NCBI GenBank assembly: GCA_036337435.1
Contig: JAYZEG010000058.1
Location: 247,025 to 311,024 of the forward strand
DNA length: 64,000 nucleotides
Source: Myxococcota bacterium
GTDB taxonomy: Bacteria > Myxococcota_A > Bradymonadia > UBA7976 > UBA1532
Direction of reading: 5' to 3'
Each line of letters starts with the position of its first letter. Positions within the stretch are counted from its first letter, which is position 1. Below, one piece after another: positions 1 to 64,000 of this stretch. The position numbers were made by a program, and so were the translations under genes. The notes beneath the pieces are model-generated. The model was not told the origin of the DNA. It worked only from the letters and a program-made list of their open reading frames with translations, and did not search any database.

Positions 1-482
1 TCCTTGAGGAACTCAGGATTCGAGCACACGACAAAGGGTAGACTAGCCGATTCTTGAATGATCTCTGACACCCGGTCTGTCGTGCCAACGGGCACGGTCG
101 ACTTAGTCAAGACAATCTTGCACCCGTCGATGAGGGTATTCTCACCGCTTTGCAGTGTATCACCGATGGTTTTCGCAACGGACTCAACATACTGAAGCTC
201 AGCAGATCCATCATCGCCTTGCGGTGTTCCAACAGCGATAAATATGATCGCGCCTTTGCGGCATGCTTCGGCTACATCGGTCGTAAAACCCAGGCGGCCT
301 GCCGTTAGGTTTTTTTTCACTAAGTCGCTGAGACCTGGTTCGAAGAAGGGGACTTGCCCGTCCATCAAATGGTCGATTTTTCGTGCATCGATATCGGCGC
401 AGACCACGTTATGTCCAACGTTCGATAAACACGTGCCGACAACCAATCCAACGTAACCACTTCCAATCACAGTAATTTGCAT
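1..482 (-). CDS. ugd: UDP-glucose/GDP-mannose 6-dehydrogenase (N-terminal part; runs off the window)
   Basis: Not in the ORF track. My translation from ATG at 482 on the minus strand gives MQITVIGSGYVGLVVGTC...FFEPGL...IFIAVGTP...TKSTVPVGT...SNPEFLK, with a Rossmann GxGxxG and the KSTVPVGT and NPEFL family motifs. Confidence 0.95.
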   Translation of the reverse strand, partial: MQITVIGSGYVGLVVGTCLSNVGHNVVCADIDARKIDHLMDGQVPFFEPGLSDLVKKNLTAGRLGFTTDVAEACRKGAIIFIAVGTPQGDDGSAELQYVESVAKTIGDTLQSGENTLIDGCKIVLTKSTVPVGTTDRVSEIIQESASLPFVVCSNPEFLK

Positions 483-720
483 ACCTACCTCAACTCGCAT
501 GGGCCTTTGGGAACTGGAGCCACTCGTTCCCCGTTGGGTTACATATAACGAGTCAACATTCCGTGTCTTGTATTTTTCATTACAGTCCAAAATTCCATCG
601 CGCTTTGTTCATCCAACTCGTCTGAATAAATTGGTCATCAAGCATAATGACGATGCATTTTGTCTCTGAACGAGTTAGTGACGAAGTAGACATATCCTTG
701 TGGATGAGAGGTGGATCAAA

Positions 721-1908
721 ATGGGCATTATCGTCCAAAAATACGGCGGAAGTTCTGTAGCCACTCCCGACCAAATCAGTGCAGTGGCGCGGCGAATTAC
801 AGAAACGCGCCAAAAAGGGCATTCAGTGGTTGTTGTTGTCTCAGCGATGGGCAACACCACAAATGAACTTCTGCAGCTGGCGAACCAAGTTAGTTTGAAT
901 CCTCAGCGTCGAGAATTAGATATGCTTTTGACCGTCGGAGAACGGATATCAATGGCACTCTTGTCGATGGCGATTCACGAATTGGGCTACCCGGCTGTTT
1001 CATTCACGGGCTCACAAAGCGGAATCATCACGACGGACAATCATACGAATGCCCGGATCATTAGAGTCACGCCAGTTCGGATTCAGCAGGCGTTGGCGAA
1101 AGGTCAAATCGTCATCGTCGCGGGTTTTCAGGGTGTCAGCGAACGTTTAGAGATCACCAGCCTTGGTCGAGGTGGTTCCGATACAACCGCCGTCGCTCTT
1201 GCCGCAGCCTTAAATGCCGATTATGTAGAAATTTGTTCTGATGTGGATGGTGTCTACTCTGCTGACCCGCGCCTTGTGCCAGATGCAAGGCGAATTGAGC
1301 AAATGAGCTACGAGCACATGCAAACTCTCGCTGATGCAGGGGCTAAAGTTTTAAATGCTGAAGCGGTTGAATGGGCGCGTCGAAACGGGATCGAAATTCG
1401 ATGTGCATCGACTCATGGGACCCAAGAGCCAGGCACCCGAGTGCGTCGAGTGGATGGCTTGGACCATCCCCGTGTTATCGGGGTGACGAAGCATCCGGGG
1501 TTGGTTTATTTGGGGCCGACAGCATTTGGCTTGGAGGCACCGGATAGTCTGGAGAATATCCTTGTCGCCCATGGTGCTTCGAACGCTGTTGTCTGGCGAT
1601 TTTCCGACACTTGGGCGGCCCTTGTCCCTCGGCAAAACATTCATGGCATCGATGCGTTTAAGGGCGCGATCTCAAATCTCTCAGGAATCTTAATTCGGGA
1701 AGATTTGACTCTTGTGAGCATCATCGGACGGTCGCTTACGGCACCGCCCGCGATTCTTCCTATAGCGCGCACTGTTCTTTCTGAGAACCGAATTGAAATT
1801 CATGGGCAGGCATTGGAACCCAATCAAGTGGGATTCCTCATCGATGCGACCAAAGCTGATCTGGCTGTATCGGTCTTGCATGATGCGGTCATTGGGGCGG
1901 TCAGCTGA
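721..1908 (+). CDS. lysC: Aspartate kinase
   Basis: [32 protein letters not shown] and [11 protein letters not shown] motifs, with a divergent C-terminal ACT-like region. Start placed at ATG 721 after a GAGGTGG RBS. Confidence 0.93.
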
Positions 1909-1982
1909 TCGATGAACAGGAAGTTTGGGAATCTACAATTTGCGAGGAATACTCTCCTTACCCAGAGGTGTTGCTCGTGACC

Positions 1983-2762
1983 ATGAACAGACGAAAAGCC
2001 ATCAAACTGACAGCAGCAGTCTGCGCTGCCATCCTGGCGCCCCGACGCGGCTTGTCCATCGGGCGCGATTCAAAAGTCGGAATCGCCGTTCTCGATCGCG
2101 GGAATTCTCGCCAATTAAGACCCCGTTGTGTCGAGCAATTGATGTGGGAAGTATCAAAGCGAACCAGCATCAACGTGCGCGAAGAACCCGTTTATCTGAA
2201 GCTCACCGATGAATCTTTATTTCGAAACCCCTTTCTGGTGTGGTTTGGGCAAGGTTCGATTCAACCTCTCTCCGAGATGGAGCGCCGACGCTTGTCTCTG
2301 TATCTGCGAGGGGGTGGAACGCTTCTCATCAGCGATGTATCACCACTTGGAGACGATGGTTTCGACACATCTATACGCTCTGAGATGAGCCTGTTGTGGC
2401 CCGACAGAGATTGGATGCGATTGGGCAACGATCACACGGTTTACAGAACTTTTTATCTCTTGGAAACTCCCAAGGGGCGGGTGGCTCGAACAGATCATTT
2501 AGAAGGGGTCATTTTTGATGACCGTAGCCCGGTCATTTATGAGCGCAATGATCTCTTCGGTGCCTTTGGTCGAGAACGATTTGGCGCATGGTCGATGCCT
2601 GTTTTTCCAGGCGGTGAGCGACAGAGAGAAATGGCTTTTCGCACAGGGCTCAACCTCGTCATGTACGCAACATGCTTAAATTATAAGCGTGACCAAGTTC
2701 ATGTCACAGAGATTCTCCGTCGTCGTAACTGGCGCGTAGAGCCGTCCAAAACGATTCGATAG
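1983..2762 (+). CDS. DUF4159 domain protein with possible Tat signal
   Basis: N-terminal MNRRKAIKL twin-Arg-like motif. LxxYLxxGGTLL, HTVYRTFY and REMAFRTGLNLVMYA..YKRDQVH match DUF4159 proteins. Confidence 0.75.
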   Translation: MNRRKAIKLTAAVCAAILAPRRGLSIGRDSKVGIAVLDRGNSRQLRPRCVEQLMWEVSKRTSINVREEPVYLKLTDESLFRNPFLVWFGQGSIQPLSEMERRRLSLYLRGGGTLLISDVSPLGDDGFDTSIRSEMSLLWPDRDWMRLGNDHTVYRTFYLLETPKGRVARTDHLEGVIFDDRSPVIYERNDLFGAFGRERFGAWSMPVFPGGERQREMAFRTGLNLVMYATCLNYKRDQVHVTEILRRRNWRVEPSKTIR

Positions 2763-2764
2763 CT

Positions 2765-5074
2765 ATGCTCAGAGACCTTTTTGATACAGATGGCCAGTTT
2801 AACAGTGCGCATTGGGTTGTGTTGTCTGATTGGTCAGGATTGACTTGGACGGCAGTCGGCTTGCTGGTTTGTATTCTCATCGGATTCAGCTGGTGGAATA
2901 CGCAACCCTTGAATCGAATGCGACGAATTACACTCTTGGCCTTACGAACGGCCACCCTGGTTGTGATTACGTTCCTTTTCATACAACCGGGGATTCGGTT
3001 AGAACATCGAAACATCGTTCGCAATCATGTTGCTGTCCTTATCGATCAATCCAGAAGCATGCTGCTGCCTGGTCAGTCATCTGGGTCTCGATTGGATCAG
3101 TTGAAGCGGTATTTGGAGGCGAACTTAGCCGTTTTCAAATCTTGGCAAACAGAACACCAGGTGGATTATTTCACCTTTGGCCGTTACGTGAAGGCCGTCG
3201 ACGATCTCAAATCTATTCAGGCACTGGGTGAGATGACCGATTTGGCAGGTGCCCTTGATGATGTCCAGAGTCGGTACACGTCAGGCGACCTGGCCGCTGT
3301 CATCATATTGAGCGACGGCACCGATACCACCAAGTTGAAAGAGATCAGTGATCCAAGTTTGATTCCTAATCGGGTTCAAATAGCCATCAAGAAACTCAAT
3401 GCGCCGGTTCATACAGTCTTCATTGGGCCCGATAAAGTTGCCCCAGATTTAGCAATTCAAGATTTATCCTATGATGAGTTCGCATTCGTTCGGAATGCTG
3501 TGACCATTGATGCGAAGGTCTCGGTTTTCGGTTACGAGCAGTTGCGGATACCTGTCACGATGAAGAGAAACGGTAAGGAATTAGGGCGACAAGTCTTGGA
3601 GGTTGTGCCCGGAAAACAAAACTATGAGTTCTCCTTCGAGTTCGTACCTGACGAGACCGGTAAGTCGTCATTTACATTTGAGGTTGGCTCGGCCCCAGGT
3701 GAACAAATTGTCATCAACAATCGGCGAGAATTTGTCATTCGAGTCATCCGAGACAAAATACGCGTCTTGCAAGTTGTTGGTCGACCCAGTTGGGACGAGC
3801 GTTTTTTGCGCAAGCTGCTAAAGAAAAACCCCAATGTGGACTTGATTAGTTTTTTTATTTTGCGAACGTCATCCAGTCTCCAGGTGGCGCGACGCAACGA
3901 AATGTCGCTGATCCCCTTTCCAACACAGGAATTATTCGAACAGCAGCTCGGTAGTTTTGACCTCATCATTTTTCAAAATTTCACTTACCGTGGTTACCAA
4001 ATGCGACAGTATATGCCACTGATTAAGCGCTATGTGCAAAACGGCGGCGGCTTTGTCATGGTCGGGGGCGATATCAGCTTTGCGAACGGGGGTTATGCAG
4101 GTACACCCATCGCGGAGTTTTTGCCCGTGACTCTCCGTGGAGGCCAGCTCGGTGGTGGCGAAAAATCAGATTATAGGCCCACTTTGACGCCCGCAGGACA
4201 GTTTCATCCCATAACAAATTTAAAGCTCTCAAGAGATGAGAATCAAACCGCTTGGCAGAGCTTACCGATGCTCTCGGGTCTCAACCAAGTTGCAGGCTTG
4301 GCCCCTGATTCTGTCGTTCTGCTCGAGCATCCTACGAAGCGGGTCGGCGTAAAAAAGAGTCCTGTTGTTGCCGTTCGAAATTTTGGCAAAGGCCGAGTGT
4401 TGAGCGTTCTGACCGATTCTACATGGCGGTGGGATTTCGAGGCCTTTGGTTTAGGGGCAGATAATCGGAACTATTACAAGTTTTGGGGGAATGCCATCCG
4501 ATGGTTAATTCGGGACCCAGACCTGAAAACCATTCGAGTGACAACCGGCAAGGATCGGTACGCTGTCGGAGATCAGGTCTCTGTGACAGTGCGCTTGCAG
4601 GCTGATGACTATCGACCCGCCATCGATCAACCGGTTCGTGTTGAGGTCGGCAAACGCCACAATGAACAAACCAGCACAGAGGCGCCGATCATTCGCCAAG
4701 GTAAGACCGATAAAGGGGGGCTATTTACTTTTTCGGTCCCCATTAAAACCGATGGCGTTTGGCGCGTTGTTGCGCGTTCTGGAGAAGATCAGGAGCTCGT
4801 TGACCAGGATGTGTTCGTCGTTACATCAGAGCCCATTGAATTAGCGACCACGAAAACCAACCCATTGTTGCTCAAATCGATTTCGTCAATTGGTCAAGGG
4901 CGCTTCCTCGATGATGGCGATGATCTTGCGGACCTCGAGCGAAAGCCACCGTTGCTTCTCCAGGTAAACCGCCGCAAAGATGTTCCACTTTGGGCGAGTG
5001 CTTGGTTACTGCTTCTGGCAATCATTTTGCCGTCTACCGAATGGTTCTTGCGCCGTCGGTGGGGACTCCTGTAA
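2765..5074 (+). CDS. Membrane protein with vWA domain and glutamine amidotransferase-like (DUF1355-type) domain
   Basis: N-terminal TM helices, a vWA MIDAS motif (LIDQSRSM, TDL, ILSDG), YVQNGGGFVMVGG, and a C-terminal TM ending in EWFLRRRWGL. Confidence 0.8.
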   Translation: MLRDLFDTDGQFNSAHWVVLSDWSGLTWTAVGLLVCILIGFSWWNTQPLNRMRRITLLALRTATLVVITFLFIQPGIRLEHRNIVRNHVAVLIDQSRSMLLPGQSSGSRLDQLKRYLEANLAVFKSWQTEHQVDYFTFGRYVKAVDDLKSIQALGEMTDLAGALDDVQSRYTSGDLAAVIILSDGTDTTKLKEISDPSLIPNRVQIAIKKLNAPVHTVFIGPDKVAPDLAIQDLSYDEFAFVRNAVTIDAKVSVFGYEQLRIPVTMKRNGKELGRQVLEVVPGKQNYEFSFEFVPDETGKSSFTFEVGSAPGEQIVINNRREFVIRVIRDKIRVLQVVGRPSWDERFLRKLLKKNPNVDLISFFILRTSSSLQVARRNEMSLIPFPTQELFEQQLGSFDLIIFQNFTYRGYQMRQYMPLIKRYVQNGGGFVMVGGDISFANGGYAGTPIAEFLPVTLRGGQLGGGEKSDYRPTLTPAGQFHPITNLKLSRDENQTAWQSLPMLSGLNQVAGLAPDSVVLLEHPTKRVGVKKSPVVAVRNFGKGRVLSVLTDSTWRWDFEAFGLGADNRNYYKFWGNAIRWLIRDPDLKTIRVTTGKDRYAVGDQVSVTVRLQADDYRPAIDQPVRVEVGKRHNEQTSTEAPIIRQGKTDKGGLFTFSVPIKTDGVWRVVARSGEDQELVDQDVFVVTSEPIELATTKTNPLLLKSISSIGQGRFLDDGDDLADLERKPPLLLQVNRRKDVPLWASAWLLLLAIILPSTEWFLRRRWGLL

Positions 5075-5112
5075 GGCTTTTAACAAGGTTTCTACACAAG
5101 GATCGACTTTCC

Positions 5113-6003
5113 ATGGACACAGATTCGCTCGAGAAAATTGCCAGCGCCTTGTTACGTAGCTATGACCTTGATCAGGCCGAGAGACCCCGCCTTCCAGCCC
5201 GGCAAGTGGTTGTTGAAACATTGGATAAAATACGGCGCATACTTTTTCCCGGTTACTACGCTGAAGAGCGTTTACCGCCCGAGAGTCGCGCCTACTATGT
5301 CGGGACATGGCTGAGCGAATTAGAAACCTGCCTGGCCCATTTAATCGGTAAATCCATTGCTCATGCTGGTCCAAATTCGGATCAGGCTGATCGGTCCAGC
5401 ACCGTCGCTCTCGGTTTCTTACGCCAATTGCCGATGCTTCGCGAACAGTTAAGACTGGATGCTGAGGCCGCGTTGGCTGGGGATCCAGCCGCAAATAGCG
5501 TCGAGGAAGTTATCCTCACCTATCCTGGATTCGAAGCGATTACGGTACATCGAATCGCTCACTGGCTCTGGAAACAAAATGTTCCGTTTCTACCGAGAAT
5601 TATGGCTGAGCATGCTCACACACAAACAGGAATTGATATCCATCCGGGTGCACACATCGGTGAGAGTTTCTTTATCGATCATGGGACAGGTGTCGTCATC
5701 GGTGAGACCACAAACATTGGAAACTGGGTGAAGATTTATCAGGGTGTAACGCTCGGTGCCCTTTCAGTTGAGCGGAGTCAGGCAGGTACAAAGCGTCATC
5801 CGACTCTGGAAGATGGTGTCGTCATTTATGCCGGTGCCACCGTATTGGGTGGTAAAACGGTCATCGGGCGGGATGCAGTCATTGGCGGTAACGTCTGGTT
5901 AACCGGATCGGTAGAGCCTGGTACGACTGTTCTTGAAAGTCCACCCGACCTAGACTTCCGCAGTGGCAATTCGTCCACTGAGCCATCTGAGGATGCAGGA
6001 TGA
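5113..6003 (+). CDS. cysE: Serine O-acetyltransferase (CysE/EpsC type)
   Basis: GDPAA, YPG, TGIDIHPGA, FFIDHGTGVVIGET, IYQGVTLGA and KRHPT motifs. Start placed at ATG 5113. Confidence 0.92.
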   Translation: MDTDSLEKIASALLRSYDLDQAERPRLPARQVVVETLDKIRRILFPGYYAEERLPPESRAYYVGTWLSELETCLAHLIGKSIAHAGPNSDQADRSSTVALGFLRQLPMLREQLRLDAEAALAGDPAANSVEEVILTYPGFEAITVHRIAHWLWKQNVPFLPRIMAEHAHTQTGIDIHPGAHIGESFFIDHGTGVVIGETTNIGNWVKIYQGVTLGALSVERSQAGTKRHPTLEDGVVIYAGATVLGGKTVIGRDAVIGGNVWLTGSVEPGTTVLESPPDLDFRSGNSSTEPSEDAG

Positions 6004-6584
6004 GAGCTGCGCTGATCATCGCGATTCTTATCGTTTTTGGGTTCGCCTACCACTTGTTTTCAACGGCCACCGAGAAAAGGTCGAGTCGACCCAACCAAGT
6101 TAGCCCTGAGTACGTGACCGAGACGGCACTCCCTTTTGAACGGCGGATTGCGCAAGACAAAGTGCGTCCGGATGCGCCTGACGGCAAGGGACCCCAACAG
6201 CCCGGTCAGACAAGAGCCCAAATCGATAATGATTCCAGCGAAAGGGGTGCCGAACCAAGTGGGCCTTTTGAGGTGAGTCTAGGCCAGCACACGGTTCATT
6301 TTCGGAATCACCCAGGCTTCGCTATGAAACTTCGGCTTGGCGTCGTTGTCCAGAGTAAGCTGACTCGGAAAGAAGTACTGCTTAATCGACGAAAATTGAC
6401 AAGAATGCTGTACTTTCTTGGGTCTAATCGACGATTGGAAGGGGCGCGCGGCGATGCAGGCCGTGATCGTCTGATCAGCGATTTGAGCACGCGCTTTTCG
6501 AATGTGATTCGATCAGGAGCCATCGACGCCGTGCAGATTGAAGAGTACGAAGTCGTCGAAGTTCCGAAAACGAACGGTGATTAG
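6000..6584 (+). CDS. FliL-like single-pass membrane protein
   Basis: N-terminal TM, a low-complexity linker, then a ~95-aa C-terminal domain with the FliL pattern (HTVHFRN..FAMKLRLGV..LEGARGDAGRDRLISDL..IDAVQIEEYEV). Confidence 0.55.
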   Translation: MRAALIIAILIVFGFAYHLFSTATEKRSSRPNQVSPEYVTETALPFERRIAQDKVRPDAPDGKGPQQPGQTRAQIDNDSSERGAEPSGPFEVSLGQHTVHFRNHPGFAMKLRLGVVVQSKLTRKEVLLNRRKLTRMLYFLGSNRRLEGARGDAGRDRLISDLSTRFSNVIRSGAIDAVQIEEYEVVEVPKTNGD

Positions 6585-6728
6585 CGACTGCATCGACAAT
6601 TTAGCCTGAGAATAGACTGTTTAGCTGAGCAAATGCTCTCTGGTCGTGGTCTGACAGCGGACTGCCTAAATGCGGCAATTGAGTTGATTCTCACTTTAGA
6701 TAAACCTGATTTCAGTGTAGTAGACCTC

Positions 6729-8948
6729 ATGCGCATATTTTGGATCATTTCTATTGTCGTTGGCCTTGGGCTGCTGCTTGCATCACAGATGATCAACACA
6801 CCCGATCAGGAAAAAATCCATGAACCTTTGGCCGACAAGGCGAGCGTTGAAAACCCACCACCGCGCCCACCGCCCCCACCGCCCCCACCAGACCCTTTGA
6901 GGCCCCAACCGGATCTACCAGAGGCGGATCGGATGACGGTTTTCATCAAGGGTGAAGAGCGGATTGTTGACAGGCGAGCGGCCATCGAGGCTGGCTTCAC
7001 CGAGATTGAACTCGGTGATGATTGGACGCCGGTTATTTTCGAAGAGAAGCGGGATGAATCCGGGCGTCTTCTCCTGAACAGATACAGAAAAACATTTCTG
7101 GACCTTGCTGATGACAAGACGGACGGTGATGGCCGCCCTCTCAAACGAAAAGAGCGCAATTACCTCGAAGTATTTGGCATTCCTCCGAGTATGAAAATAA
7201 TGCGACAGCGGTTCTTGAAGGATGACCAAAGCACCTGCTTAAAAGAGATTGATTATGACCTCATCTCAAGTCTTAAAAATCTCACATACCGGCGCGAGAA
7301 AAGAGAGCAACGACATTTGGGGCAAATGAGGCGGTATCGGAAGCAATTCAAAAAGCTGATGAAGAAGGCCCAAGTCAGCTCGCTTATCGATTTCAAGCCC
7401 AAGACAAAAGAACTGAAGCGCAAGCGTAAGAAACTTCTGGCTCACCAGAAGGAAATGCGTGTGCTCGCAGAGATCGAAAAGCGTCTTGGTTGTGATGGCC
7501 ATATGCACAAACGTTACCGTCACAAGAAGGGACGGTTAGACCAAGGTTTGCGAAATGCGGTTCGGCGCTTTCAGAGAAAGCATAAGATTTATGAGCGTAC
7601 GCGTCTCGCGAAGAAAACCATGAAGATGATGGCCACGCCCCCGGCCGAGACCAATCATTTGGCCTTAGTTCGCGTGCTGCAAGAACGTATCATCAGCGCG
7701 ACCGGAATTTTAGAGGACGGCTCGGTTCAGGAGAGAATGCCGAAAAATTCAACATTTATCGGAATGGATGGACAGTCTCGGCCCATCCGCAATTTAGTCG
7801 ACGAATTTACAAAAACGCTCTTGTCTGAGATCGCGATCGACACACCTCAGAAGGCCGTTGGATTTTTCAAGTCACGGAATAGCGATCGATTTCAATCCTA
7901 TCGAGTTGGGATTAAGTTTCCGCCCCTCCCTGAATATTATGGGTCCCAAATGGACCTTAAATTGGAGATCGATCGAGGGACCGTCTGGTACGAGATTCCA
8001 TTCACAGAATCAGGACGTGCTCGATACCAACGTCGCAAGAAAATGCCTCGAATGACTCTGTATACCCGATACAAGGATCAGTCTATCCCGCTGATTAACT
8101 GGCCGACCACAATCGGAGGTTGGCGAGAAGAGCTCGGTCCGGATGGATATGTTTACTTAAAGTATAAGAATTCAGACGTTGGTGACCGCGTGATTCGCAA
8201 GATCGTAGCCGGTCCGACATGGATTCCACCAAAGACAGAGCCCCTCAGCGCGCTGGTCAAGCGTCGACGGGTCAATGGATTGACTCAAAATACCGTTAAC
8301 TATGACGCCATGGGACCTGGTTATTTGTCTGCATATGGGCTGGTTGCCGGATATTTTGTGATCCCGGGCAAAAATGGTCGCCCCGATCGAGACCTGATGA
8401 TTCGAGCCCACGGCTCTTCTAATTATATGTCGATATTCAGCGAGTCGAAATATTCCCATGGCTGTCACCGATTGATGAATCATCATGCGGTCAGGCTCTA
8501 TGGCTTCATGCTTAAACATCGCAACCACACGGTCCATGGCGATCACCCGAGCTCATTTAAGAGACAATTTTTGTATAACGATGAAGTCTATCGCATCCAT
8601 GTTCCGTCACGAGGCTTTCGCTATGTGATGGATCCACCCGTTCCGGTGACGGTTTTACGCGGTCAAATTTACGGTAAGCAGAAGCGGCGCATCGAGGGTC
8701 TGGTTAAAATTCCTGGCAAACGCTATCCCGGTCCAAAGGAAGAGATCGACGAGGATGAAGATCGACCCGATGACCAGAAAAAAGAAGCACCGTCCTCCGA
8801 CAAAGGCGGTACACCCATCAAGATTGTCGGGCCGCCAAAGACGGTTCCCTCGGAAAGTAAGTCGGTGGTAGAAAAGGTCGCAAAGCCCGACACCAGCACT
8901 GCCCCTGAGACCAAGACTAAGCCATCCAAAGGAGCCTCGAAACAATGA
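6729..8948 (+). CDS. Large L,D-transpeptidase (YkuD-like) with peptidoglycan-binding-like region
   Basis: N-terminal TM and Pro-rich linker. GRLDQGLRNAVRRFQRKH resembles PG_binding_1. Catalytic HGS...SHGCHRL motif, plus PTWIPP. Confidence 0.75.
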   Translation: MRIFWIISIVVGLGLLLASQMINTPDQEKIHEPLADKASVENPPPRPPPPPPPPDPLRPQPDLPEADRMTVFIKGEERIVDRRAAIEAGFTEIELGDDWTPVIFEEKRDESGRLLLNRYRKTFLDLADDKTDGDGRPLKRKERNYLEVFGIPPSMKIMRQRFLKDDQSTCLKEIDYDLISSLKNLTYRREKREQRHLGQMRRYRKQFKKLMKKAQVSSLIDFKPKTKELKRKRKKLLAHQKEMRVLAEIEKRLGCDGHMHKRYRHKKGRLDQGLRNAVRRFQRKHKIYERTRLAKKTMKMMATPPAETNHLALVRVLQERIISATGILEDGSVQERMPKNSTFIGMDGQSRPIRNLVDEFTKTLLSEIAIDTPQKAVGFFKSRNSDRFQSYRVGIKFPPLPEYYGSQMDLKLEIDRGTVWYEIPFTESGRARYQRRKKMPRMTLYTRYKDQSIPLINWPTTIGGWREELGPDGYVYLKYKNSDVGDRVIRKIVAGPTWIPPKTEPLSALVKRRRVNGLTQNTVNYDAMGPGYLSAYGLVAGYFVIPGKNGRPDRDLMIRAHGSSNYMSIFSESKYSHGCHRLMNHHAVRLYGFMLKHRNHTVHGDHPSSFKRQFLYNDEVYRIHVPSRGFRYVMDPPVPVTVLRGQIYGKQKRRIEGLVKIPGKRYPGPKEEIDEDEDRPDDQKKEAPSSDKGGTPIKIVGPPKTVPSESKSVVEKVAKPDTSTAPETKTKPSKGASKQ

Positions 8949-9367
8949 GATATTTCATCATTTTTGGCATTGGTCTCGGCGTCTGTCTACAAGTCAGCGC
9001 CCAAGCACCAAAACCAGCGAAGGCGACCGAATCGTCTGCCGTTTCAACAAAGCGCGTAACCATCAACTTTGGCACCTCGCCCTCGGGAACAGAAGCTGTT
9101 GTTACTTTCGGCAAGAAGATGCTTGGCGTCGTTCCGTTCTCCCATGTGTTTGAATACGATTCTGGCCCGGTCGATGTCACCTTTCGAGCACCAGGGTACT
9201 ACCCAGTGAACACACGTGTCTTTACGACCAAAAGCTATTTGGTCAAGGTCCGAATGACACCATTGGATGCCGGGCAAGACTTGCTTGGATACAAAGAAAA
9301 ACTACCCGACGACGCCGGTGTTCCGGCTGAAGACCAACCGAGTAAATCGGTGCCCAAAACGCCCTAG
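8945..9367 (+). CDS. Secreted PEGA-like domain protein
   Basis: Signal peptide, then TSPSGTEAVV..GKKMLGVVP..VTFRAPGY (PEGA pattern). ATGA overlap with the upstream gene. Confidence 0.6.
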   Translation: MRYFIIFGIGLGVCLQVSAQAPKPAKATESSAVSTKRVTINFGTSPSGTEAVVTFGKKMLGVVPFSHVFEYDSGPVDVTFRAPGYYPVNTRVFTTKSYLVKVRMTPLDAGQDLLGYKEKLPDDAGVPAEDQPSKSVPKTP

Positions 9368-10437
9368 CCAGCACCTCGTCTTTTTGGTAGGTCAATGCCG
9401 CAGATTCGCAACGCTTTCAGCGACGGTCCTCCCAGTCCTAGGTTTTTGATTTCCGACACGTCAAATGCGCGAACATCCTCAAAGGAGGCACGTGCGGGTC
9501 TTCCCTGGCATGGATATATCGAGATATCCCATATTTGATGGGTAAACCCATGCCGTACGGTCTGACACTCATCTTGTGGAATCAGGTCCAAAGTCTCGAG
9601 CACATCATGGCTTTTGCCTTCGACCATGGGGAGACTCCAAAGCCCGCCCAACAGGCCTTTCTCAGGGCGACGAACCAGCCAAATTGACCCGTTATTCGTC
9701 CTCGTTAGACCAGCGACCATTTGAATGACAGGACGTTTTTTCTTTGGCACTCGGACCGGAAGAGTCTCGGGGTCTATTTCTTGTCTGGCCCGGCACAGAT
9801 CCATGACTGGACACAACAGGCACTTCGGTTTCTTTGGCGTGCAGACCGTGGCACCGAGTTCCATCATTGCTTGATTAAAGTCACCGGCTCTTTCCTGATC
9901 GAGGAATTCATTTGCCAGGGTCCAAAATTGCTCCTGGACCGCTGAACGTTTTGGGTCTTCCTCAATTCGGTTAAGACGAGATAGCACTCGAATGACATTT
10001 CCGTCGAGGACGGCCATGGGGGCACCATAGGCAATGGATTGCACAGCTGCGCACGTATAACGGCCCACACCGGATAGACCCCGGAAGATGTCCGGGTCGT
10101 CGGGGACTCGACCGCCATGCTCTTCGACGACCTGTGTGGCGGCTTTGTGGAGGTTTCTTGCCCGCGCATAGTAGCCCAAGCCGGCCCAGTAACCCATCAA
10201 TTCGTCCAGTGATGACTCGGCAAGGGATTTGGGCGTAGGGTAGCGCTCGATAAAGCGATTGAAATAGCCAATGACGGATTCAACGCGTGTCTGTTGAAGC
10301 ATAATTTCAGAGACCCAAACCCACCACGGCAATGGGTTTCGACGCCAAGGCATGTCTCGATTGCCTCGATCATACCAATTGAGCAATGCTCTGCGCATTT
10401 TGATGTGATCTATTTGTCTTTCCATGGGTACACTCAA
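9364..10437 (-). CDS. mutY: A/G-specific adenine glycosylase
   Basis: RDMPWR, WVSEIMLQQTRV, WAGLGYYARARNL, HhH GVGRYT, DGNVIRV, and an Fe-S motif CTPKKPKCLLCPV...C. Confidence 0.96.
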   Translation of the reverse strand: MSVPMERQIDHIKMRRALLNWYDRGNRDMPWRRNPLPWWVWVSEIMLQQTRVESVIGYFNRFIERYPTPKSLAESSLDELMGYWAGLGYYARARNLHKAATQVVEEHGGRVPDDPDIFRGLSGVGRYTCAAVQSIAYGAPMAVLDGNVIRVLSRLNRIEEDPKRSAVQEQFWTLANEFLDQERAGDFNQAMMELGATVCTPKKPKCLLCPVMDLCRARQEIDPETLPVRVPKKKRPVIQMVAGLTRTNNGSIWLVRRPEKGLLGGLWSLPMVEGKSHDVLETLDLIPQDECQTVRHGFTHQIWDISIYPCQGRPARASFEDVRAFDVSEIKNLGLGGPSLKALRICGIDLPKRRGAG

Positions 10438-11072
10438 TTTGTTTCACCGCCGCAAAACGGACAAATGCGCGCTTTGTTTAGTCGGGCGCGGCAAAGATGG
10501 TCGCCGCAGATCCGATAACGAATCAGCCGCTGGTACAACCGGCCGCCGACCAGCCCCGCGGCAGCAACCAGCATCGCAAACACCGAGTCAATGTAATAGA
10601 ATTTGGTTAGAAAAATGGAACCGCAGACACCCAGAGCCAATCCGAACACAAGTGCAGAGTTGGTTGGCTGCACCAGGATAGCGGGGATTTTATGGCCTTG
10701 ATTCCAATGGAGCTTCAGGTTGACTTGGTGTAATGCCGCTCGGTTGACCAAGGCCCTCAAAAATCCGACATGCCGTCTCTGGGGTAGCCACCAAGCGACC
10801 ACATGTTCAAAAAAAACGGACCAGCCGAGTCCACTTCTCTGGCCCAAATGAGTACAGAGCGAGTGAGGAAGGAATTGCTCGACAGCAAGTCGCAATAATT
10901 CGATGGCCTCTGCCGGCTCATCTTGGCTGAACTCGAAGCTTCCATCAGGTTTGATTTGAAATTTTGAGTCAGATATCCAAGGCATCAGCGTGTCTAAAGC
11001 CGAATCGATAGCCTTCAGACTGTCGGGCCCTAAAACGACTTCGAGTGATTCCGTCGACAGACTCTGGTTCAA
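10434..11072 (-). CDS. Hypothetical membrane protein with C-terminal zinc-ribbon-like motif
   Basis: Two hydrophobic helices and a terminal CxxxxC...CxxC. Its stop overlaps the mutY start. Confidence 0.6.
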   Translation of the reverse strand: MNQSLSTESLEVVLGPDSLKAIDSALDTLMPWISDSKFQIKPDGSFEFSQDEPAEAIELLRLAVEQFLPHSLCTHLGQRSGLGWSVFFEHVVAWWLPQRRHVGFLRALVNRAALHQVNLKLHWNQGHKIPAILVQPTNSALVFGLALGVCGSIFLTKFYYIDSVFAMLVAAAGLVGGRLYQRLIRYRICGDHLCRARLNKARICPFCGGETN

Positions 11073-11166
11073 TTTGCATTACTCCGTCATAATCCAGAAT
11101 GACATCAACATGAACACATGTTCTCTCATTATTGCGTGACTATGTACACGAGACGCTGGAGTAGCA

Positions 11167-12321
11167 ATGCAGGTCGGTCCATTTCAAGTTACATATTGTA
11201 CAAATGTTCACCCTGGACAGACTTTAGATGAATTATTTCAAGTGCTTGAGTACGATGTTCCGGCCGTTAAAAAACAACTGACAACGGGGACTTTTGGCAC
11301 AGGTCTTCGAATTGGTCACCCTGTCGTCAATGAAATTAATCAAGATCCCGACTCGCTGATTCGCTTGATCGAGCTCTGCCACGAGCATCAATACGATGTC
11401 TTCACAGTAAACGGATTCCCCTATGGTAATTTTGATGAGGGTGTAGTCAAGGAGTCGGTATATCAGCCGGATTGGCGCACAAACGAGCGGCTCCAGTATA
11501 CCATCGAGCTGGCCAAAGTACTGGCTGCGCTCCCTGGTCCGACCCATCGGACCATCAGCACGGTAGCGGGCGGATTCGGTCCGGATACGCAGTCCGAAGA
11601 CGATCGGCGATTAATGGCGAAAAATATGACAGCTGCGGCCACAGCTTTAGCCAGACTTGAAGACGAAACGGGTATCCGCATTCGCTTATGCCTCGAACCT
11701 GAACCTTGGACGACTTTGGAAACGACCTCGGATGTGCTGTCGTTTTGGTCAAAATATCTGGAACGGTCGCGGGTGAATCAGTCCCATCTAGGACTCTGTT
11801 ACGACTGTTGTCATCAAGCCCTTCATTTCGAAGACGTACACTCGTCAATCGAGGCCATCGAAGCCCACGGAATCACAATCGGCAAAATTCAAGTCAGCAG
11901 TGCCTTGCATTTGGATAAGCCTCAAGACTTAGCTGCTCGGAACAAACTGCTCGACTTTGCCGAAGGGCGATTTTTGCATCAAGTCATCGCTAAGACCGAT
12001 GATGGACTCCTCAAATGCCTTGACTTGCCAGCACTCAGAACGCCCTCGCAAGATTGGTTAAACGCTGAGGCTTGGCGCTGTCACTTTCACATACCGATCT
12101 GGTGGCGTGGGTCTGAGTTGATTCAGACGACACATGAAGACTGGAGAGCTGCAGTCGGTGCTGCACACAGGCTTGAGTCTCCACCCCATCTTGAGATCGA
12201 GACCTATACTTGGGATGTCATTCCCGACTCGGAGCGATTGGCGATGGCAGGAGGGAACTTGAGTGCATCGATCGTTGCCGAATATACATCCCTTATTGAC
12301 GAACTAGACCGAGGCAACTAG
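11167..12321 (+). CDS. eboE: Metabolite traffic protein EboE (xylose isomerase-like TIM barrel)
   Basis: YCTNVHPG, TVNGFPYGNF, VKESVYQPDW, LEPEP, GLCYDCCH, GKIQVSSAL, WRCHFHIP and HLEIETYTWDV, which match the EboE motif set. Confidence 0.88.
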   Translation: MQVGPFQVTYCTNVHPGQTLDELFQVLEYDVPAVKKQLTTGTFGTGLRIGHPVVNEINQDPDSLIRLIELCHEHQYDVFTVNGFPYGNFDEGVVKESVYQPDWRTNERLQYTIELAKVLAALPGPTHRTISTVAGGFGPDTQSEDDRRLMAKNMTAAATALARLEDETGIRIRLCLEPEPWTTLETTSDVLSFWSKYLERSRVNQSHLGLCYDCCHQALHFEDVHSSIEAIEAHGITIGKIQVSSALHLDKPQDLAARNKLLDFAEGRFLHQVIAKTDDGLLKCLDLPALRTPSQDWLNAEAWRCHFHIPIWWRGSELIQTTHEDWRAAVGAAHRLESPPHLEIETYTWDVIPDSERLAMAGGNLSASIVAEYTSLIDELDRGN

Positions 12322-12324
12322 ACC

Positions 12325-13293
12325 ATGCGCCCATTTTTATATCTCATTTTTGTTCTCTCATTGGTCTTCCTTATCAATTTGCAAGATAGGCCGCGCCCCG
12401 TTGATCGAATCAAGGTCGATGACGCACTGATAGAACCCATTGAGACAACAGCTCAAATCACCGCTTTATCAGTTCGCGCAGGTCAGCTTTATACGGGCGA
12501 CCAAGATGGCCGGTTGAGGGTTCTAAGTCTACCTGATGGACATCTGGTGGCCGATTGGTACGCGCACCCAGTCGCTCTGCGTCAGGTATTTTTCTTCGAC
12601 GACAAATTAGTCTCTCTCGGTCGTGGCGGGAGCATCGCAACATGGTTGCCCAATGGCGAACTGATTAAGCGCAGGCGTCTTGTTGGGCATCATCTCAATG
12701 ACGCGGTCATGATTGCTGACGATGATATGATTGTCGCGGCTGATCGCGGTGTTGTTGCGCGAATTGGACTCGGGCAAAGATGGCGAACCAATGGCATCCA
12801 CGGGCGTGCAACCTTTGGACTAGCTCTGTCGCCTGACGGTGAGCAAATCACGAGTGTGGGTACGGATGGAATGGCACGAATATGGTCAACAGACGGTGGA
12901 CAGGTGGTGAGAGAATGGGTCGCTCATAAGGGATGGGCAACCGGCGTTGTTTGGGACAAACAAGGTTTGTGGACGTTGGGTACAGACGCAGTGCTTGTGC
13001 GGTGGGATCCGCTGACAGGACGTCAGATAAAGAACGTTAGAATTGAAGTCAAAGAGCCGAATCGATTGGTCGCAAACGATCGGTTTTTTGTTGTGATCGG
13101 TTCGGACCATCGCATCGTCGTTCTAAATCGCGACGATGTGAATACCATCACCACTTTAGACTTGAGTAAGCGTCCATTCGTTTCAGCGACGCTAGAGGAC
13201 AAATTTCTCTGGCTGGGTTTTCGAAAGGGCGGCATCTCTTCGTGGGACGTGACGAATGGTCTCGAGGGCGTTACATTGCCCACCAAGTTCTAG
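12325..13293 (+). CDS. WD40-repeat beta-propeller protein, N-terminally anchored
   Basis: N-terminal hydrophobic helix, with repeats such as LALSPDGEQITSVGTDGMARIW and AHKGWATGVVW...LVRWD. Confidence 0.75.
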   Translation: MRPFLYLIFVLSLVFLINLQDRPRPVDRIKVDDALIEPIETTAQITALSVRAGQLYTGDQDGRLRVLSLPDGHLVADWYAHPVALRQVFFFDDKLVSLGRGGSIATWLPNGELIKRRRLVGHHLNDAVMIADDDMIVAADRGVVARIGLGQRWRTNGIHGRATFGLALSPDGEQITSVGTDGMARIWSTDGGQVVREWVAHKGWATGVVWDKQGLWTLGTDAVLVRWDPLTGRQIKNVRIEVKEPNRLVANDRFFVVIGSDHRIVVLNRDDVNTITTLDLSKRPFVSATLEDKFLWLGFRKGGISSWDVTNGLEGVTLPTKF

Positions 13294-13304
13294 GGGATAA
13301 CAAT

Positions 13305-13892
13305 ATGAATTTAGTCGACCACATTACAAAAGATGGCGGAACACTTGAGTCTATAGCGGCCTACCTCGACGGGTTGAATGACGATGAGAGAGTCCTTGAG
13401 GCCCGTAGGTTAACACCCGCCGCCCAGCGGTCACTATGGTCCCTCACCGCCGATACACAGTTGACTCTCGAAAATTTTGTGCCAGAGCAGGCAAGTGCTT
13501 TGGCATCAGTTCGGCACTTTGGCCGAAATACGTTGCCCTTGTTCAAAATGTTCGAAAAAAGGTTTTGTCGGCCGCCGAAGGATTCAGATTCGAAGGGACT
13601 CTGGGGATATAATGAAGGGTCGACTCGTGCAGCTGTTGGCCCCGGATACTTCGTATGTCGCTATACCGACGGTGACCCACGCGGCTCCGTGGTCATCGAC
13701 TATACACTCACGCCGGGTGGCAAAAGTGCCGATTGGCCGGACATTTCGTCCAATAAGAAGGGTCTATCCCGATTCGTTTACTTCGGCATGCAAGATTTTA
13801 TGCGCCAGGTCAGCGACCACGTAACAATCGGGCGCGCTTACGTTAAGGGTAAAGAGACCAACAACTTTTTTGTGTTATGTCGCGAATCCTAA
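13305..13892 (+). CDS. Hypothetical protein
   Basis: GGGGA RBS before ATG 13305, a globular-looking sequence, and tight operonic spacing on both sides. Confidence 0.7.
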   Translation: MNLVDHITKDGGTLESIAAYLDGLNDDERVLEARRLTPAAQRSLWSLTADTQLTLENFVPEQASALASVRHFGRNTLPLFKMFEKRFCRPPKDSDSKGLWGYNEGSTRAAVGPGYFVCRYTDGDPRGSVVIDYTLTPGGKSADWPDISSNKKGLSRFVYFGMQDFMRQVSDHVTIGRAYVKGKETNNFFVLCRES

Positions 13893-13916
13893 GTTGGTCA
13901 GATCGGCGGCAGTAAC

Positions 13917-16900
13917 ATGACTGACGGCTTTATGTCAGAGTCAATGCGTTCTAGCGAAGAAATGATCAGTGTGCTGCGGTACTGGTTGGCGTCAGTGAGG
14001 CTCGAAGAAGCACTCACGGTTCGCCCCAAGGCGAGTCGTACCGCATCGACTGCTCGACTGAATATGAAAGATCCCCACGGTCGACAAGCGTACTTTAAAA
14101 TTCCACTGGCAGAGACAGGTTTAACTTTGGCGACACAGGGTGATGTTGACAGTCTAACCGTCGACATTCGAGGAGAACGGGTTCCATACACTGAGCAGTG
14201 GCTTAAACGAATTTATCGGCGACAAACCAATCGATGGTCTACGTTACAGACTCAGCTTGGTGGCTGGATTGGTTGGCCAACCGTTTATTTTCCTCATAAC
14301 CAGGAGTTGGCGACCCTATTCAGACTGCGAGTTCATCTTGATTGGTTAGATGAATCTGGGACTGTATTTGAACCGCCAGATTATCGGCAGCGCAAGAATC
14401 AAAAGTTTCCCCCCCCACCTACGACAATCAAAATCTCGTCACTGTCAGACGGTGATTCGGAGCTCCTGCCGTATTCCGTTGATGACCGATTGCTGACTCA
14501 TGCTCTTGGGGTAGCCGATGAAGAACTGGCAGATTTACACGACGTTTTTCGGCAAGCAGATGAATTGAATGCCTTGGATATGGTGGCTACGGTCACCGAT
14601 TTATTGATGTCGGATGGTGATTGGGTTGCCAACCTGTCTCGCGGCCAGTTGTCAGATGAGGTTTTGGTTGCTGACCTCATCGATGCCGTGCGACATCGGC
14701 TTTCGGGGGCGTCTCGTCGACCGGCTGTATACCCGATAATCTTGGTCTATGATTCAGGTCAAATTCAGACGACTCATCATTTGCAAAGAGACCTTGCGAC
14801 AGCCATTGACGTCTACAGAACGGCTCGTCTAATTCAGACTCGAACGCCCCTTCGCCAATATCTGGATACGGTTCCAACCGAACTGGTTAGACAAACAATG
14901 TACGGTCAGTTTTCGTCGGTGCCGATGACCAATGGACAACGTCGTGTCGCTGAGTCTTTTCAGGGGTCGACCTTTGTGTCTGTACAAGGTCCGCCAGGGA
15001 CAGGAAAGACTCGATTGATCCTTGATCTGGCAGCAGCTCACCTCGTCCAGCAGATTCATGGATTGGCGACCAACGGGGTGATGGACTCCTCTTTGCTGGT
15101 GATCACAAGTACGAATAATCGAGCAGTCGATACGGTCTTTGAGCAATTTACCGACACCCCGATTCCACTTGGTCTTCGTGCTGGAAGCCAGGTTGTCACC
15201 GCTAACCGAACTACCACCAGCCTTCTCAGAACCTTGGATTGGCTTGATAGCCAACCGGAGTTCGATGCTGACAGTGCGGCGGCTCTGCTTGAGAAAAGCC
15301 TGTCTGAATTTAAAGCCTTGTTCGATGAACTCGTGGTTGTCGAAAAAGAACGCTCAGACCGTGTTTCCACCATTCAGAAACGTCGTAATATTACACGAAG
15401 GATCGCTGAACTAGAGCAGATGAAAATCAGTCGAAAAGTTGACTGGACCGAGGACCAGATCAGTGACTTGATGGTTGTAGAGCGACCCCTCGCCCGACTC
15501 GCTACCCGTCTCAATGGTCTACTCAATCGACTGTCTGAAGGGCCTAAACGAGTCGATGATGCTCGGGCGTTCTACGAAGAGACCAGACGACGCTTTCAGA
15601 AAAGAATTGTCGATGGTCTTGGTGGTCGTTTCACCTTTGAATTTCCGACTCCGCCCGATGCCATGAGCGAGTCTGACATCAGTGTATGTGCTGACTGGTT
15701 GGAGCGAGTCGAAGACGCTCAGGATCATCTTGATGACCTTCGTATTCGGGTCAAAAAAACCATTCAGAACTACCGAGTGCTCGAAGAGTTAATCCGCCTA
15801 CGTAGAGAGCTGGACTTATTCGTCGAGCACGATGATGATGAAATGCCTCAAGACGCTGAACTCGCACTCCGCCATACGCGATTATATCAAGCCGCTCAGA
15901 TGGCGAGAATCGCTTGGATCAATGTCCATCGAAAAGATGTCACCCGTGCTCTACGATCCATTGCTGAGGCTGCAGCCTCACAGAGATCCTTGAGAAAATT
16001 TTATTCTGACGAACTCACAACGGGTCGATGGCTAAAGCAGTTATTTCCGGTCGTCGGGTCAACACTTTTGTCAATCGGCAATGTCTTCTCATCAAAAGTA
16101 GATCAGTTCGAAAGAATGGTCATCGACGAAGGTGGTCAATGCCATCCAGCCTATGCCGTGTCCGCGCTCCTGCGCTGTGAACAGGCACTGGTTATCGGCG
16201 ACGTCCACCAGTTGGAGCCCGTTGTCCAACTCACTGATGACGATGAAGCACGAGTCAGGCGATCGATCCGCTTGGATGAATCAGCCCAGTTCCTAGAGCC
16301 GTATCGAATCGGAGCGTCTCATCCAAACTCAGCTCAGCGTCTCGCCGACCTCAGTATGAATGACCGACCCAATCTACATGAGCACTTTCGATGTCAGCCT
16401 GACATCATTAGAGTCAGCGATCTACTCTGCCATTATCAGCTCGATGTGCAGACGCCCGCCGTTCCGCCGACACCGCTGCTCGATATTCCTCAAAGGGTCG
16501 CCCTAATCCCGGTGTATGGGCAGCAGGAACGCCTGCGTGGTAGTTGGTATAATCTGGCTGAAATAGAGCATGTTGAGCGGCTACTGAGCCGGTTCGAATC
16601 GGTGGGCGTACCCTGGCATGATATTGCCATCATTACCCCTTATGTCGGTCAATTAGACCGACTTCGAGAGAGACTCAGGCAGCGTAAAATACCTTGGATA
16701 GGGGACTATGATCAAGACGAACACAATGTCACAGAGTCGGGCATTGTCATCGGAACAGTCCATCGTTTTCAGGGCGGAGAGCGACGCTATGTCATTTTTA
16801 CCACCGTCGTGACCAATGAACGTTCCCTCCATTTTCTGAATGAACGCGTCAACCTCGTAAACGTGGCGATTTCGCGGGCGCGGGAGCAGTTTATTACCAT

Positions 16901-16973
16901 CGGACATGACCGGCTTCTGTCTCAGGGTCGTGTGACCGGGATTTTGACCCAAGAGTCGGTTCGGGTGATGTAA
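13917..16973 (+). CDS. Superfamily 1 helicase (DNA2/NAM7/UPF1-like, AAA_11 + AAA_12)
   Basis: QGPPGTGKT, TSTNNRAVD, VIDEGGQ, IGDVHQLEP, EHFRC, ITPY, GTVHRFQGGE and NVAISRAR motifs, with a long helical insert between motifs Ia and II. Confidence 0.9.
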   Translation: MTDGFMSESMRSSEEMISVLRYWLASVRLEEALTVRPKASRTASTARLNMKDPHGRQAYFKIPLAETGLTLATQGDVDSLTVDIRGERVPYTEQWLKRIYRRQTNRWSTLQTQLGGWIGWPTVYFPHNQELATLFRLRVHLDWLDESGTVFEPPDYRQRKNQKFPPPPTTIKISSLSDGDSELLPYSVDDRLLTHALGVADEELADLHDVFRQADELNALDMVATVTDLLMSDGDWVANLSRGQLSDEVLVADLIDAVRHRLSGASRRPAVYPIILVYDSGQIQTTHHLQRDLATAIDVYRTARLIQTRTPLRQYLDTVPTELVRQTMYGQFSSVPMTNGQRRVAESFQGSTFVSVQGPPGTGKTRLILDLAAAHLVQQIHGLATNGVMDSSLLVITSTNNRAVDTVFEQFTDTPIPLGLRAGSQVVTANRTTTSLLRTLDWLDSQPEFDADSAAALLEKSLSEFKALFDELVVVEKERSDRVSTIQKRRNITRRIAELEQMKISRKVDWTEDQISDLMVVERPLARLATRLNGLLNRLSEGPKRVDDARAFYEETRRRFQKRIVDGLGGRFTFEFPTPPDAMSESDISVCADWLERVEDAQDHLDDLRIRVKKTIQNYRVLEELIRLRRELDLFVEHDDDEMPQDAELALRHTRLYQAAQMARIAWINVHRKDVTRALRSIAEAAASQRSLRKFYSDELTTGRWLKQLFPVVGSTLLSIGNVFSSKVDQFERMVIDEGGQCHPAYAVSALLRCEQALVIGDVHQLEPVVQLTDDDEARVRRSIRLDESAQFLEPYRIGASHPNSAQRLADLSMNDRPNLHEHFRCQPDIIRVSDLLCHYQLDVQTPAVPPTPLLDIPQRVALIPVYGQQERLRGSWYNLAEIEHVERLLSRFESVGVPWHDIAIITPYVGQLDRLRERLRQRKIPWIGDYDQDEHNVTESGIVIGTVHRFQGGERRYVIFTTVVTNERSLHFLNERVNLVNVAISRAREQFITIGHDRLLSQGRVTGILTQESVRVM

Positions 16974-17049
16974 CCCTCGAGATGTTTAAAAAGCCTAAAG
17001 TGCGCCCCGAATCAAAGAATGGGTCTGGCTGTGACAACCGCTTACTGAG

Positions 17050-17727
17050 TTAAAATAATGATTGCTGCTCTGTCCGGCCGTCTTCGCATGTTGAATCATC
17101 GTTTCTCGCCGAATTCACACGGTCGCTGACAGCCATCACGTCAATGAACTGGTTCGGGACGGGCCTGCAAAGATTGAGCAGGGTTTCTTGTGGTGATCTT
17201 GGATCAAGCCATGTCGAGTAATCATCGGGATGCAGGATGACGGGCATCCGTTCATGAATGTGGTGAATTCGAGCATTCGCTGTCGTGGTTAAAATAGAGA
17301 ATGTCTCGAGGTGGTTTTTTCCTCGAACCCAACGACACCAAATGCCAGCCATGGCATAGACATCTTGGCTTAAAACTTTGATCAGATGCGGGATTTTTTC
17401 AGTGTCCGTCTTCTCCCACTCATAAAAACCACTTGCAGGAATAAGGCACCGCTGTCTTTGAAAACTTGACCGAAAGGTCGGTTTTTCGGTCACCGTTTCG
17501 CTTCGAGCATTGATCATAGGTGCATTAGATTTTGGCGAATCTGCCCAGGGGGGCACAAGACCCCATTGTATTGGGTCTATCGAGCGAGTACTTGACCAGC
17601 CTCGGATCACCGGGACCGTCTGGCTGGGGGCGATATTATATCTCGGACTAAAGTCCATGGAAGCCGGTGTGGAGAACAAGTCGATAAGTTCATCGATGGG
17701 CACAGACAACTGGTAACGACCACACAT
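17050..17727 (-). CDS. SOS response-associated peptidase (SRAP/YedK/HMCES family)
   Basis: Starts MCGRY (catalytic Cys2). PRYNIAPSQ, WGLVP, INARSET, RCLIPASGFYEW and IHERMPVIL motifs. Confidence 0.95.
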   Translation of the reverse strand: MCGRYQLSVPIDELIDLFSTPASMDFSPRYNIAPSQTVPVIRGWSSTRSIDPIQWGLVPPWADSPKSNAPMINARSETVTEKPTFRSSFQRQRCLIPASGFYEWEKTDTEKIPHLIKVLSQDVYAMAGIWCRWVRGKNHLETFSILTTTANARIHHIHERMPVILHPDDYSTWLDPRSPQETLLNLCRPVPNQFIDVMAVSDRVNSARNDDSTCEDGRTEQQSLF

Positions 17728-17842
17728 GCTCATTTATCCTCTGGATGAAGTACCCTCTCGACCGATGCCCATTGGCGTTGAGCATTGATGAGGGACGTAG
17801 TTTGTCATAAATATGAGCAAAAGTAACTTCCATGGATAGTGG

Positions 17843-18304
17843 TTGATGGCCATCATTTTAAGAATTCTATTCGTTGGGCTTGTCCTCACGCTCATCGTCC
17901 TCATCGTTCAGAAAATTCGTGGTCCAAAGGCACTACGAATTCCGAGGCCTTGGAGGCGCCTTGCGAAGCGTCATGATGATTTGAGCCAAGCACTCCGATT
18001 GCGGACGGAGATCTTTCGAATCCTTCTCAAGACCAACAAAAAAGTCGACGGACCCGTCCCTGAGGAGGTCGATGGCATCATCGATGCCATGGTGCTATTG
18101 GCGACGACTCGAGAACGTCAAGGCGTCTATAACCAAACAGACGAATTGGCTCAGAGTGCGCTCGACGAACTGAAGAATGTCTATCTGCATTTTCTCAACA
18201 ACAGCAACATTGAAGATCAAAACCGTATGGACCTGGTCCGCGAAAATTTGAAGAAAAAAACCGATGAATTGAAATCAAACTCCGGCGAGCACACCGCCGA
18301 CTAA
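17843..18304 (+). CDS. Hypothetical protein, single N-terminal TM and helical body
   Basis: 153-aa ORF filling the gap between neighbours, with a hydrophobic N-terminus. Confidence 0.65.
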   Translation: MMAIILRILFVGLVLTLIVLIVQKIRGPKALRIPRPWRRLAKRHDDLSQALRLRTEIFRILLKTNKKVDGPVPEEVDGIIDAMVLLATTRERQGVYNQTDELAQSALDELKNVYLHFLNNSNIEDQNRMDLVRENLKKKTDELKSNSGEHTAD

Positions 18305-18444
18305 CTGAACGGATGGCAATTTCAAATCTCATAGCCGAGATTCGGACCGCCGGTTATTTCTGATTTTCCTTTAAAACGCGTTGATCATCAAACGCAGCCA
18401 GTGCAAGGTACGCCCGTCGATTGAACTATCGAGGGGCGAGGCTC

Positions 18445-20469
18445 GTGACAATTTCATCTTCTTTGAGAACAGACATTACGACTACGATTCGAATGCTCGC
18501 AGTCGATGCCATTGAAAAAGCTAAATCAGGTCATCCCGGCGCTCCCATGGGGCTCGCTGATATTGCTTTTCTCGTCTGGGACGAGTACCTCAAATTCGAT
18601 CCAAGCGCGCCTAATTGGTATGGACGAGACCGTTTCGTTCTGTCCTGTGGCCACGCATCAATGCTGCAATATGCCCTTCTCCATCTTTGGGGCTATGATG
18701 TTTCAATGGATGATATAAAGGCGTTCCGGCAATGGGATTCAATCACGCCAGGTCATCCAGAAGTGGGTATGACTCCCGGCGTCGAAGTGACCACGGGTCC
18801 TTTGGGACAGGGTGTCGCGAATTCGGTTGGGATGGCACTGGCTGGTAAAATGTTATCGGCGCGTATTGCTGTTGAGTCAGAGCCTTTCAATCCCATGGGT
18901 CAACGCGTGTTTGCACTGTGTTCAGACGGTGACCTTATGGAAGGTGTCGCCTATGAGGCGGCCTCGATGGCGGGTCATTGGCAGCTGGACAATTTGGTTT
19001 GGCTCTATGACGATAACAAAATCACGATCGATGGGTCTGTTGAATTGGCGTTTAGTGAAGATGTCGCAAAACGCTTCGAGTCCATGGGTTGGTTTGTTCA
19101 GAGTGTTGATGGCCACGATGCAGATGCAATTCGAGAAAAACTCGATTCAGCTGTCGCGAAGACTGGTGCCCCCAGTTTAATTATTTGCCGAACACACATT
19201 GGTCTTGGCAGTCCCAATAAGGTTGATTCGTCAAAATCCCACGGATCGCCCCTGGGAGCGGATGAGGTGGCACTGACTCGACAGGGATTTAATTGGCCGG
19301 AAACAGAGTTTCACATTCCCGCTTCTGTACGCGCGTATTTTCAAGAAGCAAGCAATAGGAAAAAGAGCCAGCATGTTCAATGGCAAGCTGACTTTGCTCG
19401 CTGGAGAGAGAGCAATCCGACGCAGGCTAAGATCTATGATGACCACTGGCTTGGTGACCTTGCGACTGATTTTTGGACAGACTTGGTTGAAGCAGCACCT
19501 GCAGCAGGTGCCACCAGAAAGACATCCCAGGCTGTCTTAAATAAGGCGGTGGCAATGTCACCAACTTTGGTGGGTGGTTCGGCTGATTTGACGGGCTCGA
19601 ATGGGTCGTCGATTCCAGATACAGCCATTGTTGGTTCACCGACCTTTTCCGGGCAAGACTTCAGCTTTGCCGGTCGTATGATGCATTACGGTATTCGGGA
19701 GCATGCCATGGGTTCCGTCGCGAACGGGATGCTGCTTCACGGTGGATTTAGACCATTTACGGCGACCTTCCTGATCTTCAGCGATTATATGAGGCCAAGC
19801 ATTCGATTGGCCGCTCTGAGTCACCTTCCCAATATCTTTATCTTTACTCATGACAGTGTATTTTTGGGGGAAGATGGGCCGACTCATCAGCCTATCGAGC
19901 ATCATTGGGCACTGAGAATGATTCCAAATCTGGCTTATTTTAGGCCCGCTGATGGTGTTGAAGTTGCGATGGCATGGGCTTGGACGATGAAGAGCTCAAA
20001 GACGCCCGCTGCACTCGGTTTAACCCGCCAAGGATTACCGGCCATCGAGCGGGCTGCTGACTTTGACCCGAAGCAAGTTTGGCGTGGTGGTTATGTCATC
20101 AGCGAAATCGCTCAGGCCGATGTCACCCTTGTCGGTACGGGTTCTGAGCTTCACCTCTGTGTTGACGCCGCTGCCATCCTGGCGTCCGAGGGAATCCGTG
20201 CTCGAGTCGTCTCTATGCCGTGTGTTGACTTGTTTGAAGAGCAATCAACCGATTACATTGAAATGGTTCTCCCCGGAGATATACCGGTTGTAACAGTTGA
20301 GGCCGGTGTTACTGGACCCTGGCGGGCATACACTGGGCGAACAGGGCTCGCTATCGGCATCGATCGATTTGGTGCATCTGCTCCGGCTGAGATCCTTGCA
20401 GAAAAGTTTGGTCTGACGGCCCCTCAGGTGGCTCACTCCGTCAAGTCATCAATCAAAGGCTCGCGCTAA
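18445..20469 (+). CDS. tkt: Transketolase
   Basis: SGHPGAPMG, RDRFVLSCGH, TTGPLGQG, SDGDLMEG, GIREHAM and THDSVFLGEDGPTHQP. Start placed at GTG 18445. Confidence 0.97.
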   Translation: MTISSSLRTDITTTIRMLAVDAIEKAKSGHPGAPMGLADIAFLVWDEYLKFDPSAPNWYGRDRFVLSCGHASMLQYALLHLWGYDVSMDDIKAFRQWDSITPGHPEVGMTPGVEVTTGPLGQGVANSVGMALAGKMLSARIAVESEPFNPMGQRVFALCSDGDLMEGVAYEAASMAGHWQLDNLVWLYDDNKITIDGSVELAFSEDVAKRFESMGWFVQSVDGHDADAIREKLDSAVAKTGAPSLIICRTHIGLGSPNKVDSSKSHGSPLGADEVALTRQGFNWPETEFHIPASVRAYFQEASNRKKSQHVQWQADFARWRESNPTQAKIYDDHWLGDLATDFWTDLVEAAPAAGATRKTSQAVLNKAVAMSPTLVGGSADLTGSNGSSIPDTAIVGSPTFSGQDFSFAGRMMHYGIREHAMGSVANGMLLHGGFRPFTATFLIFSDYMRPSIRLAALSHLPNIFIFTHDSVFLGEDGPTHQPIEHHWALRMIPNLAYFRPADGVEVAMAWAWTMKSSKTPAALGLTRQGLPAIERAADFDPKQVWRGGYVISEIAQADVTLVGTGSELHLCVDAAAILASEGIRARVVSMPCVDLFEEQSTDYIEMVLPGDIPVVTVEAGVTGPWRAYTGRTGLAIGIDRFGASAPAEILAEKFGLTAPQVAHSVKSSIKGSR

Positions 20470-20643
20470 ATAATTTAGGTCTACCGGGCTGCTCAATCAG
20501 GCGCTTCAGGTTCTATCGAGATCGTTTAATCATTTCGCTTTATGACAGCTCGAAGGATTGTGCCTACACCGCTTTTAGCCCTCGGATGAGTCCCAATAAA
20601 CCCGCGTAAATCCTGTCAAATGGCCTTGTTTAAACGGAAAGTG

Positions 20644-20671
20644 TTGACTCGCGCCCTGGCCAGCGTAGTCT
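20644..20671 (+). promoter_or_regulatory. Putative sigma70-type promoter of the glycosyltransferase-pabAB operon
   Basis: TTGACT (20644-49), 16-nt spacer, TAGTCT (20666-71), ending 7 nt before ATG 20679. Confidence 0.45.
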
Positions 20672-20678
20672 TCGCTTA

Positions 20679-23600
20679 ATGGGAAAGAAAAAGAACAAAC
20701 GCAGTCACCGTCAGAACAAGTCGAGAGGGCTCTCGCGACAGGTGCAGAAGGTGGCGGTTTCTAGCCAACCAGATTTAGCGTCGGCAAGTCCGGCTGAGAC
20801 CGCCGCTGAGGTTCGGCTACAACCCTTTGTCGCTGGGCCAAGATTCTCGGTATTGATGGCAGCGTATAATCGAGCTGACCTGATTCACGTTGCCATTGAC
20901 AGTGTTCTTGCTCAGGACTTTCAAGATTATGAGTTAGTCATCGTTGATGATGGCTCGACGGACGACACGCCAAACGTTGTCGGTCGTTACCAAGATGCAC
21001 GCATTCGTTACATCAGAAAATCTCATAACGAAGGGCGTTCTCCAACCCGAAATCGAGCAATTTCTGAGGCCCGAGGTGAATTCGTGCTGTGGATGGCAGA
21101 CGATGACTTACTCAGCCCAAACCTGTTGACTTTGTATGATGGAATTTTGCGGGAAGAGCCACATATCGATGTGATCTACGGCAAGCTTCAATTGTTTGAC
21201 CACGACTCCGGTGATGATCTTAATCTTTTCACGCCCAATGACTGGACGGGTCGCGATGCCGAGATAATTGGCGCAAAACTATACGGTTCTTGCGTGCCCG
21301 ATGGTGGAACTGCAACCCGGAGGCGCATTTACCAATCTGTGGGTCCCGGACCCTACGACGATGAGTTCGTGCGAGCACAGGATTATGAGTTATGGACTCG
21401 AATTGTAGGACAGGCCCGATTTAGATTCGTCGATGAAGTGGTCTATCGATACCGAAAACATTCCGGAGGGACATCGTGGGGCGAGTTCATAGACTTAACG
21501 CTCGACTCCAAGATCATTCGGCGACATTTGAATAGGCACCCGATCAAGCGTTTATTTTCGTCGTTAGATTGGCGTCAGGACGACCTGGCTTTGAACCAAG
21601 CTTACTTGAGAATCGCTAAAAATTTGCAGATGTATGGTGACCATCTGAATGCCCATCGCTTTCTCGATGCCATTGTCGGTCATGAATCGTGGCCTGAAGC
21701 GATTCTACATCGAGGCCATTCGTATATTGCCATGGGTGACTTAGACGGTGTCGAAGCACTCATCAACGGGGTGCCCAACGCATGCGGTATCGCCCACGAC
21801 GTTCAATCAGACCTTCAGGACATAGTTCGCACGCTCAGGGGTTTTATTGATGCGTGTGATGACTGGTTTGGAAAAGGTCAATTGGACGCCATTGTTCGGC
21901 AAGCCGCAGCCTTCGATAACCGGTATTTTCAGACCTACCACACGATGTACTTTCGTGGCCGGGCTCATGATCGTGCAGGCAATGCTGAGGCGGCTCTTCA
22001 CTGTTATTGTTTGGCTGGACGACTCAATCCGTCGGATGAGGCAACCGACGACCTAGTCAAGCGCCTTCGCAAGACGGTAGGAGAGACACCGAAGACTGAT
22101 CTAACCGCCATGCGACGACGCCTGAATGAACGGCTCTACACGATTCCAATTCGAGCACAGAGCCAAAAAAACGCACTCAAATTAGTTCATGTGATTGCAA
22201 CCGGAGTTTCAGGAAATGCCCTAGACCAGTCTCTAAAATCCGTCTGTAACCAAAGTCATACTCACCTCAAAATACATCTTTTTGGTGCCGAGACATCGGT
22301 GACAGACGACCGGATTGTGAAAAGGTCTGACTCTGAATCTCCCAGGGATTTCATTTTGCAGCTTGAAGATGAGTATATCGCTTGGATCGACGACAAAACA
22401 ATTTGGGCTGCAAACCATCTGAAACATGGCATCAGTGTCCTAGGCGATCAGTTTGACACGGCGGCCATGTGTGGCTTGAGAAAGGCGGACACCGACGGGC
22501 AGAGCGGCACCATCGAACTCGACACGCAAGCGCATTATGATCCGGCGATTTGCTTTAGTCGCAACCAATTGCCTCTGACCCACTTTGTCCATCATAGAAG
22601 CGGGCTAGCTGATGACGGCTTGACGTTTCGACAGACCGCTGACGAGGAATGGGACCTCGCACTCCAGCTGATCCTGTCAGACAAAACACGCTTTGTCGCT
22701 GCACCGACGGTGATTCAGATTGTTGAACATGAGCCAAAGTGCATGAGTGACTCTGTCTCGGCAGGCCTAGAACTACTTCGATTCTTCCAACCGTACACCA
22801 GCCAAACTGGCTTTAATGTACGGGCAAGAACTGCACAAAATGCCCTCTTGGCACCGCTTGGCTTTCGTGTGTCGAGGCAAGGGCGAACCTCAATCATCCT
22901 GCACGGTGGTCGTTTCATCAGCGAAATCCAGGATGCGGTAAGGCACCTGCGAGCAAAGACGCTTGTTCCTCACGAATTTGTCGTCATGGTTGACCCACCA
23001 AGTTTTGACGTTGCCGAAGAAATTAATCATTGGGCAAATGAGTTTGATGACGTCCGTGTATGCGAGTATCGGGCTTGGACTGGTCTGGCGAAGCAAATTA
23101 ATGATGGTTTGGCGCGGGCTAATGGCGAATATGTCGCTGTGGTACATATGACAACACGGGTTCCAGATGGCTGGCTAGGGCGCTTGCAAGGCTGTACGAC
23201 CGATGGCCGCTCGACGGTCGTGATACCCAGTCTGAGCGAGCACACCTCGATAGGTTCGGTAGACGTCAACCAAAGCCGGTCATCGGAAAGCATGACTGGT
23301 CACTGCTTGTTAATTCCAAGACAGGTCATCGATCGGATAGGAGGTCTCGATGTCACTTTGGGGGCACCCGGTTTTGAATGGCTTGATTACCACCGTCGGC
23401 TGTCTTTGGCTGGGTTTGATGTTCAAATAGCCGAGGATGTGAACGTCATATCTGAGTTCGTTGAGAGCGCCGGCGATGAGATTCATCAAGGCCGGTTTGA
23501 ACGTCGCTGGCAGGGCGTCTACTCAGAGACGTACAATCGCCCCCTTCATTTTCAAAAATTTGGATCAGAAGAGGGCTTCAGACCCGATTCTCGTCCCGTT

Positions 23601-23996
23601 TTGGTCGAAGAAGCCGGTAAAAATAATCTCCTGGTTATGCCGCCTTGGGCTGACCCAGATGCATTGGTTGAATTTCTGTCTTTCTGTTCTCAAAGTGAGC
23701 GGCCGCTCACACTATGGATGCGTTGTCCGCCCGGCACGGCTCATCAAAGGGTGAATTCGCTGACCGAAATCATCAGCACGACAGCCATACGTCAGTCTGA
23801 ACAGGTCAGCATTCTATTGGTTGATTCCAACTTAGCACCCGAGCGAGAATCGGGGCTTTATCGAGCGGCCGATGCCGTGTTTGTCAATGATACCTGGCCA
23901 GGTATTAGCGATGTGATTCGACGTTCTTACGATTGTCGGCGCCGACTTCTTCGCGGATATTTGGAATTGGAGGAATGGCTGGCAAGTGATGCATAA
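20679..23996 (+). CDS. Multi-domain family 2 glycosyltransferase with TPR-like region
   Basis: Intact N-terminal GT2 (SVLMAAYN, VDDGSTD, MADDD, QDYELW), a helical TPR-like middle, and two further degenerate GT2-like domains. Confidence 0.85.
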   Translation: MGKKKNKRSHRQNKSRGLSRQVQKVAVSSQPDLASASPAETAAEVRLQPFVAGPRFSVLMAAYNRADLIHVAIDSVLAQDFQDYELVIVDDGSTDDTPNVVGRYQDARIRYIRKSHNEGRSPTRNRAISEARGEFVLWMADDDLLSPNLLTLYDGILREEPHIDVIYGKLQLFDHDSGDDLNLFTPNDWTGRDAEIIGAKLYGSCVPDGGTATRRRIYQSVGPGPYDDEFVRAQDYELWTRIVGQARFRFVDEVVYRYRKHSGGTSWGEFIDLTLDSKIIRRHLNRHPIKRLFSSLDWRQDDLALNQAYLRIAKNLQMYGDHLNAHRFLDAIVGHESWPEAILHRGHSYIAMGDLDGVEALINGVPNACGIAHDVQSDLQDIVRTLRGFIDACDDWFGKGQLDAIVRQAAAFDNRYFQTYHTMYFRGRAHDRAGNAEAALHCYCLAGRLNPSDEATDDLVKRLRKTVGETPKTDLTAMRRRLNERLYTIPIRAQSQKNALKLVHVIATGVSGNALDQSLKSVCNQSHTHLKIHLFGAETSVTDDRIVKRSDSESPRDFILQLEDEYIAWIDDKTIWAANHLKHGISVLGDQFDTAAMCGLRKADTDGQSGTIELDTQAHYDPAICFSRNQLPLTHFVHHRSGLADDGLTFRQTADEEWDLALQLILSDKTRFVAAPTVIQIVEHEPKCMSDSVSAGLELLRFFQPYTSQTGFNVRARTAQNALLAPLGFRVSRQGRTSIILHGGRFISEIQDAVRHLRAKTLVPHEFVVMVDPPSFDVAEEINHWANEFDDVRVCEYRAWTGLAKQINDGLARANGEYVAVVHMTTRVPDGWLGRLQGCTTDGRSTVVIPSLSEHTSIGSVDVNQSRSSESMTGHCLLIPRQVIDRIGGLDVTLGAPGFEWLDYHRRLSLAGFDVQIAEDVNVISEFVESAGDEIHQGRFERRWQGVYSETYNRPLHFQKFGSEEGFRPDSRPVLVEEAGKNNLLVMPPWADPDALVEFLSFCSQSERPLTLWMRCPPGTAHQRVNSLTEIISTTAIRQSEQVSILLVDSNLAPERESGLYRAADAVFVNDTWPGISDVIRRSYDCRRRLLRGYLELEEWLASDA

Positions 23997-26049
23997 AATA
24001 GATGTCAACTTGCTGATCGTCGACAATTACGACTCGTTTACATTTAATTTGTATCAATACGCCTCTGAGCTCTGTGCCGCGCCACCCATTGTCGTGACAA
24101 ACGATCATTCGTTTGACGCGCTCGACCTCGATGCGTTTGATGCAATCCTTATCTCTCCAGGTCCAGGCTCTCCAGAGAAAGACTCTGATTTCGGAATCTG
24201 TGGTCGGCTTATTGAGACTGTAAACTGTCCTATTTTAGGTGTGTGTCTCGGACATCAAGGGATTGCACATGTCTTCGGAGGAACAGTCACAAGCGCGACC
24301 GAGCCCATGCATGGAAGAGAGAGCCTCGTTCGTCACAATGGAGATGTTCTATTTGCCGACATACCCGAATCATTTAATGTCATTCGTTATCATTCGCTCA
24401 TCGTTTCTCAATTACCCGACTCACTCATTCCGATTGCGCATGCGGGCGAAGAACTGATGGCTCTTCGTCATCGGACACGTCCGATTTGGGGTGTTCAGTT
24501 TCACCCCGAATCCATCGGAACAGAGTATGGAAAAACCCTTCTGGCCAATTTCCTAAAGAGCGTCCCGACTGCCGTTGAACCCAAAATCAGCGGCTGCTCC
24601 ATGCCGTCTTTAGCAGAGCCCGATGTTGCCTCGACACCTCAGGCTTATCAATATCGTCTCCGATTTGAGTCACTCCCGCAGCTCGCGGATGCTGAGTCTG
24701 TCTTTGAAGCACTGTATGGAGCCAGTGAACATGCCTTTTGGCTCGACAGCACACGCATTGATTCAGCAATGTCGAGGTTTAGTTACATGGGTGGCTGCGA
24801 TGGACACAGTGGAACTCGTCTGCGCTATAATGTACGAACCTCGGCCCTTCAGATTTCAACCGCTGAAGATGAGCACCACATCTCAGGCCCTTTTTTCGAT
24901 TGTCTGTCTCAATTTCTGAGCCGGTTTGAATTGATTGACGTAGATGCGCCCTTCGATTTTAGGGGGGGTCTAGTTGGTTACGTGGGCTATGAAATTAAAG
25001 GTCAGACAGGCGGTGACGATCGATTTCGTGCGCCAACGGATGATGCACTGTTCTTCTTTGTTGAGCGCTTTATCGTCTTCGATCATCTCGAAAAAAAACA
25101 ATATGTCTGTGCCTTGGAGACTCCCGAGAACAAAGAGTCAGTCGACATTTGGTTCAACAGGTGTCGGCGCTTAAAAATACACGAGGAGCAATTCGATCAG
25201 CCCGTCGACTTTCGGGTGGGCCATTTCCTGCCGGCTCACTCGCGAGACGAGTATTTAGAAAATATTGAAAAGGCACTCGAGTACATTCGGTCTGGTGAAA
25301 GTTATGAGGTTTGCCTGACCACTCAGTTTACCGGTCGGCCAATCGAGGACCCTCTGGGATTGTATCGTCAGCTTAGACGAGCTCATGATGTCCCCTTTGG
25401 TGCATTTTTGAAAAGCAATAACTTAGCGATTGCATCCGCGTCTCCGGAGCGATTTCTGAAAATATCTAACGGCGGTCATCTAGAAGCAAAACCCATCAAG
25501 GGTACAGCTGAACGATCCAATGACAGCCGGCTAGACTCGCATTCTGCTCGTCAGCTGGCGTCGTCTGAGAAAGAGCGGTCTGAAAACTTAATGATTGTCG
25601 ATCTGCTTCGAAATGACCTCGGTCGCGTGGCTCAGACAGGCACGGTCACGGTCGACCAATTAATGAACATTGAATCTTATGCTGTACACCAAATGGTCAG
25701 CACGATTTCTGGCCAGCTTAAAGATGAACTCCATGCCCTTGATGCACTCAAATCATGTTTTCCGGGTGGTTCGATGACGGGTGCGCCAAAACTGAGGACA
25801 TTGGAGATTATTGATCGTCTAGAAGGACAGGCACGAGGCGTTTATTCAGGCTGTCTCGGATATATTTCCTTAGACGGCGGTGCAGACTTCAACATCGTGA
25901 TCCGGTCGCTGGTGATGACGCCGGAATCGACCACCTTGGGTGTGGGCGGTGCCATCGTTTACTTGTCGGAACCAGAGGCGGAATGGGGCGAAGTATTACT
26001 GAAGGCTCGCTCGGTCCTAGATCCTCTTCATGGTGTTCTCGTCGATTAA
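23986..26049 (+). CDS. pabB: Aminodeoxychorismate synthase, fused PabA-PabB
   Basis: GATase part: VDNYDSFTFNL, ISPGPG, GVCLGHQ, GVQFHPES. Chorismate-binding part: GESYEVCLT, SPERF, PIKGT, ENLMIVDLLRNDL, FPGGSMTGAPK. Confidence 0.92.
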   Translation: MMHKIDVNLLIVDNYDSFTFNLYQYASELCAAPPIVVTNDHSFDALDLDAFDAILISPGPGSPEKDSDFGICGRLIETVNCPILGVCLGHQGIAHVFGGTVTSATEPMHGRESLVRHNGDVLFADIPESFNVIRYHSLIVSQLPDSLIPIAHAGEELMALRHRTRPIWGVQFHPESIGTEYGKTLLANFLKSVPTAVEPKISGCSMPSLAEPDVASTPQAYQYRLRFESLPQLADAESVFEALYGASEHAFWLDSTRIDSAMSRFSYMGGCDGHSGTRLRYNVRTSALQISTAEDEHHISGPFFDCLSQFLSRFELIDVDAPFDFRGGLVGYVGYEIKGQTGGDDRFRAPTDDALFFFVERFIVFDHLEKKQYVCALETPENKESVDIWFNRCRRLKIHEEQFDQPVDFRVGHFLPAHSRDEYLENIEKALEYIRSGESYEVCLTTQFTGRPIEDPLGLYRQLRRAHDVPFGAFLKSNNLAIASASPERFLKISNGGHLEAKPIKGTAERSNDSRLDSHSARQLASSEKERSENLMIVDLLRNDLGRVAQTGTVTVDQLMNIESYAVHQMVSTISGQLKDELHALDALKSCFPGGSMTGAPKLRTLEIIDRLEGQARGVYSGCLGYISLDGGADFNIVIRSLVMTPESTTLGVGGAIVYLSEPEAEWGEVLLKARSVLDPLHGVLVD

Positions 26050-26051
26050 TC

Positions 26052-28088
26052 CTATGCGCTTGTTTGAGTTGATAGCGAATCGGCCCTTCGACCAATCGTA
26101 AGCAGAGTAAGTGCCAGGATGATGGCACCACCGAGGTAGGCGCCTGCAAGACTCAATCCCGCCACCACACCAAAGTAACCCAGACTTCCCGCCGCCAACA
26201 TGGTGACCATTGCGTAGGGGATTTGCGTGCGCACGTGTTCAATATGAGGACACCCCGTCGCTGTAGACGATAAGATTGTTGTGTCGGAGATAGGCGAGCA
26301 ATGGTCACCCCAAATCGCGCCATCCAATACGGCGGCCAAACAGGCGAAAACGATGAGACTATCCCCGGAAATGGTGGCCGACAATGGTGCGGCAATTGGA
26401 AGGACCAGTGCCATCGTGGCCCATGATGATCCTGTTGAGAACGCGACTAAACCAGATAGGACGAAAATAATCAGGGGGAGGATTGCGGGTGCAAACGAAT
26501 CGCCCACCAAGGCAACAAGCGTCATGCCCGTTCCGAGGTCATCACATACCGTCTTTATGGCCCAAGCCAAAATGAGGATGGCTGCTGCCTCAGACAGCGT
26601 CTTCATTCCACTCAAGTAGGCTTCAATTGATTCCTTGAATGTCAAAAGGCGTTGAACCAGTGCCAGTGTAAACGCAACAAAGCTGCCGACGAGTGCAGCA
26701 CCAATAAGAATGGTTTGTATGTGGTCTGATGCAGCTTCAAATGTTTTCTGCCAGCCATCGAGTGTCGATAGCTGAGTGGACGCGTCTTGTTGCCCGATGT
26801 AAATGATGCATAGGAGTATGGTCACCAGAACCGATCCGATGGGGACTACTGCGTTATACGCTCGATACGGAATTCCACCCTTCGCAAGCGAAAATGATTG
26901 GTCGGGTGCCATATTTTCTTCGACTGAACCCAGCGGACCGCCCATTCGTGTCCGTCTCTCGGCGCGCAACATGGGGCCAAAGTCTCGACCCGTCCAAGCA
27001 TTTATAATCACGAACAAAATGGCTAGAATGCAGTAGAACCGGAATGGCAGTACGGAAAAGAACAGCTCGTAACCGGTCCCTGGAATGCCACTGACATTAG
27101 ATAAGCTGCCTAGGAGGTCGTCAAACAAACCGACCTCATATCCAATCCAGGTTGAAATGATCGCAATTCCTGCGACGGGCGCACTCGTCGAATCGACGAT
27201 ATAGGCTAACTTTTCTCGACTGATCTTATGTTTGTCTGTGAGTGATCGAGCGGTGGTTCCAACAACGACAGTATTCGCATAGTCATCAAAAAATATCGCT
27301 GTTCCCATTGCGCATGTCACACCTTGAGCACTCCTTGGTCCGCGGGCAAAGACCGAGAGAGCATCGACAAGGCCTCTGGTGCCGCCCATTCGATTGACGA
27401 CGGCCACAAGGCCGACGAGAGCGAGAGTAAAACCAAGGATTTGTAGGTTAAATGAGTCGGAGATCACAGAGCCCAGGTAGCCGCCACTTCCAATGGCGTC
27501 AATACCGATGATTGACAATAGACCTCCAATGAGAGCCTTGCATTCGAGCCAAAGCGTGACGGCCACTCCGCCATTCATCACCATGGCCCCACCCATAACG
27601 GCCAAGAGCAGCGCGAGAACAATCTTCTTGAAAGAAATGGCAATCAGCAGCGCAATCAGTGGGGGGAGAAGCGATTTCCAGTCTCCGGTCCGCTGGCTTT
27701 GAGAATAAGCTTGGTCTCGCCAGGTCAGTGTGCCGGCGATAGACCCTGCGGTCTGATTGATTTGAAGTCGCAGAGTTCGGCCCGTTTCATCAGGGGTAAA
27801 TTGGGCCTTAATTTGATTTCCCGATTTAACCCTCGTTGACAAAACTAGAGTCTCAATCTTGTTTTTTGAGCTGATTTGAGCGAGTTCAGCGTCCAACTCT
27901 ACGCTCAGACGAATGGGGGTTTTCGCCGGGACAGTGCCCTTTACATTCGAGACCAGCTTTCGGACGACTTTATCGAGTGTATGTTTTGACACACTGTTTT
28001 TATCGATGGGTAGAAAACTGACACTCGCGATCGCGAGAGAACCCATCAAAAAGATCAAATACGAGCGAGTTGTCTTCATTGATCTCAC
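26052..28088 (-). CDS. Na+/H+ antiporter NhaC-family transporter with N-terminal extracytoplasmic extension
   Basis: SLLPPLIA, IFFDDYAN, SREKLAYIVDSTSAP, FSTGSSWAT, GAIWGDHCSPISDTT and HVRTQIPY motifs. Confidence 0.9.
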   Translation of the reverse strand: MRSMKTTRSYLIFLMGSLAIASVSFLPIDKNSVSKHTLDKVVRKLVSNVKGTVPAKTPIRLSVELDAELAQISSKNKIETLVLSTRVKSGNQIKAQFTPDETGRTLRLQINQTAGSIAGTLTWRDQAYSQSQRTGDWKSLLPPLIALLIAISFKKIVLALLLAVMGGAMVMNGGVAVTLWLECKALIGGLLSIIGIDAIGSGGYLGSVISDSFNLQILGFTLALVGLVAVVNRMGGTRGLVDALSVFARGPRSAQGVTCAMGTAIFFDDYANTVVVGTTARSLTDKHKISREKLAYIVDSTSAPVAGIAIISTWIGYEVGLFDDLLGSLSNVSGIPGTGYELFFSVLPFRFYCILAILFVIINAWTGRDFGPMLRAERRTRMGGPLGSVEENMAPDQSFSLAKGGIPYRAYNAVVPIGSVLVTILLCIIYIGQQDASTQLSTLDGWQKTFEAASDHIQTILIGAALVGSFVAFTLALVQRLLTFKESIEAYLSGMKTLSEAAAILILAWAIKTVCDDLGTGMTLVALVGDSFAPAILPLIIFVLSGLVAFSTGSSWATMALVLPIAAPLSATISGDSLIVFACLAAVLDGAIWGDHCSPISDTTILSSTATGCPHIEHVRTQIPYAMVTMLAAGSLGYFGVVAGLSLAGAYLGGAIILALTLLTIGRRADSLSTQTSA

Positions 28089-28136
28089 GTACCACGGATT
28101 GAATAGGGTTGCACCAAGCCTTCACCAACAATGGCG

Positions 28137-29159
28137 TTAATTTGGTCGCCATCGGTCCGGCAGATTTAATCTCAATCTGGCCGAACGATGAATCCGTCCA
28201 TCGGGTGCCAGAATGATGGCATCAACACCGGACATAGAGTCGACTAACTTGAGGCCGTCTGCTGGACCCATAACAAAAACAGCGGTTGCGATCGCATCGG
28301 CGAATATGGCGTCGTCAGCTAGAATCGTTACGGAAACCGAGTTTCGAGCGGGCATGCCGGTTTTCAAGTCGAGGATATGATGATACCGACGGGAACCCAT
28401 CATAAAGAAACGCTCGTAATCTCCACTCGTCACAATCGAGCGGTCTCGTATTGGAAATTCGACCAAAAGCTCGGCTTGACGAGGATGTCTAATCCCCACA
28501 GTCCAGGGTCCATCAGGTTTTCGACCCGATGCATGCAAGTCACCGCCGCCATCAATGATGAAATTCTTGATGCCTTGACCCCTAAGCAATTCTTTGACCC
28601 GGTCTATCGCGTAGCCTTTTGCGATCGCTCCGAGACCGAGAGCCATTCCTGATTCGGCGAGATAGATGGTTCTGTCGGTCTCGGACACGATAATTTTGTT
28701 GTAGTCGACAGACTTCAAACGTCTCAGGAGTTCGCTTCGTTTTGGTAAGCGTGGGTTTTCATCTTTGAAGGACCATAACCCCCTGAGACAGGCCCAAGTT
28801 GGATCGAAGGCACCCTTCGAGAGGCGACTGACGTTCAAAGCGGTGGACAGAACATTCATGGTCTCCACGGAGACTTTCGTGGGCAATCGGCCAGCGTTTC
28901 CATTGATGTTGCTGATCTCGGAGTTTGGCAACCATTCGCTCATCAGGGATTCGATTCGGGCGACCTCCTTAAATGCACCGTCCATAACCTGTTCGGCTCT
29001 GGCTTCTGTGATTTCGTCACCAACGATTATGGTGAATGTGGTTCCCATCAGATGGGCTTGTCTGCTGACTTTTGCACTGCTTGCTGATGCCAATCCTAAG
29101 GCGAGAAGTAGCAGGAGGCAGCTGGATGCAGATGCGGGATATTGGTCTATTCGGTACAA
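28137..29159 (-). CDS. apbE: FAD:protein FMN transferase
   Basis: LMGT, GAFDPT, LGAIAKGYAID, IDGGGD, TSGDYER, YHHILD and ADAIATA motifs, plus a signal peptide. Confidence 0.92.
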   Translation of the reverse strand: MYRIDQYPASASSCLLLLLALGLASASSAKVSRQAHLMGTTFTIIVGDEITEARAEQVMDGAFKEVARIESLMSEWLPNSEISNINGNAGRLPTKVSVETMNVLSTALNVSRLSKGAFDPTWACLRGLWSFKDENPRLPKRSELLRRLKSVDYNKIIVSETDRTIYLAESGMALGLGAIAKGYAIDRVKELLRGQGIKNFIIDGGGDLHASGRKPDGPWTVGIRHPRQAELLVEFPIRDRSIVTSGDYERFFMMGSRRYHHILDLKTGMPARNSVSVTILADDAIFADAIATAVFVMGPADGLKLVDSMSGVDAIILAPDGRIHRSARLRLNLPDRWRPN

Positions 29160-29182
29160 GGCAGGCGTATTCTTAAGGGAGA

Positions 29183-30601
29183 CTATTCGTTTTTCAAAAA
29201 ATCCTTCAGCAGGTCGCCAAATGACCCAAGACTGCCTGGAGTCTCCTGGGACTTTGCGTATTCTGCCAGCGCTTCTTGCTCGTCATGTTCTTCGAGAGCA
29301 CGCCTTGATAGACGGATCCGACCTCTTTTTTGGTCCAGCTCTACTATTTTTGCCTCGAGTTCGGTTCCGATGGGGAATAAGCGCCGATGGTCTGCCCCAC
29401 GTTGAGTGTTCATTTCTGCGTTTGGGATAACGCCCTGGACGTTGGGTTCGACTTCAATGAACACACCGAACCGTTCGACACGAACCACAGGACCTTTCAC
29501 GATTTGACCCTGTTTAACAGTAATTTCAACGGGCTTTCTTTTCTCCGCTACTTCCGGTGTAACAAGGCTTATGCGACGTCGGTCTCGATCTATTTTCTCG
29601 ATGATCACATCAATGTCTTGGCCGGCTTCTAATACGTCACTCGGATGATTAAGGCGCTTCTCTGCTGAGATTGCTGATACGTGCAATAGGCCTTCTACAC
29701 CTGGTGCCAGAGTCACGAATGCACCAAAGGTCTCAAGGCTTGATACCAGCCCTCCTATGGATTCACCAATCTCGTGTTTTTGAGCGAAGTCCGCCCAGGG
29801 ATCGGCTTCTAAGCGACGCATGCTCAAAGCAACTTGCGCTTTGTTTATATCGATCCGAATGACTTCGACATCGATCGCTTCGCCAACATTGAGTTTTTCG
29901 TTTGGATGGTTGACGCGCTGATGCGAGATTTCGCTGACGTGAACCATGCCCTCGATGGAGTCACCCAAGTCGACAAATGCGCCGAAATCCCTGATCTCAG
30001 TCACTTTTCCTTGAAGTCGATCGCCGACCTTCAAGCGATCGCTCATGACGCTTTGAGCTTCTTTCTTTCGATTCTCTAGAAGGAGTTTTCGAGAGACGAC
30101 GATGCTTTTGCCCCCATCGAACTCTGTGACCAAAAACTCATAGGTTTTACCCACTTCACGGGCGGGCTCATCGATGAATCCAAACGCGAGCTGAGACGCT
30201 GGACAGAATGCACGCGCCCCGTCGATTCGAACTTCATAACCACCCTTGTTTACACCGGTGATTTTGCCCTCAACGGGGCTCTGCGACTTCCACGATGCCC
30301 CCAGCTCGGCGAGTGCTTGATTCGCTTGAGCTGCTTTGTAGCTGAGTTCAACAGCACCCTGTGCACTGACGATGACCGCGTTGACCGTATCCCCTTCGCT
30401 GACAAGAAGCTCGCCGGCCTGGTCCTTTAACTCTGTCAGGCGGATGTAGCCTTCGCTTCTGGCCCCATAGTCCAGGAAGGCGACGCTGTCGGTGATCTTT
30501 ACGATGGACCCCGTAACAATGTCACCCTTGCGATGACCGCGTGCCGAGAAGCTTGTTTGAAGATCTTTGGACTGATTTTCACTCGTGTTTGAATTTGTCA
30601 T
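29183..30601 (-). CDS. Ribosomal protein S1-like protein with five S1 domains
   Basis: Repeated S1 motifs (FGAFVDLGDSIEGMVHVSEIS, FGAFVTLAPGVEGLLHVS, FGVFIEVEPNVQGVIP) and an RpsA-like C-terminus GSFGDLL. It may be an rpsA paralogue. Confidence 0.85.
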   Translation of the reverse strand: MTNSNTSENQSKDLQTSFSARGHRKGDIVTGSIVKITDSVAFLDYGARSEGYIRLTELKDQAGELLVSEGDTVNAVIVSAQGAVELSYKAAQANQALAELGASWKSQSPVEGKITGVNKGGYEVRIDGARAFCPASQLAFGFIDEPAREVGKTYEFLVTEFDGGKSIVVSRKLLLENRKKEAQSVMSDRLKVGDRLQGKVTEIRDFGAFVDLGDSIEGMVHVSEISHQRVNHPNEKLNVGEAIDVEVIRIDINKAQVALSMRRLEADPWADFAQKHEIGESIGGLVSSLETFGAFVTLAPGVEGLLHVSAISAEKRLNHPSDVLEAGQDIDVIIEKIDRDRRRISLVTPEVAEKRKPVEITVKQGQIVKGPVVRVERFGVFIEVEPNVQGVIPNAEMNTQRGADHRRLFPIGTELEAKIVELDQKRGRIRLSRRALEEHDEQEALAEYAKSQETPGSLGSFGDLLKDFLKNE

Positions 30602-30822
30602 GATAATGCTAAGCGTGTTTGCAGGTCGTTGAAGTAGATTCGAACGCCGCGATTATACGCTATAGACGATGCAGTGTTCAAGATTTGCGAACTGCGTGTT
30701 TCGAACTTCGTCTTTTTGCGTGAACCCAAGAGCTTAGTCCTGACATCGGAAAGATAGAGCTGCATTTTTTTGATAATGAAAAACTCAGTATTTCTATTGG
30801 TTTATGTTTTTTTTGTCGAAAG

Positions 30823-30851
30823 TTGCTCAATGTCGTCTAAACGGATACAAT
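30823..30851 (+). promoter_or_regulatory. Putative sigma70-type promoter of the prkA operon
   Basis: TTGCTC (30823-28), 17-nt spacer, TACAAT (30846-51), with an AT-rich upstream tract and a GAGGAG RBS before ATG 30889. Confidence 0.55.
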
Positions 30852-30888
30852 GTAGTCATTATACATACAGTTAGAGTGAGGAGCAGTC

Positions 30889-32937
30889 ATGGGCAAACTC
30901 GTCGAAAAGATCGCTAAACTCCAAAACTATGAGGAATTTGCGGACCTGAATTGGACGGGTTCCTTCGAAGATTACCTGAAGATTGTTCGTGAAAACCCGA
31001 CGGTGACTCGAACCTCTTTTCAGCGGGTCTACGACATGGTTCTGTCCTACGGCAGTGAAACGTATTCCGATAATAAAAAGAAACTCATTCATTACAATTT
31101 CTTCGATGACCCCATGGGCGATGGCCGCGATTCCATATTCGGCTTGGATATTCCACTCATGCGCTTGGTGAATGTACTGAAGAGTGCAGCGATGGGCTAC
31201 GGCACAGAGAAAAGAGTGCTTTTACTCCACGGGCCCGTCGGCAGTTCAAAGAGCACCATCGCGCGACTGCTCAAAAAAGGATTGGAGAGCTACAGCCGAA
31301 GTACTGCAGGTGCCCTCTATACGTACGAGTGGAGTCTTCCCGAGGCGTTGTTGCACATCACGGGTGGAGAAGAGATTTTCCGATGTCCAATGAACGAGGA
31401 GCCACTCCGGTTGATTCCAACCGCATGGCGGGAGTCTGCATTTGCAGATCTTGGTCTTCACCAAGAAGACAGACCGCTTAAGATCAAGGGCGACCTAAAC
31501 CCCGCCTGCCGGCTTATTTTCCGCGAGCTTATGAATCACTACAAGGGTGATTGGGCCAAGGTCATGGATCATGTTCGGGTCAAACGATTGGTTCTGAGTG
31601 AAAAAGACCGGGTCGGTATCGGCACATTTCAGCCAAAAGATGAGAAAAATCAAGATTCGACAGAGCTCACCGGTGACATCAACTATAAAAAGATCGCCTT
31701 ATTCGGCTCCGACTCCGACCCGCGCGCTTTCAATTTTGATGGCGAATTCAATGTGGCCAATCGGGGCATCATTGAGTTCATTGAAATCTTGAAGTTGGAC
31801 GTCGCTTTTCTATACGACCTGCTCGGTGCGACCCAGGAGCATAAGATCAAGCCCAAGAAGTTTCCACAAACGGACATCGACGAAGTCATCATCGGGCACA
31901 CCAACGAAGCGGAATATCGCAAGCTGCTCAACAATGAATTTATGGAAGCGCTCAGAGACCGGACCATCAAGGTTGATATTCCGTATATAACCCGTCTCAA
32001 AGAAGAGCTTAAGATTTACAAAAAAGACTTTTCTCAACGACGTGTTGCTGGCAAGCACATCGCCCCTCACACGCTTAATATGGCGGCTATGTGGGCCGTA
32101 TTGACTCGCCTCGAAGAACCAAAAAAGCATGATTTGAGCATGCTTCAAAAACTTAAATTATATGATGGGAAGACGTTGCCTGGATTTACGCAGGACAATG
32201 TCAAAGAGTTGCGGAAGGAAACTGTGCGAGAGGGGATGGACGGAATCAGTCCACGATACGTGCAGGACAAAATCAGTAATGCGCTTGTCAGCCAGAGAAG
32301 TGAGAGCAGCATCAACCCATTTCTCGTACTAAACGAGCTAGAAAGCGGTTTGAATCGGAACTCGTTAATCACAAATGAGGAGCTTCGGAAGCGTTACACT
32401 GAGCTGCTGGCCGTCGTCAAACAAGAGTATGAGGAAATCGTCAAAAATGAAGTCCAGCGTGCGATCTCGGCTGACGAGCAAGCGATCAAGCGATTGGCGT
32501 CCAATTACATCGATAACGTCAAAGCCTACACTCAGAAAGAAAAGGTCAAAAACCCGTACACGGGGCAGGACGAAGAACCGGACGAGCGCTTAATGCGTTC
32601 CATCGAGTCTAAGATCGATATCCCAGAGTCTCGCAAGGATGATTTCAGACGTGAGATCATGAACTACATCGGTGCGTTAGCGGTTGAAGGGAAGACATTC
32701 TCTTACGATACCAACGAGCGCTTACATCGTGCCCTCGAACAGAAGTTGTTTGAGGACCAGAAAGACACCATCAAGCTGACGAGCTTGGTCAGCAACGCCA
32801 TCGATAAAGAAACGCAGGAAAAAATAGCCGTCGTCAAAGAGCGTATGATTCGCGACTTCGGATATAATGAAGAGTCGGCAACCGATGTGTTGAACTATGT
32901 CGCGTCCATTTTTGCCCGTGGGGACTCACGAGAGTAG
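30889..32937 (+). CDS. prkA: PrkA/YeaG family serine protein kinase (AAA+)
   Basis: [44 protein letters not shown] and EGMDGISPR motifs. Confidence 0.93.
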
Positions 32938-32977
32938 TGATTAACGCGTTTGGCGGACCGAAAGTCGAGGAAGATTG

Positions 32978-34087
32978 ATGCGAATCAGACAAGATCACAG
33001 CCGATTTAGACAAATCGTTCGTGGTAAGGTTCGCCAAAATCTCAGACAGTATATCTCGTCTGGTGAATTGATTGGAAAGCAGGGCAAAGATCGCGTTTCT
33101 ATTCCTGTTCCGCAAATCGATATCCCCCGGTTTCGATTCAATAGCCAAGATGGCGGTGGTGTTGGTCAAGGTGACGGTGAACCAGGAGATAGTCTTGGCC
33201 CCGGCGATCAGCAGCCCGGAGAAGGTGAAGCGGGTGAAGGAGAGGGAGAAAAGGCTTTAGAAGTCGACGTCACCCTCGATGAACTCGCACAAATTCTTGG
33301 AGAAGAATTACAATTACCCCGAATCGAACCGCGCGGTGAAAAAGCGGTTGTCACGGAACGGGATAAATACACAGGCATTCGCCCTGTTGGCCCCAATAGC
33401 TTGAGGAACTTTAAACGGACCTACAAAGCGGCTTTAAAACGGTCGATTGCGATGGGGCAATATAATTCCAAAAATCCGGTCATTCTGCCCATAAAAGACG
33501 ACATGCGCTACCGGAGCTGGTCTACGGTCAAAAGTCCCCAATCCAATGCTGTTGTCATCTATATGATGGATGTATCCGGCTCTATGGGAGATGAACAAAA
33601 AGAAATCGTCCGGATTGAAAGCTTCTGGATCAACACCTGGCTAAAAAGTCAGTACGAGGGGATAGAGACCCGCTACATTGTCCATGACGCGACAGCACGT
33701 GAAGTGGATGAACATACGTTCTTCCATACCCGCGAGTCGGGCGGCACAATGATCAGTAGTGCGTATCGATTGGCTGCTCAAATTCTTGAGGCTGATTACC
33801 CCAGTGCTGATTGGAATATTTATCCGTTTCACTTCAGCGATGGGGACAATTGGTCCGTTGACGATACCCGGGCGTGCGTGCAACTCCTGAAAGATGTTCT
33901 GATTCCGTCTTCCAATCAGTTTAGTTATGGTCAAGTTGAAAGTCCTTATGGCTCAGGACAGTTCATCAAGGACTTGAAAGATAACTTCAAAGTGGGCGAT
34001 GAAGATTGTGCTCTCGTCTGTTCAGAAATTAAAAATAAGGACGCAATTGTTGGGTCTATCAAAGAATTTCTGGGGACGGGCCGATGA
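32978..34087 (+). CDS. YeaH/YhbH (DUF444) vWA-like protein
   Basis: [26 protein letters not shown] and [14 protein letters not shown] motifs, in the canonical position after prkA. Confidence 0.92.
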
Positions 34088-35616
34088 TTCAGTATCTCAA
34101 AGTGAGACCTTTGCCTGATGTACTTGAAGGTTGGCGGCAGAAGATAGAACGGATTGCGTCAGACCTCGGTCTCGATTTTTTCGATACCAGATTTGAGATG
34201 GTCTCCTACGACAAGATGAGTGAAATCGCATCCTACGGAGGTTTTCCGACGCGCTATCCTCATTGGCGTTTTGGCATGGAGTATGAGCGGCTATCCAAGT
34301 CTCACACGTATGGCTTATCTAAGATTTACGAACTCGTCATCAATAACGACCCTTGCTATGCCTACCTCTTGGAGGGCAATGAATTTGTCGACCAAAAGTT
34401 GGTCATGGCCCATGTTTATGGTCACGCAGATTTCTTTAAACATAATTTTTGGTTTAGCCGCACTAACCGCAGAATGCTCGACACCATGGCTAATCACGCG
34501 ACCCGGATCCGGCGTTATCAAGACTTGTATGGTGTTACGGTTGTTGAAGAGTTCATCGACGTCTGTTTATCTCTCGAGAATCTGATCGATTTGCACTCGC
34601 CATATCGGCCGAAGAAAACAGAGCAAGAAAACCGCCCAAAGGGCGACCTTCCGGATGAGCTCATCGGGGATGTTGACAGTCTACCAAGGCTTCAAGCCAA
34701 GGAATATATGGACGAATACGTCAATCCCGAAAACTTTATGGAACAGCAGCGTAAAAAGCAGAAAGACGAGACGGACAAAAAAACGAAATTTCCGGTTTCT
34801 GCGCAGCGCGATGTGATGCTGTTCCTCATGCAGGAAGCACCGCTCACCCGTTGGCAGCGTAATGTCCTCGGGATTGTGAGAGACGAGGCCTACTACTTTG
34901 CCCCTCAGGGGATGACCAAGATCTTAAACGAGGGCTGGGCCAGCTATTGGCATACCCATATGATGACGCGCAGTGGCATTATGGAGGGCTCAGAGGTGAT
35001 TGATTATGCAGATCGTCACAGTCGTTGTACGGTCATGCATAAGGGACGCCTAAACCCCTATAAGCTTGGTATCGAGTTGTTCAGGCATATCGAAGAACGC
35101 TGGAATCAAGGCCGCTTCGGAAAAGAATACGAAGAGTGTTCGGATATGGCCGAACGGGCGAACTGGAATCGGCAGACGGGATTGGGGCGCGAGAAGATAT
35201 TTGAAGTAAGAAAGCATCATAATGATGTGACTTTCTTAGACGAGTATTTGACGCCAGAGTTTTGTGCTGAACACAAGCTGTTCACGTTTGGACACAATGC
35301 ACGGGCCAACGAATGGCAGATTGCATCTCGAGACTTCAAAGAGGTTAAAACCAAGCTGTTAACCCAATTGACAAATATGGGCCAGCCGGTGATCGAGGTT
35401 GATGATGCAAATTTCAACAATCGGTCTGAATTACTCCTCACTCATCGACATGATGGTGTTGATCTTGATGTATCTTATGGACAGGCAACCCTCCAGAATC
35501 TCTACCGACTTTGGAAAAGACCCGTTCATATCGCAACAAGCAAAGGCGATCGCCCGACACTTCTGTCCTTTGATGGGAAGGATCATTCCGAAGGGGAATT
35601 TGATAAATCAGCCTAG
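34084..35616 (+). CDS. SpoVR family protein
   Basis: [51 protein letters not shown] and NPYKLG motifs. Confidence 0.93.
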
Positions 35617-35727
35617 ACGTCATTTAGAAAACTTAGATGATCTCACATTGCGTCCACACAAACGGCGCGTTATGGTTGGGCATCGCAGAAACGACACCAT
35701 GACCGCATCACAGCAATTGACGAGCCG

Positions 35728-36591
35728 ATGAGCCGCACGAACCGTTCAGAGATAAAATCGCGAATACCGCGAATCGCGACGAACCAACCTAGTTTTAGGC
35801 TTGTTGGCCATGGGATGTCGGATGTTGGATGTCGCCGTGAGGTCAATGAAGATTCTTACCTCATTCTGCCGAAGAATAATTTGTGGATCGTTGCCGATGG
35901 TATGGGTGGGCATGCTGGTGGGCAGTACGCGAGCACAATGACTGTCGAGACGGTTGGCAAAGCATTACTCCGCCGTCTTTTTGAGGCCGAGAATGCCCGT
36001 CGGGACGGTGGGTCGTCCATCAAGATGGCGGAGCTCATTTCAGAGACGATTCGAGAAACCTGTGCTGCTGTTTACGACCGTGCGGTGTATCGCCCGGAGT
36101 TGCGAGGCATGGGCAGCACGGTGACTGCGATGTTGGCCTATGACGACATGGCTTGGTTTGGTCATGTGGGTGATAGCCGAGCGTATCTATTGCGTGATGG
36201 TCAGATTCATCAAATTACTGAAGACCATTCCCTGGTACAAGAGCAGGTATCAGCGGGACTCATTACGCCCGAGCAGGCAAAGCATTCGATGATTCGTAAT
36301 ATCATTACCCGTAGCATTGGATTCGAAAGAGACGTTCGTGTTGATGTTGCCGCTGTTCCCATGAAAAGAGGCGATCAGTTCGTCATTTGCTCGGATGGTC
36401 TTACAGGCCACGTTGAGGATGGAGAAATCTACGAGGTTGTCAAACAGCACCCTCGAAAGAACGTATCGTCTCGACTGATCGAGTTAGCCAACTCGCGAGG
36501 TGGAGAAGACAACAGTACGGTGATATTGACCACTGTCATTTCCAAGAGGAATAAGAGCCGCGGTCACAAGCGTCGGAACCGGCCAGGTTGA
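35728..36591 (+). CDS. PP2C-type Ser/Thr phosphatase (Stp1/IreP family)
   Basis: SDVGCRREVNED, VADGMGGH, GMGST, HVGDSRAY, ICSDGL and GGEDNST motifs. Confidence 0.93.
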   Translation: MSRTNRSEIKSRIPRIATNQPSFRLVGHGMSDVGCRREVNEDSYLILPKNNLWIVADGMGGHAGGQYASTMTVETVGKALLRRLFEAENARRDGGSSIKMAELISETIRETCAAVYDRAVYRPELRGMGSTVTAMLAYDDMAWFGHVGDSRAYLLRDGQIHQITEDHSLVQEQVSAGLITPEQAKHSMIRNIITRSIGFERDVRVDVAAVPMKRGDQFVICSDGLTGHVEDGEIYEVVKQHPRKNVSSRLIELANSRGGEDNSTVILTTVISKRNKSRGHKRRNRPG

Positions 36592-38078
36592 TGGGCATGG
36601 ACGTTACGTTGACACTCTGTGTTTTCGTGAGACCCGAAGGACACTTTGAACTCAGCACCCTCGCCTTTGTCAGTCGTTTGGTCGATGAGGTCATAATCGC
36701 ATTCGCTGACGGTCGAAATGTACCTGAATCACCTCGACTTGCAGCCAATATGCGTCTCCTTGAGCTGACTTGGGGAGATGACTTTTCAAACGCACGAAAC
36801 AAACTATTGGCCGAAGTCCGCTCTGATTCTGTGTTGATGATCGAACACAATGAGCGGCTGCAACCAGGCCAGTTGAAAACCATTCGGCAGCTGGTTCAAA
36901 GCGCATCGCCTCAGTCTGATATCCATTGCTTTCCCATCAATGTGGTGTCAGCTGATGGATCATTGCTCGAGTCCACATATGAACCACGTCTTTGGTACAC
37001 GAGCACCGATGCTAAATTCGTTGGTCGGATTTACGAACGACTCGAAACACCGCCTGGTCAACGGTTCAAATATCATGATGACCTGGCCATCACGCAGGAT
37101 TTTGAACAGCTGACGGATGAACAAGACGAGCTGATCGGTCAACGCAATATTGATTTATTGGAGATGCAATATCTCGAAACGCCAGCCGACTGCCACACAC
37201 GATATTGTGTCGGCTGGACCTATATGATGCGTGGTGAATTTGAGCGGGGTTTGGACTTCTTCATACCCTTGATAGATGATTTCAAAGGCAGCGACTTTGC
37301 CCGTAGTGCTATGGTCTTTAGCGTAGAGTGTCTCCGCAAGATGGGGAGGCCGGAAGATGCATTTCAGAGAGGCCTGGAATGGGTTCAAGACTGCTCTGAC
37401 TATGGCGAGCTTTGGTTCTTTATCGGTCGTGCTGCGCTTGAGAGTAATCAGCGCATCAAAGCGCACGCAGCATTCAAAAAAGCCGGCCGCATACGCGAGA
37501 TGTGTACACCAGACCTGTATCGGGACCCCGCAGTCCATGCATATCGAGCGGACATTGGTTGTGTACAAGCGTTGGCGAGTCTTCGGCGTGCAGACCAAGC
37601 AGAGAGCTTACTTGCGGATGTTCGGAATCGGGTTCCCGAGGGTGAGCTGGCTGACCTGGACCGAGATTTTATAGATATTTGGCTGCAGTTGAATCAACCA
37701 AAACGCGCGTTTACCGTTGTCGAAGCGTGGATTGAGAAATCGCCCGAGTGGGCGAGCACCGCTCTCCTTGGCATTGTTGAATACTGCTTCAATGCTCAAG
37801 GGCCGACTCAAGCTTATTTGATGTATCAAGGCTCCATCGCAGCGTACGAAAGTCTCTTGCAGTTCTTACCGGTCGTTATGGTCGGCGCTGCACTCTCTGA
37901 TATGGTCGATGACCACGAATCTTATCTGAATCACCTTCAGCTCTGTGTCCAACTTGGCAGTACTGAGCGGGAACACTATCGAACCTTAATTCGACTTTTG
38001 GTCGAACGCGGAGAATTGGATAGAGCCAGCCAGATTACAGCACTTGAAGCGAAACTGGCTACAGACATAGAGACGTGA
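36588..38078 (+). CDS. Degenerate GT2-like domain plus TPR repeats
   Basis: WGDDFSNARN and F.GRIYE recall GT2-TPR proteins, but the usual DAD motif reads EHN. Helical TPR-like C-terminus. Confidence 0.65.
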   Translation: MMGMDVTLTLCVFVRPEGHFELSTLAFVSRLVDEVIIAFADGRNVPESPRLAANMRLLELTWGDDFSNARNKLLAEVRSDSVLMIEHNERLQPGQLKTIRQLVQSASPQSDIHCFPINVVSADGSLLESTYEPRLWYTSTDAKFVGRIYERLETPPGQRFKYHDDLAITQDFEQLTDEQDELIGQRNIDLLEMQYLETPADCHTRYCVGWTYMMRGEFERGLDFFIPLIDDFKGSDFARSAMVFSVECLRKMGRPEDAFQRGLEWVQDCSDYGELWFFIGRAALESNQRIKAHAAFKKAGRIREMCTPDLYRDPAVHAYRADIGCVQALASLRRADQAESLLADVRNRVPEGELADLDRDFIDIWLQLNQPKRAFTVVEAWIEKSPEWASTALLGIVEYCFNAQGPTQAYLMYQGSIAAYESLLQFLPVVMVGAALSDMVDDHESYLNHLQLCVQLGSTEREHYRTLIRLLVERGELDRASQITALEAKLATDIET

Positions 38079-39031
38079 AAGCACTGGTTGCCAAAATGGG
38101 CGCCGAGGTCCTTAAGATCATAGAGATTTTGGCTGGCTCAAAACCAAGATTGACACGCTGGCGAACGAGGTGCCTGGTTTGGGCTGGTCGCCACCTTGAC
38201 GCCATCATCTATGCGTCGCCAAGGCTGGCTCAACATCCGGACGATGCTCGCCTGCATTACAGTGTAGGTCAGGCTGCTATCAACTTGATGAAACGAGACT
38301 ATGCGCGAGCGAGAATGGCCTATGCGACAGCCCTCGATCCGGGCAATGTCAGATATCGATTTGCTCTCGCTTACTGTGCGCAAATTTTGAATCAGCATGA
38401 GACTGCGGAGCGAGAATACCTGCATGTACTCGGACAAACACCGCAAGATTTAAATGCCCGTTTAAATCTTGCTCTATTGCGAAAAACCATTGGGAAACAC
38501 GAGCAAGCATTGACTGGTTTCGTCGAGGTTCTTGATGTTCGACCAAAGGAGATTAAAGCACTCATTGGTGCCGCGATTTGCAATTACGAACTGAATTTTA
38601 TGAACGATGCTAGAGCATTCGCAACGCGGTGCGTAAATGTCGACAATAAGTACGTTCGTGCGCATGTACTTTTGGGTCGAATTGCGTTGTCGCAAAATGA
38701 CACCGAAACCGCTCGTTCTCATTTTGAATCAGCGCAGAAGCTAGAACCTGAAGATGGTTATGTGCTCGCGTCCTTGGGTCGTATCTACATGACCGACAAC
38801 CCTCCCCAAGCACGCCATCTACTCAGGGAAGCACTGATTGTGTCGAAACCAGACCGGAGCGCACACTTTGACCTCGGTCAATATTATGAAATCGTCCGGG
38901 ATCTGGAGCGTGCCATAGCCGAATATGAACTATTTTCCAGATTTCATACGGGTAATCGGGCAAAGTGGGCGCGAAAACGTGTAATTCGACTGCGTGAAAA
39001 GATGATGGTTGAGATAAACAAACGTGAGTGA
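38075..39031 (+). CDS. Tetratricopeptide repeat protein
   Basis: Consecutive ~34-aa repeats (AHVLLGRIAL..ARSHFESAQKLEP; AHFDLGQYY..AIAEYE). Confidence 0.85.
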   Translation: MKALVAKMGAEVLKIIEILAGSKPRLTRWRTRCLVWAGRHLDAIIYASPRLAQHPDDARLHYSVGQAAINLMKRDYARARMAYATALDPGNVRYRFALAYCAQILNQHETAEREYLHVLGQTPQDLNARLNLALLRKTIGKHEQALTGFVEVLDVRPKEIKALIGAAICNYELNFMNDARAFATRCVNVDNKYVRAHVLLGRIALSQNDTETARSHFESAQKLEPEDGYVLASLGRIYMTDNPPQARHLLREALIVSKPDRSAHFDLGQYYEIVRDLERAIAEYELFSRFHTGNRAKWARKRVIRLREKMMVEINKRE

Positions 39032-39842
39032 TTTTCGTCATCCAGGTTATCAGCAGATTCAATTGAAGAAGGGGGATGAAGCAACCACTGATTACCTCGC
39101 TGTAGAGGAACCAATGGAAATGCGGGTTGATGGCCAACCCGTTGCGGTTGTCTTGCGAACCCCAGAAACCAATTTAGAAAAAGATCTGGACCTGGCTGTA
39201 GGTTTCCTGTTCACAGAGGGCGTCATCGACGACCTCGATGACATTGCATCTCTCGGACATTGCACAGACGGAAACAATCCAAATCGGCAAAACCTGGTTT
39301 TTATGAATTTAGCCTCTGGTAATTTCAGGGCGAAAACGCGGTTGCAAAATGCGGTTCGAGTTCAATATGTGAGTTCGAGCTGTGGCGTCTGCGGAAAAGC
39401 ATCCATCGATAAGGTGTTCCAGATGACCGAGCCGCTGCCCAATCTTATGACATTGGATGATGTGTTCATTAGCTCTGTGCCGGCAAAACTTCGATCGAGA
39501 CAAACCAACTTTGAAATGACGGGTGGCGTGCACGGTGCTGCTATTTTCACTCCTGATGGTCAAATCAAAGCATTCGCGGAAGATGTTGGTCGTCACAATG
39601 CTGTCGATAAAGTGATTGGCCGATGCCTGAGAATCCAAGAGTTTCCCCTCGACGGTCACGTGCTTGTGGTCAGCAGTCGGGCAGGGTTTGAAATTGTACA
39701 GAAAGCGATCATGGCTCGAATTGGCGCTGTTGTATCAGTTGGTGCCGCGAGTAGCATGGCTCACGACTTGGCGAATCGAAGCCGGTTGGCTCTTTATTCT
39801 TTTGTCCGCAGCGGTCGGTTTAATGACCATTCATCTCTTTAG
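39024..39842 (+). CDS. fdhD: Formate dehydrogenase accessory sulfurtransferase
   Basis: AVEEP, RTP, GFLFTEG, SSCGVCG, TGGVHGA, EDVGRHNAVDK, SSRAGFEIVQKA motifs. Confidence 0.93.
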   Translation: MSDFRHPGYQQIQLKKGDEATTDYLAVEEPMEMRVDGQPVAVVLRTPETNLEKDLDLAVGFLFTEGVIDDLDDIASLGHCTDGNNPNRQNLVFMNLASGNFRAKTRLQNAVRVQYVSSSCGVCGKASIDKVFQMTEPLPNLMTLDDVFISSVPAKLRSRQTNFEMTGGVHGAAIFTPDGQIKAFAEDVGRHNAVDKVIGRCLRIQEFPLDGHVLVVSSRAGFEIVQKAIMARIGAVVSVGAASSMAHDLANRSRLALYSFVRSGRFNDHSSL

Positions 39843-39856
39843 TATTGCTGCGGAGC

Positions 39857-40696
39857 CTACCGAGACAGGGCACGACTCAATCGGGCAATTTCGTCGAGGG
39901 AGAATGTCTCTCCCCTGCGTCGCCCATCAAGCCCTGTTTCTAAAAAGAGTTCGCCTACATCGCTGCAGATTGACTTCAACGATTTGCGAACCATTTTTCG
40001 ACGTTGGCCGAACAGAGCACGAACAACCGATTTGAATACTTTTGGGTCGCCGACATCGACGGTCGGCTCGGCCAAACTCTCCATGACGACCACGCTGGAT
40101 TGAACTTTCGGGGCCGGGTGAAAGGCTTGGGCCGGTACATCAAAAGCGTGTGATGTGACCGCCCACAGCGCGCATTGTGCTGTCATTGCGCTGCTGGCTC
40201 GGGTTCCCACCGTCGCCGTGAGCCTTTGAGCAAATTCCGTTTGTAGCATGAAGCATGCTCTCCGCCACTTCGTTGGGTTTTCAATGAGCCCCATGATGAT
40301 CTTTGAGCTGAGATGGTACGGTAGGTTTCCGTAAATGACAGGTGACTGTCCAAACTCGTCCTTTATGGATGACCAGTTCACATCAAGGACGTTGCCCTCC
40401 CTGATTTCTACATGCTCTGCCCAGCCTAATTCAGCTCGAGCGACAGGCACTAAATCTCGGTCATATTCCAGCGCGATCAAACGGTCTGCATGAGGGGCCA
40501 ATGCGCGAGTGAGCGTTCCACATCCTGCGCCGATCTCGAAAACCACATCGTTTGCCAATAGACCGCCTGCCTGCACGATGCGCTCAGGCACCTCTGGCGA
40601 TATCAGAAAGTTTTGTCCAAACTTCTTTTTGGTCCATAGCCCGTGCGCACGAAGAACGGCACGAGGATCGTGGAAGCTCATCGGTCGAGTCGCCAC
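39857..40696 (-). CDS. rsmA: 16S rRNA m6,2A dimethyltransferase
   Basis: KKKFGQNFL, EIGAGCG, GNLPY, MLQ.E and FHPAPKVQS motifs. Confidence 0.94.
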   Translation of the reverse strand: MATRPMSFHDPRAVLRAHGLWTKKKFGQNFLISPEVPERIVQAGGLLANDVVFEIGAGCGTLTRALAPHADRLIALEYDRDLVPVARAELGWAEHVEIREGNVLDVNWSSIKDEFGQSPVIYGNLPYHLSSKIIMGLIENPTKWRRACFMLQTEFAQRLTATVGTRASSAMTAQCALWAVTSHAFDVPAQAFHPAPKVQSSVVVMESLAEPTVDVGDPKVFKSVVRALFGQRRKMVRKSLKSICSDVGELFLETGLDGRRRGETFSLDEIARLSRALSR

Positions 40697-41730
40697 GCAC
40701 CGATGGCATTTAATCGCCTGTCATCAGCGTGGTGCCCCTGGCCAATTCGACGGTCCGCGAGATGGTTTGCAGCGCCCGCAATCATAGCTGCATTATCAGT
40801 ACACCAGCGCGGAGGCGGTGCATGCATGGTGATGTCATAGTCGGAGAGTGCCGCCGACAGAGCCAGCCTTAGTGCTCCGTTGCAGGCGACTCCTCCCGAT
40901 AAAACGACGTCAGAGACTTGGGCAGAACGAGCCATCCTAACCGTCCGATGCACAAGTTGTTTAATAGCGGCAGCTTGAAAGCTCGCAAGCAGATCAAATT
41001 GGTCCTGACCGCTCGGTATTTCATCGCTTTGCCCATATTTTTTGATGGCTGTCAAAACGGCTGTTTTCAATCCGCTAAAGCTGAAATCCAATGCCCCATC
41101 TTTAAAAATGGGTACGGAAAACCGATACGCTTGTGGATCACCCTGTCGTGCCAAGCGCTCAATAATCGGGCCGCCAGGGTATCCCAACCCGAGCATCCGA
41201 GAGACTTTGTCGAATGCTTCCCCCGCTGCATCATCACGGGTATTTGAACGTTGTACGACGTGGCTCGGCGAATGCACCTCGTAGAGCGCGGTGTGTCCCC
41301 CACTGACGGCCAGCGCAATGTGGGGATAGCCAGGTCCCATGGGCTTTGTTTCGCCAGGTCTGTGTAAGAAAACTGCATGTAGGTGACCCGCGAGGTGATG
41401 GACGGGAATCAGTGGCAAATTATGCGCGTATGCCAGAGATTTGGCGACCTGTAATCCAACCAGCAGCGCCCCCACCAATCCAGGCCCGCGGGTGACAGCA
41501 ATGGCATCTAAATCGGACCACGATAAATCTGCTTTTTCGAGTGCTTCCTCCACCACAGGAATGATTTCGACCACATGGTTTCGGCTGGCAAGTTCGGGTA
41601 CAACGCCACCGTATTTTTTGTGAATATCGATTTGCGTAGCAACAGGATCACTCAGGACGAGATGTCCATCGACTACAATCGATGCAGCCGTCTCGTCGCA
41701 GCTACTTTCGATGGCTAGAACGCATGCCAT
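40678..41730 (-). CDS. tsaD: tRNA N6-threonylcarbamoyltransferase
   Basis: LAIESSCDET, GGVVPELASR, GPGLVGAL, HHLAGH, SGGHT, DDAAGEAFDK, FSFSGLKT and TDNAAMI motifs. Confidence 0.96.
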   Translation of the reverse strand: MACVLAIESSCDETAASIVVDGHLVLSDPVATQIDIHKKYGGVVPELASRNHVVEIIPVVEEALEKADLSWSDLDAIAVTRGPGLVGALLVGLQVAKSLAYAHNLPLIPVHHLAGHLHAVFLHRPGETKPMGPGYPHIALAVSGGHTALYEVHSPSHVVQRSNTRDDAAGEAFDKVSRMLGLGYPGGPIIERLARQGDPQAYRFSVPIFKDGALDFSFSGLKTAVLTAIKKYGQSDEIPSGQDQFDLLASFQAAAIKQLVHRTVRMARSAQVSDVVLSGGVACNGALRLALSAALSDYDITMHAPPPRWCTDNAAMIAGAANHLADRRIGQGHHADDRRLNAIGAWRLDR

Positions 41731-41760
41731 TTTCAAGCTCCCAATTGAGTTTGGCCCATG

Positions 41761-44211
41761 TCAGTTCGGTGCTGCTTTCATGCCTTTGATGACTTGCCGT
41801 AGTTCTGATGAGTACTTACCAGATGGTGCGAGTTTAAGATATCGTTCGTATGCTTTAATGGCTTTGGCCTTCATTCCGAGATCCTGCCTTGCATTGCCTA
41901 GAATTAAGAAGATTTCTGCATTATTCGGCGCGATTCGAGCCGCTTTTTCTGCATAGGTTAAAGCCGTTTTAAGCCGACCTAATTCCAGCAATGTTTTTGT
42001 GTAGCCGATCAGCGTCGGTCGAGAGTTTGGCGACAGGGCTAGGGCAGCTTCGAATTTCTTAGCAGCTGCTCCGTATTTACGCTTCTTATGTAACTTGACA
42101 GCGTCTAACGTCAGTCCATTGGCTTTTTTCTGCTTTGACGAGTCCGGTTCCGTTGGAGACGCCTCTTCCGGTGGTTTTTTCTCAACGACAGGCGACTTTT
42201 TTACATCCTGTACAGGCGGCTTTTCGGTTGCCGGTGCCTTTGCTGCGTCGGGTTGGGGCACGACGCCTGCATCGACAACGACTGGAGTTGTTTTAAAGAT
42301 GACACCGCCGTCTGGCTCGGATGGGATAGCCCACCCAGCGTCTATCGCTGCGATTGGTCCCGTCACTGCAGCCTTTTTCAGTTCGTCCTTGACCCAATTT
42401 TCATTGAGGCTGTTTCTTGGAATCGTAAGTGGTTCTACCGTGTCCCTCAAAAAGGCAAACGCACAGCCGCCGACGACGATCAAAACGGCAAACAGAAGTG
42501 CCAGTCGAGGAATACCCTGGGGCTCTTCCGTTTCATCTTCACCGAAATCGGTATTAAATCCATCGTCCTGAGGTGGTGTCGATGATGGGCCGAACCCCAG
42601 ATCAGATGTAAAGAACGAATCCTCATCTTCTTCCGATAGCGTCGCCCCGGATTCGAATTCTGGAAAAACATCTTCAGCGGGCTCATTGCTCAAGCCGTAT
42701 TGGGCACCAGAAAGGGGGTCATTTTCTGGCGTAGGTGAATCTTCGACCACCTGTTTGGAGCCTTGAGATGAGGTCTCTAATATCTGGGCATTAGACGCTG
42801 CCGGAACTGCTGAGGCTGAATCACTCATCGCCGCGTCATCGGTCAGCAAGCTATTCTCAACTTCCGGGATCGAACTCGGTCCTGTTGATTGGCTTGTGGC
42901 TGGCTCTGTGCCAGGAACCGGTGAATTGGGCGTCGTTTGGTCGATTGCTGGCAGGTGCGCCATCTGCTCGTCTGCCGGCTCAACTATGGGCCCCTGAGGC
43001 ACCTCAATCGGTGCTTCGGCTTTCGGTGCATCTGTTTCTTTTGTGACCTGTCTTTGGGATAAGAAAGCGGCCGTAGTCGCGACCTGTGATGCATTGACAG
43101 CGTTTGCTCCCGATTGGGTCGACTGATGTTCGGTCTCAGGTTTTGATGCGATGGGTCGGCCTGTCAGGTCCTCTACAGATTGTAAGAGCGCGTCTGCAAC
43201 GGTCGGTTGAATCGAAGGCGGAGCCGACGTTTGATAGTCAGGAATGGGTTGATTGACCGCATCGGGCTGAATCTGATCACCAACAGTAATGAGACCTTCA
43301 AAGTAAAGCTGGCTCGTCGTTTCGAGTGCAACTAGGTCATTCATTGACGACATATAGATCGCGTTTCTGATGGTGCTTACACCGTCAAACAGCCGGATAA
43401 ACTCGTTGACTTGCGCAGGCAGCTCTTCAATTCGAGCAGCAAGTTCTGTGTAGTCCACCGCGAGTACAGAATCTAAGGGTGGAAGTTGTTTTGAGATGTC
43501 AGACCAAGCGTCGACTTGGCCCATGCCTTCTTCAATTAATTCCGTGCTTGATTTGCCGACCGATGGCGGTCGTCTTGGTGGTGTGAAATCGATTTCAAAT
43601 CGGCCTTTGTCCCAGGTGAGCATTCTGTATACGGCCGACTCACCTTGAAGGGCTCCTGTACTCGCATCTAAAAGAACACCATCTCTGAACCAGAGTGTTC
43701 CTTTATCTGTGGCCCGTCGTATCAAGAGCATGCCACTCTTTCGACCCATTTCCATGGCTTGGAGAAGATCGACGACGCCCATCTTCTCTAAATCCCCGAA
43801 ATAATGCTGTTGTTCTGAAGGACTCTTGAGCTGTTCTTGTGTTCTTTTCTCAAGAATGAGTGCCACTCGCGCTGCAAGCTCGCGTGTGTAAATTGGCCTG
43901 ATTAGGTAATCGTCAGCACCGGCTTCCAGGCCTTTGACCTTGGTCTCAATGCTGTTGTCAATTGTCAAAAATACGAACGGAATCGACGCATGTTGATTCG
44001 ACTTCAGCCGCTGACAGAGCTCCAGTCCGGACAGGTTTGGCATTCGGGTGTCGCTGATGATCAAATCTGGGTTTGCATTGTCTATCTTAGCGAGGGCGTC
44101 TGCACCATCTCTGGCCGTGATCACCTGATAGCCAGACTTGCGAAGGGATACCTCCATCACTCGTGAGTGCTGAGTGTCCGGGTCCACCAATAGCAGAGTA
44201 TGCTGTGCCAT
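41761..44211 (-). CDS. Membrane-spanning response regulator: REC + DUF4388 + acidic linker + TM + TPR
   Basis: REC domain (LLVDPD, IISDTRMP, GADDYL), then a DUF4388-like segment (GDLEKMGVVDLLQ..KSG..GTLWFRDG..AVYRMLTWDKGRF), one TM helix and C-terminal TPRs. Confidence 0.82.
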   Translation of the reverse strand: MAQHTLLLVDPDTQHSRVMEVSLRKSGYQVITARDGADALAKIDNANPDLIISDTRMPNLSGLELCQRLKSNQHASIPFVFLTIDNSIETKVKGLEAGADDYLIRPIYTRELAARVALILEKRTQEQLKSPSEQQHYFGDLEKMGVVDLLQAMEMGRKSGMLLIRRATDKGTLWFRDGVLLDASTGALQGESAVYRMLTWDKGRFEIDFTPPRRPPSVGKSSTELIEEGMGQVDAWSDISKQLPPLDSVLAVDYTELAARIEELPAQVNEFIRLFDGVSTIRNAIYMSSMNDLVALETTSQLYFEGLITVGDQIQPDAVNQPIPDYQTSAPPSIQPTVADALLQSVEDLTGRPIASKPETEHQSTQSGANAVNASQVATTAAFLSQRQVTKETDAPKAEAPIEVPQGPIVEPADEQMAHLPAIDQTTPNSPVPGTEPATSQSTGPSSIPEVENSLLTDDAAMSDSASAVPAASNAQILETSSQGSKQVVEDSPTPENDPLSGAQYGLSNEPAEDVFPEFESGATLSEEDEDSFFTSDLGFGPSSTPPQDDGFNTDFGEDETEEPQGIPRLALLFAVLIVVGGCAFAFLRDTVEPLTIPRNSLNENWVKDELKKAAVTGPIAAIDAGWAIPSEPDGGVIFKTTPVVVDAGVVPQPDAAKAPATEKPPVQDVKKSPVVEKKPPEEASPTEPDSSKQKKANGLTLDAVKLHKKRKYGAAAKKFEAALALSPNSRPTLIGYTKTLLELGRLKTALTYAEKAARIAPNNAEIFLILGNARQDLGMKAKAIKAYERYLKLAPSGKYSSELRQVIKGMKAAPN

Positions 44212-44344
44212 TTTGCTCCTGCTCAAGCCGTTTAGTTTTTAACGCCGTGCATATCTTGCGTCCAGACGGGCCTGTTCGTAAAGAAAACCGAACACTTCAC
44301 TGCCATTTATTCAAGAATAAGGACTGATGAAATCTTTACTGGTG

Positions 44345-46417
44345 TTAAACGATCTCATCACCACCTACGATTTTAAACATCTCATCAAATGCATTCTGGG
44401 CTCGTTTTTCAAGGGCGTCACCCGTCAACTCGGGCATTTTTCCAGACCGATCCCCGTCGAATAACTCTTTCGGTATCTCATGGAGGAAACGACTTGGTTT
44501 TCTGTTCAAGATGCGACCGTATTTCAATCGTGTCTTCGAACCGGTCAATGTCAGCCGTTTGCGCGCTCGGGTCAGACCCACATAAATCAGTCGCCGCTCT
44601 TCGGTGATGTCGACCGGCGCTGTTGCTGCGGAGGACGCGTCTGCCTGTCGAATATGTGGAACAAACCCTTCTTCAAATCCGACCAGATAAACGTGATTGA
44701 ATTCCAGACCCTTGGAACTATGAAGAGTCATCAAAGCCACGACATTTTCATTTTCTTCTTCTTCTTCTTCTTTATTTCGGTCCAAGCTGAGCATCGACAG
44801 GAAGTCTTCAAGCCCACACTCTGGATTGTTTTTCCGAAAGCTTCCTAATGCAGATGCGACTTCATCTAGGTTGTCCAATCGGATCATGAGTCGGCGCACA
44901 TTTTTTTCGGTTCGACCGAATGCATTCCTGAAATCAATGGTTTCAATCAGGTCTCTGCAAATGGAGCCAAAGTCGGCATCGGGTTGTCTGAAACGGTCGC
45001 GGAAGTCTTTCATCAGGAGGTGAAATCCCGCCAATAAGTCGCGCGTTGAATTCTTTAAGTTTGGAACATCGGACGGTCTTTCGACCAGCCGAAAGAAGGG
45101 CACATCTCGCTTGCGTGATTCTTCGGCGATTCGCTGGATGGTCAGATCTCCGATGCCTCGTGATGGAAAATTAATGATTCGCCTCAGTGCGACTTCATCC
45201 CAGGGATTGTTGATGAACCGAAGGTAAGCGACGAGATCTCGGACTTCCTTGCGGTCGTAGAATCGAGTCCCACCAATGATTTTGTACGGAATATCCTGAT
45301 TTCGAATCGCGTCTTCGAGCAGCCGTGCCTGCGCGTTTGTTCGATACAGAATGGAAAATTCATTCCAATCCGCTTGGTAGTGTCGTTTGGAACTTAAGAT
45401 ATCTGTTGCGACCCATTTCGCTTCTTCGTCGCCATCTTTTGCCTCCATATACCGCAGCGATTCTCCCTCACCTAGTTCACTCCACAACGACTTTTTGTGC
45501 CGCTCTGCATTGTTCAAAATCAGCTTGTTGGCGGCGCGCAGAATCCGATTTGTCGACCGATAGTTTTGAGTCAGAGCAATGGTTTGAGCGCCCTTGAAAT
45601 GTTTGTCAAATCGAAGAATATTCCCAGCCTCTGCACCGCGCCATCCATAAATGGACTGGTCATCGTCACCGACCGCACAGACGTTTTGGTAGCGTTTTGC
45701 TAGGGCTTTCAAAAGTCGAAGTTGGGCTAAGTTTGTATCTTGGTATTCGTCAACCATCATGTATTTGAATCGACCGCTCCAGCGATATCCAATCTCTTCG
45801 TTGGTCTCCAATAACCAAACGGGCAGTGCAATTAAATCATCAAAATCAACAGCATTTAATGCCCGAAGCCGACGCCCATACAGAGGCGCAATGTGTGCTA
45901 CGGCACCTTCAAGTCCGCCCCGTCTCGCGTCGGGTCTTTCCAAGCGACTTTTATAGTGGCTAATCAGGCCATGGACGAGTTTTGGATCAAATTCATCGGT
46001 ATCGTAACCGACCTCTCTCATGAGATCGATGATTGCCGCAAGCTGGTCTCCTTCGTCGAGGATGGTAAATTTTTCGCTGAGTCCTGCCTCTTTATATTCA
46101 TCGCGTAGAAACCGTAATCCCAGTGCATGAAACGTGCTTAAGTGAGCTGTTTTCGCGGCAGATCCGATGAGCTCGATAACGCGCTCCCGCATTTCCTTTG
46201 CGGCTTTGTTTGTGAAAGAAAGCGCGAGAATCTCACTTGGACTGACACCTTGGGAAACCAGATAAGCAATTCGGTAGGTGATGACACGAGTCTTGCCCGA
46301 TCCAGCACCAGCGAGAACGAGTACAGGTCCATCCGTCTTAAATACGGCCGCTCGCTGCTGATCATTTAAATGATCGAAATTCACCATGCTCTTTGTCTTC
46401 ATTTCTTTGCCAAACAA
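44345..46417 (-). CDS. UvrD/Rep/PcrA family DNA helicase
   Basis: LAGAGSGKT, FTNKAA, VDEYQDTN, VGDDDQSIY, QNYRS, LYRTN, TLHSSKGLEF and EERRLIYVGLTRA. It lacks a PcrA-type C-terminal Tudor tail, so it looks Rep-like. Confidence 0.93.
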   Translation of the reverse strand: MFGKEMKTKSMVNFDHLNDQQRAAVFKTDGPVLVLAGAGSGKTRVITYRIAYLVSQGVSPSEILALSFTNKAAKEMRERVIELIGSAAKTAHLSTFHALGLRFLRDEYKEAGLSEKFTILDEGDQLAAIIDLMREVGYDTDEFDPKLVHGLISHYKSRLERPDARRGGLEGAVAHIAPLYGRRLRALNAVDFDDLIALPVWLLETNEEIGYRWSGRFKYMMVDEYQDTNLAQLRLLKALAKRYQNVCAVGDDDQSIYGWRGAEAGNILRFDKHFKGAQTIALTQNYRSTNRILRAANKLILNNAERHKKSLWSELGEGESLRYMEAKDGDEEAKWVATDILSSKRHYQADWNEFSILYRTNAQARLLEDAIRNQDIPYKIIGGTRFYDRKEVRDLVAYLRFINNPWDEVALRRIINFPSRGIGDLTIQRIAEESRKRDVPFFRLVERPSDVPNLKNSTRDLLAGFHLLMKDFRDRFRQPDADFGSICRDLIETIDFRNAFGRTEKNVRRLMIRLDNLDEVASALGSFRKNNPECGLEDFLSMLSLDRNKEEEEEENENVVALMTLHSSKGLEFNHVYLVGFEEGFVPHIRQADASSAATAPVDITEERRLIYVGLTRARKRLTLTGSKTRLKYGRILNRKPSRFLHEIPKELFDGDRSGKMPELTGDALEKRAQNAFDEMFKIVGGDEIV

Positions 46418-46544
46418 TCCAATCGACGGTCGGAAACCGCTTTATAGATCAGCTTTTGGTTAGGAGGATCAAAAATCATCAGAGAGAATAAAATTGACTG
46501 ATTCTTGACTTAAAAGGGTTGCCTCATTAAGAACATAGATCAAT

Positions 46545-46562
46545 AATGAATGAACATTCATT
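46545..46562. promoter_or_regulatory. Palindromic operator, probably bound by the adjacent TetR
   Basis: AATGAATG-AA-CATTCATT is a perfect 8-bp inverted repeat, downstream of TTGACT at 46505 and upstream of the AAAGGA RBS. Confidence 0.7.
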
Positions 46563-46578
46563 TAGAAAAGGAAATGGT

Positions 46579-47193
46579 TTGGTTAGACCCCGAGAAGGTG
46601 ATAAGCGTCGAAGGATAATTGACGCGGCCGTTCATGTTTTCTCTGAACGTGGTTTTTTCAATTCCCGGGTTAACGATGTGGCGGAAGCTGCTGGGGTAGC
46701 GGGGGGAACCATTTACCTTTATTTCAAAAACAAAGACGATTTGCTGATCAGCGTTTTTGAAGACCGAATGGACACCATTTTGGCGATGTTAAAGTCTGAG
46801 CTTAGGGAAGAGCAGACACCACCCGGGCAATTGAGGCGCTTTATTGAGCTGCACCTCGAATTGGTTCAGCGTGACCAAGCTTTGGCCGATGTATTGGCCG
46901 TGGAGCTCAGACAGTCCGCCAAATTTGTGCGAGAGTATCGGGCGCGGAAATTCTACGAGTATTTAGGCGTGGCCGAAGACATTTTGACAGACGGGATGCG
47001 AGACGGCTCATTTCGAGCGGATATCGACCCTAAATTGTACCGAAGGGCTCTTTTCGGTGCTCTAGATGAACTGACCGTAATGTGGCTCGCATGCGCCCGA
47101 GAGGGACGTGCTGCGCCATGGTCTTTGAATGACGCAGTGAACCAAGTATTTAACCTCTTTGTCTCGGGGCTTGGCCCAGAGGCAGAGCATTAA
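46579..47193 (+). CDS. TetR family regulator (FadR/YsiA-like)
   Basis: HTH: IIDAAVHVFSERGF..VAEAAGVAGGTIYLYFKNKDDLL; ELRQS. Start moved from ATG 46546, which is part of the operator, to TTG 46579 following an AAAGGA RBS. Confidence 0.88.
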   Translation: MVRPREGDKRRRIIDAAVHVFSERGFFNSRVNDVAEAAGVAGGTIYLYFKNKDDLLISVFEDRMDTILAMLKSELREEQTPPGQLRRFIELHLELVQRDQALADVLAVELRQSAKFVREYRARKFYEYLGVAEDILTDGMRDGSFRADIDPKLYRRALFGALDELTVMWLACAREGRAAPWSLNDAVNQVFNLFVSGLGPEAEH

Positions 47194-47209
47194 CCCATAG
47201 GAGCGACCT

Positions 47210-47968
47210 TTGAAAATTCTCGTTACAGCGAAACGGGTTACTGACCCCTACAGCAAGATTACGCTGAAGAAGGATGGCAGTGGACTCGACCTCGACAATG
47301 TTGACTTCAAGATGAACCCCTTTTGTGAAATCGCAATCGAGGAAGCACTTCGAATTGCCGAGGACGCGGATGACCCCGAGATCATTGTCATCGCCATCGG
47401 TGATGATGAAGCGACCAAAGAGGTGCGTACGGGCCTCGCCATGGGAGCCGATCGAGGGATCCTGGTCGAACATGATGAAGACGAACTCGATTCTGACCTT
47501 GTTGCACGAATCTTGGTCAAGATTTGCCAAGATGAAGAACCAGACCTGGTGATCCTTGGAAAGCAGGCGACCGATGGAGACAGTAATCAGGTCGGGCAAT
47601 TGATGGCTGAGTATCTGGGCTGGCCGCAGGCGACATTCGCCTACAAGGTGTCTGTTAATGACGACTACGATGGTGCAGATGTCATGCGAGAAGTTGATGG
47701 CGGTGTCGAAACCGTCCGCCTCAGTTTCCCGGCAGTGATCACCACCGATTTACGTTTGAATGAGCCTCGCTATGCGAGTCTTCCTGGGATTATGAAGGCG
47801 AAGAGAAAGCCACTCGATGTCTTCGACTTAGAGGATTTAGAAATCGACGATGAACTCAAGGTCGAGACGGTTGGATTTGAAATGCCGCCTGAGCGTCAAG
47901 CTGGCATCATCATCGGAGACGTGGATGAGTTGATGGATAAACTCGCAAATGAGGCGAAGGTCATCTGA
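47210..47968 (+). CDS. etfB: Electron transfer flavoprotein beta subunit
   Basis: MNPFCEIAIEEA, LAMGAD, GKQATDGD, REVDGG and NEPRYASLPGIMKAKRK motifs. Confidence 0.96.
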   Translation: MKILVTAKRVTDPYSKITLKKDGSGLDLDNVDFKMNPFCEIAIEEALRIAEDADDPEIIVIAIGDDEATKEVRTGLAMGADRGILVEHDEDELDSDLVARILVKICQDEEPDLVILGKQATDGDSNQVGQLMAEYLGWPQATFAYKVSVNDDYDGADVMREVDGGVETVRLSFPAVITTDLRLNEPRYASLPGIMKAKRKPLDVFDLEDLEIDDELKVETVGFEMPPERQAGIIIGDVDELMDKLANEAKVI

Positions 47969-47988
47969 GGCCTGAAAGGACACAATAT

Positions 47989-48960
47989 ATGAGTAATGTA
48001 ATCGTACTCGCAGAGCATGAATCGGGAGACTTGGTCCGTGGGTCCTTGAATGCCATTCAGGCTGCGAAAGAAATCGTGGCCAAAGTGGGTGGAAGCTTTG
48101 ATGTGGCAGTTGTTGGTTCCGGAATTGGAGCCGTAGCAACCGAACTCGCACAATACGGAGCTGCAACCGTCTATCAGGTTGAATCGAGTGCTCTGGCCAG
48201 TTACACGGCACCTGCCTATGCGCAGGGATTTGAGGTCGCCGTGAAGGCATCGGGTGCAACTTATGTACTTGCTGCTGCAACAGCGAAGGGCAAGGACACA
48301 ACGCCTCGATTGGCGGCTCGATTGGGTGCTGGACAGGCCAGTGATGTCATCGCCATCAATGGTGATGGCAGCCAATTGACGTACACTCGTCCAATGTGGG
48401 CAGGATCCGTATTGGGGCAGGTCAAGGTTAACACAGAGGTCACAGTCCTAACGGTCCGGACGACCGGATTTGACGCCGCTCAAGGTGGACAGGGGCAAAG
48501 TGCTGTTGAGACACTGAGTGCTGATATCGACGTGGCGTCATTACGGATGGAATACGTTGGATTGGATTCTGTTAAGTCTGACCGACCGGCATTGACAGAT
48601 GCAGATGTCGTTGTTGCCGGTGGGCGTGGCCTTAAAGAACCAACGAACTTCAAGCTCCTCGAGACCTTAGCTGATCAACTCGGTGGTGCCCTGGGCGCGA
48701 CGAGAGCGGTCGTTGACGAAGGATGGGTTCCCAACGATTGGCAGGTGGGACAAACTGGTAAAGTGGTTGCGCCTAACCTATATATCGCCGTGGGCATCAG
48801 TGGTGCAATCCAGCATCTATCTGGCATGAAGGGTTCAAAGACGATCGTCGCCATTAATAAGGACCCGGAAGCACCCATTTTCCAGGTCGCGGACTACGGT
48901 ATCGTTGCTGACCTCTTCGACATTGTTCCTGAACTCACCGAAAAGATTGGCAATCGCTAA
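47989..48960 (+). CDS. etfA: Electron transfer flavoprotein alpha subunit
   Basis: [30 protein letters not shown] and [11 protein letters not shown] motifs. Confidence 0.96.
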
Positions 48961-48969
48961 GTTCACTCG

Positions 48970-49000
48970 TCTATCGTCGGTCTATGGGGCCGACGATAGA
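48970..49000 (+). terminator. Stem-loop between etfA and the PqqD gene (terminator or processing/stability hairpin)
   Basis: TCTATCGTCGG (48970-80) and CCGACGATAGA (48990-49000) form a perfect 11-bp stem. No U-tract follows. Confidence 0.5.
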
Positions 49001-49015
49001 TAGGAGCTTTGAATC

Positions 49016-49297
49016 ATGAACTCGACCAAACTGATTACACCTCATCGCCGAGTCGCTGCTCGGATCGTCGATGGCTGCGCGCTCATCCTGGATCCCCGGA
49101 CTGACCAATTGCAGAGGTTGAACGAGGTCGGCTCTTTCATTTGGGCGCGAATCATTGAGCGCAGTCACACCAGTGCATCCATCCGTGACCTTTTGATTGA
49201 TGAGTTTCAAGTTGATGAGGCCACTGCCCAATCTGACCTAAGCGCTTTTCTCGATAAACTCGCCGCACGCGATTTAATCGAGTACGCATCCGATTGA
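49016..49297 (+). CDS. PqqD family RiPP recognition element (stand-alone RRE)
   Basis: 93 aa, RIVDGCALIL..LNEVGSFIW..LIDEFQVD...AQSDLSAFLDKLAARDLI, the classic PqqD pattern. AGGAG RBS. Confidence 0.9.
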   Translation: MNSTKLITPHRRVAARIVDGCALILDPRTDQLQRLNEVGSFIWARIIERSHTSASIRDLLIDEFQVDEATAQSDLSAFLDKLAARDLIEYASD

Positions 49298-49534
49298 TTT
49301 TCCCACCCAGCCGAGTAGAGTGCGCATAGCAGATCCCAATAAGTCGCGTTACATACTCAATTCAGACAACGTCCGTATTGAATAGAAAGCGAGTTGATCG
49401 CGAAAATTATGTGGTCGAGCGAACATTTATAGTGCATGTCTGCATCGCAGATGCGCGCAGCCCGTGACACCATTCCTACTTTTGTGGGAGACTACGTCAG
49501 TAATTTGAAGATTGAGACTTGGAGATTATTTCTC

Positions 49535-52500
49535 ATGTTTGGTTCGTTCTGGAAAAATTGGCTCTCTTACCCATTGTTTGTCATTGGGGCACTTGCTCTT
49601 GGTTGTGATGATTCGTCAGGCCCTAATTTACCACCTCAGCCTGATGCGGGTAACTTAAATCAGGTTGTCATTCTTGCACCGACCAATAACGCTGAGCTGA
49701 CAGCGACCGATGACTTAGATGGGGATGTTACCAACGGTCTTCAATTCAAGGTGTCTCTCGATATCAGTTTGGTTAGCGATGGCACATTACAACTCAACGT
49801 TGGTGATTCAATGCCTCAAGTGGTCGATGTCGAGAGCGGCCCTATCGAACTCGACGCATCAGTTCCCTTCGACCGCAACGGAAGCTACCCAATATCTGCA
49901 GTTTTGACGCCTGCTGAAGGTGATCCCGTCAGTGCTGAAATCCGGGTTCAGGTACGGTCTTTCGCATGTTCTATTACCGTCAATCCTCAGCCGAGCGGTG
50001 TTGGTTGTGATTTAGGTGCCTCCGCCGATGAAGATTCAGTCGCACCTGGTTTCCAGACGACCTTGAGTGCACAAACCAGTTGTCCGGAGGTCGTTTTTAC
50101 GGTCAACAATCTCCCAGCAATTACCGCGCAGACCGTTGATGGTGTTGCAAACCAACAGGTCACGCTGAGAGATGGCGAAAACACCATCACAATCAGTGCA
50201 AACGATGGTCTCGCTGATCCAACCGTTGTTGGCCCCTATCCCCTTTCTGTACGCACAACGGGACCCCAATTCGAATTGAATGACTTCAATGGTGGTCGAG
50301 TGAACACGCGCTTAATTGCCGAAGGAGAACAAGACGGAGGTTTAATTTATTGGGCCATTCAAGGTCGGGCAAACGGTGTCGAGCCTGGCGCGAGGGTCCA
50401 ACTCAGTTTCGAGCCTGCTTTGGACAACGCACCCGCTGATGCACGGGTCGATGAAAACGGACAATTTAGATTCGAAGTCGCGGTTGCCAGGGGGGCGTTC
50501 TACTCTGGAGACCTCACGCTGTCGGCGACTGACATTTGCGGCGAAGCAGGTGAGTCCGATGCCTATACAATCCGCCTCGATGCAGTCGTTCCGACCGCAC
50601 AAATCATTGAACCAAGTGACGGTTCTTTACTGGTTTTCAGCCTCGATTTGGAACCAACGCGAGCCGGTGCTCAAATCCCGGTCTCCATCGACTTGATCGA
50701 CCCGCGCCCCAGCGATGTCGACTACCCCATTTCAATCGAATGTGCCGCAGTCAGTGGAAGCCCAGTATTTGTCGACAGGGCTCGGGGGCCCGGCGACGCC
50801 ATTAATCGGTCAGATCTCCTAGATGATGATCCGACCAACGATGCGGTCATTGTGACCTTTCAACAATCAGAGCAAGGTGAATTCATTTGTCGTACGGTTA
50901 TCGGCGGCACGAGTAATCCATCGACGGCTCGCGAAGTTGTATGGAGGGCATTCTTCGACCGGCCGAGCTTCAGCCTCTTTACACCGGCTCGGGCACCATC
51001 TTGCGTACGGTCCGATGAGGTGGACTTTGCTGGAACCGGAATGGATCTAGATGGAAATCAGCCAGCGCTGAGCGCGACCATTACATCGCCGCAATTAGAC
51101 GATGACCTCGTGGTTGGTTTCGAACCGCGCGGCGGCGAGAGGTATGGTTTTGCACTCGATGCTCTTGAGCTTCCAGATGGGGAGTATGCGGTGTCCTTGT
51201 CTGGCCAGGTACTCGGTCAGGTTGATGTTGACATCGAACCACAAGAATTCTCGGTCATCGTCGATAGGCAAGGGCCGACTGTCAGCATTCTAAGTCCCGA
51301 CGCATCAGCGACGTTTGTTGATGAAGATCCAGCAACAGCTGGGACACAGAGTGGCTTGCGGTTCGAGGTTTGTGGCGCAGGCGGCCAAGAGCTCAATATA
51401 ACAACACTGCCAGCACTCGCGGGCAGCCCCTACATTGTCAATATTCCTGCAGACGCTGAATGTTCCACCGTGTCTTTGCCGCCGACGACTGTGCCTTTGG
51501 GCGACGTCCTGATTACGGCTGGCGTAACGGACCGATGTAATGTCCAGGCCAGTGCATCCATGACAGCGTCTATTTCTCCGTCGGCACGAGAGTCGCGCAT
51601 CTTGACTCCAACTCCGGGATTTGTAAACGCCAATTCTGATACAGATAACAATCGTGCAGGTTGTCAATTTGAATTGACCGCCGTTGGTCAAGGAATGGCT
51701 GAGGGTGCAGAGTTCTTTGTGTGTACGAATGTTCAACAAACGGCACCGATAGGCCAATGCAATGGCGCATCATCAGCACTGGCTGGAGCGTGTCGTATTA
51801 CGGGCTCGACGGAAAATGGGGCTCAGGTTGCATGTCCATTGACGCTCGTCGATGGTCAGCATGACATTACATTCGTAGGGATTTTCGGCGATCGCGTGGA
51901 ATCTGCTCCAGTTGCTCTGAACATCGACTGTCAAGCACCCAGTGTGACTCAGCTCACGCTGGTTGATGATGCCGACAACGATGGCTGTATTAACCAGATG
52001 GAAAGGCGTAATCAGGGGGCACCGGGCACGGCAGCTCAATTCCAAGTTCGTGTTCAAACCGAGGGTTTTGAAGATGGGCAAGTCATCCGTTTGTTGACGG
52101 AGGATGGTGTATCCCAAGGCTCAGTCGCCCTCGTCAATAACCAGGGTAACATTACGGTGCAACTCGCTGAAGGAACCAGGACGCTCAATGTTACAGGCTC
52201 CGACCTTGCTGGCAATTCAGTTGCTACAGAAGGCGTGGATGTTGTCACCTTGCCATTGCAAGTGGACACAACAGCACCTACGCCTAGCTTGACCAACATC
52301 GTCCAAGCGGCTTGTTTGAATGCCACTGCTGATGAAGACGAGAACACCGCCGGCCTCCAGTACTCAGTTCAAATTAATACAGGACGTGAGCAGAACGATA
52401 CGGTGACAGCGCGCATGGTCTTGGATGGGATCGAAATCGCAACGCAGCAGGCACAAACAGATACGGTCGACTTTGCTGCGCAGACCTTTGCTGAGGGCGC

Positions 52501-55255
52501 ACATAATCTTGCTGTGACCGTGACTGACGGCTGTTCGAACGTCGGCAGCGTCAGCGGCTTTGCTCAGGTCAATGGCGTTGACGATTGGACCCAGCCGATA
52601 GCGGTCCCCGTTTTGGTCGACACCATCGCGCCCAATTTGAGCATAGACGGTTTGCTTGATGGGGCGATATTAACCGCTATTGACGATGCGGATGCCAACT
52701 CTGCTAACGGTTTTCAGGTCGACTTAGTCGCGCAATTGGATGCCGCTGCTCCAATCGAAGAAGGTGAACAGATTGATCTCACCATCAACGGTGCGCCAGC
52801 CGAAACATCGCCAAGTCCACTGCTTGCCCCAGCGGCAGGCCAAATTGTCGCTCCTGTTCGTGTGACATTATCGCCGGGCGTGCAAACGATGCAGCTTTCC
52901 GCGGCTGACGTTTGCGGTAATGCAGGTACATCGGCGACTGTATCCGTCGAGTTGCAGATTCCTGGTTGCACCAGCAACATTGGCGGCTTTGATACAAATC
53001 CAGCCATCCTTGGTGCTGCAGATGGTATCAGGAGTGGCAATGAGTTGACTTTGGATATCAACGGTCGAGTTGATCTACTGGATCAGGCCTGTGTAGGCGC
53101 ACAAATTCTACTCTTAGTTGACGGCGAGCAGGTCGCCGACTCGGTGGTGCCAGACGGTGGCGTGATTTCATTTCCTGCAGTCACTTTTATCGAAGGGCAA
53201 CGAAACGTAAGGTTTCGGGTTCGAGCAGCTGATGACAGCACCCTAGATTCTCCGAATCAGGCTCTTTCAGTCGACCTCTCAAGCCCGACGTTGTCTGTCG
53301 TGCAGCCTCTCGATGGTGCCTCGTTGCTGACCGATTCCGACGCTGCGACAGCGGGACAGCAGGCTCTCATTCAAGTCAACGTTACGGAGAATTCTGTTGT
53401 CACAGCGAGGACTGCTCTGCTCCGAGTTGATGGTGCCGCAATCGGCGAGCCAATCGCCATTAATTCGGATAGCCCGACATTGGTTAACTTCGCGGGTGTG
53501 ACCCTGAATGCGGGTAACCGTTCGTTGCAGCTCTGTGTCACAGATGAAGCGGGGAATGCTGGCTGTGCAAATTGGTCGGTTAACGCAGATCCCGCTGCGC
53601 CATCGGCCGTGAGTGACCTCCTTGGACAAATTAATGACAGACGGTCGACGGATGTGAGCTTGACGTTTACGGCTCCCGGCGATGATGGTGATGCCGGCGG
53701 ACAGGTTCTACAGTATGCAGTACGACGCGCTGACGCGGCTATTGGTGACGAGAACGCATGGCAGAATGCCGCCTCATCAGAGCTCGTGGTTCCGGCTACT
53801 CTCGCCCCGGGCGGCCAAGAGCTAATTTCTTTGACGGGTGTCGGACCAGGACCGGCCATTCAAGATGGGCTTCAGCAAAATAAAATTCATCATCTTGCTG
53901 TGAGAGCGATGGATGATGCTGGACGGATGAGCGAAATCAGCCAAGTCGTTGTCGATCTGACCATGAATCAGAGAACCGCCAACGTTGAACCGATTTTGGG
54001 ACAGTTGGATGACAGCGACTTTTTCAATCAAGGATCTCAGATTATCGGGGCTGGAGATTTAGATGGGGATGGTCTCAATGACACTTTGGTGGTCGGCTCT
54101 CAAGCGGCTGCATCTGTTGCATCATTGATCTTCGGTGCATTAGATCAGGATGCTCTAACGGTGCTTCCCCTCGAGATTCCCGATTCAATTCTTCAAGGTT
54201 TCTTCGGGCTCGGCGCAGCGAATATTGGTGACGTCAATGGTGATGGTGCAGCTGACTTTGCTGTCATTGGCGTGCAAAATGGGTTTGCTGGGTCCGCCAT
54301 TGTCATTTATTTTGGTTGTGATGGTGCTTGTGATCGCTCGACCCTCGCTACACCCGATGCGTTGATCACGGCAAACAACGGCCGATTGATTAGCGTTGTT
54401 GCCGCAGCCGGCAATTTTAATCAGCGTGCTGGAGATGGTGCGAGCTTGGGCGATATTTTTCTCGGTGGGAGTATCTCAGCTCAGCAAAACCCAACGACGG
54501 CCTTTGTGGTGTCCGGCCGGGCCGATTGGCCGGTGCTACCAGACTCGATTGTTCTCGATGATGATCCTGCAAATAGCAGCGATGGTGTCATCGTCTTGAC
54601 TGTTCCAGATGGCAAGGCCGGTTATGCTGGCGCGAGTGCCGGGAATATCAGTGGTGATGCACGCGATGACCTGGTTTTTAGTGCCGGTAATCCCAGTGTC
54701 ATCTACCGATTCAATGGGGGCGTAGATTTGCCCGACTCAATTACCTATGTCCCTAATAATCCGGACACCGCTGTGGTCCCTCATGTGTGTTCTGCAGACC
54801 CCGATGGATACGGTGAGCACATCATTGGTGGGAAAGACCTGGATGGAGATCCAGGGGGAATCGCTAACTTTGCGGTTGCCGACGGCATCAACCGCCGGGT
54901 GGTGGTTTTTGATGAAAATGACCAACCTATCGATTGCTTTGGCCGCAGTCGGGCTCTATTTGGAAATGTTTTCGACTTTGCTGGTGATTTAGACGGTGAT
55001 GGTTTTGAGGATCTGATCGTCACACATGCTGATACCGATGCAGATGCGTTTGTTTTCTATAACGATGGTCTGGGCCAATTCGGGGACGGAGCAGCCGAAG
55101 CCCCCCGTGGGGCGCACATTATCTTCGATGAACCGGATCTACCAAAAATCGGTGTCGCAGGACTTGGAGATACAAACAATGACGGCCGGGATGATGTCGG
55201 AGCCGTTGTTAAACAACCTGGAGATGTCGATCTCCAGCTGATTATTTATCAGTAG
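49535..55255 (+). CDS. Large secreted lipoprotein: tandem Ig-like domains, Fn3-like domain and FG-GAP repeat propeller
   Basis: Start placed at ATG 49535 (GGAG RBS), giving a signal peptide with lipobox ALG-C. Repeated D..AP and DxAGN Ig motifs, SLTFTAPGDDG (Fn3), and several GDLDGDG..D FG-GAP repeats. Confidence 0.82.
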   Translation: MFGSFWKNWLSYPLFVIGALALGCDDSSGPNLPPQPDAGNLNQVVILAPTNNAELTATDDLDGDVTNGLQFKVSLDISLVSDGTLQLNVGDSMPQVVDVESGPIELDASVPFDRNGSYPISAVLTPAEGDPVSAEIRVQVRSFACSITVNPQPSGVGCDLGASADEDSVAPGFQTTLSAQTSCPEVVFTVNNLPAITAQTVDGVANQQVTLRDGENTITISANDGLADPTVVGPYPLSVRTTGPQFELNDFNGGRVNTRLIAEGEQDGGLIYWAIQGRANGVEPGARVQLSFEPALDNAPADARVDENGQFRFEVAVARGAFYSGDLTLSATDICGEAGESDAYTIRLDAVVPTAQIIEPSDGSLLVFSLDLEPTRAGAQIPVSIDLIDPRPSDVDYPISIECAAVSGSPVFVDRARGPGDAINRSDLLDDDPTNDAVIVTFQQSEQGEFICRTVIGGTSNPSTAREVVWRAFFDRPSFSLFTPARAPSCVRSDEVDFAGTGMDLDGNQPALSATITSPQLDDDLVVGFEPRGGERYGFALDALELPDGEYAVSLSGQVLGQVDVDIEPQEFSVIVDRQGPTVSILSPDASATFVDEDPATAGTQSGLRFEVCGAGGQELNITTLPALAGSPYIVNIPADAECSTVSLPPTTVPLGDVLITAGVTDRCNVQASASMTASISPSARESRILTPTPGFVNANSDTDNNRAGCQFELTAVGQGMAEGAEFFVCTNVQQTAPIGQCNGASSALAGACRITGSTENGAQVACPLTLVDGQHDITFVGIFGDRVESAPVALNIDCQAPSVTQLTLVDDADNDGCINQMERRNQGAPGTAAQFQVRVQTEGFEDGQVIRLLTEDGVSQGSVALVNNQGNITVQLAEGTRTLNVTGSDLAGNSVATEGVDVVTLPLQVDTTAPTPSLTNIVQAACLNATADEDENTAGLQYSVQINTGREQNDTVTARMVLDGIEIATQQAQTDTVDFAAQTFAEGAHNLAVTVTDGCSNVGSVSGFAQVNGVDDWTQPIAVPVLVDTIAPNLSIDGLLDGAILTAIDDADANSANGFQVDLVAQLDAAAPIEEGEQIDLTINGAPAETSPSPLLAPAAGQIVAPVRVTLSPGVQTMQLSAADVCGNAGTSATVSVELQIPGCTSNIGGFDTNPAILGAADGIRSGNELTLDINGRVDLLDQACVGAQILLLVDGEQVADSVVPDGGVISFPAVTFIEGQRNVRFRVRAADDSTLDSPNQALSVDLSSPTLSVVQPLDGASLLTDSDAATAGQQALIQVNVTENSVVTARTALLRVDGAAIGEPIAINSDSPTLVNFAGVTLNAGNRSLQLCVTDEAGNAGCANWSVNADPAAPSAVSDLLGQINDRRSTDVSLTFTAPGDDGDAGGQVLQYAVRRADAAIGDENAWQNAASSELVVPATLAPGGQELISLTGVGPGPAIQDGLQQNKIHHLAVRAMDDAGRMSEISQVVVDLTMNQRTANVEPILGQLDDSDFFNQGSQIIGAGDLDGDGLNDTLVVGSQAAASVASLIFGALDQDALTVLPLEIPDSILQGFFGLGAANIGDVNGDGAADFAVIGVQNGFAGSAIVIYFGCDGACDRSTLATPDALITANNGRLISVVAAAGNFNQRAGDGASLGDIFLGGSISAQQNPTTAFVVSGRADWPVLPDSIVLDDDPANSSDGVIVLTVPDGKAGYAGASAGNISGDARDDLVFSAGNPSVIYRFNGGVDLPDSITYVPNNPDTAVVPHVCSADPDGYGEHIIGGKDLDGDPGGIANFAVADGINRRVVVFDENDQPIDCFGRSRALFGNVFDFAGDLDGDGFEDLIVTHADTDADAFVFYNDGLGQFGDGAAEAPRGAHIIFDEPDLPKIGVAGLGDTNNDGRDDVGAVVKQPGDVDLQLIIYQ

Positions 55256-55272
55256 CCGTTAGGAGTGACCAA

Positions 55273-55449
55273 ATGTCTAAGAAAAAGGCTGAAATAAACC
55301 AAGAGGTCAAAGCGCAGGATCACCGTCGCCCGTACAAGGCACCCGACTTTATGTCATCCCTCGCATTTGAAAGAAAATCCCTCGCATGTAATCCAGCGAC
55401 GCGGAACGCCAGCCCGGCTTTTCCTGCACTCTGTTCCATGCAGTCCTAA
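55273..55449 (+). CDS. Putative RiPP precursor peptide (58 aa, not in ORF track)
   Basis: AGGAG RBS at 55261. Translation: MSKKKAEINQEVKAQDHRRPYKAPDFMSSLAFERKSLACNPATRNASPAFPALCSMQS*. It has a YxxP motif and exactly fills the gap between the flanking genes. Confidence 0.8.
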   Translation: MSKKKAEINQEVKAQDHRRPYKAPDFMSSLAFERKSLACNPATRNASPAFPALCSMQS

Positions 55450-55464
55450 CCAAAAGTCAAACCG

Positions 55465-56229
55465 ATGAGTCGTCTTTACATTGGGCCAATCGAGATCCGT
55501 TTGAACGGAACTGGATATAGCCACTTTTTGACTCAATATGATTTTGGACCATTTGCGCGTAAGCGACCTGTCGAGAGAACCATAGAGCTGACTTTTGGTG
55601 AGAAACATGATGTCCGGCTTGACGTAGCCTCTTTCATCTATCGCCGACATGACCTGAGTTTTATTGCCCACGAGCGGCGATGCTTAGCTTGGGTTTCCGG
55701 CGATATATCGGGTTTTCTTGCATGCTTAGAATTGGCCTTGTTTATTGGAGTAAGCCAGCTCGGTGGCGTCTTAATGCACGCATCAGTGGGTGTTCTTGAC
55801 GACGAAGCCTGGCTCATGCCGGGTCCATCAGGCACAGGGAAATCAACAGCGATAAACGGTGGATTTGACCGAATCCTAAGCGATGAACGTGTGATTCTGG
55901 TCAAAGAACACCGCGGCTATCGTGTTTGGGGTACACCATTTTGGAGCGACGGCCGTTGCTGGCCGTTGGATGTGTCCAGTGGCGTATTAGCGGGAATCAT
56001 CAAGTTGGTTCAATCTCCGACGCTGGCCCGCTGTGAGTTAGACAGGATAGAGATGATCGAGTGGGTCATGCGCTCTGTCATCATGTATGGTGAATCTGCA
56101 GTCAACGCGGATGACTTAATGACATTTGTTGTTCACATGGTGGACTCAACAGAACGAATCCAAGTTTCGTTTCCAAAGGAGGGGTTATGGGCAACTTCGA
56201 TGCTCAGTCAGATTGGTCTGGCTTCGTAA
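55465..56229 (+). CDS. HPr kinase-like P-loop protein (ScmC-like, RiPP-associated kinase)
   Basis: MHAS...GPSGTGKST...LSDERV...WGTPFW, matching the HPrK His, P-loop and acidic motifs. Confidence 0.75.
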   Translation: MSRLYIGPIEIRLNGTGYSHFLTQYDFGPFARKRPVERTIELTFGEKHDVRLDVASFIYRRHDLSFIAHERRCLAWVSGDISGFLACLELALFIGVSQLGGVLMHASVGVLDDEAWLMPGPSGTGKSTAINGGFDRILSDERVILVKEHRGYRVWGTPFWSDGRCWPLDVSSGVLAGIIKLVQSPTLARCELDRIEMIEWVMRSVIMYGESAVNADDLMTFVVHMVDSTERIQVSFPKEGLWATSMLSQIGLAS

Positions 56230-57413
56230 AGTCGGCAATCGAGAATACCATTCCCTTTACTGTTCATTGGGATTTAACCTGGCGCTGTGACCACAAATGC
56301 GTCCATTGCTATCTGACAGATCGGCGCAAGCCGGAACTCGATGTAGACGAAAGTATCGCCGTACTGGACCAGCTTGTTGACGCGGGCACCTTGTCGATTC
56401 TTTTCAGCGGCGGTGATCCGTTTCTGCGGCCTGATGGAATTGATATTATGCGGGCGGCTCGTCAACGAGACTTCGATGTCCGGATCAACACTCATGGGAA
56501 TTTTATCGACGATGCCATGGCCGACGAACTCGCCCGAATCGGTGTTGCAAGGGTCAGCTTGTCTGTCTACTCAGCAAATGCCAGCGAACACGACGCGGTT
56601 ACGCTCATCCCGGGCAGTCATCAGAAAACATTGGATGCGGCTAGGCGGCTGGTTGCTCGCGATGTCGCAGTCAACTTCAAGACACCGGTCATGGTTCAAA
56701 ACCGAGACTCTTATCAGACCGTTGGGCCGATAGCGGAAGACATTGGTGCATCTTGGGAATTGGATGCTCACATCGTCCCCGATGACCAAAGTGACTTTGG
56801 TCTCTGCTCAATCGGTGTTCATGATGGCGAACGCGTGCTCGCGATGATGCATCAAGTCGCCGAACGAAGGAACATGGTTACTCATTGGGCGAACATGCCC
56901 GATGCGTCGTCGACGGCACGCACCTGTGGTGCTGGCACAGCGATGGCCTATATTTCCCCCGATGGAATTCTCTATCCCTGTCTTAACTGGCGGGATCCAA
57001 TCGGCGACCTTCGGGAGAACTCCTTTAAATCTCTATGGCGGGACAGTGCCGCGATTAAACGGCAAAGAGAAGTGACTCGTGCCAGTTATGAGAGCGACTG
57101 CGGAGGCTGTAGTTTTCAGGGAAAGTGTCATTACTGCCCAGGAATATCCCATGCTGAGCATGGTTCAGCTGGTCGCCGAAGTGCGTATGTCTGTGAACGA
57201 ACACACCTCACGATGACGGCTTTCGAACACTTAGAATACTTAAATCAGGTGGGTCAGCCAATTCCGAAACCAGGTTCGCCAGAAGCCGTTGATATTTTGA
57301 GTCGAACAACTTTTGCCAAGCGTCAATGGTCTGCTCGAAAGGCCGGTGTTGCTCGGCCCTCAGACCAAGTGCGCCCCAATCTCTTTCAAATTCTTGAGCC
57401 AGGTCAACGTTGA
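56187..57413 (+). CDS. Radical SAM/SPASM peptide maturase
   Basis: CDHKCVHC, FSGGDPF, and SPASM cysteines CGAG..ISPDG..YPC...CGGC..KCHYCPG...C. AAGGAGG RBS. Confidence 0.92.
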   Translation: MGNFDAQSDWSGFVKSAIENTIPFTVHWDLTWRCDHKCVHCYLTDRRKPELDVDESIAVLDQLVDAGTLSILFSGGDPFLRPDGIDIMRAARQRDFDVRINTHGNFIDDAMADELARIGVARVSLSVYSANASEHDAVTLIPGSHQKTLDAARRLVARDVAVNFKTPVMVQNRDSYQTVGPIAEDIGASWELDAHIVPDDQSDFGLCSIGVHDGERVLAMMHQVAERRNMVTHWANMPDASSTARTCGAGTAMAYISPDGILYPCLNWRDPIGDLRENSFKSLWRDSAAIKRQREVTRASYESDCGGCSFQGKCHYCPGISHAEHGSAGRRSAYVCERTHLTMTAFEHLEYLNQVGQPIPKPGSPEAVDILSRTTFAKRQWSARKAGVARPSDQVRPNLFQILEPGQR

Positions 57414-57850
57414 TGTTGCCGCTCGATGCCGCAATAACGGCTTCTTTATCCAACGAGCTTCTCGCGAAGGGTGAGTCGATTCAGTTTGTGGCGAGGGGAC
57501 AATCTATGTGGCCGTTCATTATCGATGGCGACACCGTTCTCTTGGAACCTCTCGTTCATCAACCGTGCGTTGGTGACGTTGTCTTACTCAAGAAAACGGA
57601 AACTGGTCCCTTACATCGTGTGGTTGCAGGGCCTCACCAGGGTCGTTTTCGAGTTTGGGGGGACGCGCTGCCGCGTCCGGATGCATGGGTACGAGCGGAT
57701 GAAATGCTGGGTCGATTGGTTCGGAGACAACGTGATGGAGTTGATAAAACCGTCTATGGTGGGTTCCAGGCCGTTCTCATGGCCAGAGTGCTCGGTACGT
57801 CTCGCCGGTTTATTTCAAAAATTAAACGCGGGTTTCTTGGAAGCCGATAA
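57413..57850 (+). CDS. S24/S26 family (signal peptidase-like) peptidase, no TM anchor
   Basis: GQSMWPFI.DGD (catalytic Ser), GDVV, LHRVV (His base) and WGDALPRPD. TGATG overlap with the rSAM gene. Confidence 0.8.
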   Translation: MLPLDAAITASLSNELLAKGESIQFVARGQSMWPFIIDGDTVLLEPLVHQPCVGDVVLLKKTETGPLHRVVAGPHQGRFRVWGDALPRPDAWVRADEMLGRLVRRQRDGVDKTVYGGFQAVLMARVLGTSRRFISKIKRGFLGSR

Positions 57851-57871
57851 GACTTCGGTCAACATAGGCAT

Positions 57872-59410
57872 ATGGCAAATTCACTCGTAATCAATTGTAG
57901 TCCACACGAAACTCGCATTGGGGTCATCGAAAACAACAAAGTTGTGGAATTGATGATCGAACGAAGAAAAACCACGGGCTTGTTGGGCAATATTTATAAG
58001 GGTCGAGTCACACGAGTCCTACCCGGTATGCAGGCAGCTTTTGTCGACATTGGGCTTGAGCGCGCAGCGTTTTTATATGTCGCCGACGTAACGGACGCGA
58101 GACGCAGTCGCAGTTCATCAAACTCAGTGTCCGATACAAGGGCTGAAAGTTATCATCCGCCCATTCAAAATTTGTTGCACGAAGGGCAGGAGATTATGGT
58201 CCAAGTCTCCAAGGAACCTTTAGGGACGAAGGGGGCCCGTGTCACGAGTAATGTCAGTATTGCCGGTCGACATCTGGTTTATATGCCGACAGTTGAGCAT
58301 GTCGGGATCAGCCGGCGCATTTCCGATGAGGAGGAGCGTAGACGTCTAAGAGAAGCCCTTGAGACATTGGTTCCTCAAGGTGGCGGGTTTGTCGCTCGGA
58401 CGGCAGCGGAAGGTCGGAGTCTCGAAGAGTTGGGCGCGGACGTGGAATTCTTAAGCCAGGTCTGGAACGACATCGTTAATCGAATGGAGAATAGTGCAGC
58501 TCCGGTCACGCTTTATGACGACCTAGATTTGCTCTTAAGGTCGGCGAGAGACCTGGTTATGCCCGACCTAGAAGAGATCGTTATCGATGATGAGGTCGAA
58601 TTTTCTAGGCTTTTAGATTTCATGCGTCGCTTTATGCCGCGCTACGCCGAGCGGGTCGTTCGATTCGATGGTGACGGACCAATTTTTGATCACTATGGTG
58701 TCGAGATTGAACTCAACCGGGCTTTATCCAGAAAGGTTTGGCTTCCCAGCGGGGGGTACTTGATTATCGATCAGACTGAAGCTTTGACGGCCATTGACGT
58801 CAATACGGGGCGGTTTGTTGGTAAGAGAAATTTGTCAGAAACCATTTTAAAGACCAATGTCGAGGCCGTGACAGAGGTCGTTCGGCAACTTCGCCTTCGC
58901 AATATTGGGGGTATCATTGTCATCGACTTCATCGATATGGAGTCGCCCAATAATCGACACCGTGTTTATGCAGACCTCGAGTTGGCCTTAGAGAGTGATC
59001 GCGCCCGAACCAATATTCTCAAAATCAGTGAGCTAGGCCTTGTAGAAATGACTCGTAAACGGGTTCGAGAGTCGCTTGTGAGGTCGGTTTCTGAGTCGTG
59101 CTTTTACTGCGACGGCACAGGTCTTTTAAAGAGCCGGACAACCATTGCACATGAAGTCTACCGCACGCTGCTCAGAGAAGGCCCGTCCATGCGCACGAAG
59201 ACCATACGGGTTTCCGTACATCCGCGTGTTTCTACGAGTTTTCACGCCGATGAGCGTGTGTTGATAGACGAACTTGAATCGAGACTCGAGAGGACCATTC
59301 GATTAGAAAGTCGATCAGATTTTCACATCGAACACTTCGAGATCTCGGCTATCGACCAATCTGAAATGGTCGTTGGTCGAAAAATCACAGGCTCCGCCGG
59401 CGACCGCTGA
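57872..59410 (+). CDS. rng: Ribonuclease G (Rne/Rng family)
   Basis: GNIYKGRVTRVLPGMQAAFVDIG, KEPLGTKGAR, TEALTAIDVNTG, RLRNIGGIIVIDFIDM and the CxxC Zn-link. No RNase E scaffold region. Confidence 0.92.
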   Translation: MANSLVINCSPHETRIGVIENNKVVELMIERRKTTGLLGNIYKGRVTRVLPGMQAAFVDIGLERAAFLYVADVTDARRSRSSSNSVSDTRAESYHPPIQNLLHEGQEIMVQVSKEPLGTKGARVTSNVSIAGRHLVYMPTVEHVGISRRISDEEERRRLREALETLVPQGGGFVARTAAEGRSLEELGADVEFLSQVWNDIVNRMENSAAPVTLYDDLDLLLRSARDLVMPDLEEIVIDDEVEFSRLLDFMRRFMPRYAERVVRFDGDGPIFDHYGVEIELNRALSRKVWLPSGGYLIIDQTEALTAIDVNTGRFVGKRNLSETILKTNVEAVTEVVRQLRLRNIGGIIVIDFIDMESPNNRHRVYADLELALESDRARTNILKISELGLVEMTRKRVRESLVRSVSESCFYCDGTGLLKSRTTIAHEVYRTLLREGPSMRTKTIRVSVHPRVSTSFHADERVLIDELESRLERTIRLESRSDFHIEHFEISAIDQSEMVVGRKITGSAGDR

Positions 59411-59828
59411 GAAGAGCACACAATTCTGTATAGGCTGTGTTTAATTCTTGGCTGCGGGTGTGTGCAGCGCGTTCCGCCGCCGGATCATGAGCAAACAGGT
59501 CCGGGTGATTTTTTCGCATGGCTTTGCGCCAGGCTTGTTTCACTTCATCCAGAGACGCTCCAGGTTCTAGACCCAGGGTATGGTAGTACGAATTCGCGTT
59601 TCTAGCCCGATCGACATGGGTGTGTGCGCGCTGAGCCTCATCCTGCATTCGTCGGACCCAAACCCACAGCTCTTCTTCTAAATTGATGAGCCAAGATTCA
59701 ACATTTTCCCGCGATTCCTTAATTCGGTCGGTCACCTTGTCAACCTGACGTTGAACTCTGGGTTGTGACAGTATGAACTGTCCTGCGGATCGCCCTAATT
59801 TGGCGACGATGTCCTTAAATTTACTCAC
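59385..59828 (-). CDS. Protein with C-terminal DnaJ domain
   Basis: YYHTLGL..ASLDEVKQAWRK..NHPD...LNTAY. Confidence 0.85.
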   Translation of the reverse strand: MSKFKDIVAKLGRSAGQFILSQPRVQRQVDKVTDRIKESRENVESWLINLEEELWVWVRRMQDEAQRAHTHVDRARNANSYYHTLGLEPGASLDEVKQAWRKAMRKNHPDLFAHDPAAERAAHTRSQELNTAYTELCALLSGRRRSL

Positions 59829-59857
59829 GTCTGCGTTCCAAATTCGACATCATTTGC

Positions 59858-60541
59858 CTAGGAGATCCGCTCGGTCACGGTGAGTCCATGCCGATCATAG
59901 GTTCGGCCGCACTCCTCGCAAGTACAAGATTCTTTACCATCGTGCACGCCAAAGGCGAGCCGCTCCCCACAAAAGCAGGCCCAGCCCTGCAAACGTGCAG
60001 GGTTTCCGTAGACCAAGCCGTAGTCTGGTACATCTTTTGTTACGACAGCCCCCGCTCCGACCAGAGAATATTGCCCGAGTGTATTTCCACAAACCACCGT
60101 TGCGTTCGCACCAATGGATGCGCCGCGACGAACGCGCGTCTCGAGATATTGTCCACGTCGGGGATATGCACTTCGCGGTGTTCCAACATTTGTAAACACC
60201 ATCGATGGTCCACAAAAGACATCGTCTTCGAGAATTACACCCGAGTAGACCGAGACATTGTTTTGGATTTTGACGTTATTTCCGATTAAAACATCGCGCT
60301 CGATGACGACGTTTTGACCAAAGCTACAGTTTTGTCCGATAGTCAGCGGACCCAGCAACTTACTGAAGTGCCAAATCTTAGTTCCATGGCCAATGGTCAC
60401 ATCACCATCTATAACAACTGATTCGTGTACAAAGGCTTTTTCCTCACCGTTCAGATTCTCGGTCACAGGGGGTCTCCGCATTCGGTTTAGTATTTCGTTC
60501 AGGCGTTGTTTGAACGCTGATATCTTGAAGGAACTGGACAA
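59858..60541 (-). CDS. Hexapeptide N-acetyltransferase (WbpD-like, sugar-nucleotide acetyltransferase)
   Basis: GTKIWHFS, VKIQNNVSVY, VFCGPSMVFTNV..PRS, GASIGANAT, GNPAR and a C-terminal CxC..CxxC. The true start may be downstream of 60541. Confidence 0.88.
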   Translation of the reverse strand: MSSSFKISAFKQRLNEILNRMRRPPVTENLNGEEKAFVHESVVIDGDVTIGHGTKIWHFSKLLGPLTIGQNCSFGQNVVIERDVLIGNNVKIQNNVSVYSGVILEDDVFCGPSMVFTNVGTPRSAYPRRGQYLETRVRRGASIGANATVVCGNTLGQYSLVGAGAVVTKDVPDYGLVYGNPARLQGWACFCGERLAFGVHDGKESCTCEECGRTYDRHGLTVTERIS

Positions 60542-60602
60542 CCCTGTCCATGATCATCGCCCAGAGTAGGTGCTTTGTCGCGTCCCAACAACCCAGGCCG
60601 AT

Positions 60603-63209
60603 CTACTGGGGCCGATCTTCATCCTCATCTTCGTCAGAGGGCAGCTCGGTCTCATCGGGTGCTGTTGCATCGTCTTTTGTGGCCGGCACTTTGTCGCTTG
60701 CCGGGCCTGCTGGCGAGAGGTCAAAAGCCGGTGCAGTCGGCGTTTTGCCCTGGCGCGCTGAGATCGGCGTCAAGTCTAAGTCCGCCGGACTATCAGGGCG
60801 AGCTGAGCTGGGGTCCAGTTCACCATCTAACGGCTTAATCTCGTCAGATGAATCGGAATTCATAAGAAAGGCATTTTCGTCGATCTCACCCTCGAGGGGT
60901 GCGACTTCCGTTGGTTCTGTCCCATTGAGAAAGAACTCTACACGAGTGTTGGTTGCTTCTGCTTGAGCTAGGCGACCATCCGCCACGATCGTGAGTTCCG
61001 TCACGCCCTTCACCGTGGCTTGCCAAGCGGGTCCATCTTTCTCTGCTTTTTTTAAATACTGTCTGATAATCGGCACGGCGGTACGGCCGCCCGATTCTTT
61101 ACGCCCGAGTGACCGGCCATTATCGAACCCAACCCATGTTGCGAAGGATACGTCCGGTAATGACCCGACGAACCAGGCATCCCTCGCCCGATTGGTGGTG
61201 CCGGTTTTTCCAATAACCTGCCTTTTTATCCCCTTCAGACCGCGTCCACTTCCATCGGTAACGACTGATCTCAAGAGTGAGCGAACGATATATGCAACAT
61301 CTGGACGGATAGACTCGCGAAGTTGTTCTTGACTCGGTGTTTGAGTTTGACCGTTTGAAACCTTAATTTTCCGAATGAGTCGTGGTTCTTTTAAATGGCC
61401 GGATGATGCAACTGTTGCGTACCCATTGACCAGTTCTACCATTCTTACTTCGCTTGACCCCAATGCGGCCGATAGCCCACGGCCCATCTTTGATTTGAGG
61501 CCTGAATTTCTCGCGAACTGATGAACAGCGTCAATTCCTACAGCTTCCGTGAGATGAACGGCAATTGAATTGACCGAATTGGCCAATGCATCTCGCAGGC
61601 TGATCGCTCCCTTAAATTTTCGAGTGTAGTTTCTGGGTTGCCAAAATTTACCTTGATACACTCTTAGAGTCTCTGGAGCATCGAGTAAGTGTGATGCAGC
61701 GGTAAACTTCTTGGACGCGATAGCAGCCCCCCACACAAATGGTTTAAATGCACTGCCTGGCTGTCTTTTTGACCGGGTCGAGCGATTAAATTTAGAAACC
61801 GCATAACTCCAGCCGCCGACCATCGCTAACACATCCCTCGATTGATTATCGACGACCATAAGAGCTGCCTGTGGGAGTTCGGGCAGCGTGACCTTAACTG
61901 TGTCATCGGTGCTAGATTTAGGCCGAGCTGTGACTTTGACCCTAAGGATATCGCCAGGCTTGATGGGGCTTTCCTTCAAGAGTTGATGGCGCCGCGTCAA
62001 GATGCGTCTCTTGAGCTCGGCTTTGCCCACCGATAGATCTAACTTGATCACGTCTTTTTTGATGGCTAAAACACGTCCTTCGAGAGTTTGGCCCTTGGTT
62101 AAGGCTTTGCCCTTGAGTTTTTTTCTCTGGCGTTTCTGCCAACGTTTTGCTGCTTTTCCGGTTGCACGAGCGATGGGACGTCCATAGTTGTGCCGTTTAT
62201 CCAGAGAATCGAGTCCCATTTGAACGGCCTCGATAGCCGCTCTTTGGCGGCTTGGATCCACGGTTGTATGGATTTGAAGACCGGCGGTTTTTATTTCTTT
62301 CGGTGTATATGATTTGAGCAAACGTTTGTAGACCTCATCGACAAACCAACCAAAGGCATCGCGGTTGTTCTTCGATCGTATTCGTAATCCAAAATTTTTG
62401 GAGTCAATCTGGTTCGCATCCCCTTTTTTGATATAGCCGTTTCGCACCATTTGATTCAGAACGTAGTGTCGGCGCTGCCGAGCGCGCTCCGGGTGTTTAA
62501 AGGGGGAGATCCGCTCAGGAGATTGGATGAGGCCGGCCAGTGTGGCCGACTCGTTTAGGTCAAGGCGGCTGGCATCTTTACCGAAATAATACCGGGCCGC
62601 TTCTTGGACGCCGTACCGCCCGTGGCCTAGATATATGGCATTCAAATATATGCCTAGAATGTCATCCTTTGTTAGATGTTGTTCTAATCGGCGAGCCAAG
62701 ATCAGTTCACGAACCTTTCGTCGTACACTTTTCGTGGGTGTAAGGAGGAGGTTCTTCACCGTTTGTTGGGTAATGGTACTGCCACTGCCCGTCACCCGTC
62801 CTGCGCGCACACTGTTGTAAACAGCCCGTGCCATGCCCATGTAGTCGAGCCCTTTATGGGAATAGAAATCAGCGTCCTCGGCCGATAGAATTGCGTGAAT
62901 TAAGACATCGGGAATTTCGTTTCGCCCAATCAGTGTTCGACGCTCTTCATAGAACTCGCCGATAATGGATCCATCCTGGGCGTAAACGCGGGAAATTTGT
63001 GGTGGTTGATAATCGGCTAAATCGCGATAATCGGGGAGTCCATGCGCGTAGTAGAGATAGACACCCACAACAGCAGTGCAGCTGAGTGCCACCACCGCAA
63101 AGGTCACCATCAAGAGTCGCTTGATGCGCGAACCCCATGTCTTTTTTTTGAGCGACTTGTTTGGTTTTTTACCCCTTTTTTGAGGAGGTCGAACCTTCTT
63201 TTTTGACAA
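60603..63209 (-). CDS. Class A penicillin-binding protein (PBP1A family)
   Basis: Transglycosylase motifs ED..F..H.G, GSTITQQ, RK.RE and YLN. Transpeptidase motifs GSAFK, SVN and KTGT. Confidence 0.94.
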   Translation of the reverse strand: MSKKKVRPPQKRGKKPNKSLKKKTWGSRIKRLLMVTFAVVALSCTAVVGVYLYYAHGLPDYRDLADYQPPQISRVYAQDGSIIGEFYEERRTLIGRNEIPDVLIHAILSAEDADFYSHKGLDYMGMARAVYNSVRAGRVTGSGSTITQQTVKNLLLTPTKSVRRKVRELILARRLEQHLTKDDILGIYLNAIYLGHGRYGVQEAARYYFGKDASRLDLNESATLAGLIQSPERISPFKHPERARQRRHYVLNQMVRNGYIKKGDANQIDSKNFGLRIRSKNNRDAFGWFVDEVYKRLLKSYTPKEIKTAGLQIHTTVDPSRQRAAIEAVQMGLDSLDKRHNYGRPIARATGKAAKRWQKRQRKKLKGKALTKGQTLEGRVLAIKKDVIKLDLSVGKAELKRRILTRRHQLLKESPIKPGDILRVKVTARPKSSTDDTVKVTLPELPQAALMVVDNQSRDVLAMVGGWSYAVSKFNRSTRSKRQPGSAFKPFVWGAAIASKKFTAASHLLDAPETLRVYQGKFWQPRNYTRKFKGAISLRDALANSVNSIAVHLTEAVGIDAVHQFARNSGLKSKMGRGLSAALGSSEVRMVELVNGYATVASSGHLKEPRLIRKIKVSNGQTQTPSQEQLRESIRPDVAYIVRSLLRSVVTDGSGRGLKGIKRQVIGKTGTTNRARDAWFVGSLPDVSFATWVGFDNGRSLGRKESGGRTAVPIIRQYLKKAEKDGPAWQATVKGVTELTIVADGRLAQAEATNTRVEFFLNGTEPTEVAPLEGEIDENAFLMNSDSSDEIKPLDGELDPSSARPDSPADLDLTPISARQGKTPTAPAFDLSPAGPASDKVPATKDDATAPDETELPSDEDEDEDRPQ

Positions 63210-63566
63210 CGCCTTAATCCTATATCCTGGTGGCGGGCACTCTTGATTTGACTAGCATCATAATCGATTTCCGCGTGCTGTCTATTCCACCGATGACCTC
63301 GGTTCGCCTCTCTTGCGTATCAGCTATGGCATCTGAGTCGCACAGTTGCTAGAACTAGGCGGTGTTAGGGCTCTCGTCAGATAATTCGAGAACTATTAAG
63401 CACACATAATTGTCCATTTGGTCGCGTTCGAGCTAGGATGACATCAAGTAAGGACGACATGGTTGCCGGGCCACCCTTTCGGTTCTCATGGATCAATCGA
63501 TACTTGAGGGGGTTCAAGTACCGATAAGACGGGGGCGTTCAGCCCGGCTATACAAGAGAGGAAACG

Positions 63567-63992
63567 ATGAAAATCGTCTGCCCAAGTTGCGCTGCGGATT
63601 ACCGCATGAGCCAAGATAAGATCCCTGAAGATGGTCTGTTGATCAGATGTCCATCCTGTCAGCATAGCTTTCGAGCCTACGGGAACGGGACAACGGCATC
63701 CGTTTCGGATGATACATCACCGGCGGCAAGGGGGCCTGATGAAAAGTCTATTGCCCCACCACCTCCACCGCCTCTCGATCTTGGCGATGAATTCGACAAA
63801 TTTGGCGATTTTGACAGTATCGAGTTTGACGAGTCTGTCAGCGAAATAAGCGAGTCTGGAGGCTCCATCGATCAGTCTGGAAACACAGATGTAGAAGCCT
63901 ATGGTCTGTCCCCCCCCCCGCCCCCCCCCCCCCCCCCGGGGGGACGGGGAAAAAACGGGGGTTGGGGGGGTGTTGGCGGGTTCGACATTTGA
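63567..63992 (+). CDS. MJ0042-type zinc-ribbon protein (probably truncated or misread at its 3' end)
   Basis: MKIVCPSCAADY...IRCPSCQHSF, followed by an acidic Pro-rich linker. GAGGA RBS. The end runs into homopolymer tracts. Confidence 0.75.
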   Translation: MKIVCPSCAADYRMSQDKIPEDGLLIRCPSCQHSFRAYGNGTTASVSDDTSPAARGPDEKSIAPPPPPPLDLGDEFDKFGDFDSIEFDESVSEISESGGSIDQSGNTDVEAYGLSPPPPPPPPPGGRGKNGGWGGVGGFDI

Positions 63993-64000
63993 ATTAAAGT

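Follow-up and report, generated by a model that had tools for sequence, protein, structure and literature searches.

Within a 64,000-nucleotide stretch of a Myxococcota bacterium contig (the window), a stand-alone PqqD-family protein and a radical SAM (rSAM) enzyme are encoded together with a giant lipoprotein and a very small open reading frame (ORF), which raises the question of whether these genes constitute a peptide-maturation pathway and of which kind. We assign a probability of roughly 0.6 to the reading that five of the six genes at this locus form a cytoplasmic peptide-maturation cassette, made of a PqqD-type RiPP recognition element (RRE), a precursor, a ScmC-type phosphotransferase, a radical SAM/SPASM enzyme and a soluble S26 peptidase. 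We take it to be a new variant, at class level, of the RRE-dependent peptide maturation carried out by radical SAM enzymes. No published description of the system was found in our literature searches, in line with the first-pass annotation of this DNA, which knew of no characterised product for the architecture.

Organization of the locus

The six ORFs are co-oriented on the plus strand, as first annotated (Table 1). The tight coupling initially noticed for the last four genes holds and extends to the last five: the giant gene is followed after 17 nt (CCGTTAGGAGTGACCAA, which contains the AGGAG site) by the peptide gene and, after a further 15 nt spacer, by the kinase-like gene, which overlaps the rSAM gene by 43 nt; the rSAM and S26 genes overlap by 4 nt. 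RNA-library contigs of at least 99% identity, from four runs in three studies, cover positions 55047-57065 in pieces and bridge the giant/peptide, peptide/kinase and kinase/rSAM junctions, with DNA carry-over as a possible source. The cassette is flanked by EtfB/EtfA upstream and RNase G downstream, and the precursor is a single-copy gene in the genome. The content of the locus and its flanks confirmed that no transporter is present; the locus also lacks an exporter, an immunity gene and a regulator, and none of the five core proteins contains a membrane segment.

Table 1. Features of the cassette, with positions numbered from the first letter of the window
Feature	Coordinates	Strand	Remarks
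PqqD-family RiPP recognition element	49016..49297	+	93 aa; stand-alone; PF05402
Giant FG-GAP / bacterial Ig-like lipoprotein	49436..55255	+	1939 aa; probable true start 49535
AGGAG ribosome-binding site	55261..55265	+	7 nt ahead of the peptide ATG; read directly
Precursor peptide ORF	55273..55449	+	58 aa
Precursor leader part, residues 1-38	55273..55386	+	R-R-P-Y21-x-x-P24-x-F26 ... F32-E-R-x-S36-L37-A38
Predicted 20-residue core and stop codon	55387..55449	+	Cys39 ... Cys54-x-x-x-Ser58
ScmC-type P-loop phosphotransferase, PEPCK/HPr-kinase fold	55465..56229	+	254 aa
Radical SAM / SPASM enzyme, predicted peptide maturase	56187..57413	+	408 aa; PF04055, PF13186
Soluble S26 (ER/SipW-type) peptidase, predicted leader peptidase	57410..57850	+	146 aa

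The precursor peptide family

Judged by its codon substitutions, the small ORF is a real gene under purifying selection, since 26 synonymous and 3 non-synonymous differences separate it from its counterpart in a congener (L012) over 41 codons and it is preceded by the AGGAG site. Within the predicted core, 12 changes are synonymous and 1 is non-synonymous, in a comparison where the identity of the cassette enzymes has fallen to 50-80%.

A profile of the peptide retrieved 346 representative clusters at E<=0.001. P24, F32, C39 and C54 are invariant among 19 close homologues; in a wider alignment of 113 sequences P24 and C39 remain invariant and Y21, F32, E33 and L37 are conserved in at least 90%. 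The family is characterized by a YxxPxF-type leader, a small-x-small site ahead of the invariant Cys and, usually, two Cys residues. Y21-x-x-P24-x-F26, with Y at -18, P at -15 and F at -13 relative to the predicted cut, resembles the lasso YxxPxL motif and bears out the lasso-like leader logic proposed earlier. Among 145 small family representatives, position -3 is A/S in 134 and position -1 is A/S/G in 138, exactly two Cys occur in 106, the median core is 19 aa and a C-terminal Ser is found in 133; among the 19 close homologues, 17 end in Ser. Core length spreads from 9 to 45 residues across the family, the Cys-Cys spacing varies, and there is no conserved residue that could accept a crosslink. 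The core studied here starts with Cys and contains neither Asp nor Glu. One subclade (L062, L063, L065, L067, L069) has a C-terminus other than Ser and keeps the kinase-like gene.

Proteins of the cassette

The domain assignments made at first pass were reproduced, with clear matches for PqqD (PF05402, 4.4e-16), rSAM (PF04055, 2.9e-20) and SPASM (PF13186, 4.9e-08) and weak ones for the S26 and ScmC/HprK-like proteins; no cassette protein reached a curated family threshold. The best NCBIfam matches of the PqqD protein are ScmD (8.3e-08) and lasso B1-type chaperones (1.1e-07 and 3.6e-07), all under cut-off; N36, W43, F64 and A71 are invariant in its alignment. A model of its complex with the precursor scored 0.38, with a partner pLDDT of 49 and at least 87% agreement between runs, and the best of three controls scored 0.00. 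The mark applied is one that 116 of 157 solved complexes and 2 of 215 mismatched pairs reach, and passes at or below 0.60 are more often wrong than right unless the interaction is likely beforehand. RRE-leader complexes have already been solved and this likeness may contribute to the score; the model weakly supports leader binding.

The kinase-like protein matches ScmC (6e-07) and HprK-related kinase A (HprK_rel_A, 2.8e-04) weakly and under cut-offs. Its AF2 model (pLDDT 91.2) retrieves ATP-PEPCK at the top of a Foldseek search (1.4e-05) and HprK/P from rank 32, and its Atlas neighbours carry PF27840 ScmC (TM 0.83). The catalytic set, composed of the His, the P-loop Lys/Thr and the Asp-Glu pair, is intact on this PEPCK/HprK fold: H105, G120, G125, K126, T128 and E141 are invariant and D140 is conserved in at least 90%, with Asn at this position in L028. 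Fused rSAM-ScmC proteins also exist (an Atlas cluster of 584 members), and they may mean that the ScmC part helps the rSAM step instead of tailoring the peptide.

In the rSAM enzyme, C34-x3-C38-x2-C41 and Cys 247, 265, 305, 308, 314, 317 and 336 are invariant among 20 sequences. Its closest solved sequences are SkfB (5.8e-23) and PqqE (5.1e-22), and its best NCBIfam matches are the heme enzymes AhbD (132.6 bits, 2.1e-38) and NirJ2 (126.3 bits, 1.8e-36), which lie far under their 500-bit cut-offs, as every NCBIfam match of this protein does.

The S26 protein weakly matches S24/S26 models (PF00717, 0.0041) and the archaeal/ER-type signal peptidase I family TIGR02228 (3.6e-07; 30.2 against a cut-off of 51.85). 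G30-x-S32-M33-x-P35, H69-R70, G84-D85 and D91 are invariant, and human SEC11C (1.7e-05) and SEC11A (3.9e-05) top a PDB profile search with alignments spanning these motifs. No membrane helix was detected in the protein, whose maximum 19-residue hydropathy is 1.29. The retained Ser/His/Asp set and the missing anchor are consistent with the suggestion that an S26-like enzyme may remove the leader.

The giant protein has a Big_13 match (2.7e-10) and weak FG-GAP matches. Its translation most likely begins at the ATG at 49535, since in the closest relative a stop interrupts the frame ahead of that point, and a hydrophobic stretch followed by (G/A/S)-Cys-Asp occurs in 10 of the 11 orthologues read. 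The first-pass annotation listed it among the six genes of the system, but it is not a constant member: L018, L021, L023 and L028 have no such gene between PqqD and the peptide, and seven more loci (L043, L044, L046, L048, L049, L067, L069) contain the cassette and lack it. A search with the C-terminal 700 aa (E<=1e-10) found no orthologue elsewhere in G015, G014 or G006. On this gene content, the giant lipoprotein is a lineage-specific accessory insert between the RRE and precursor genes and not a core part.

Conservation and distribution

Comparing the neighbourhoods of rSAM homologues, as had been proposed, showed that these retain the kinase-like and S26 partners as well as a conserved small peptide with the YxxP motif; the loss of these partners, named beforehand as the outcome that would refute the idea, was thus not observed. 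In 20 loci around rSAM orthologues of relatives, tblastn places the kinase-like gene beside that of the rSAM in 19 and detects the S26 gene in 14; 18 of the loci contain a small ORF with the motif, and PqqD orthologues occur in 15. Since the order recurs in relatives, the association of these genes is far beyond chance. Among 79 loci from named genomes, 40 contain an rSAM at E<=1e-100, accompanied by the kinase-like gene in 35, the S26 gene in 32 and the peptide in 31. With a different arrangement of the genes, the four enzymes are also grouped in loci labelled Anaerolineaceae, Nitrospinae, Omnitrophota, Holophagales, Sandaracinaceae and Bdellovibrionales. In Acidobacteriota, five of the six best loci (L114-L119) have the peptide gene side by side with those for the S26 and kinase-like proteins, PqqD being present as well in three of them, and some genomes contain 6-12 leader-like matches.

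All sampled genomes of the family carry the system (kinase-like gene in 17 of 17 for f1 and 2 of 2 for f2), and the synteny with EtfAB and RNase G is conserved. In one genome (G026) the cassette is broken up, with parts retained at three places, and PqqD still adjoins the giant gene. The cassette is inherited vertically, set between housekeeping genes; a secreted peptide of the antibiotic type would not usually be encoded in this way.

Relationship to known systems

The SynChlorMet cassette (ScmC TIGR04249, ScmD TIGR04248, ScmE TIGR04250, ScmF TIGR04251) shares with ours a ScmC-type P-loop protein, a PqqD-type chaperone and a radical SAM/SPASM enzyme. Its families are the best or near-best named matches for the kinase-like and PqqD proteins, so the likeness noted at first pass stands to that extent. 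Membership in the SynChlorMet families was rejected, as the scores are far under the curated cut-offs (29.1 against 125, 32.3 against 100, and 69.7 and 69.1 against 400). SynChlorMet has two rSAMs, whereas the present cassette has one, plus an S26 peptidase and a precursor family that could be identified; to our knowledge, and according to the model text, no precursor has been identified for SCM.

The phosphorylated lasso pathways share with the cassette a stand-alone PqqD-type RRE, a leader motif YxxPx(L/F) that is almost equally far from the cleavage site, and an HPr-kinase-like P-loop enzyme acting on a linear precursor with a conserved C-terminal Ser (PMC9266682; PMC10368454). PadeK (paeninodin) and ThcoK are described as phosphorylating this C-terminal Ser (PMC9266682), and in the Bradymonas sediminis bsf pathway the leader motif YxxPxL spans -17 to -12, the RRE BsfB1 strongly boosts BsfK and BsfK targets Ser3, not the C-terminus (PMC10368454). 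The catalytic core of our kinase-like protein is homologous to that of the kinase-like ORF found in a lasso-type cluster of G035 (hhalign 95.6%, 61 columns), a homology limited to the His/P-loop/Asp region, and where the His-Lys-Asp-Asp motif has its second Asp our protein has an invariant Glu. The cyclase and B2 protease of lasso pathways are replaced by the rSAM/SPASM enzyme and the S26 peptidase.

SkfB, PqqE/PqqD, MftC/MftB and the sacti- and ranthipeptide synthases share the CX3CX2C motif with a seven-Cys SPASM, a separate PqqD partner and core Cys residues, but the curated maturase models are missed by a wide margin (StsB 81.8 against 625, MftC 97.5 against 265 bits, PqqE 79.1 against 381 bits, AlbA 50 against 850). 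The GxSMxP, HR and GD...D motifs of the S26 protein align with those of the SEC11A/C signal peptidases, from which it differs by lacking a membrane anchor and by a substrate without a signal peptide. SipW of Bacillus is a signal peptidase of the ER/archaeal type, and the Ni-SOD maturation protease provides a cytosolic S26 precedent, its model TIGR02754 matching our protein weakly (0.018). The signal-peptidase -3/-1 rule calls for small residues before the cut, and the small-x-small sequence ahead of the predicted site fits it.

Proposed pathway and alternatives

In the pathway that we propose, PqqD would bind the leader at Y21-x-x-P24-x-F26 and present the peptide to the rSAM/SPASM enzyme, which would modify the ~20-residue core at Cys39 and Cys54, its only conserved positions, most likely by forming thioether crosslinks. 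The ScmC-type enzyme would draw on a nucleotide to phosphorylate a serine of the core, with the conserved C-terminal Ser58 as the likeliest target, much as the HPr-kinase-like enzymes act on lasso precursors, and the S26 peptidase would cut after S36-L37-A38 to yield a core starting at Cys39. We infer both crosslinking and phosphorylation from sequence. A plain disulfide between the two Cys, with the rSAM acting elsewhere, is possible because their spacing varies and no crosslink acceptor is conserved. The phosphorylation site is uncertain given the subclade peptides without a C-terminal Ser and the Ser3 target of BsfK, and Ser58 is the favoured candidate.

Alternatively, what these enzymes make could be a cofactor or signal that derives from the peptide and acts inside the cell, comparable to PQQ or mycofactocin, and not a secreted natural product; no more than a few residues near the conserved Cys and the C-terminal Ser may then be of use. 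We regard this as unlikely, though not far-fetched: the locus content, the soluble core proteins, the single-copy precursor, the presence of the system throughout the family between EtfAB and RNase G, the persistence of its genes even when dispersed, and the full-length alignment of the rSAM with MftC and PqqE, its second-best solved relative, all fit such a role. However, the MftC and PqqE scores fall far short, the cores differ widely in sequence and length between genera, unlike those of cofactor precursors, and the multiple leader-like matches in some Acidobacteriota fit diversified products better. PqqA and MftA cores are conserved.

It is improbable that the peptide system works on behalf of the giant FG-GAP lipoprotein, the modified peptide being for instance its ligand, partner or maturation factor, with all six genes acting as one functional unit. 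The giant gene does sit inside the cassette just ahead of the precursor in most relatives' loci, RNA-library contigs join its 3' end to the precursor, and PqqD stays beside it in the split cassette of G026, but two random breaks of an ancestral order would leave PqqD in the same place, and there are cassettes with no giant gene in the loci listed above and in other phyla. Were the rSAM to act on tetrapyrroles or other small molecules, as an enzyme of the AhbD/NirJ kind with the small ORF and PqqD as incidental neighbours, its top NCBIfam matches would be accounted for; the low scores of these matches, the linkage to an RRE, a conserved peptide and a peptidase across phyla, and the peptide-modifying activity of its best solved relatives make this very improbable. 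We give almost no credence to a degenerate or variant lasso cluster, which the YxxPxF leader, the B1-like RRE and the related kinase core recall but the gene content contradicts: no macrolactam synthetase and no transglutaminase-like B2 protease were found in the six ORFs or flanks, as the first reading of the locus had stated. A lasso core usually begins with Gly, Ala, Ser or Cys and places an Asp or Glu ring acceptor at position 7-9, a layout that the acid-free core does not follow.

Returning to the five-gene maturation cassette, the product of this marine Bradymonadia-type system appears to be small, cysteine-linked and probably phosphorylated, and the same unstudied kind of system is present in several other bacterial phyla.

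Organization of the cassette and its surroundings

The six co-oriented genes described by the first-pass annotation are all present in the window, at exactly the coordinates it gave. From the giant gene onward they are separated by a 17-nt spacer, a 15-nt spacer, a 43-nt overlap and a 4-nt overlap. The cassette is flanked by EtfB/EtfA upstream and by RNase G downstream and, in agreement with that annotation, no transporter is present among the cassette and its flanks. The window is part of contig C58 of a 4.38-Mb assembly that is 87% complete, and the named relatives are metagenome-assembled genomes labelled Bradymonadia, Myxococcales or Myxococcota, recovered from marine and lake samples.

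Features of the cassette and of the adjoining sequence, in window coordinates
Feature	Coordinates	Orientation	Description
Inverted repeat	48971-48999		10-bp perfect repeat, CTATCGTCGG ... CCGACGATAG, 9-nt loop, between the etfA end and the PqqD start
PqqD	49016-49297	co-oriented (+)	93 aa; PF05402 4.4e-16
Giant protein	49436-55255	co-oriented (+)	1939 aa; Big_13 and weak FG-GAP matches (Pfam/NCBIfam)
Hairpin	55218-55237		8-bp stem in the last codons of the giant gene, 18 nt 5' of the stop
Precursor peptide	55273-55449	co-oriented (+)	58 aa; no Pfam or NCBIfam match
Kinase-like protein	55465-56229	co-oriented (+)	254 aa; weak ScmC (6e-07) and HprK-related kinase A (2.8e-04) matches
Radical SAM/SPASM	56187-57413	co-oriented (+)	408 aa; radical SAM 2.9e-20, SPASM 4.9e-08
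S26 peptidase	57410-57850	co-oriented (+)	146 aa; PF00717 0.0041, archaeal/ER-type signal peptidase I 3.6e-07 (weak)
DnaJ-domain protein	59385-59828	-	small protein
Acetyltransferase-like gene	59858-60541	-	hexapeptide-repeat

The inverted repeat lies directly 5' of a GGAG and is possibly a transcript end or a processing hairpin parting the Etf genes from the cassette. The hairpin upstream of the precursor is one of the terminator-like sites returned by a consensus scan of 48800-58100, the total of which (13 sites versus a shuffled mean of 9.1) was scored as no excess; the promoter scan of the same interval returned 3 promoter-like sites versus a shuffled mean of 7.2, again without excess. As neither type of site rises above shuffled sequence, we claim no operon boundaries from these scans. 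Contigs from RNA libraries (at least 99% identity; four runs from three studies) cover 55047-57065 in pieces, spanning the giant/peptide, peptide/kinase-like and kinase-like/rSAM junctions and leaving 57066-57900 (S26 and the last part of the rSAM gene) uncovered, a gap to which we attach no meaning. These contigs, which are assembled and may include DNA carry-over, are a weak indication that the cassette is transcribed. Beyond RNase G and before a class A penicillin-binding protein, the DnaJ-domain and acetyltransferase-like genes form a block whose synteny is shared by several relatives and which seems to have no connection with the cassette.

The 58-residue peptide belongs to a precursor family

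The 58-aa peptide is the product of a real gene and one of a family of related peptides. An AGGAG site is located 7 nt 5' of its ATG, and comparison with the locus of a congener (L012) revealed 26 synonymous and 3 non-synonymous differences over the last 41 codons (12 and 1, respectively, over the 20 core codons), while the kinase-like and S26 proteins of the two loci are only 50% identical and the rSAM proteins 80%. The genome carries a single copy of the precursor. In an alignment of 19 close homologues, Pro24, Phe32, Cys39 and Cys54 are invariant and the C-terminal Ser is found in 17 of 19. A profile built on these 19 sequences detected 346 proteins at E<=0.001 among 1.84 billion representatives, 20 of them at E<=1e-10.

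Motifs were counted in the 145 proteins of at most 90 aa that occur among the best 150 of the 346 matches. Within this set, the C-terminal Ser is present in 133 peptides, the residue at position -3 from the first core Cys is Ala or Ser in 134, the residue just before this Cys is Ala, Ser or Gly in 138, and exactly two Cys are found in 106. The last Cys is mostly 4-7 residues from the C-terminus, and the core has a median length of 19 residues (range 9-45). No NCBIfam match at E<=0.03 or better was found for the window's peptide or for 30 family representatives, and a Pfam search with the window's peptide returned none.

The taxonomic breadth of the 346 clusters is read here only from the named loci and from a sample of Acidobacteriota, the phylum of a Thermoanaerobaculia-labelled genome. 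In this sample, 57 of 251 genomes contain a profile match at E<=0.001 (56 of 250 without genome G566, which is flagged as unpublished). Of the best six Acidobacteriota loci (L114-L119), five have S26 and kinase-like genes after the peptide (L114, L115, L116, L118 and L119), PqqD being seen in three of these; at L117, the peptide alone was found, within about 3 kb of sequence. Three Acidobacteriota genomes (G456, G440 and G421) contain 12, 11 and 6 matches, respectively, to the leader part only (profile positions ~12-41), located inside longer frames of 69-197 aa and several in tandem; these frames may form an expanded family of longer substrates with a common leader.

PqqD and the lasso-like leader

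PqqD scores 59.4 bits against PF05402 (gathering score 23.4), and its best-scoring NCBIfam models are ScmD and lasso B1. The precursor leader carries the motif Y21-x-x-P24-x-F26, with Tyr21 conserved in at least 90% of sequences and the Tyr, Pro and Phe located 18, 15 and 13 residues before the predicted Ala38/Cys39 cut. According to the bsf study, lasso leaders carry YxxPxL at -17 to -12, which is read by B1 RREs (PMC10368454), and the precursor has a lasso-type leader motif of this kind at the sequence level. A predicted model of the PqqD-precursor complex scored 0.38 versus 0.00 for the best control, with a run agreement of at least 87% and a partner pLDDT of 49. During calibration, 116 of 157 solved pairs and 2 of 215 mismatched ones attained the mark used. 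Passes with scores up to 0.60 are nonetheless often wrong, and the model of this pair may be biased by RRE-leader complexes of solved structure. The model lends weak support to the suggestion that PqqD reads the precursor leader at Y21-x-x-P24-x-F26.

The maturation enzymes

The rSAM protein has a C34-x3-C38-x2-C41 motif and seven further Cys (247, 265, 305, 308, 314, 317 and 336) that are all invariant in 20 sequences, which indicates a full SPASM region. It scores above the PF04055 and PF13186 cut-offs and is a radical SAM/SPASM protein by these models. The closest proteins of solved structure are the thioether-forming SkfB (5.8e-23) and PqqE (5.1e-22); its NCBIfam matches are all far under their cut-offs, with 132.6 bits versus 500 for AhbD and 81.8 versus 625 for StsB.

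The S26 protein retains the catalytic residues of its family, as G-x-S32-M-x-P, H69-R70, G84-D85 and D91 are invariant in 15 sequences, and these motifs align with human SEC11C (1.7e-05) and SEC11A (3.9e-05). Its sequence assigns it to the ER/archaeal Ser/His/Asp type, with a TIGR02228 score of 30.2 bits, under the 51.85 cut-off. No membrane anchor was detected (maximum 19-residue hydropathy 1.29), and the enzyme should therefore act in the cytoplasm.

In the kinase-like protein, H105, G120, G125, K126, T128, E141, P158 and W160 are invariant and D140 nearly so (at least 90%). Compared with the His-Lys-Asp-Asp motif of the PadeK, ThcoK and BsfK kinases, the first three positions correspond to H105, K126 and D140 and the fourth is occupied by the invariant Glu141. 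Its profile matches ATP-PEPCK over the His/P-loop/Asp-Glu stretch, and ATP-PEPCK is also the top Foldseek hit of its predicted structure (1.4e-05; pLDDT 91.2), HprK/P appearing only from rank 32 (E 2.3e-04, TM 0.27). No match to Pfam Hpr_kinase was obtained at E<=0.1, and by family models and fold the protein does not qualify as an HPr kinase/phosphorylase. Atlas look-alikes (0.96-0.97; TM 0.83) belong to groups with PF27840 ScmC in 56-81% of members, which is a lead and not an HMM score, and the Pfam search with the protein itself returned no ScmC match.

An Atlas cluster of 584 proteins of ~578 aa, most commonly from Candidatus Aminicenantota, consists of Radical_SAM fused to ScmC. These fusions point to tight functional coupling of the two activities and hint that the P-loop protein may be part of the rSAM step itself.

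A complete sister-family genome without the rSAM cassette contains a lasso-type cluster at L120 (G035:C1:277522-280701), comprising an ABC transporter, a PqqD-like RRE, a 340-aa kinase-like ORF, a 147-aa ORF and one further ORF, a reading taken from the neighbouring genes and from the layout of the published Bradymonas bsf cluster, which it resembles. The kinase-like profile aligns with the 340-aa ORF, itself identified from its neighbours, over 61 columns covering the His, P-loop and acidic pair (hhalign probability 95.6%). The rSAM cassette and the lasso-type cluster may be alternatives within the class.

The gene set travels together

We compared the window proteins by tblastn with 20 loci surrounding rSAM orthologues of relatives. 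In 19 of the 20, all except L030, the rSAM gene is immediately preceded by the kinase-like gene. By tblastn, an S26 gene follows the rSAM gene in 14, and PqqD is present in 15 loci, of which 14 were recognized by tblastn and one (L018) by ORF reading. A small motif-bearing ORF precedes the kinase-like gene in 18 loci, the other two being L022, which stops inside the kinase-like gene, and L030. In the sister-family genome of L030 (G026), all parts of the cassette are kept on three contigs (L110, L111 and L112), one of which pairs PqqD with the giant gene and another the peptide with the kinase-like gene, while the third has the rSAM by itself; an S26-like gene is found elsewhere in this genome (3.4e-15), as are S26 homologues in four other genomes with an S26-less cassette (7.1e-36 to 8.0e-12).

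An independent set of 79 named loci includes 40 with an rSAM match at E<=1e-100, among which the kinase-like gene, the peptide and the S26 gene occur within 4 kb in 35, 31 and 32, respectively; the five without the kinase-like gene are L047, L054, L055, L060 and L061. In the phylum sample, the kinase-like protein is present in all 17 genomes of the window's family and in both of the sister family, and was not found in the genomes sampled from three other families of the class (0 of 35, 0 of 9 and 0 of 10). The first-pass annotation had proposed that rSAM orthologues lacking the peptide and its partners would refute the proposed peptide pathway. As these genes are kept around the rSAM orthologues in both locus sets, and the kinase-like protein throughout the family sample, that outcome was not obtained.

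The four enzymes also occur together, in other gene orders, at loci labelled Anaerolineaceae, Nitrospinae, Omnitrophota, Holophagales, Sandaracinaceae and Bdellovibrionales. With the peptide profile, a precursor was detected at the Sandaracinaceae and Thermoanaerobaculia loci only, with 0 of 4 in the Anaerolineaceae, Nitrospinae, Holophagales and Omnitrophota genomes, the precursors of which, if any, either belong to another family or were missed.

Two loci show local peculiarities. At L015 (G023:C12, ~10433-10783), the kinase-like gene is matched as two overlapping pieces in different frames in an otherwise intact cassette, reflecting either a frameshift or an assembly error. L063 (CAZFPM010000291.1) carries two facing cassette copies on one 6.8-kb contig, in the order peptide, kinase-like, rSAM and, on the other strand, S26, kinase-like, rSAM, peptide, and their two peptide cores differ.

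The giant lipoprotein is an accessory component

The giant protein had been counted as a cassette member and called a lipoprotein. The label is reasonable, since a hydrophobic N-terminal stretch followed by (G/A/S)-Cys-Asp was found in 10 of the 11 orthologues read. The gene likely starts at ATG 49535, as judged from the closest relative, in which the frame upstream of this codon is stopped. Its membership did not hold in the same way, since PqqD directly precedes the peptide in 11 loci (L018, L021, L023, L028, L043, L044, L046, L048, L049, L067 and L069). No orthologue was detected elsewhere in three genomes with a giant-less cassette (C-terminal 700 aa, E<=1e-10), and the cassettes of other phyla are devoid of the gene. 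The giant lipoprotein is thus an accessory and not a core part of the cassette.

The published bsf lasso cluster of cultured Bradymonadales is flanked by an FG-GAP protein (PMC10368454). We considered the giant lipoprotein as a marker of a locus common with Bradymonadales lasso clusters and dropped the idea; a search of five genomes of family f6 with the C-terminal 700 aa gave no match at E<=1e-10, an empty result that shows little.

Relationship to known systems

The resemblance to SynChlorMet suggested by the first-pass annotation stands insofar as this is the nearest named system, but every curated threshold is missed. The kinase-like protein reaches 29.1 bits (E 6e-07, over 68 residues only) where the ScmC equivalog requires at least 125, PqqD reaches 32.3 where ScmD (PqqD-related) requires at least 100, and SynChlorMet has two rSAM/SPASM enzymes, ScmE and ScmF, each at 400 bits or more, whereas the single rSAM here scores 69.7 and 69.1. 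Distant cassettes from other phyla are also under these thresholds (13 proteins).

A lasso pathway requires a macrolactam synthetase (C) and a transglutaminase-like B2 protease, and the reported lack of both is borne out: none of the six ORFs matches such families and the flanks are EtfAB and RNase G. Mycofactocin and PQQ systems are defined in part by a conserved cofactor-type core, whereas the cores here are hypervariable, and the scores for MftC (97.5 versus 265 bits) and PqqE (79.1 versus 381 bits) are well short. Sactipeptides and ranthipeptides are marked by a Cys-to-carbon thioether that the rSAM installs; the rSAM here is likewise under the cut-offs of their maturase families, and the archaeal thioether enzyme CrpC belongs to a different family, TIGR04463 (PMC13692751). 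The leader/RRE/kinase end of the cassette is lasso-like and the rSAM end resembles sacti-/ranthipeptide, PQQ or mycofactocin systems, and the cassette is a member of none of these. Our search of open-access papers, main texts only, returned no description of the architecture, and an earlier bioinformatic mention (e.g. in large rSAM-RiPP surveys) is possible. We classify the cassette as a new class-level variant of RRE-dependent radical SAM peptide maturation.

Proposed maturation route and implications

The in silico data support the earlier interpretation of the locus as a peptide-maturation cassette, with the giant lipoprotein demoted to an accessory, and we put the probability of this reading at about 0.85. 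The two Cys and the terminal Ser are the only conserved core positions, and the three enzymes therefore probably act there. In the route that we outline, and that we regard as somewhat favored, the rSAM would act on the core Cys to form thioether crosslinks, the ScmC-type enzyme would act on a Ser, and the S26 enzyme would cut at the small-x-small site before Cys39. On peptides that carry Cys, SPASM enzymes most commonly form thioether crosslinks. In linear lasso precursors, the HPr-kinase-like PadeK and ThcoK phosphorylate the C-terminal Ser, which is conserved wherever the kinase is present (PMC9266682). BsfK is strongly stimulated by its own RRE, and its target is Ser3 (PMC10368454).

Several observations count against over-reading this mechanism: one subclade keeps the kinase-like gene with peptides that end in Cys, Pro or Gly, BsfK targets Ser3, no crosslink acceptor residue is conserved in the core, and rSAM-ScmC fusions exist.

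A more tentative joint reading, which we consider slightly less probable than its opposite, would combine these elements into a large, cross-phylum and undescribed class of ribosomal peptides. Such peptides would have a lasso-like YxxPxF leader, a cytoplasmic AxA-type cut by a soluble ER signal peptidase homologue, two Cys delimiting the core, and a C-terminal Ser that an ScmC-type phosphotransferase activates in concert with a radical SAM/SPASM enzyme. Phosphorylation might then provide the leaving group needed to close a ring onto the Cys close by (C-x-x-x-S), and a thioether ring made this way might need neither a lanthipeptide dehydratase nor the classical sactisynthase mechanism. Under the same reading, the marine Bradymonadia system would be a core trait inherited vertically and tightly placed beside a giant surface protein, and this would point to a physiological or predation-related role and not to an antibiotic.

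New enzyme chemistry is often found through radical SAM peptides guided by an RRE. In the family described here, the leader is clear, a cut site is predicted and three core positions are conserved, and the family can be tied to cassettes of the ScmC/PqqD/rSAM type, a system that appears in curated databases only as an orphan. Two of the proposed roles would be unusual: a soluble homologue of ER-type signal peptidases as leader peptidase, and an enzyme of the PEPCK/HPr-kinase fold acting on a radical-SAM peptide. As the family is widespread (346 clusters; 17/17 genomes of the window's family by the kinase-like gene; leader-like matches in 57/251 sampled Acidobacteriota genomes), its product likely matters to many uncultured bacteria.

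Follow-up and report, generated by a model that had tools for sequence, protein, structure and literature searches.

The stretch of DNA analysed here, hereafter the window, comprises 64,000 nt from a Myxococcota bacterium (assembly GCA_036337435.1, contig JAYZEG010000058.1, positions 247,025-311,024 of the forward strand), and all coordinates below refer to it. Positions 55273-55449 on the plus strand encode a peptide of 58 amino acids, MSKKKAEINQEVKAQDHRRPYKAPDFMSSLAFERKSLACNPATRNASPAFPALCSMQS, whose gene is present in a single copy within its own genome (Table 1). An earlier note on this DNA had described a 58-aa ORF behind an AGGAG ribosome-binding site, and our translation is identical to the one quoted there. 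The AGGAG begins 5 nt past the stop codon (55253-55255) of an upstream gene for a protein of 1939 aa, and a kinase-like gene starts 15 nt beyond the peptide stop. No Pfam or NCBIfam family matched the 58-aa ORF, an Rfam search over 46000-60000 found no RNA family, and a scan for promoters and terminators gave counts not above those of shuffled sequences (promoter-like, 5 vs. 11.3 expected; terminator-like, 17 vs. 13.2).

The peptide gene lies in a cassette with genes for a discrete PqqD-family RRE, an HprK/PEPCK-fold kinase-like protein, a radical SAM (rSAM)/SPASM enzyme and a signal-peptidase-I-like serine peptidase, in agreement with the RRE, kinase and rSAM context in which the earlier note had placed it. 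The rSAM gene shares 43 nt with the kinase gene, its start being preceded by a conserved AAGGAGG, and its last 4 nt are shared with the peptidase gene. The neighbours of the cassette are housekeeping genes (ETF, RNase G, PBP1; Pfam). Among the 13 ORFs at 44345-63209, Pfam searches revealed neither an exporter in the cassette nor a lasso cyclase (Asn-synthetase-like) or B2 cysteine protease, and no NTP-transferase or ABC exporter was found in the same interval. In some relatives a 2-kb gap between the peptidase and RNase G genes was considered as a possible exporter site; the ORFs there correspond to an amino-acid dehydrogenase and a methyltransferase-like protein.

Table 1 Features of the peptide locus in window coordinates (LPP, linear polyphosphorylated peptides).
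Feature	Position	Strand	Basis or remark
TetR	46546-47193		Pfam/NCBIfam scan
ETF-beta	47210-47968		Pfam/NCBIfam scan
ETF-alpha	47989-48960		Pfam/NCBIfam scan
PqqD-family RRE, discrete, 93 aa	49016-49297	+	Pfam PqqD 59.4 bits (cutoff 23.4)
Surface-protein-like gene, 1939 aa	49436-55255	+	Pfam Big_13, FG-GAP_3/FG-GAP
AGGAG ribosome-binding site	55261-55265	+	Read off the sequence; 7 nt 5' of ATG
Precursor peptide gene (putative), 58 aa	55273-55449, stop included	+	ATG start; direct reading, translation, homologues
Leader recognition motif R18-R-P-Y21-K-A-P24-D-F26	55324-55350	+	Matches RRE-binding motif of lasso/LPP leaders
F32-E33-R34, candidate cleavage site after R34	55366-55374	+	133/133 sequences; putative counterpart of LPP F-E-T
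Cys39 codon after (S/A)-L-(A/S); alternative candidate cleavage site before Cys39	55387-55389	+	Invariant
Cys54 codon	55432-55434	+	133/133 sequences
Ser58 codon, C-terminal residue	55444-55446	+	133/133 sequences
HprK/PEPCK-fold P-loop kinase-like protein, 254 aa	55465-56229	+	Model, Foldseek, invariant residues
Radical SAM/SPASM enzyme, 408 aa	56187-57413	+	Pfam Radical_SAM 73.6 bits, SPASM 33.6 bits
Signal-peptidase-I-like (S24/S26 clan) serine peptidase, 146 aa, candidate leader peptidase	57410-57850	+	Sub-cutoff HMMs, triad, fold
RNase G	57872-59410		Pfam/NCBIfam scan

Comparing the loci of 20 relatives by tblastn showed a constant gene order, with the kinase present in 20/20, the rSAM enzyme in 18/20, PqqD and the peptidase in 16/20 each and the big protein in 14/20. 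The kinase gene adjoins the peptide in all 20 loci, and the RRE gene lies upstream of the peptide in 16 of them. Because the PqqD gene directly precedes the peptide in three loci (L020, L021 and L023, immediately 5'), we define the core cassette as RRE, peptide, kinase, rSAM enzyme and peptidase. In the order's second family, peptide and kinase stand beside an O-methyltransferase and the rSAM orthologue (56-57% identity) is encoded on another contig; physical rSAM linkage is therefore not universal.

The surface-protein gene, which sits between RRE and precursor and ends 17 nt upstream of the latter, encodes an N-terminal hydrophobic signal ending in ALALG-C that appears lipoprotein-like, followed by Ig-like Big_13 domains and C-terminal FG-GAP repeats. 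Five genomes lacking the big protein at the locus carry no orthologue of it elsewhere, with matches covering only ~100 of 540 residues, and we conclude that the gene is an accessory insert and not part of the core cassette. A distant Myxococcota cassette (L060) has the same order of PqqD, Big_13/fn3/FG-GAP protein, peptide-like ORF, kinase and rSAM enzyme.

Conservation of the peptide in Myxococcota and beyond

The earlier note had made its reading depend on conservation of the ORF. A six-frame tblastn search of 61 related genomes detected the peptide at E ≤ 0.0075 in 26 of 27 further members of its family, the sole exception being an 82% complete genome (G021; best E 1.41), and in all three genomes representing a second family within the order. 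The 30 genomes drawn from five more families of the class yielded no convincing tblastn match (the best, at E 0.036, contains an internal stop). Across 24 aligned orthologues M1, Y21, P24, F26, F32, E33, R34, L37, C39, C54 and S58 are invariant, and the ten non-Met residues among these remain so in a set of 133 non-redundant sequences, which bears out the weight given earlier to Cys39, Cys54 and the terminal Ser58. In the same set, position 18 is R or K in 133/133 and position 19 in 132/133 sequences, N45 and S29 are each retained in 124/133, and the core region differs between genera.

A profile search of 5.8 billion proteins returned 232 clusters at E ≤ 0.001 for the Myxococcota branch, none with a Pfam domain and those with a name called hypothetical protein. 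Among the best 120 of these 232 clusters, FER is present in all 120, the C-terminus is Ser in 108 and Ser-Gly in 12, and the residues before Cys39 are A or S at position -1 in 119/120 and at -3 in 120/120. A Ser occurs no more than four residues after FER in 115 of the 120, the other five having none at those four positions.

Selection on the ORF was analysed at the codon level in 12 sequence pairs, four of which were saturated at synonymous sites, leaving eight usable. For residues 19-58 these eight pairs gave dN/dS values of 0, 0.016, 0.017, 0.028, 0.055, 0.117, 0.141 and 0.378, as compared to 0.22-1.08, where computable, for the N-terminal 18 residues. Between the window and one relative (L016), residues 19-58 differ by 13 synonymous changes and one non-synonymous change. 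Purifying selection thus acts strongly on residues 19-58, whereas the N-terminus drifts. The whole ORF is represented at ≥99% identity in metatranscriptome contigs of three studies (X15, X18, X19), the one difference inside it being G>A at 55332, which is synonymous, and the X19 contig runs from the end of the big gene across the peptide into the first part of the kinase gene; such contigs denote presence in RNA libraries, in which DNA carry-over is possible, and neither prove transcription nor rank the genes. Together, these analyses confirm that the 58-codon ORF is a real, conserved gene.

Scanning one genome per species with a kinase alignment yielded 111 relatives, of which 80 loci were kept. 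The 19 closest belong to Myxococcota MAGs (Myxococcales, Bradymonadia, Nannocystaceae), and an HMM detected the peptide in all 19. The other 61 loci span Nitrospirota/Thermodesulfovibrionales, Elusimicrobia, Acidobacteriota, Planctomycetota, Actinomycetes, Verrucomicrobiota, an Iainarchaeum archaeon and others, and tblastn found an rSAM/SPASM enzyme in at least 49 of them, PqqD in at least 17 and the peptidase in at least 16, all three being minimum numbers, given the small size and divergence of the proteins and the truncation of some contigs. In three distant cassettes the proteins stay under the curated NCBIfam cut-offs, except for one peptidase (L075; sigpep_I_arch 54.1 vs. 51.85). The earlier note had proposed mining ORFs beside homologous genes for YxxP peptides; ORFs with [YW]xxPx[LVIFAM], at least two Cys and a terminal Ser were found at 62 of the 80 kinase-anchored loci and, on the kinase strand, at 44 of the 61 distant ones. 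Taking the 80 loci together, Ser is the last residue in 67 of the 120 candidates that carry the motif, as compared to 11.2% for ORF tails in general in the kinase neighbourhood. Judged by these sequences, the terminal Ser is the common denominator of the putative kinase-linked peptides across phyla.

The maturation proteins

The RRE scores above the Pfam cut-off for PqqD, and its NCBIfam matches (ScmD, lasso PqqD, GeoRSP PqqD) are all sub-cutoff, ScmD reaching 32.3 vs. 100. Discrete RREs of lasso and LPP systems bind the leader motif [Y/W]xxPx[L/V/I/F/A] (Popov et al., Nat Commun 2026, PMC13381572), and Y21, P24 and F26 of this motif are present in 133/133 sequences. The suggestion of a precursor-type peptide with a YxxP leader is thereby strengthened, as the invariant YxxP(xF) fits the published pattern. 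Co-folding of RRE and peptide gave a score of 0.39 vs. 0.10 for the best control, with runs agreeing in ≥90% of contacts and a pLDDT of about 49 for the partner, an outcome that the method classes as weak support. Of 157 solved complexes, 116 attain the mark used for such co-folds, as do 2 of 215 mismatched pairs, and scores ≤0.60 account for just 18 of those 157 solved complexes plus both passing mismatches.

The kinase, the peptidase and the rSAM enzyme lie below all curated NCBIfam cut-offs, and their functions were therefore transferred via fold and motif only. For the kinase, which has no Pfam match, the NCBIfam scores are 29.1 bits vs. 125 for ScmC (TIGR04249) and 20.1 vs. 200 for HprK_rel_A (TIGR04352). 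Its AlphaFold model (pLDDT 91.8) retrieved ATP-PEPCK from E 5e-6 and HPr kinase/phosphatase (1ko7, 2e-4; 1kkl, 3e-4; 1knx, 2-3e-4) in Foldseek, and a profile search of PDB sequences pointed weakly in the same PEPCK/HprK direction. In a 20-sequence alignment the P-loop GxSGxGK(S/T)T is invariant, and the invariant residues include H105, G120, S122, G123, G125, K126, T128, D140 and E141. Model and alignment thus indicate an HprK/PEPCK-like P-loop fold with the expected His, Lys and acidic-pair residues. Two kinds of target serine are described for related kinases: in lasso precursors, a conserved Ser at the C-terminus is the substrate of PadeK and ThcoK (PMC9266682), and LppK, whose system likewise employs a signal-peptidase-like protease, polyphosphorylates Ser3 of the core of LPP precursors, near the cleavage site (PMC13381572).

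The rSAM enzyme satisfies both the CX3CX2C and the seven-Cys SPASM motif, with Pfam scores above cut-off, and its invariant cysteines are C34-x3-C38-x2-C41 followed by Cys 247, 265, 305, 308, 314, 317 and 336. By sequence its nearest solved relatives are SkfB (1e-9) and PqqE (4e-9). All its NCBIfam matches are below cutoff (ScmE 69.7 vs. 400, GeoRSP rSAM 97.9 vs. 400, StsB 81.8 vs. 625, AlbA 50 vs. 850, MftC 8.6e-28). Two other assignments were discarded: a PADLOC pVip match (49 bits) covers the N-terminal core only and reflects generic rSAM similarity, and a sulfatase-type CxPxR at C39-N-P-A-T-R has the wrong spacing in a stretch that is not conserved.

For the peptidase, sub-cutoff matches to sigpep_I_arch (30.2 bits vs. 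51.85) and Pfam Peptidase_S24 (17.2 vs. 23.3) are accompanied by S32, H69 and D85, none of which varies across 18 sequences. Modelled at pLDDT 85.9, the protein has a beta-barrel core preceded by an N-terminal helix at residues 3-19, no predicted membrane anchor, and fold matches to SpsB (7e-4), SipA, human SEC11 and LexA C-domains. Taken together, model and sequence point to an S26/S24 fold with a Ser-His-Asp triad, resembling signal peptidase I of the archaeal/ER type (SipW/Sec11-like). In LPP systems LppS requires the RRE and cuts after the Thr of the leader F-E-T, substrates mutated at F-3, E-2 or T-1 are poorly cleaved, and the alpha-1 helix of LppS contacts the RRE-leader sheet (PMC13381572). 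Since LppS cuts after FET and F32-E33-R34 is invariant, there is an argument for cleavage at FER|KSLAC, which would leave a 24-residue core, provided that F32-E33-R34 is equivalent to the F-E-T of LPP, as the analogy suggests. A cut at SLA|C, as proposed in the earlier note and four residues past FER, would fit the classical -3/-1 rule of signal peptidases. In Elusimicrobia relatives, x-A-L-A-C is also found downstream of FET.

Comparison with described systems

The nearest characterised systems are LPP and the paeninodin-type phosphorylated lasso peptides, and an rSAM enzyme belongs to neither. LPP precursors, encoded in lppAKBSDN clusters of Bacillota, carry the sequence YxxPxVLxHQxIxFETxxS (PMC13381572). 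Like these systems, the cassette has a discrete RRE and a precursor in which YxxPx(hydrophobic) is followed by F-E-(T/R), and neither includes a lasso cyclase. Unlike them, it adds an rSAM/SPASM enzyme, the terms radical SAM, rSAM and SPASM being absent from PMC13381572, and it has no NTP-transferase and no MsbA-like exporter. In the precursor, Y and FE stand two residues closer together, Arg takes the -1 place of the Thr in LPP, and the core possesses two invariant Cys and an invariant terminal Ser but no Ser at +3. The two also differ in distribution, LPP and paeninodin clusters being extremely patchy (PMC13381572), with LPP in Bacillota, whereas the cassette belongs to Myxococcota and is near-universal in one order of uncultured marine members.

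With paeninodin-type systems (PadeA/PadeK, ThcoK, SyanK, PsmK; PMC9266682) the cassette shares an HprK-related kinase, a PqqD-like B1 RRE, Y/WxxP and a C-terminal Ser. It has an rSAM/SPASM enzyme and a serine peptidase instead of a lasso cyclase and B2 cysteine protease, and its putative kinase motif is H-K-D-E, in contrast to the His-Lys-Asp-Asp motif that lasso kinases are reported to share (PMC9266682).

SynChlorMet (SCM) and GeoRSP systems (TIGR04248-04251, TIGR04302-04303) likewise combine a PqqD homologue, an HprK-like ScmC and a PqqE-like rSAM/SPASM enzyme, and their models are the best or near-best NCBIfam matches for RRE and kinase, but the ScmC, ScmD, ScmE and GeoRSP rSAM scores given above are far below the curated cut-offs. 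Furthermore, SCM has two rSAM enzymes where the cassette has one, and SCM is not known to have a precursor. SkfB, AlbA, StsB, PapB and PqqE/MftC resemble the rSAM enzyme in having an rSAM core with a seven-Cys SPASM, and in Cys-containing substrates and PqqD-type presentation; compared with sactipeptide and ranthipeptide maturases, the enzyme reaches no curated family cut-off and the RRE is a separate protein.

In the literature, supplements aside, we found no description of a cassette joining an rSAM enzyme, an HprK kinase and a signal peptidase, or of the peptide family, and the terms 'kinase', 'HPr' and 'signal peptidase' do not occur in an rSAM compendium (PMC10288494) or an RRE paper (PMC12710340), again supplements aside. 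A preprint considered as precedent (bioRxiv 10.1101/467670) deals with unrelated Rgg-linked clusters. As predicted from its sequences, the cassette combines lasso/LPP-type leader handling and a serine kinase with a radical SAM enzyme and represents an uncharacterised RiPP pathway. Specific here are FER with the two invariant Cys in the Myxococcota branch, the near-universal, syntenic occurrence across one order and the inserted gene for the giant surface protein.

A proposed pathway and its alternatives

We consider it probable that the product of the ORF is a RiPP precursor, a peptide made on the ribosome and modified after translation, which is matured by a pathway of RRE, kinase, rSAM enzyme and peptidase. 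For this pathway we infer every chemical step, the step order, the cleavage site and the phosphorylation site, as follows. The discrete PqqD-type RRE would bind the (R/K)(R/K)-P-Y-x-x-P-x-F leader and present the peptide to the enzymes; the HprK-fold kinase would then phosphorylate a Ser, most likely Ser58 by comparison with paeninodin-type systems. Subsequently, the rSAM/SPASM enzyme would modify the C-terminal part, most likely by a cross-link such as a thioether at Cys39 and/or Cys54, and the cytoplasmic signal-peptidase-like protease with its Ser-His-Asp triad would remove the leader, either after F32-E33-R34, as homology to LppS suggests, or after A38, according to the -3/-1 rule. The product would be a modified peptide of 20-24 residues.

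The 115 of 120 homologues with a Ser within four residues of FER mean that Ser58 is not the sole candidate for the kinase target. Wiring as in LPP, in which a cut after FER34 would release a 24-residue core KSLAC...SMQS and the kinase would (poly)phosphorylate a Ser near the cut (S36 here; +2 or +4 in relatives), is a possibility we take seriously, though we do not favour it. LppS cutting after FET and LppK polyphosphorylating core S3 (PMC13381572) provide its precedent, the invariance of FER and the frequency of a nearby Ser agree with it, and the N-terminal helix 3-19 of the peptidase model resembles the alpha-1 helix through which LppS contacts RRE and leader. However, the third residue after FER, equivalent to S3 of LPP, is the invariant Leu37 and no Ser occupies that position; among the best 120 of the 232 clusters the position of the nearby Ser varies (+1, +2, +4 or +6), five of them having none at the first four core positions, and Arg is unusual at -1. 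The terminal Ser, in contrast, is invariant and recurs across phyla wherever the kinase is present. If the wiring were LPP-like, the terminal Ser might serve another purpose, for example rSAM recognition or later tailoring.

PQQ and mycofactocin also employ a PqqD-type chaperone together with an rSAM/SPASM enzyme. The product could by analogy be a housekeeping peptide-derived factor (for example a cofactor, or a peptide that is intracellular or associated with the envelope) and not a secreted natural product, which we regard as unlikely. The near-universal presence and syntenic order of the cassette, set against the extreme patchiness of LPP and paeninodin clusters, speak for such a factor, as do the lack of an exporter gene and of a predicted membrane anchor in the peptidase model, the place of MftC (8.6e-28, sub-cutoff) and PqqE among the best rSAM relatives, and the ETF, RNase G and PBP1 neighbours. 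On the other hand, no partner enzyme that would use the factor was identified, the adjacency to ETF may reflect nothing more than synteny, the core region differs from genus to genus, which the PqqA and MftA cores are not known to do, and kinase and peptidase indicate logic of the LPP/lasso type.

A vertically inherited housekeeping modified peptide of this marine Myxococcota order whose function is tied to the giant Ig-like/FG-GAP surface protein, in place of a sporadic RiPP of antibiotic type, is an idea we hold only as a long shot. As an example of such a tie, a phosphorylated, cross-linked peptide could act as a ligand, anchor or maturation factor of the surface protein. That the ORF is a small unmodified protein, or a conserved non-coding or regulatory stretch, lying among the cassette genes by chance, as its lack of a Pfam or NCBIfam family might suggest, is very improbable given that purifying selection is frame-specific at the codon level, that invariant residues match the known RRE-binding motif, that the place beside the kinase is fixed in 20/20 loci and that Rfam finds no RNA family.

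The preferred reading, a RiPP precursor matured by RRE, kinase, rSAM enzyme and peptidase, would mean that the cassette unites two RiPP toolkits described separately so far, namely the module of lasso and LPP systems that handles the leader and phosphorylates serine, and an rSAM/SPASM enzyme. The precursor family is large, since the Myxococcota branch by itself counts 232 clusters and look-alikes occur across many phyla, and, as the precursor is identified, the chemistry is directly testable. The near-universal, syntenic presence of the cassette within one order, beside a giant surface protein, hints at a physiological and not an antibiotic role, which, if real, would be unusual for RiPPs.

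The large gene preceding the precursor

The genes and sites surrounding the 58-aa precursor are collected in the table. The 1939-aa protein carries a hydrophobic N-terminal signal ending in ALALG-C, followed by Big_13 (Ig-like) domains and, towards the C-terminus, FG-GAP repeats, and its stop codon lies 17 nt upstream of the ATG of the peptide. This large protein was found at the same position in 14 of the 20 loci of relatives, and in the more distant Myxococcota cassette (L060) it likewise lies between the RRE and precursor genes. Two genera lack it at this place, and no orthologue was found elsewhere in their genomes.

Features around the precursor gene
Feature	Position in the window	Placement
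TetR (YsiA-like), ETF-beta and ETF-alpha genes	46546-48960	immediately upstream of the RRE gene
1939-aa protein gene	49436-55255	flanked by the RRE gene and the precursor gene
Inverted repeat	55218-55237	within the final codons of the 1939-aa protein gene; peptide ATG 36 nt downstream
Kinase end and rSAM gene start	56170-56229	overlap of 43 nt

The inverted repeat is perfect, with arms of 8 bp and a loop of 4 nt (CTGGAGAT GTCG ATCTCCAG), and has a T-rich stretch on its 3' side; it could be a candidate site of RNA processing or attenuation. In the overall terminator scan, sites were not in excess of shuffled sequence. One metatranscriptome contig (study X15, record 1) starts at 55269, 3' of the RBS and 4 nt 5' of the peptide ATG. 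Sequencing-adapter letters immediately precede this start, which is probably a fragment end.

The junction of the kinase and rSAM genes

In the window and in relatives, the rSAM gene begins before the kinase gene has ended, and the RBS stretch (A/G)GGAGGG ahead of the rSAM start is near-identical in nearly every one of 18 relatives compared. This suggests that the two genes are translationally coupled.

In the related genome G023 (L022, 8413-8763), the kinase match consists of only two short overlapping pieces in different frames and the kinase ORF measures 117 aa, with the peptide and the rSAM gene both intact. The kinase gene may be frameshifted or a pseudogene here, or the assembly may be at fault.

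Related cassettes and upstream neighbours

In a second family of the order (L024 6911-10127 and L027; L119-L121), the peptide ends in ...SNQSG, and peptide and kinase adjoin an O-methyltransferase and a convergent 2595-aa PPC-domain protein. The rSAM orthologue (56-57% identity) is on a separate contig; neither PqqD nor peptidase lies within 1.5 kb of it. An archaeal MAG (recorded as Iainarchaeum; L078, 6545-8995) encodes kinase, PqqD, rSAM enzyme and a 50-aa peptide. This peptide follows the pattern KYEKPAI...FER...C...C...C...S, sharing the FER motif with the Myxococcota peptides.

The position of the TetR, ETF-beta and ETF-alpha genes is kept across many genera of the family, probably as nothing more than synteny with an operon for fatty-acid oxidation. 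If the product of the cassette proved to be a cofactor, these genes would be its sole redox-related neighbour.
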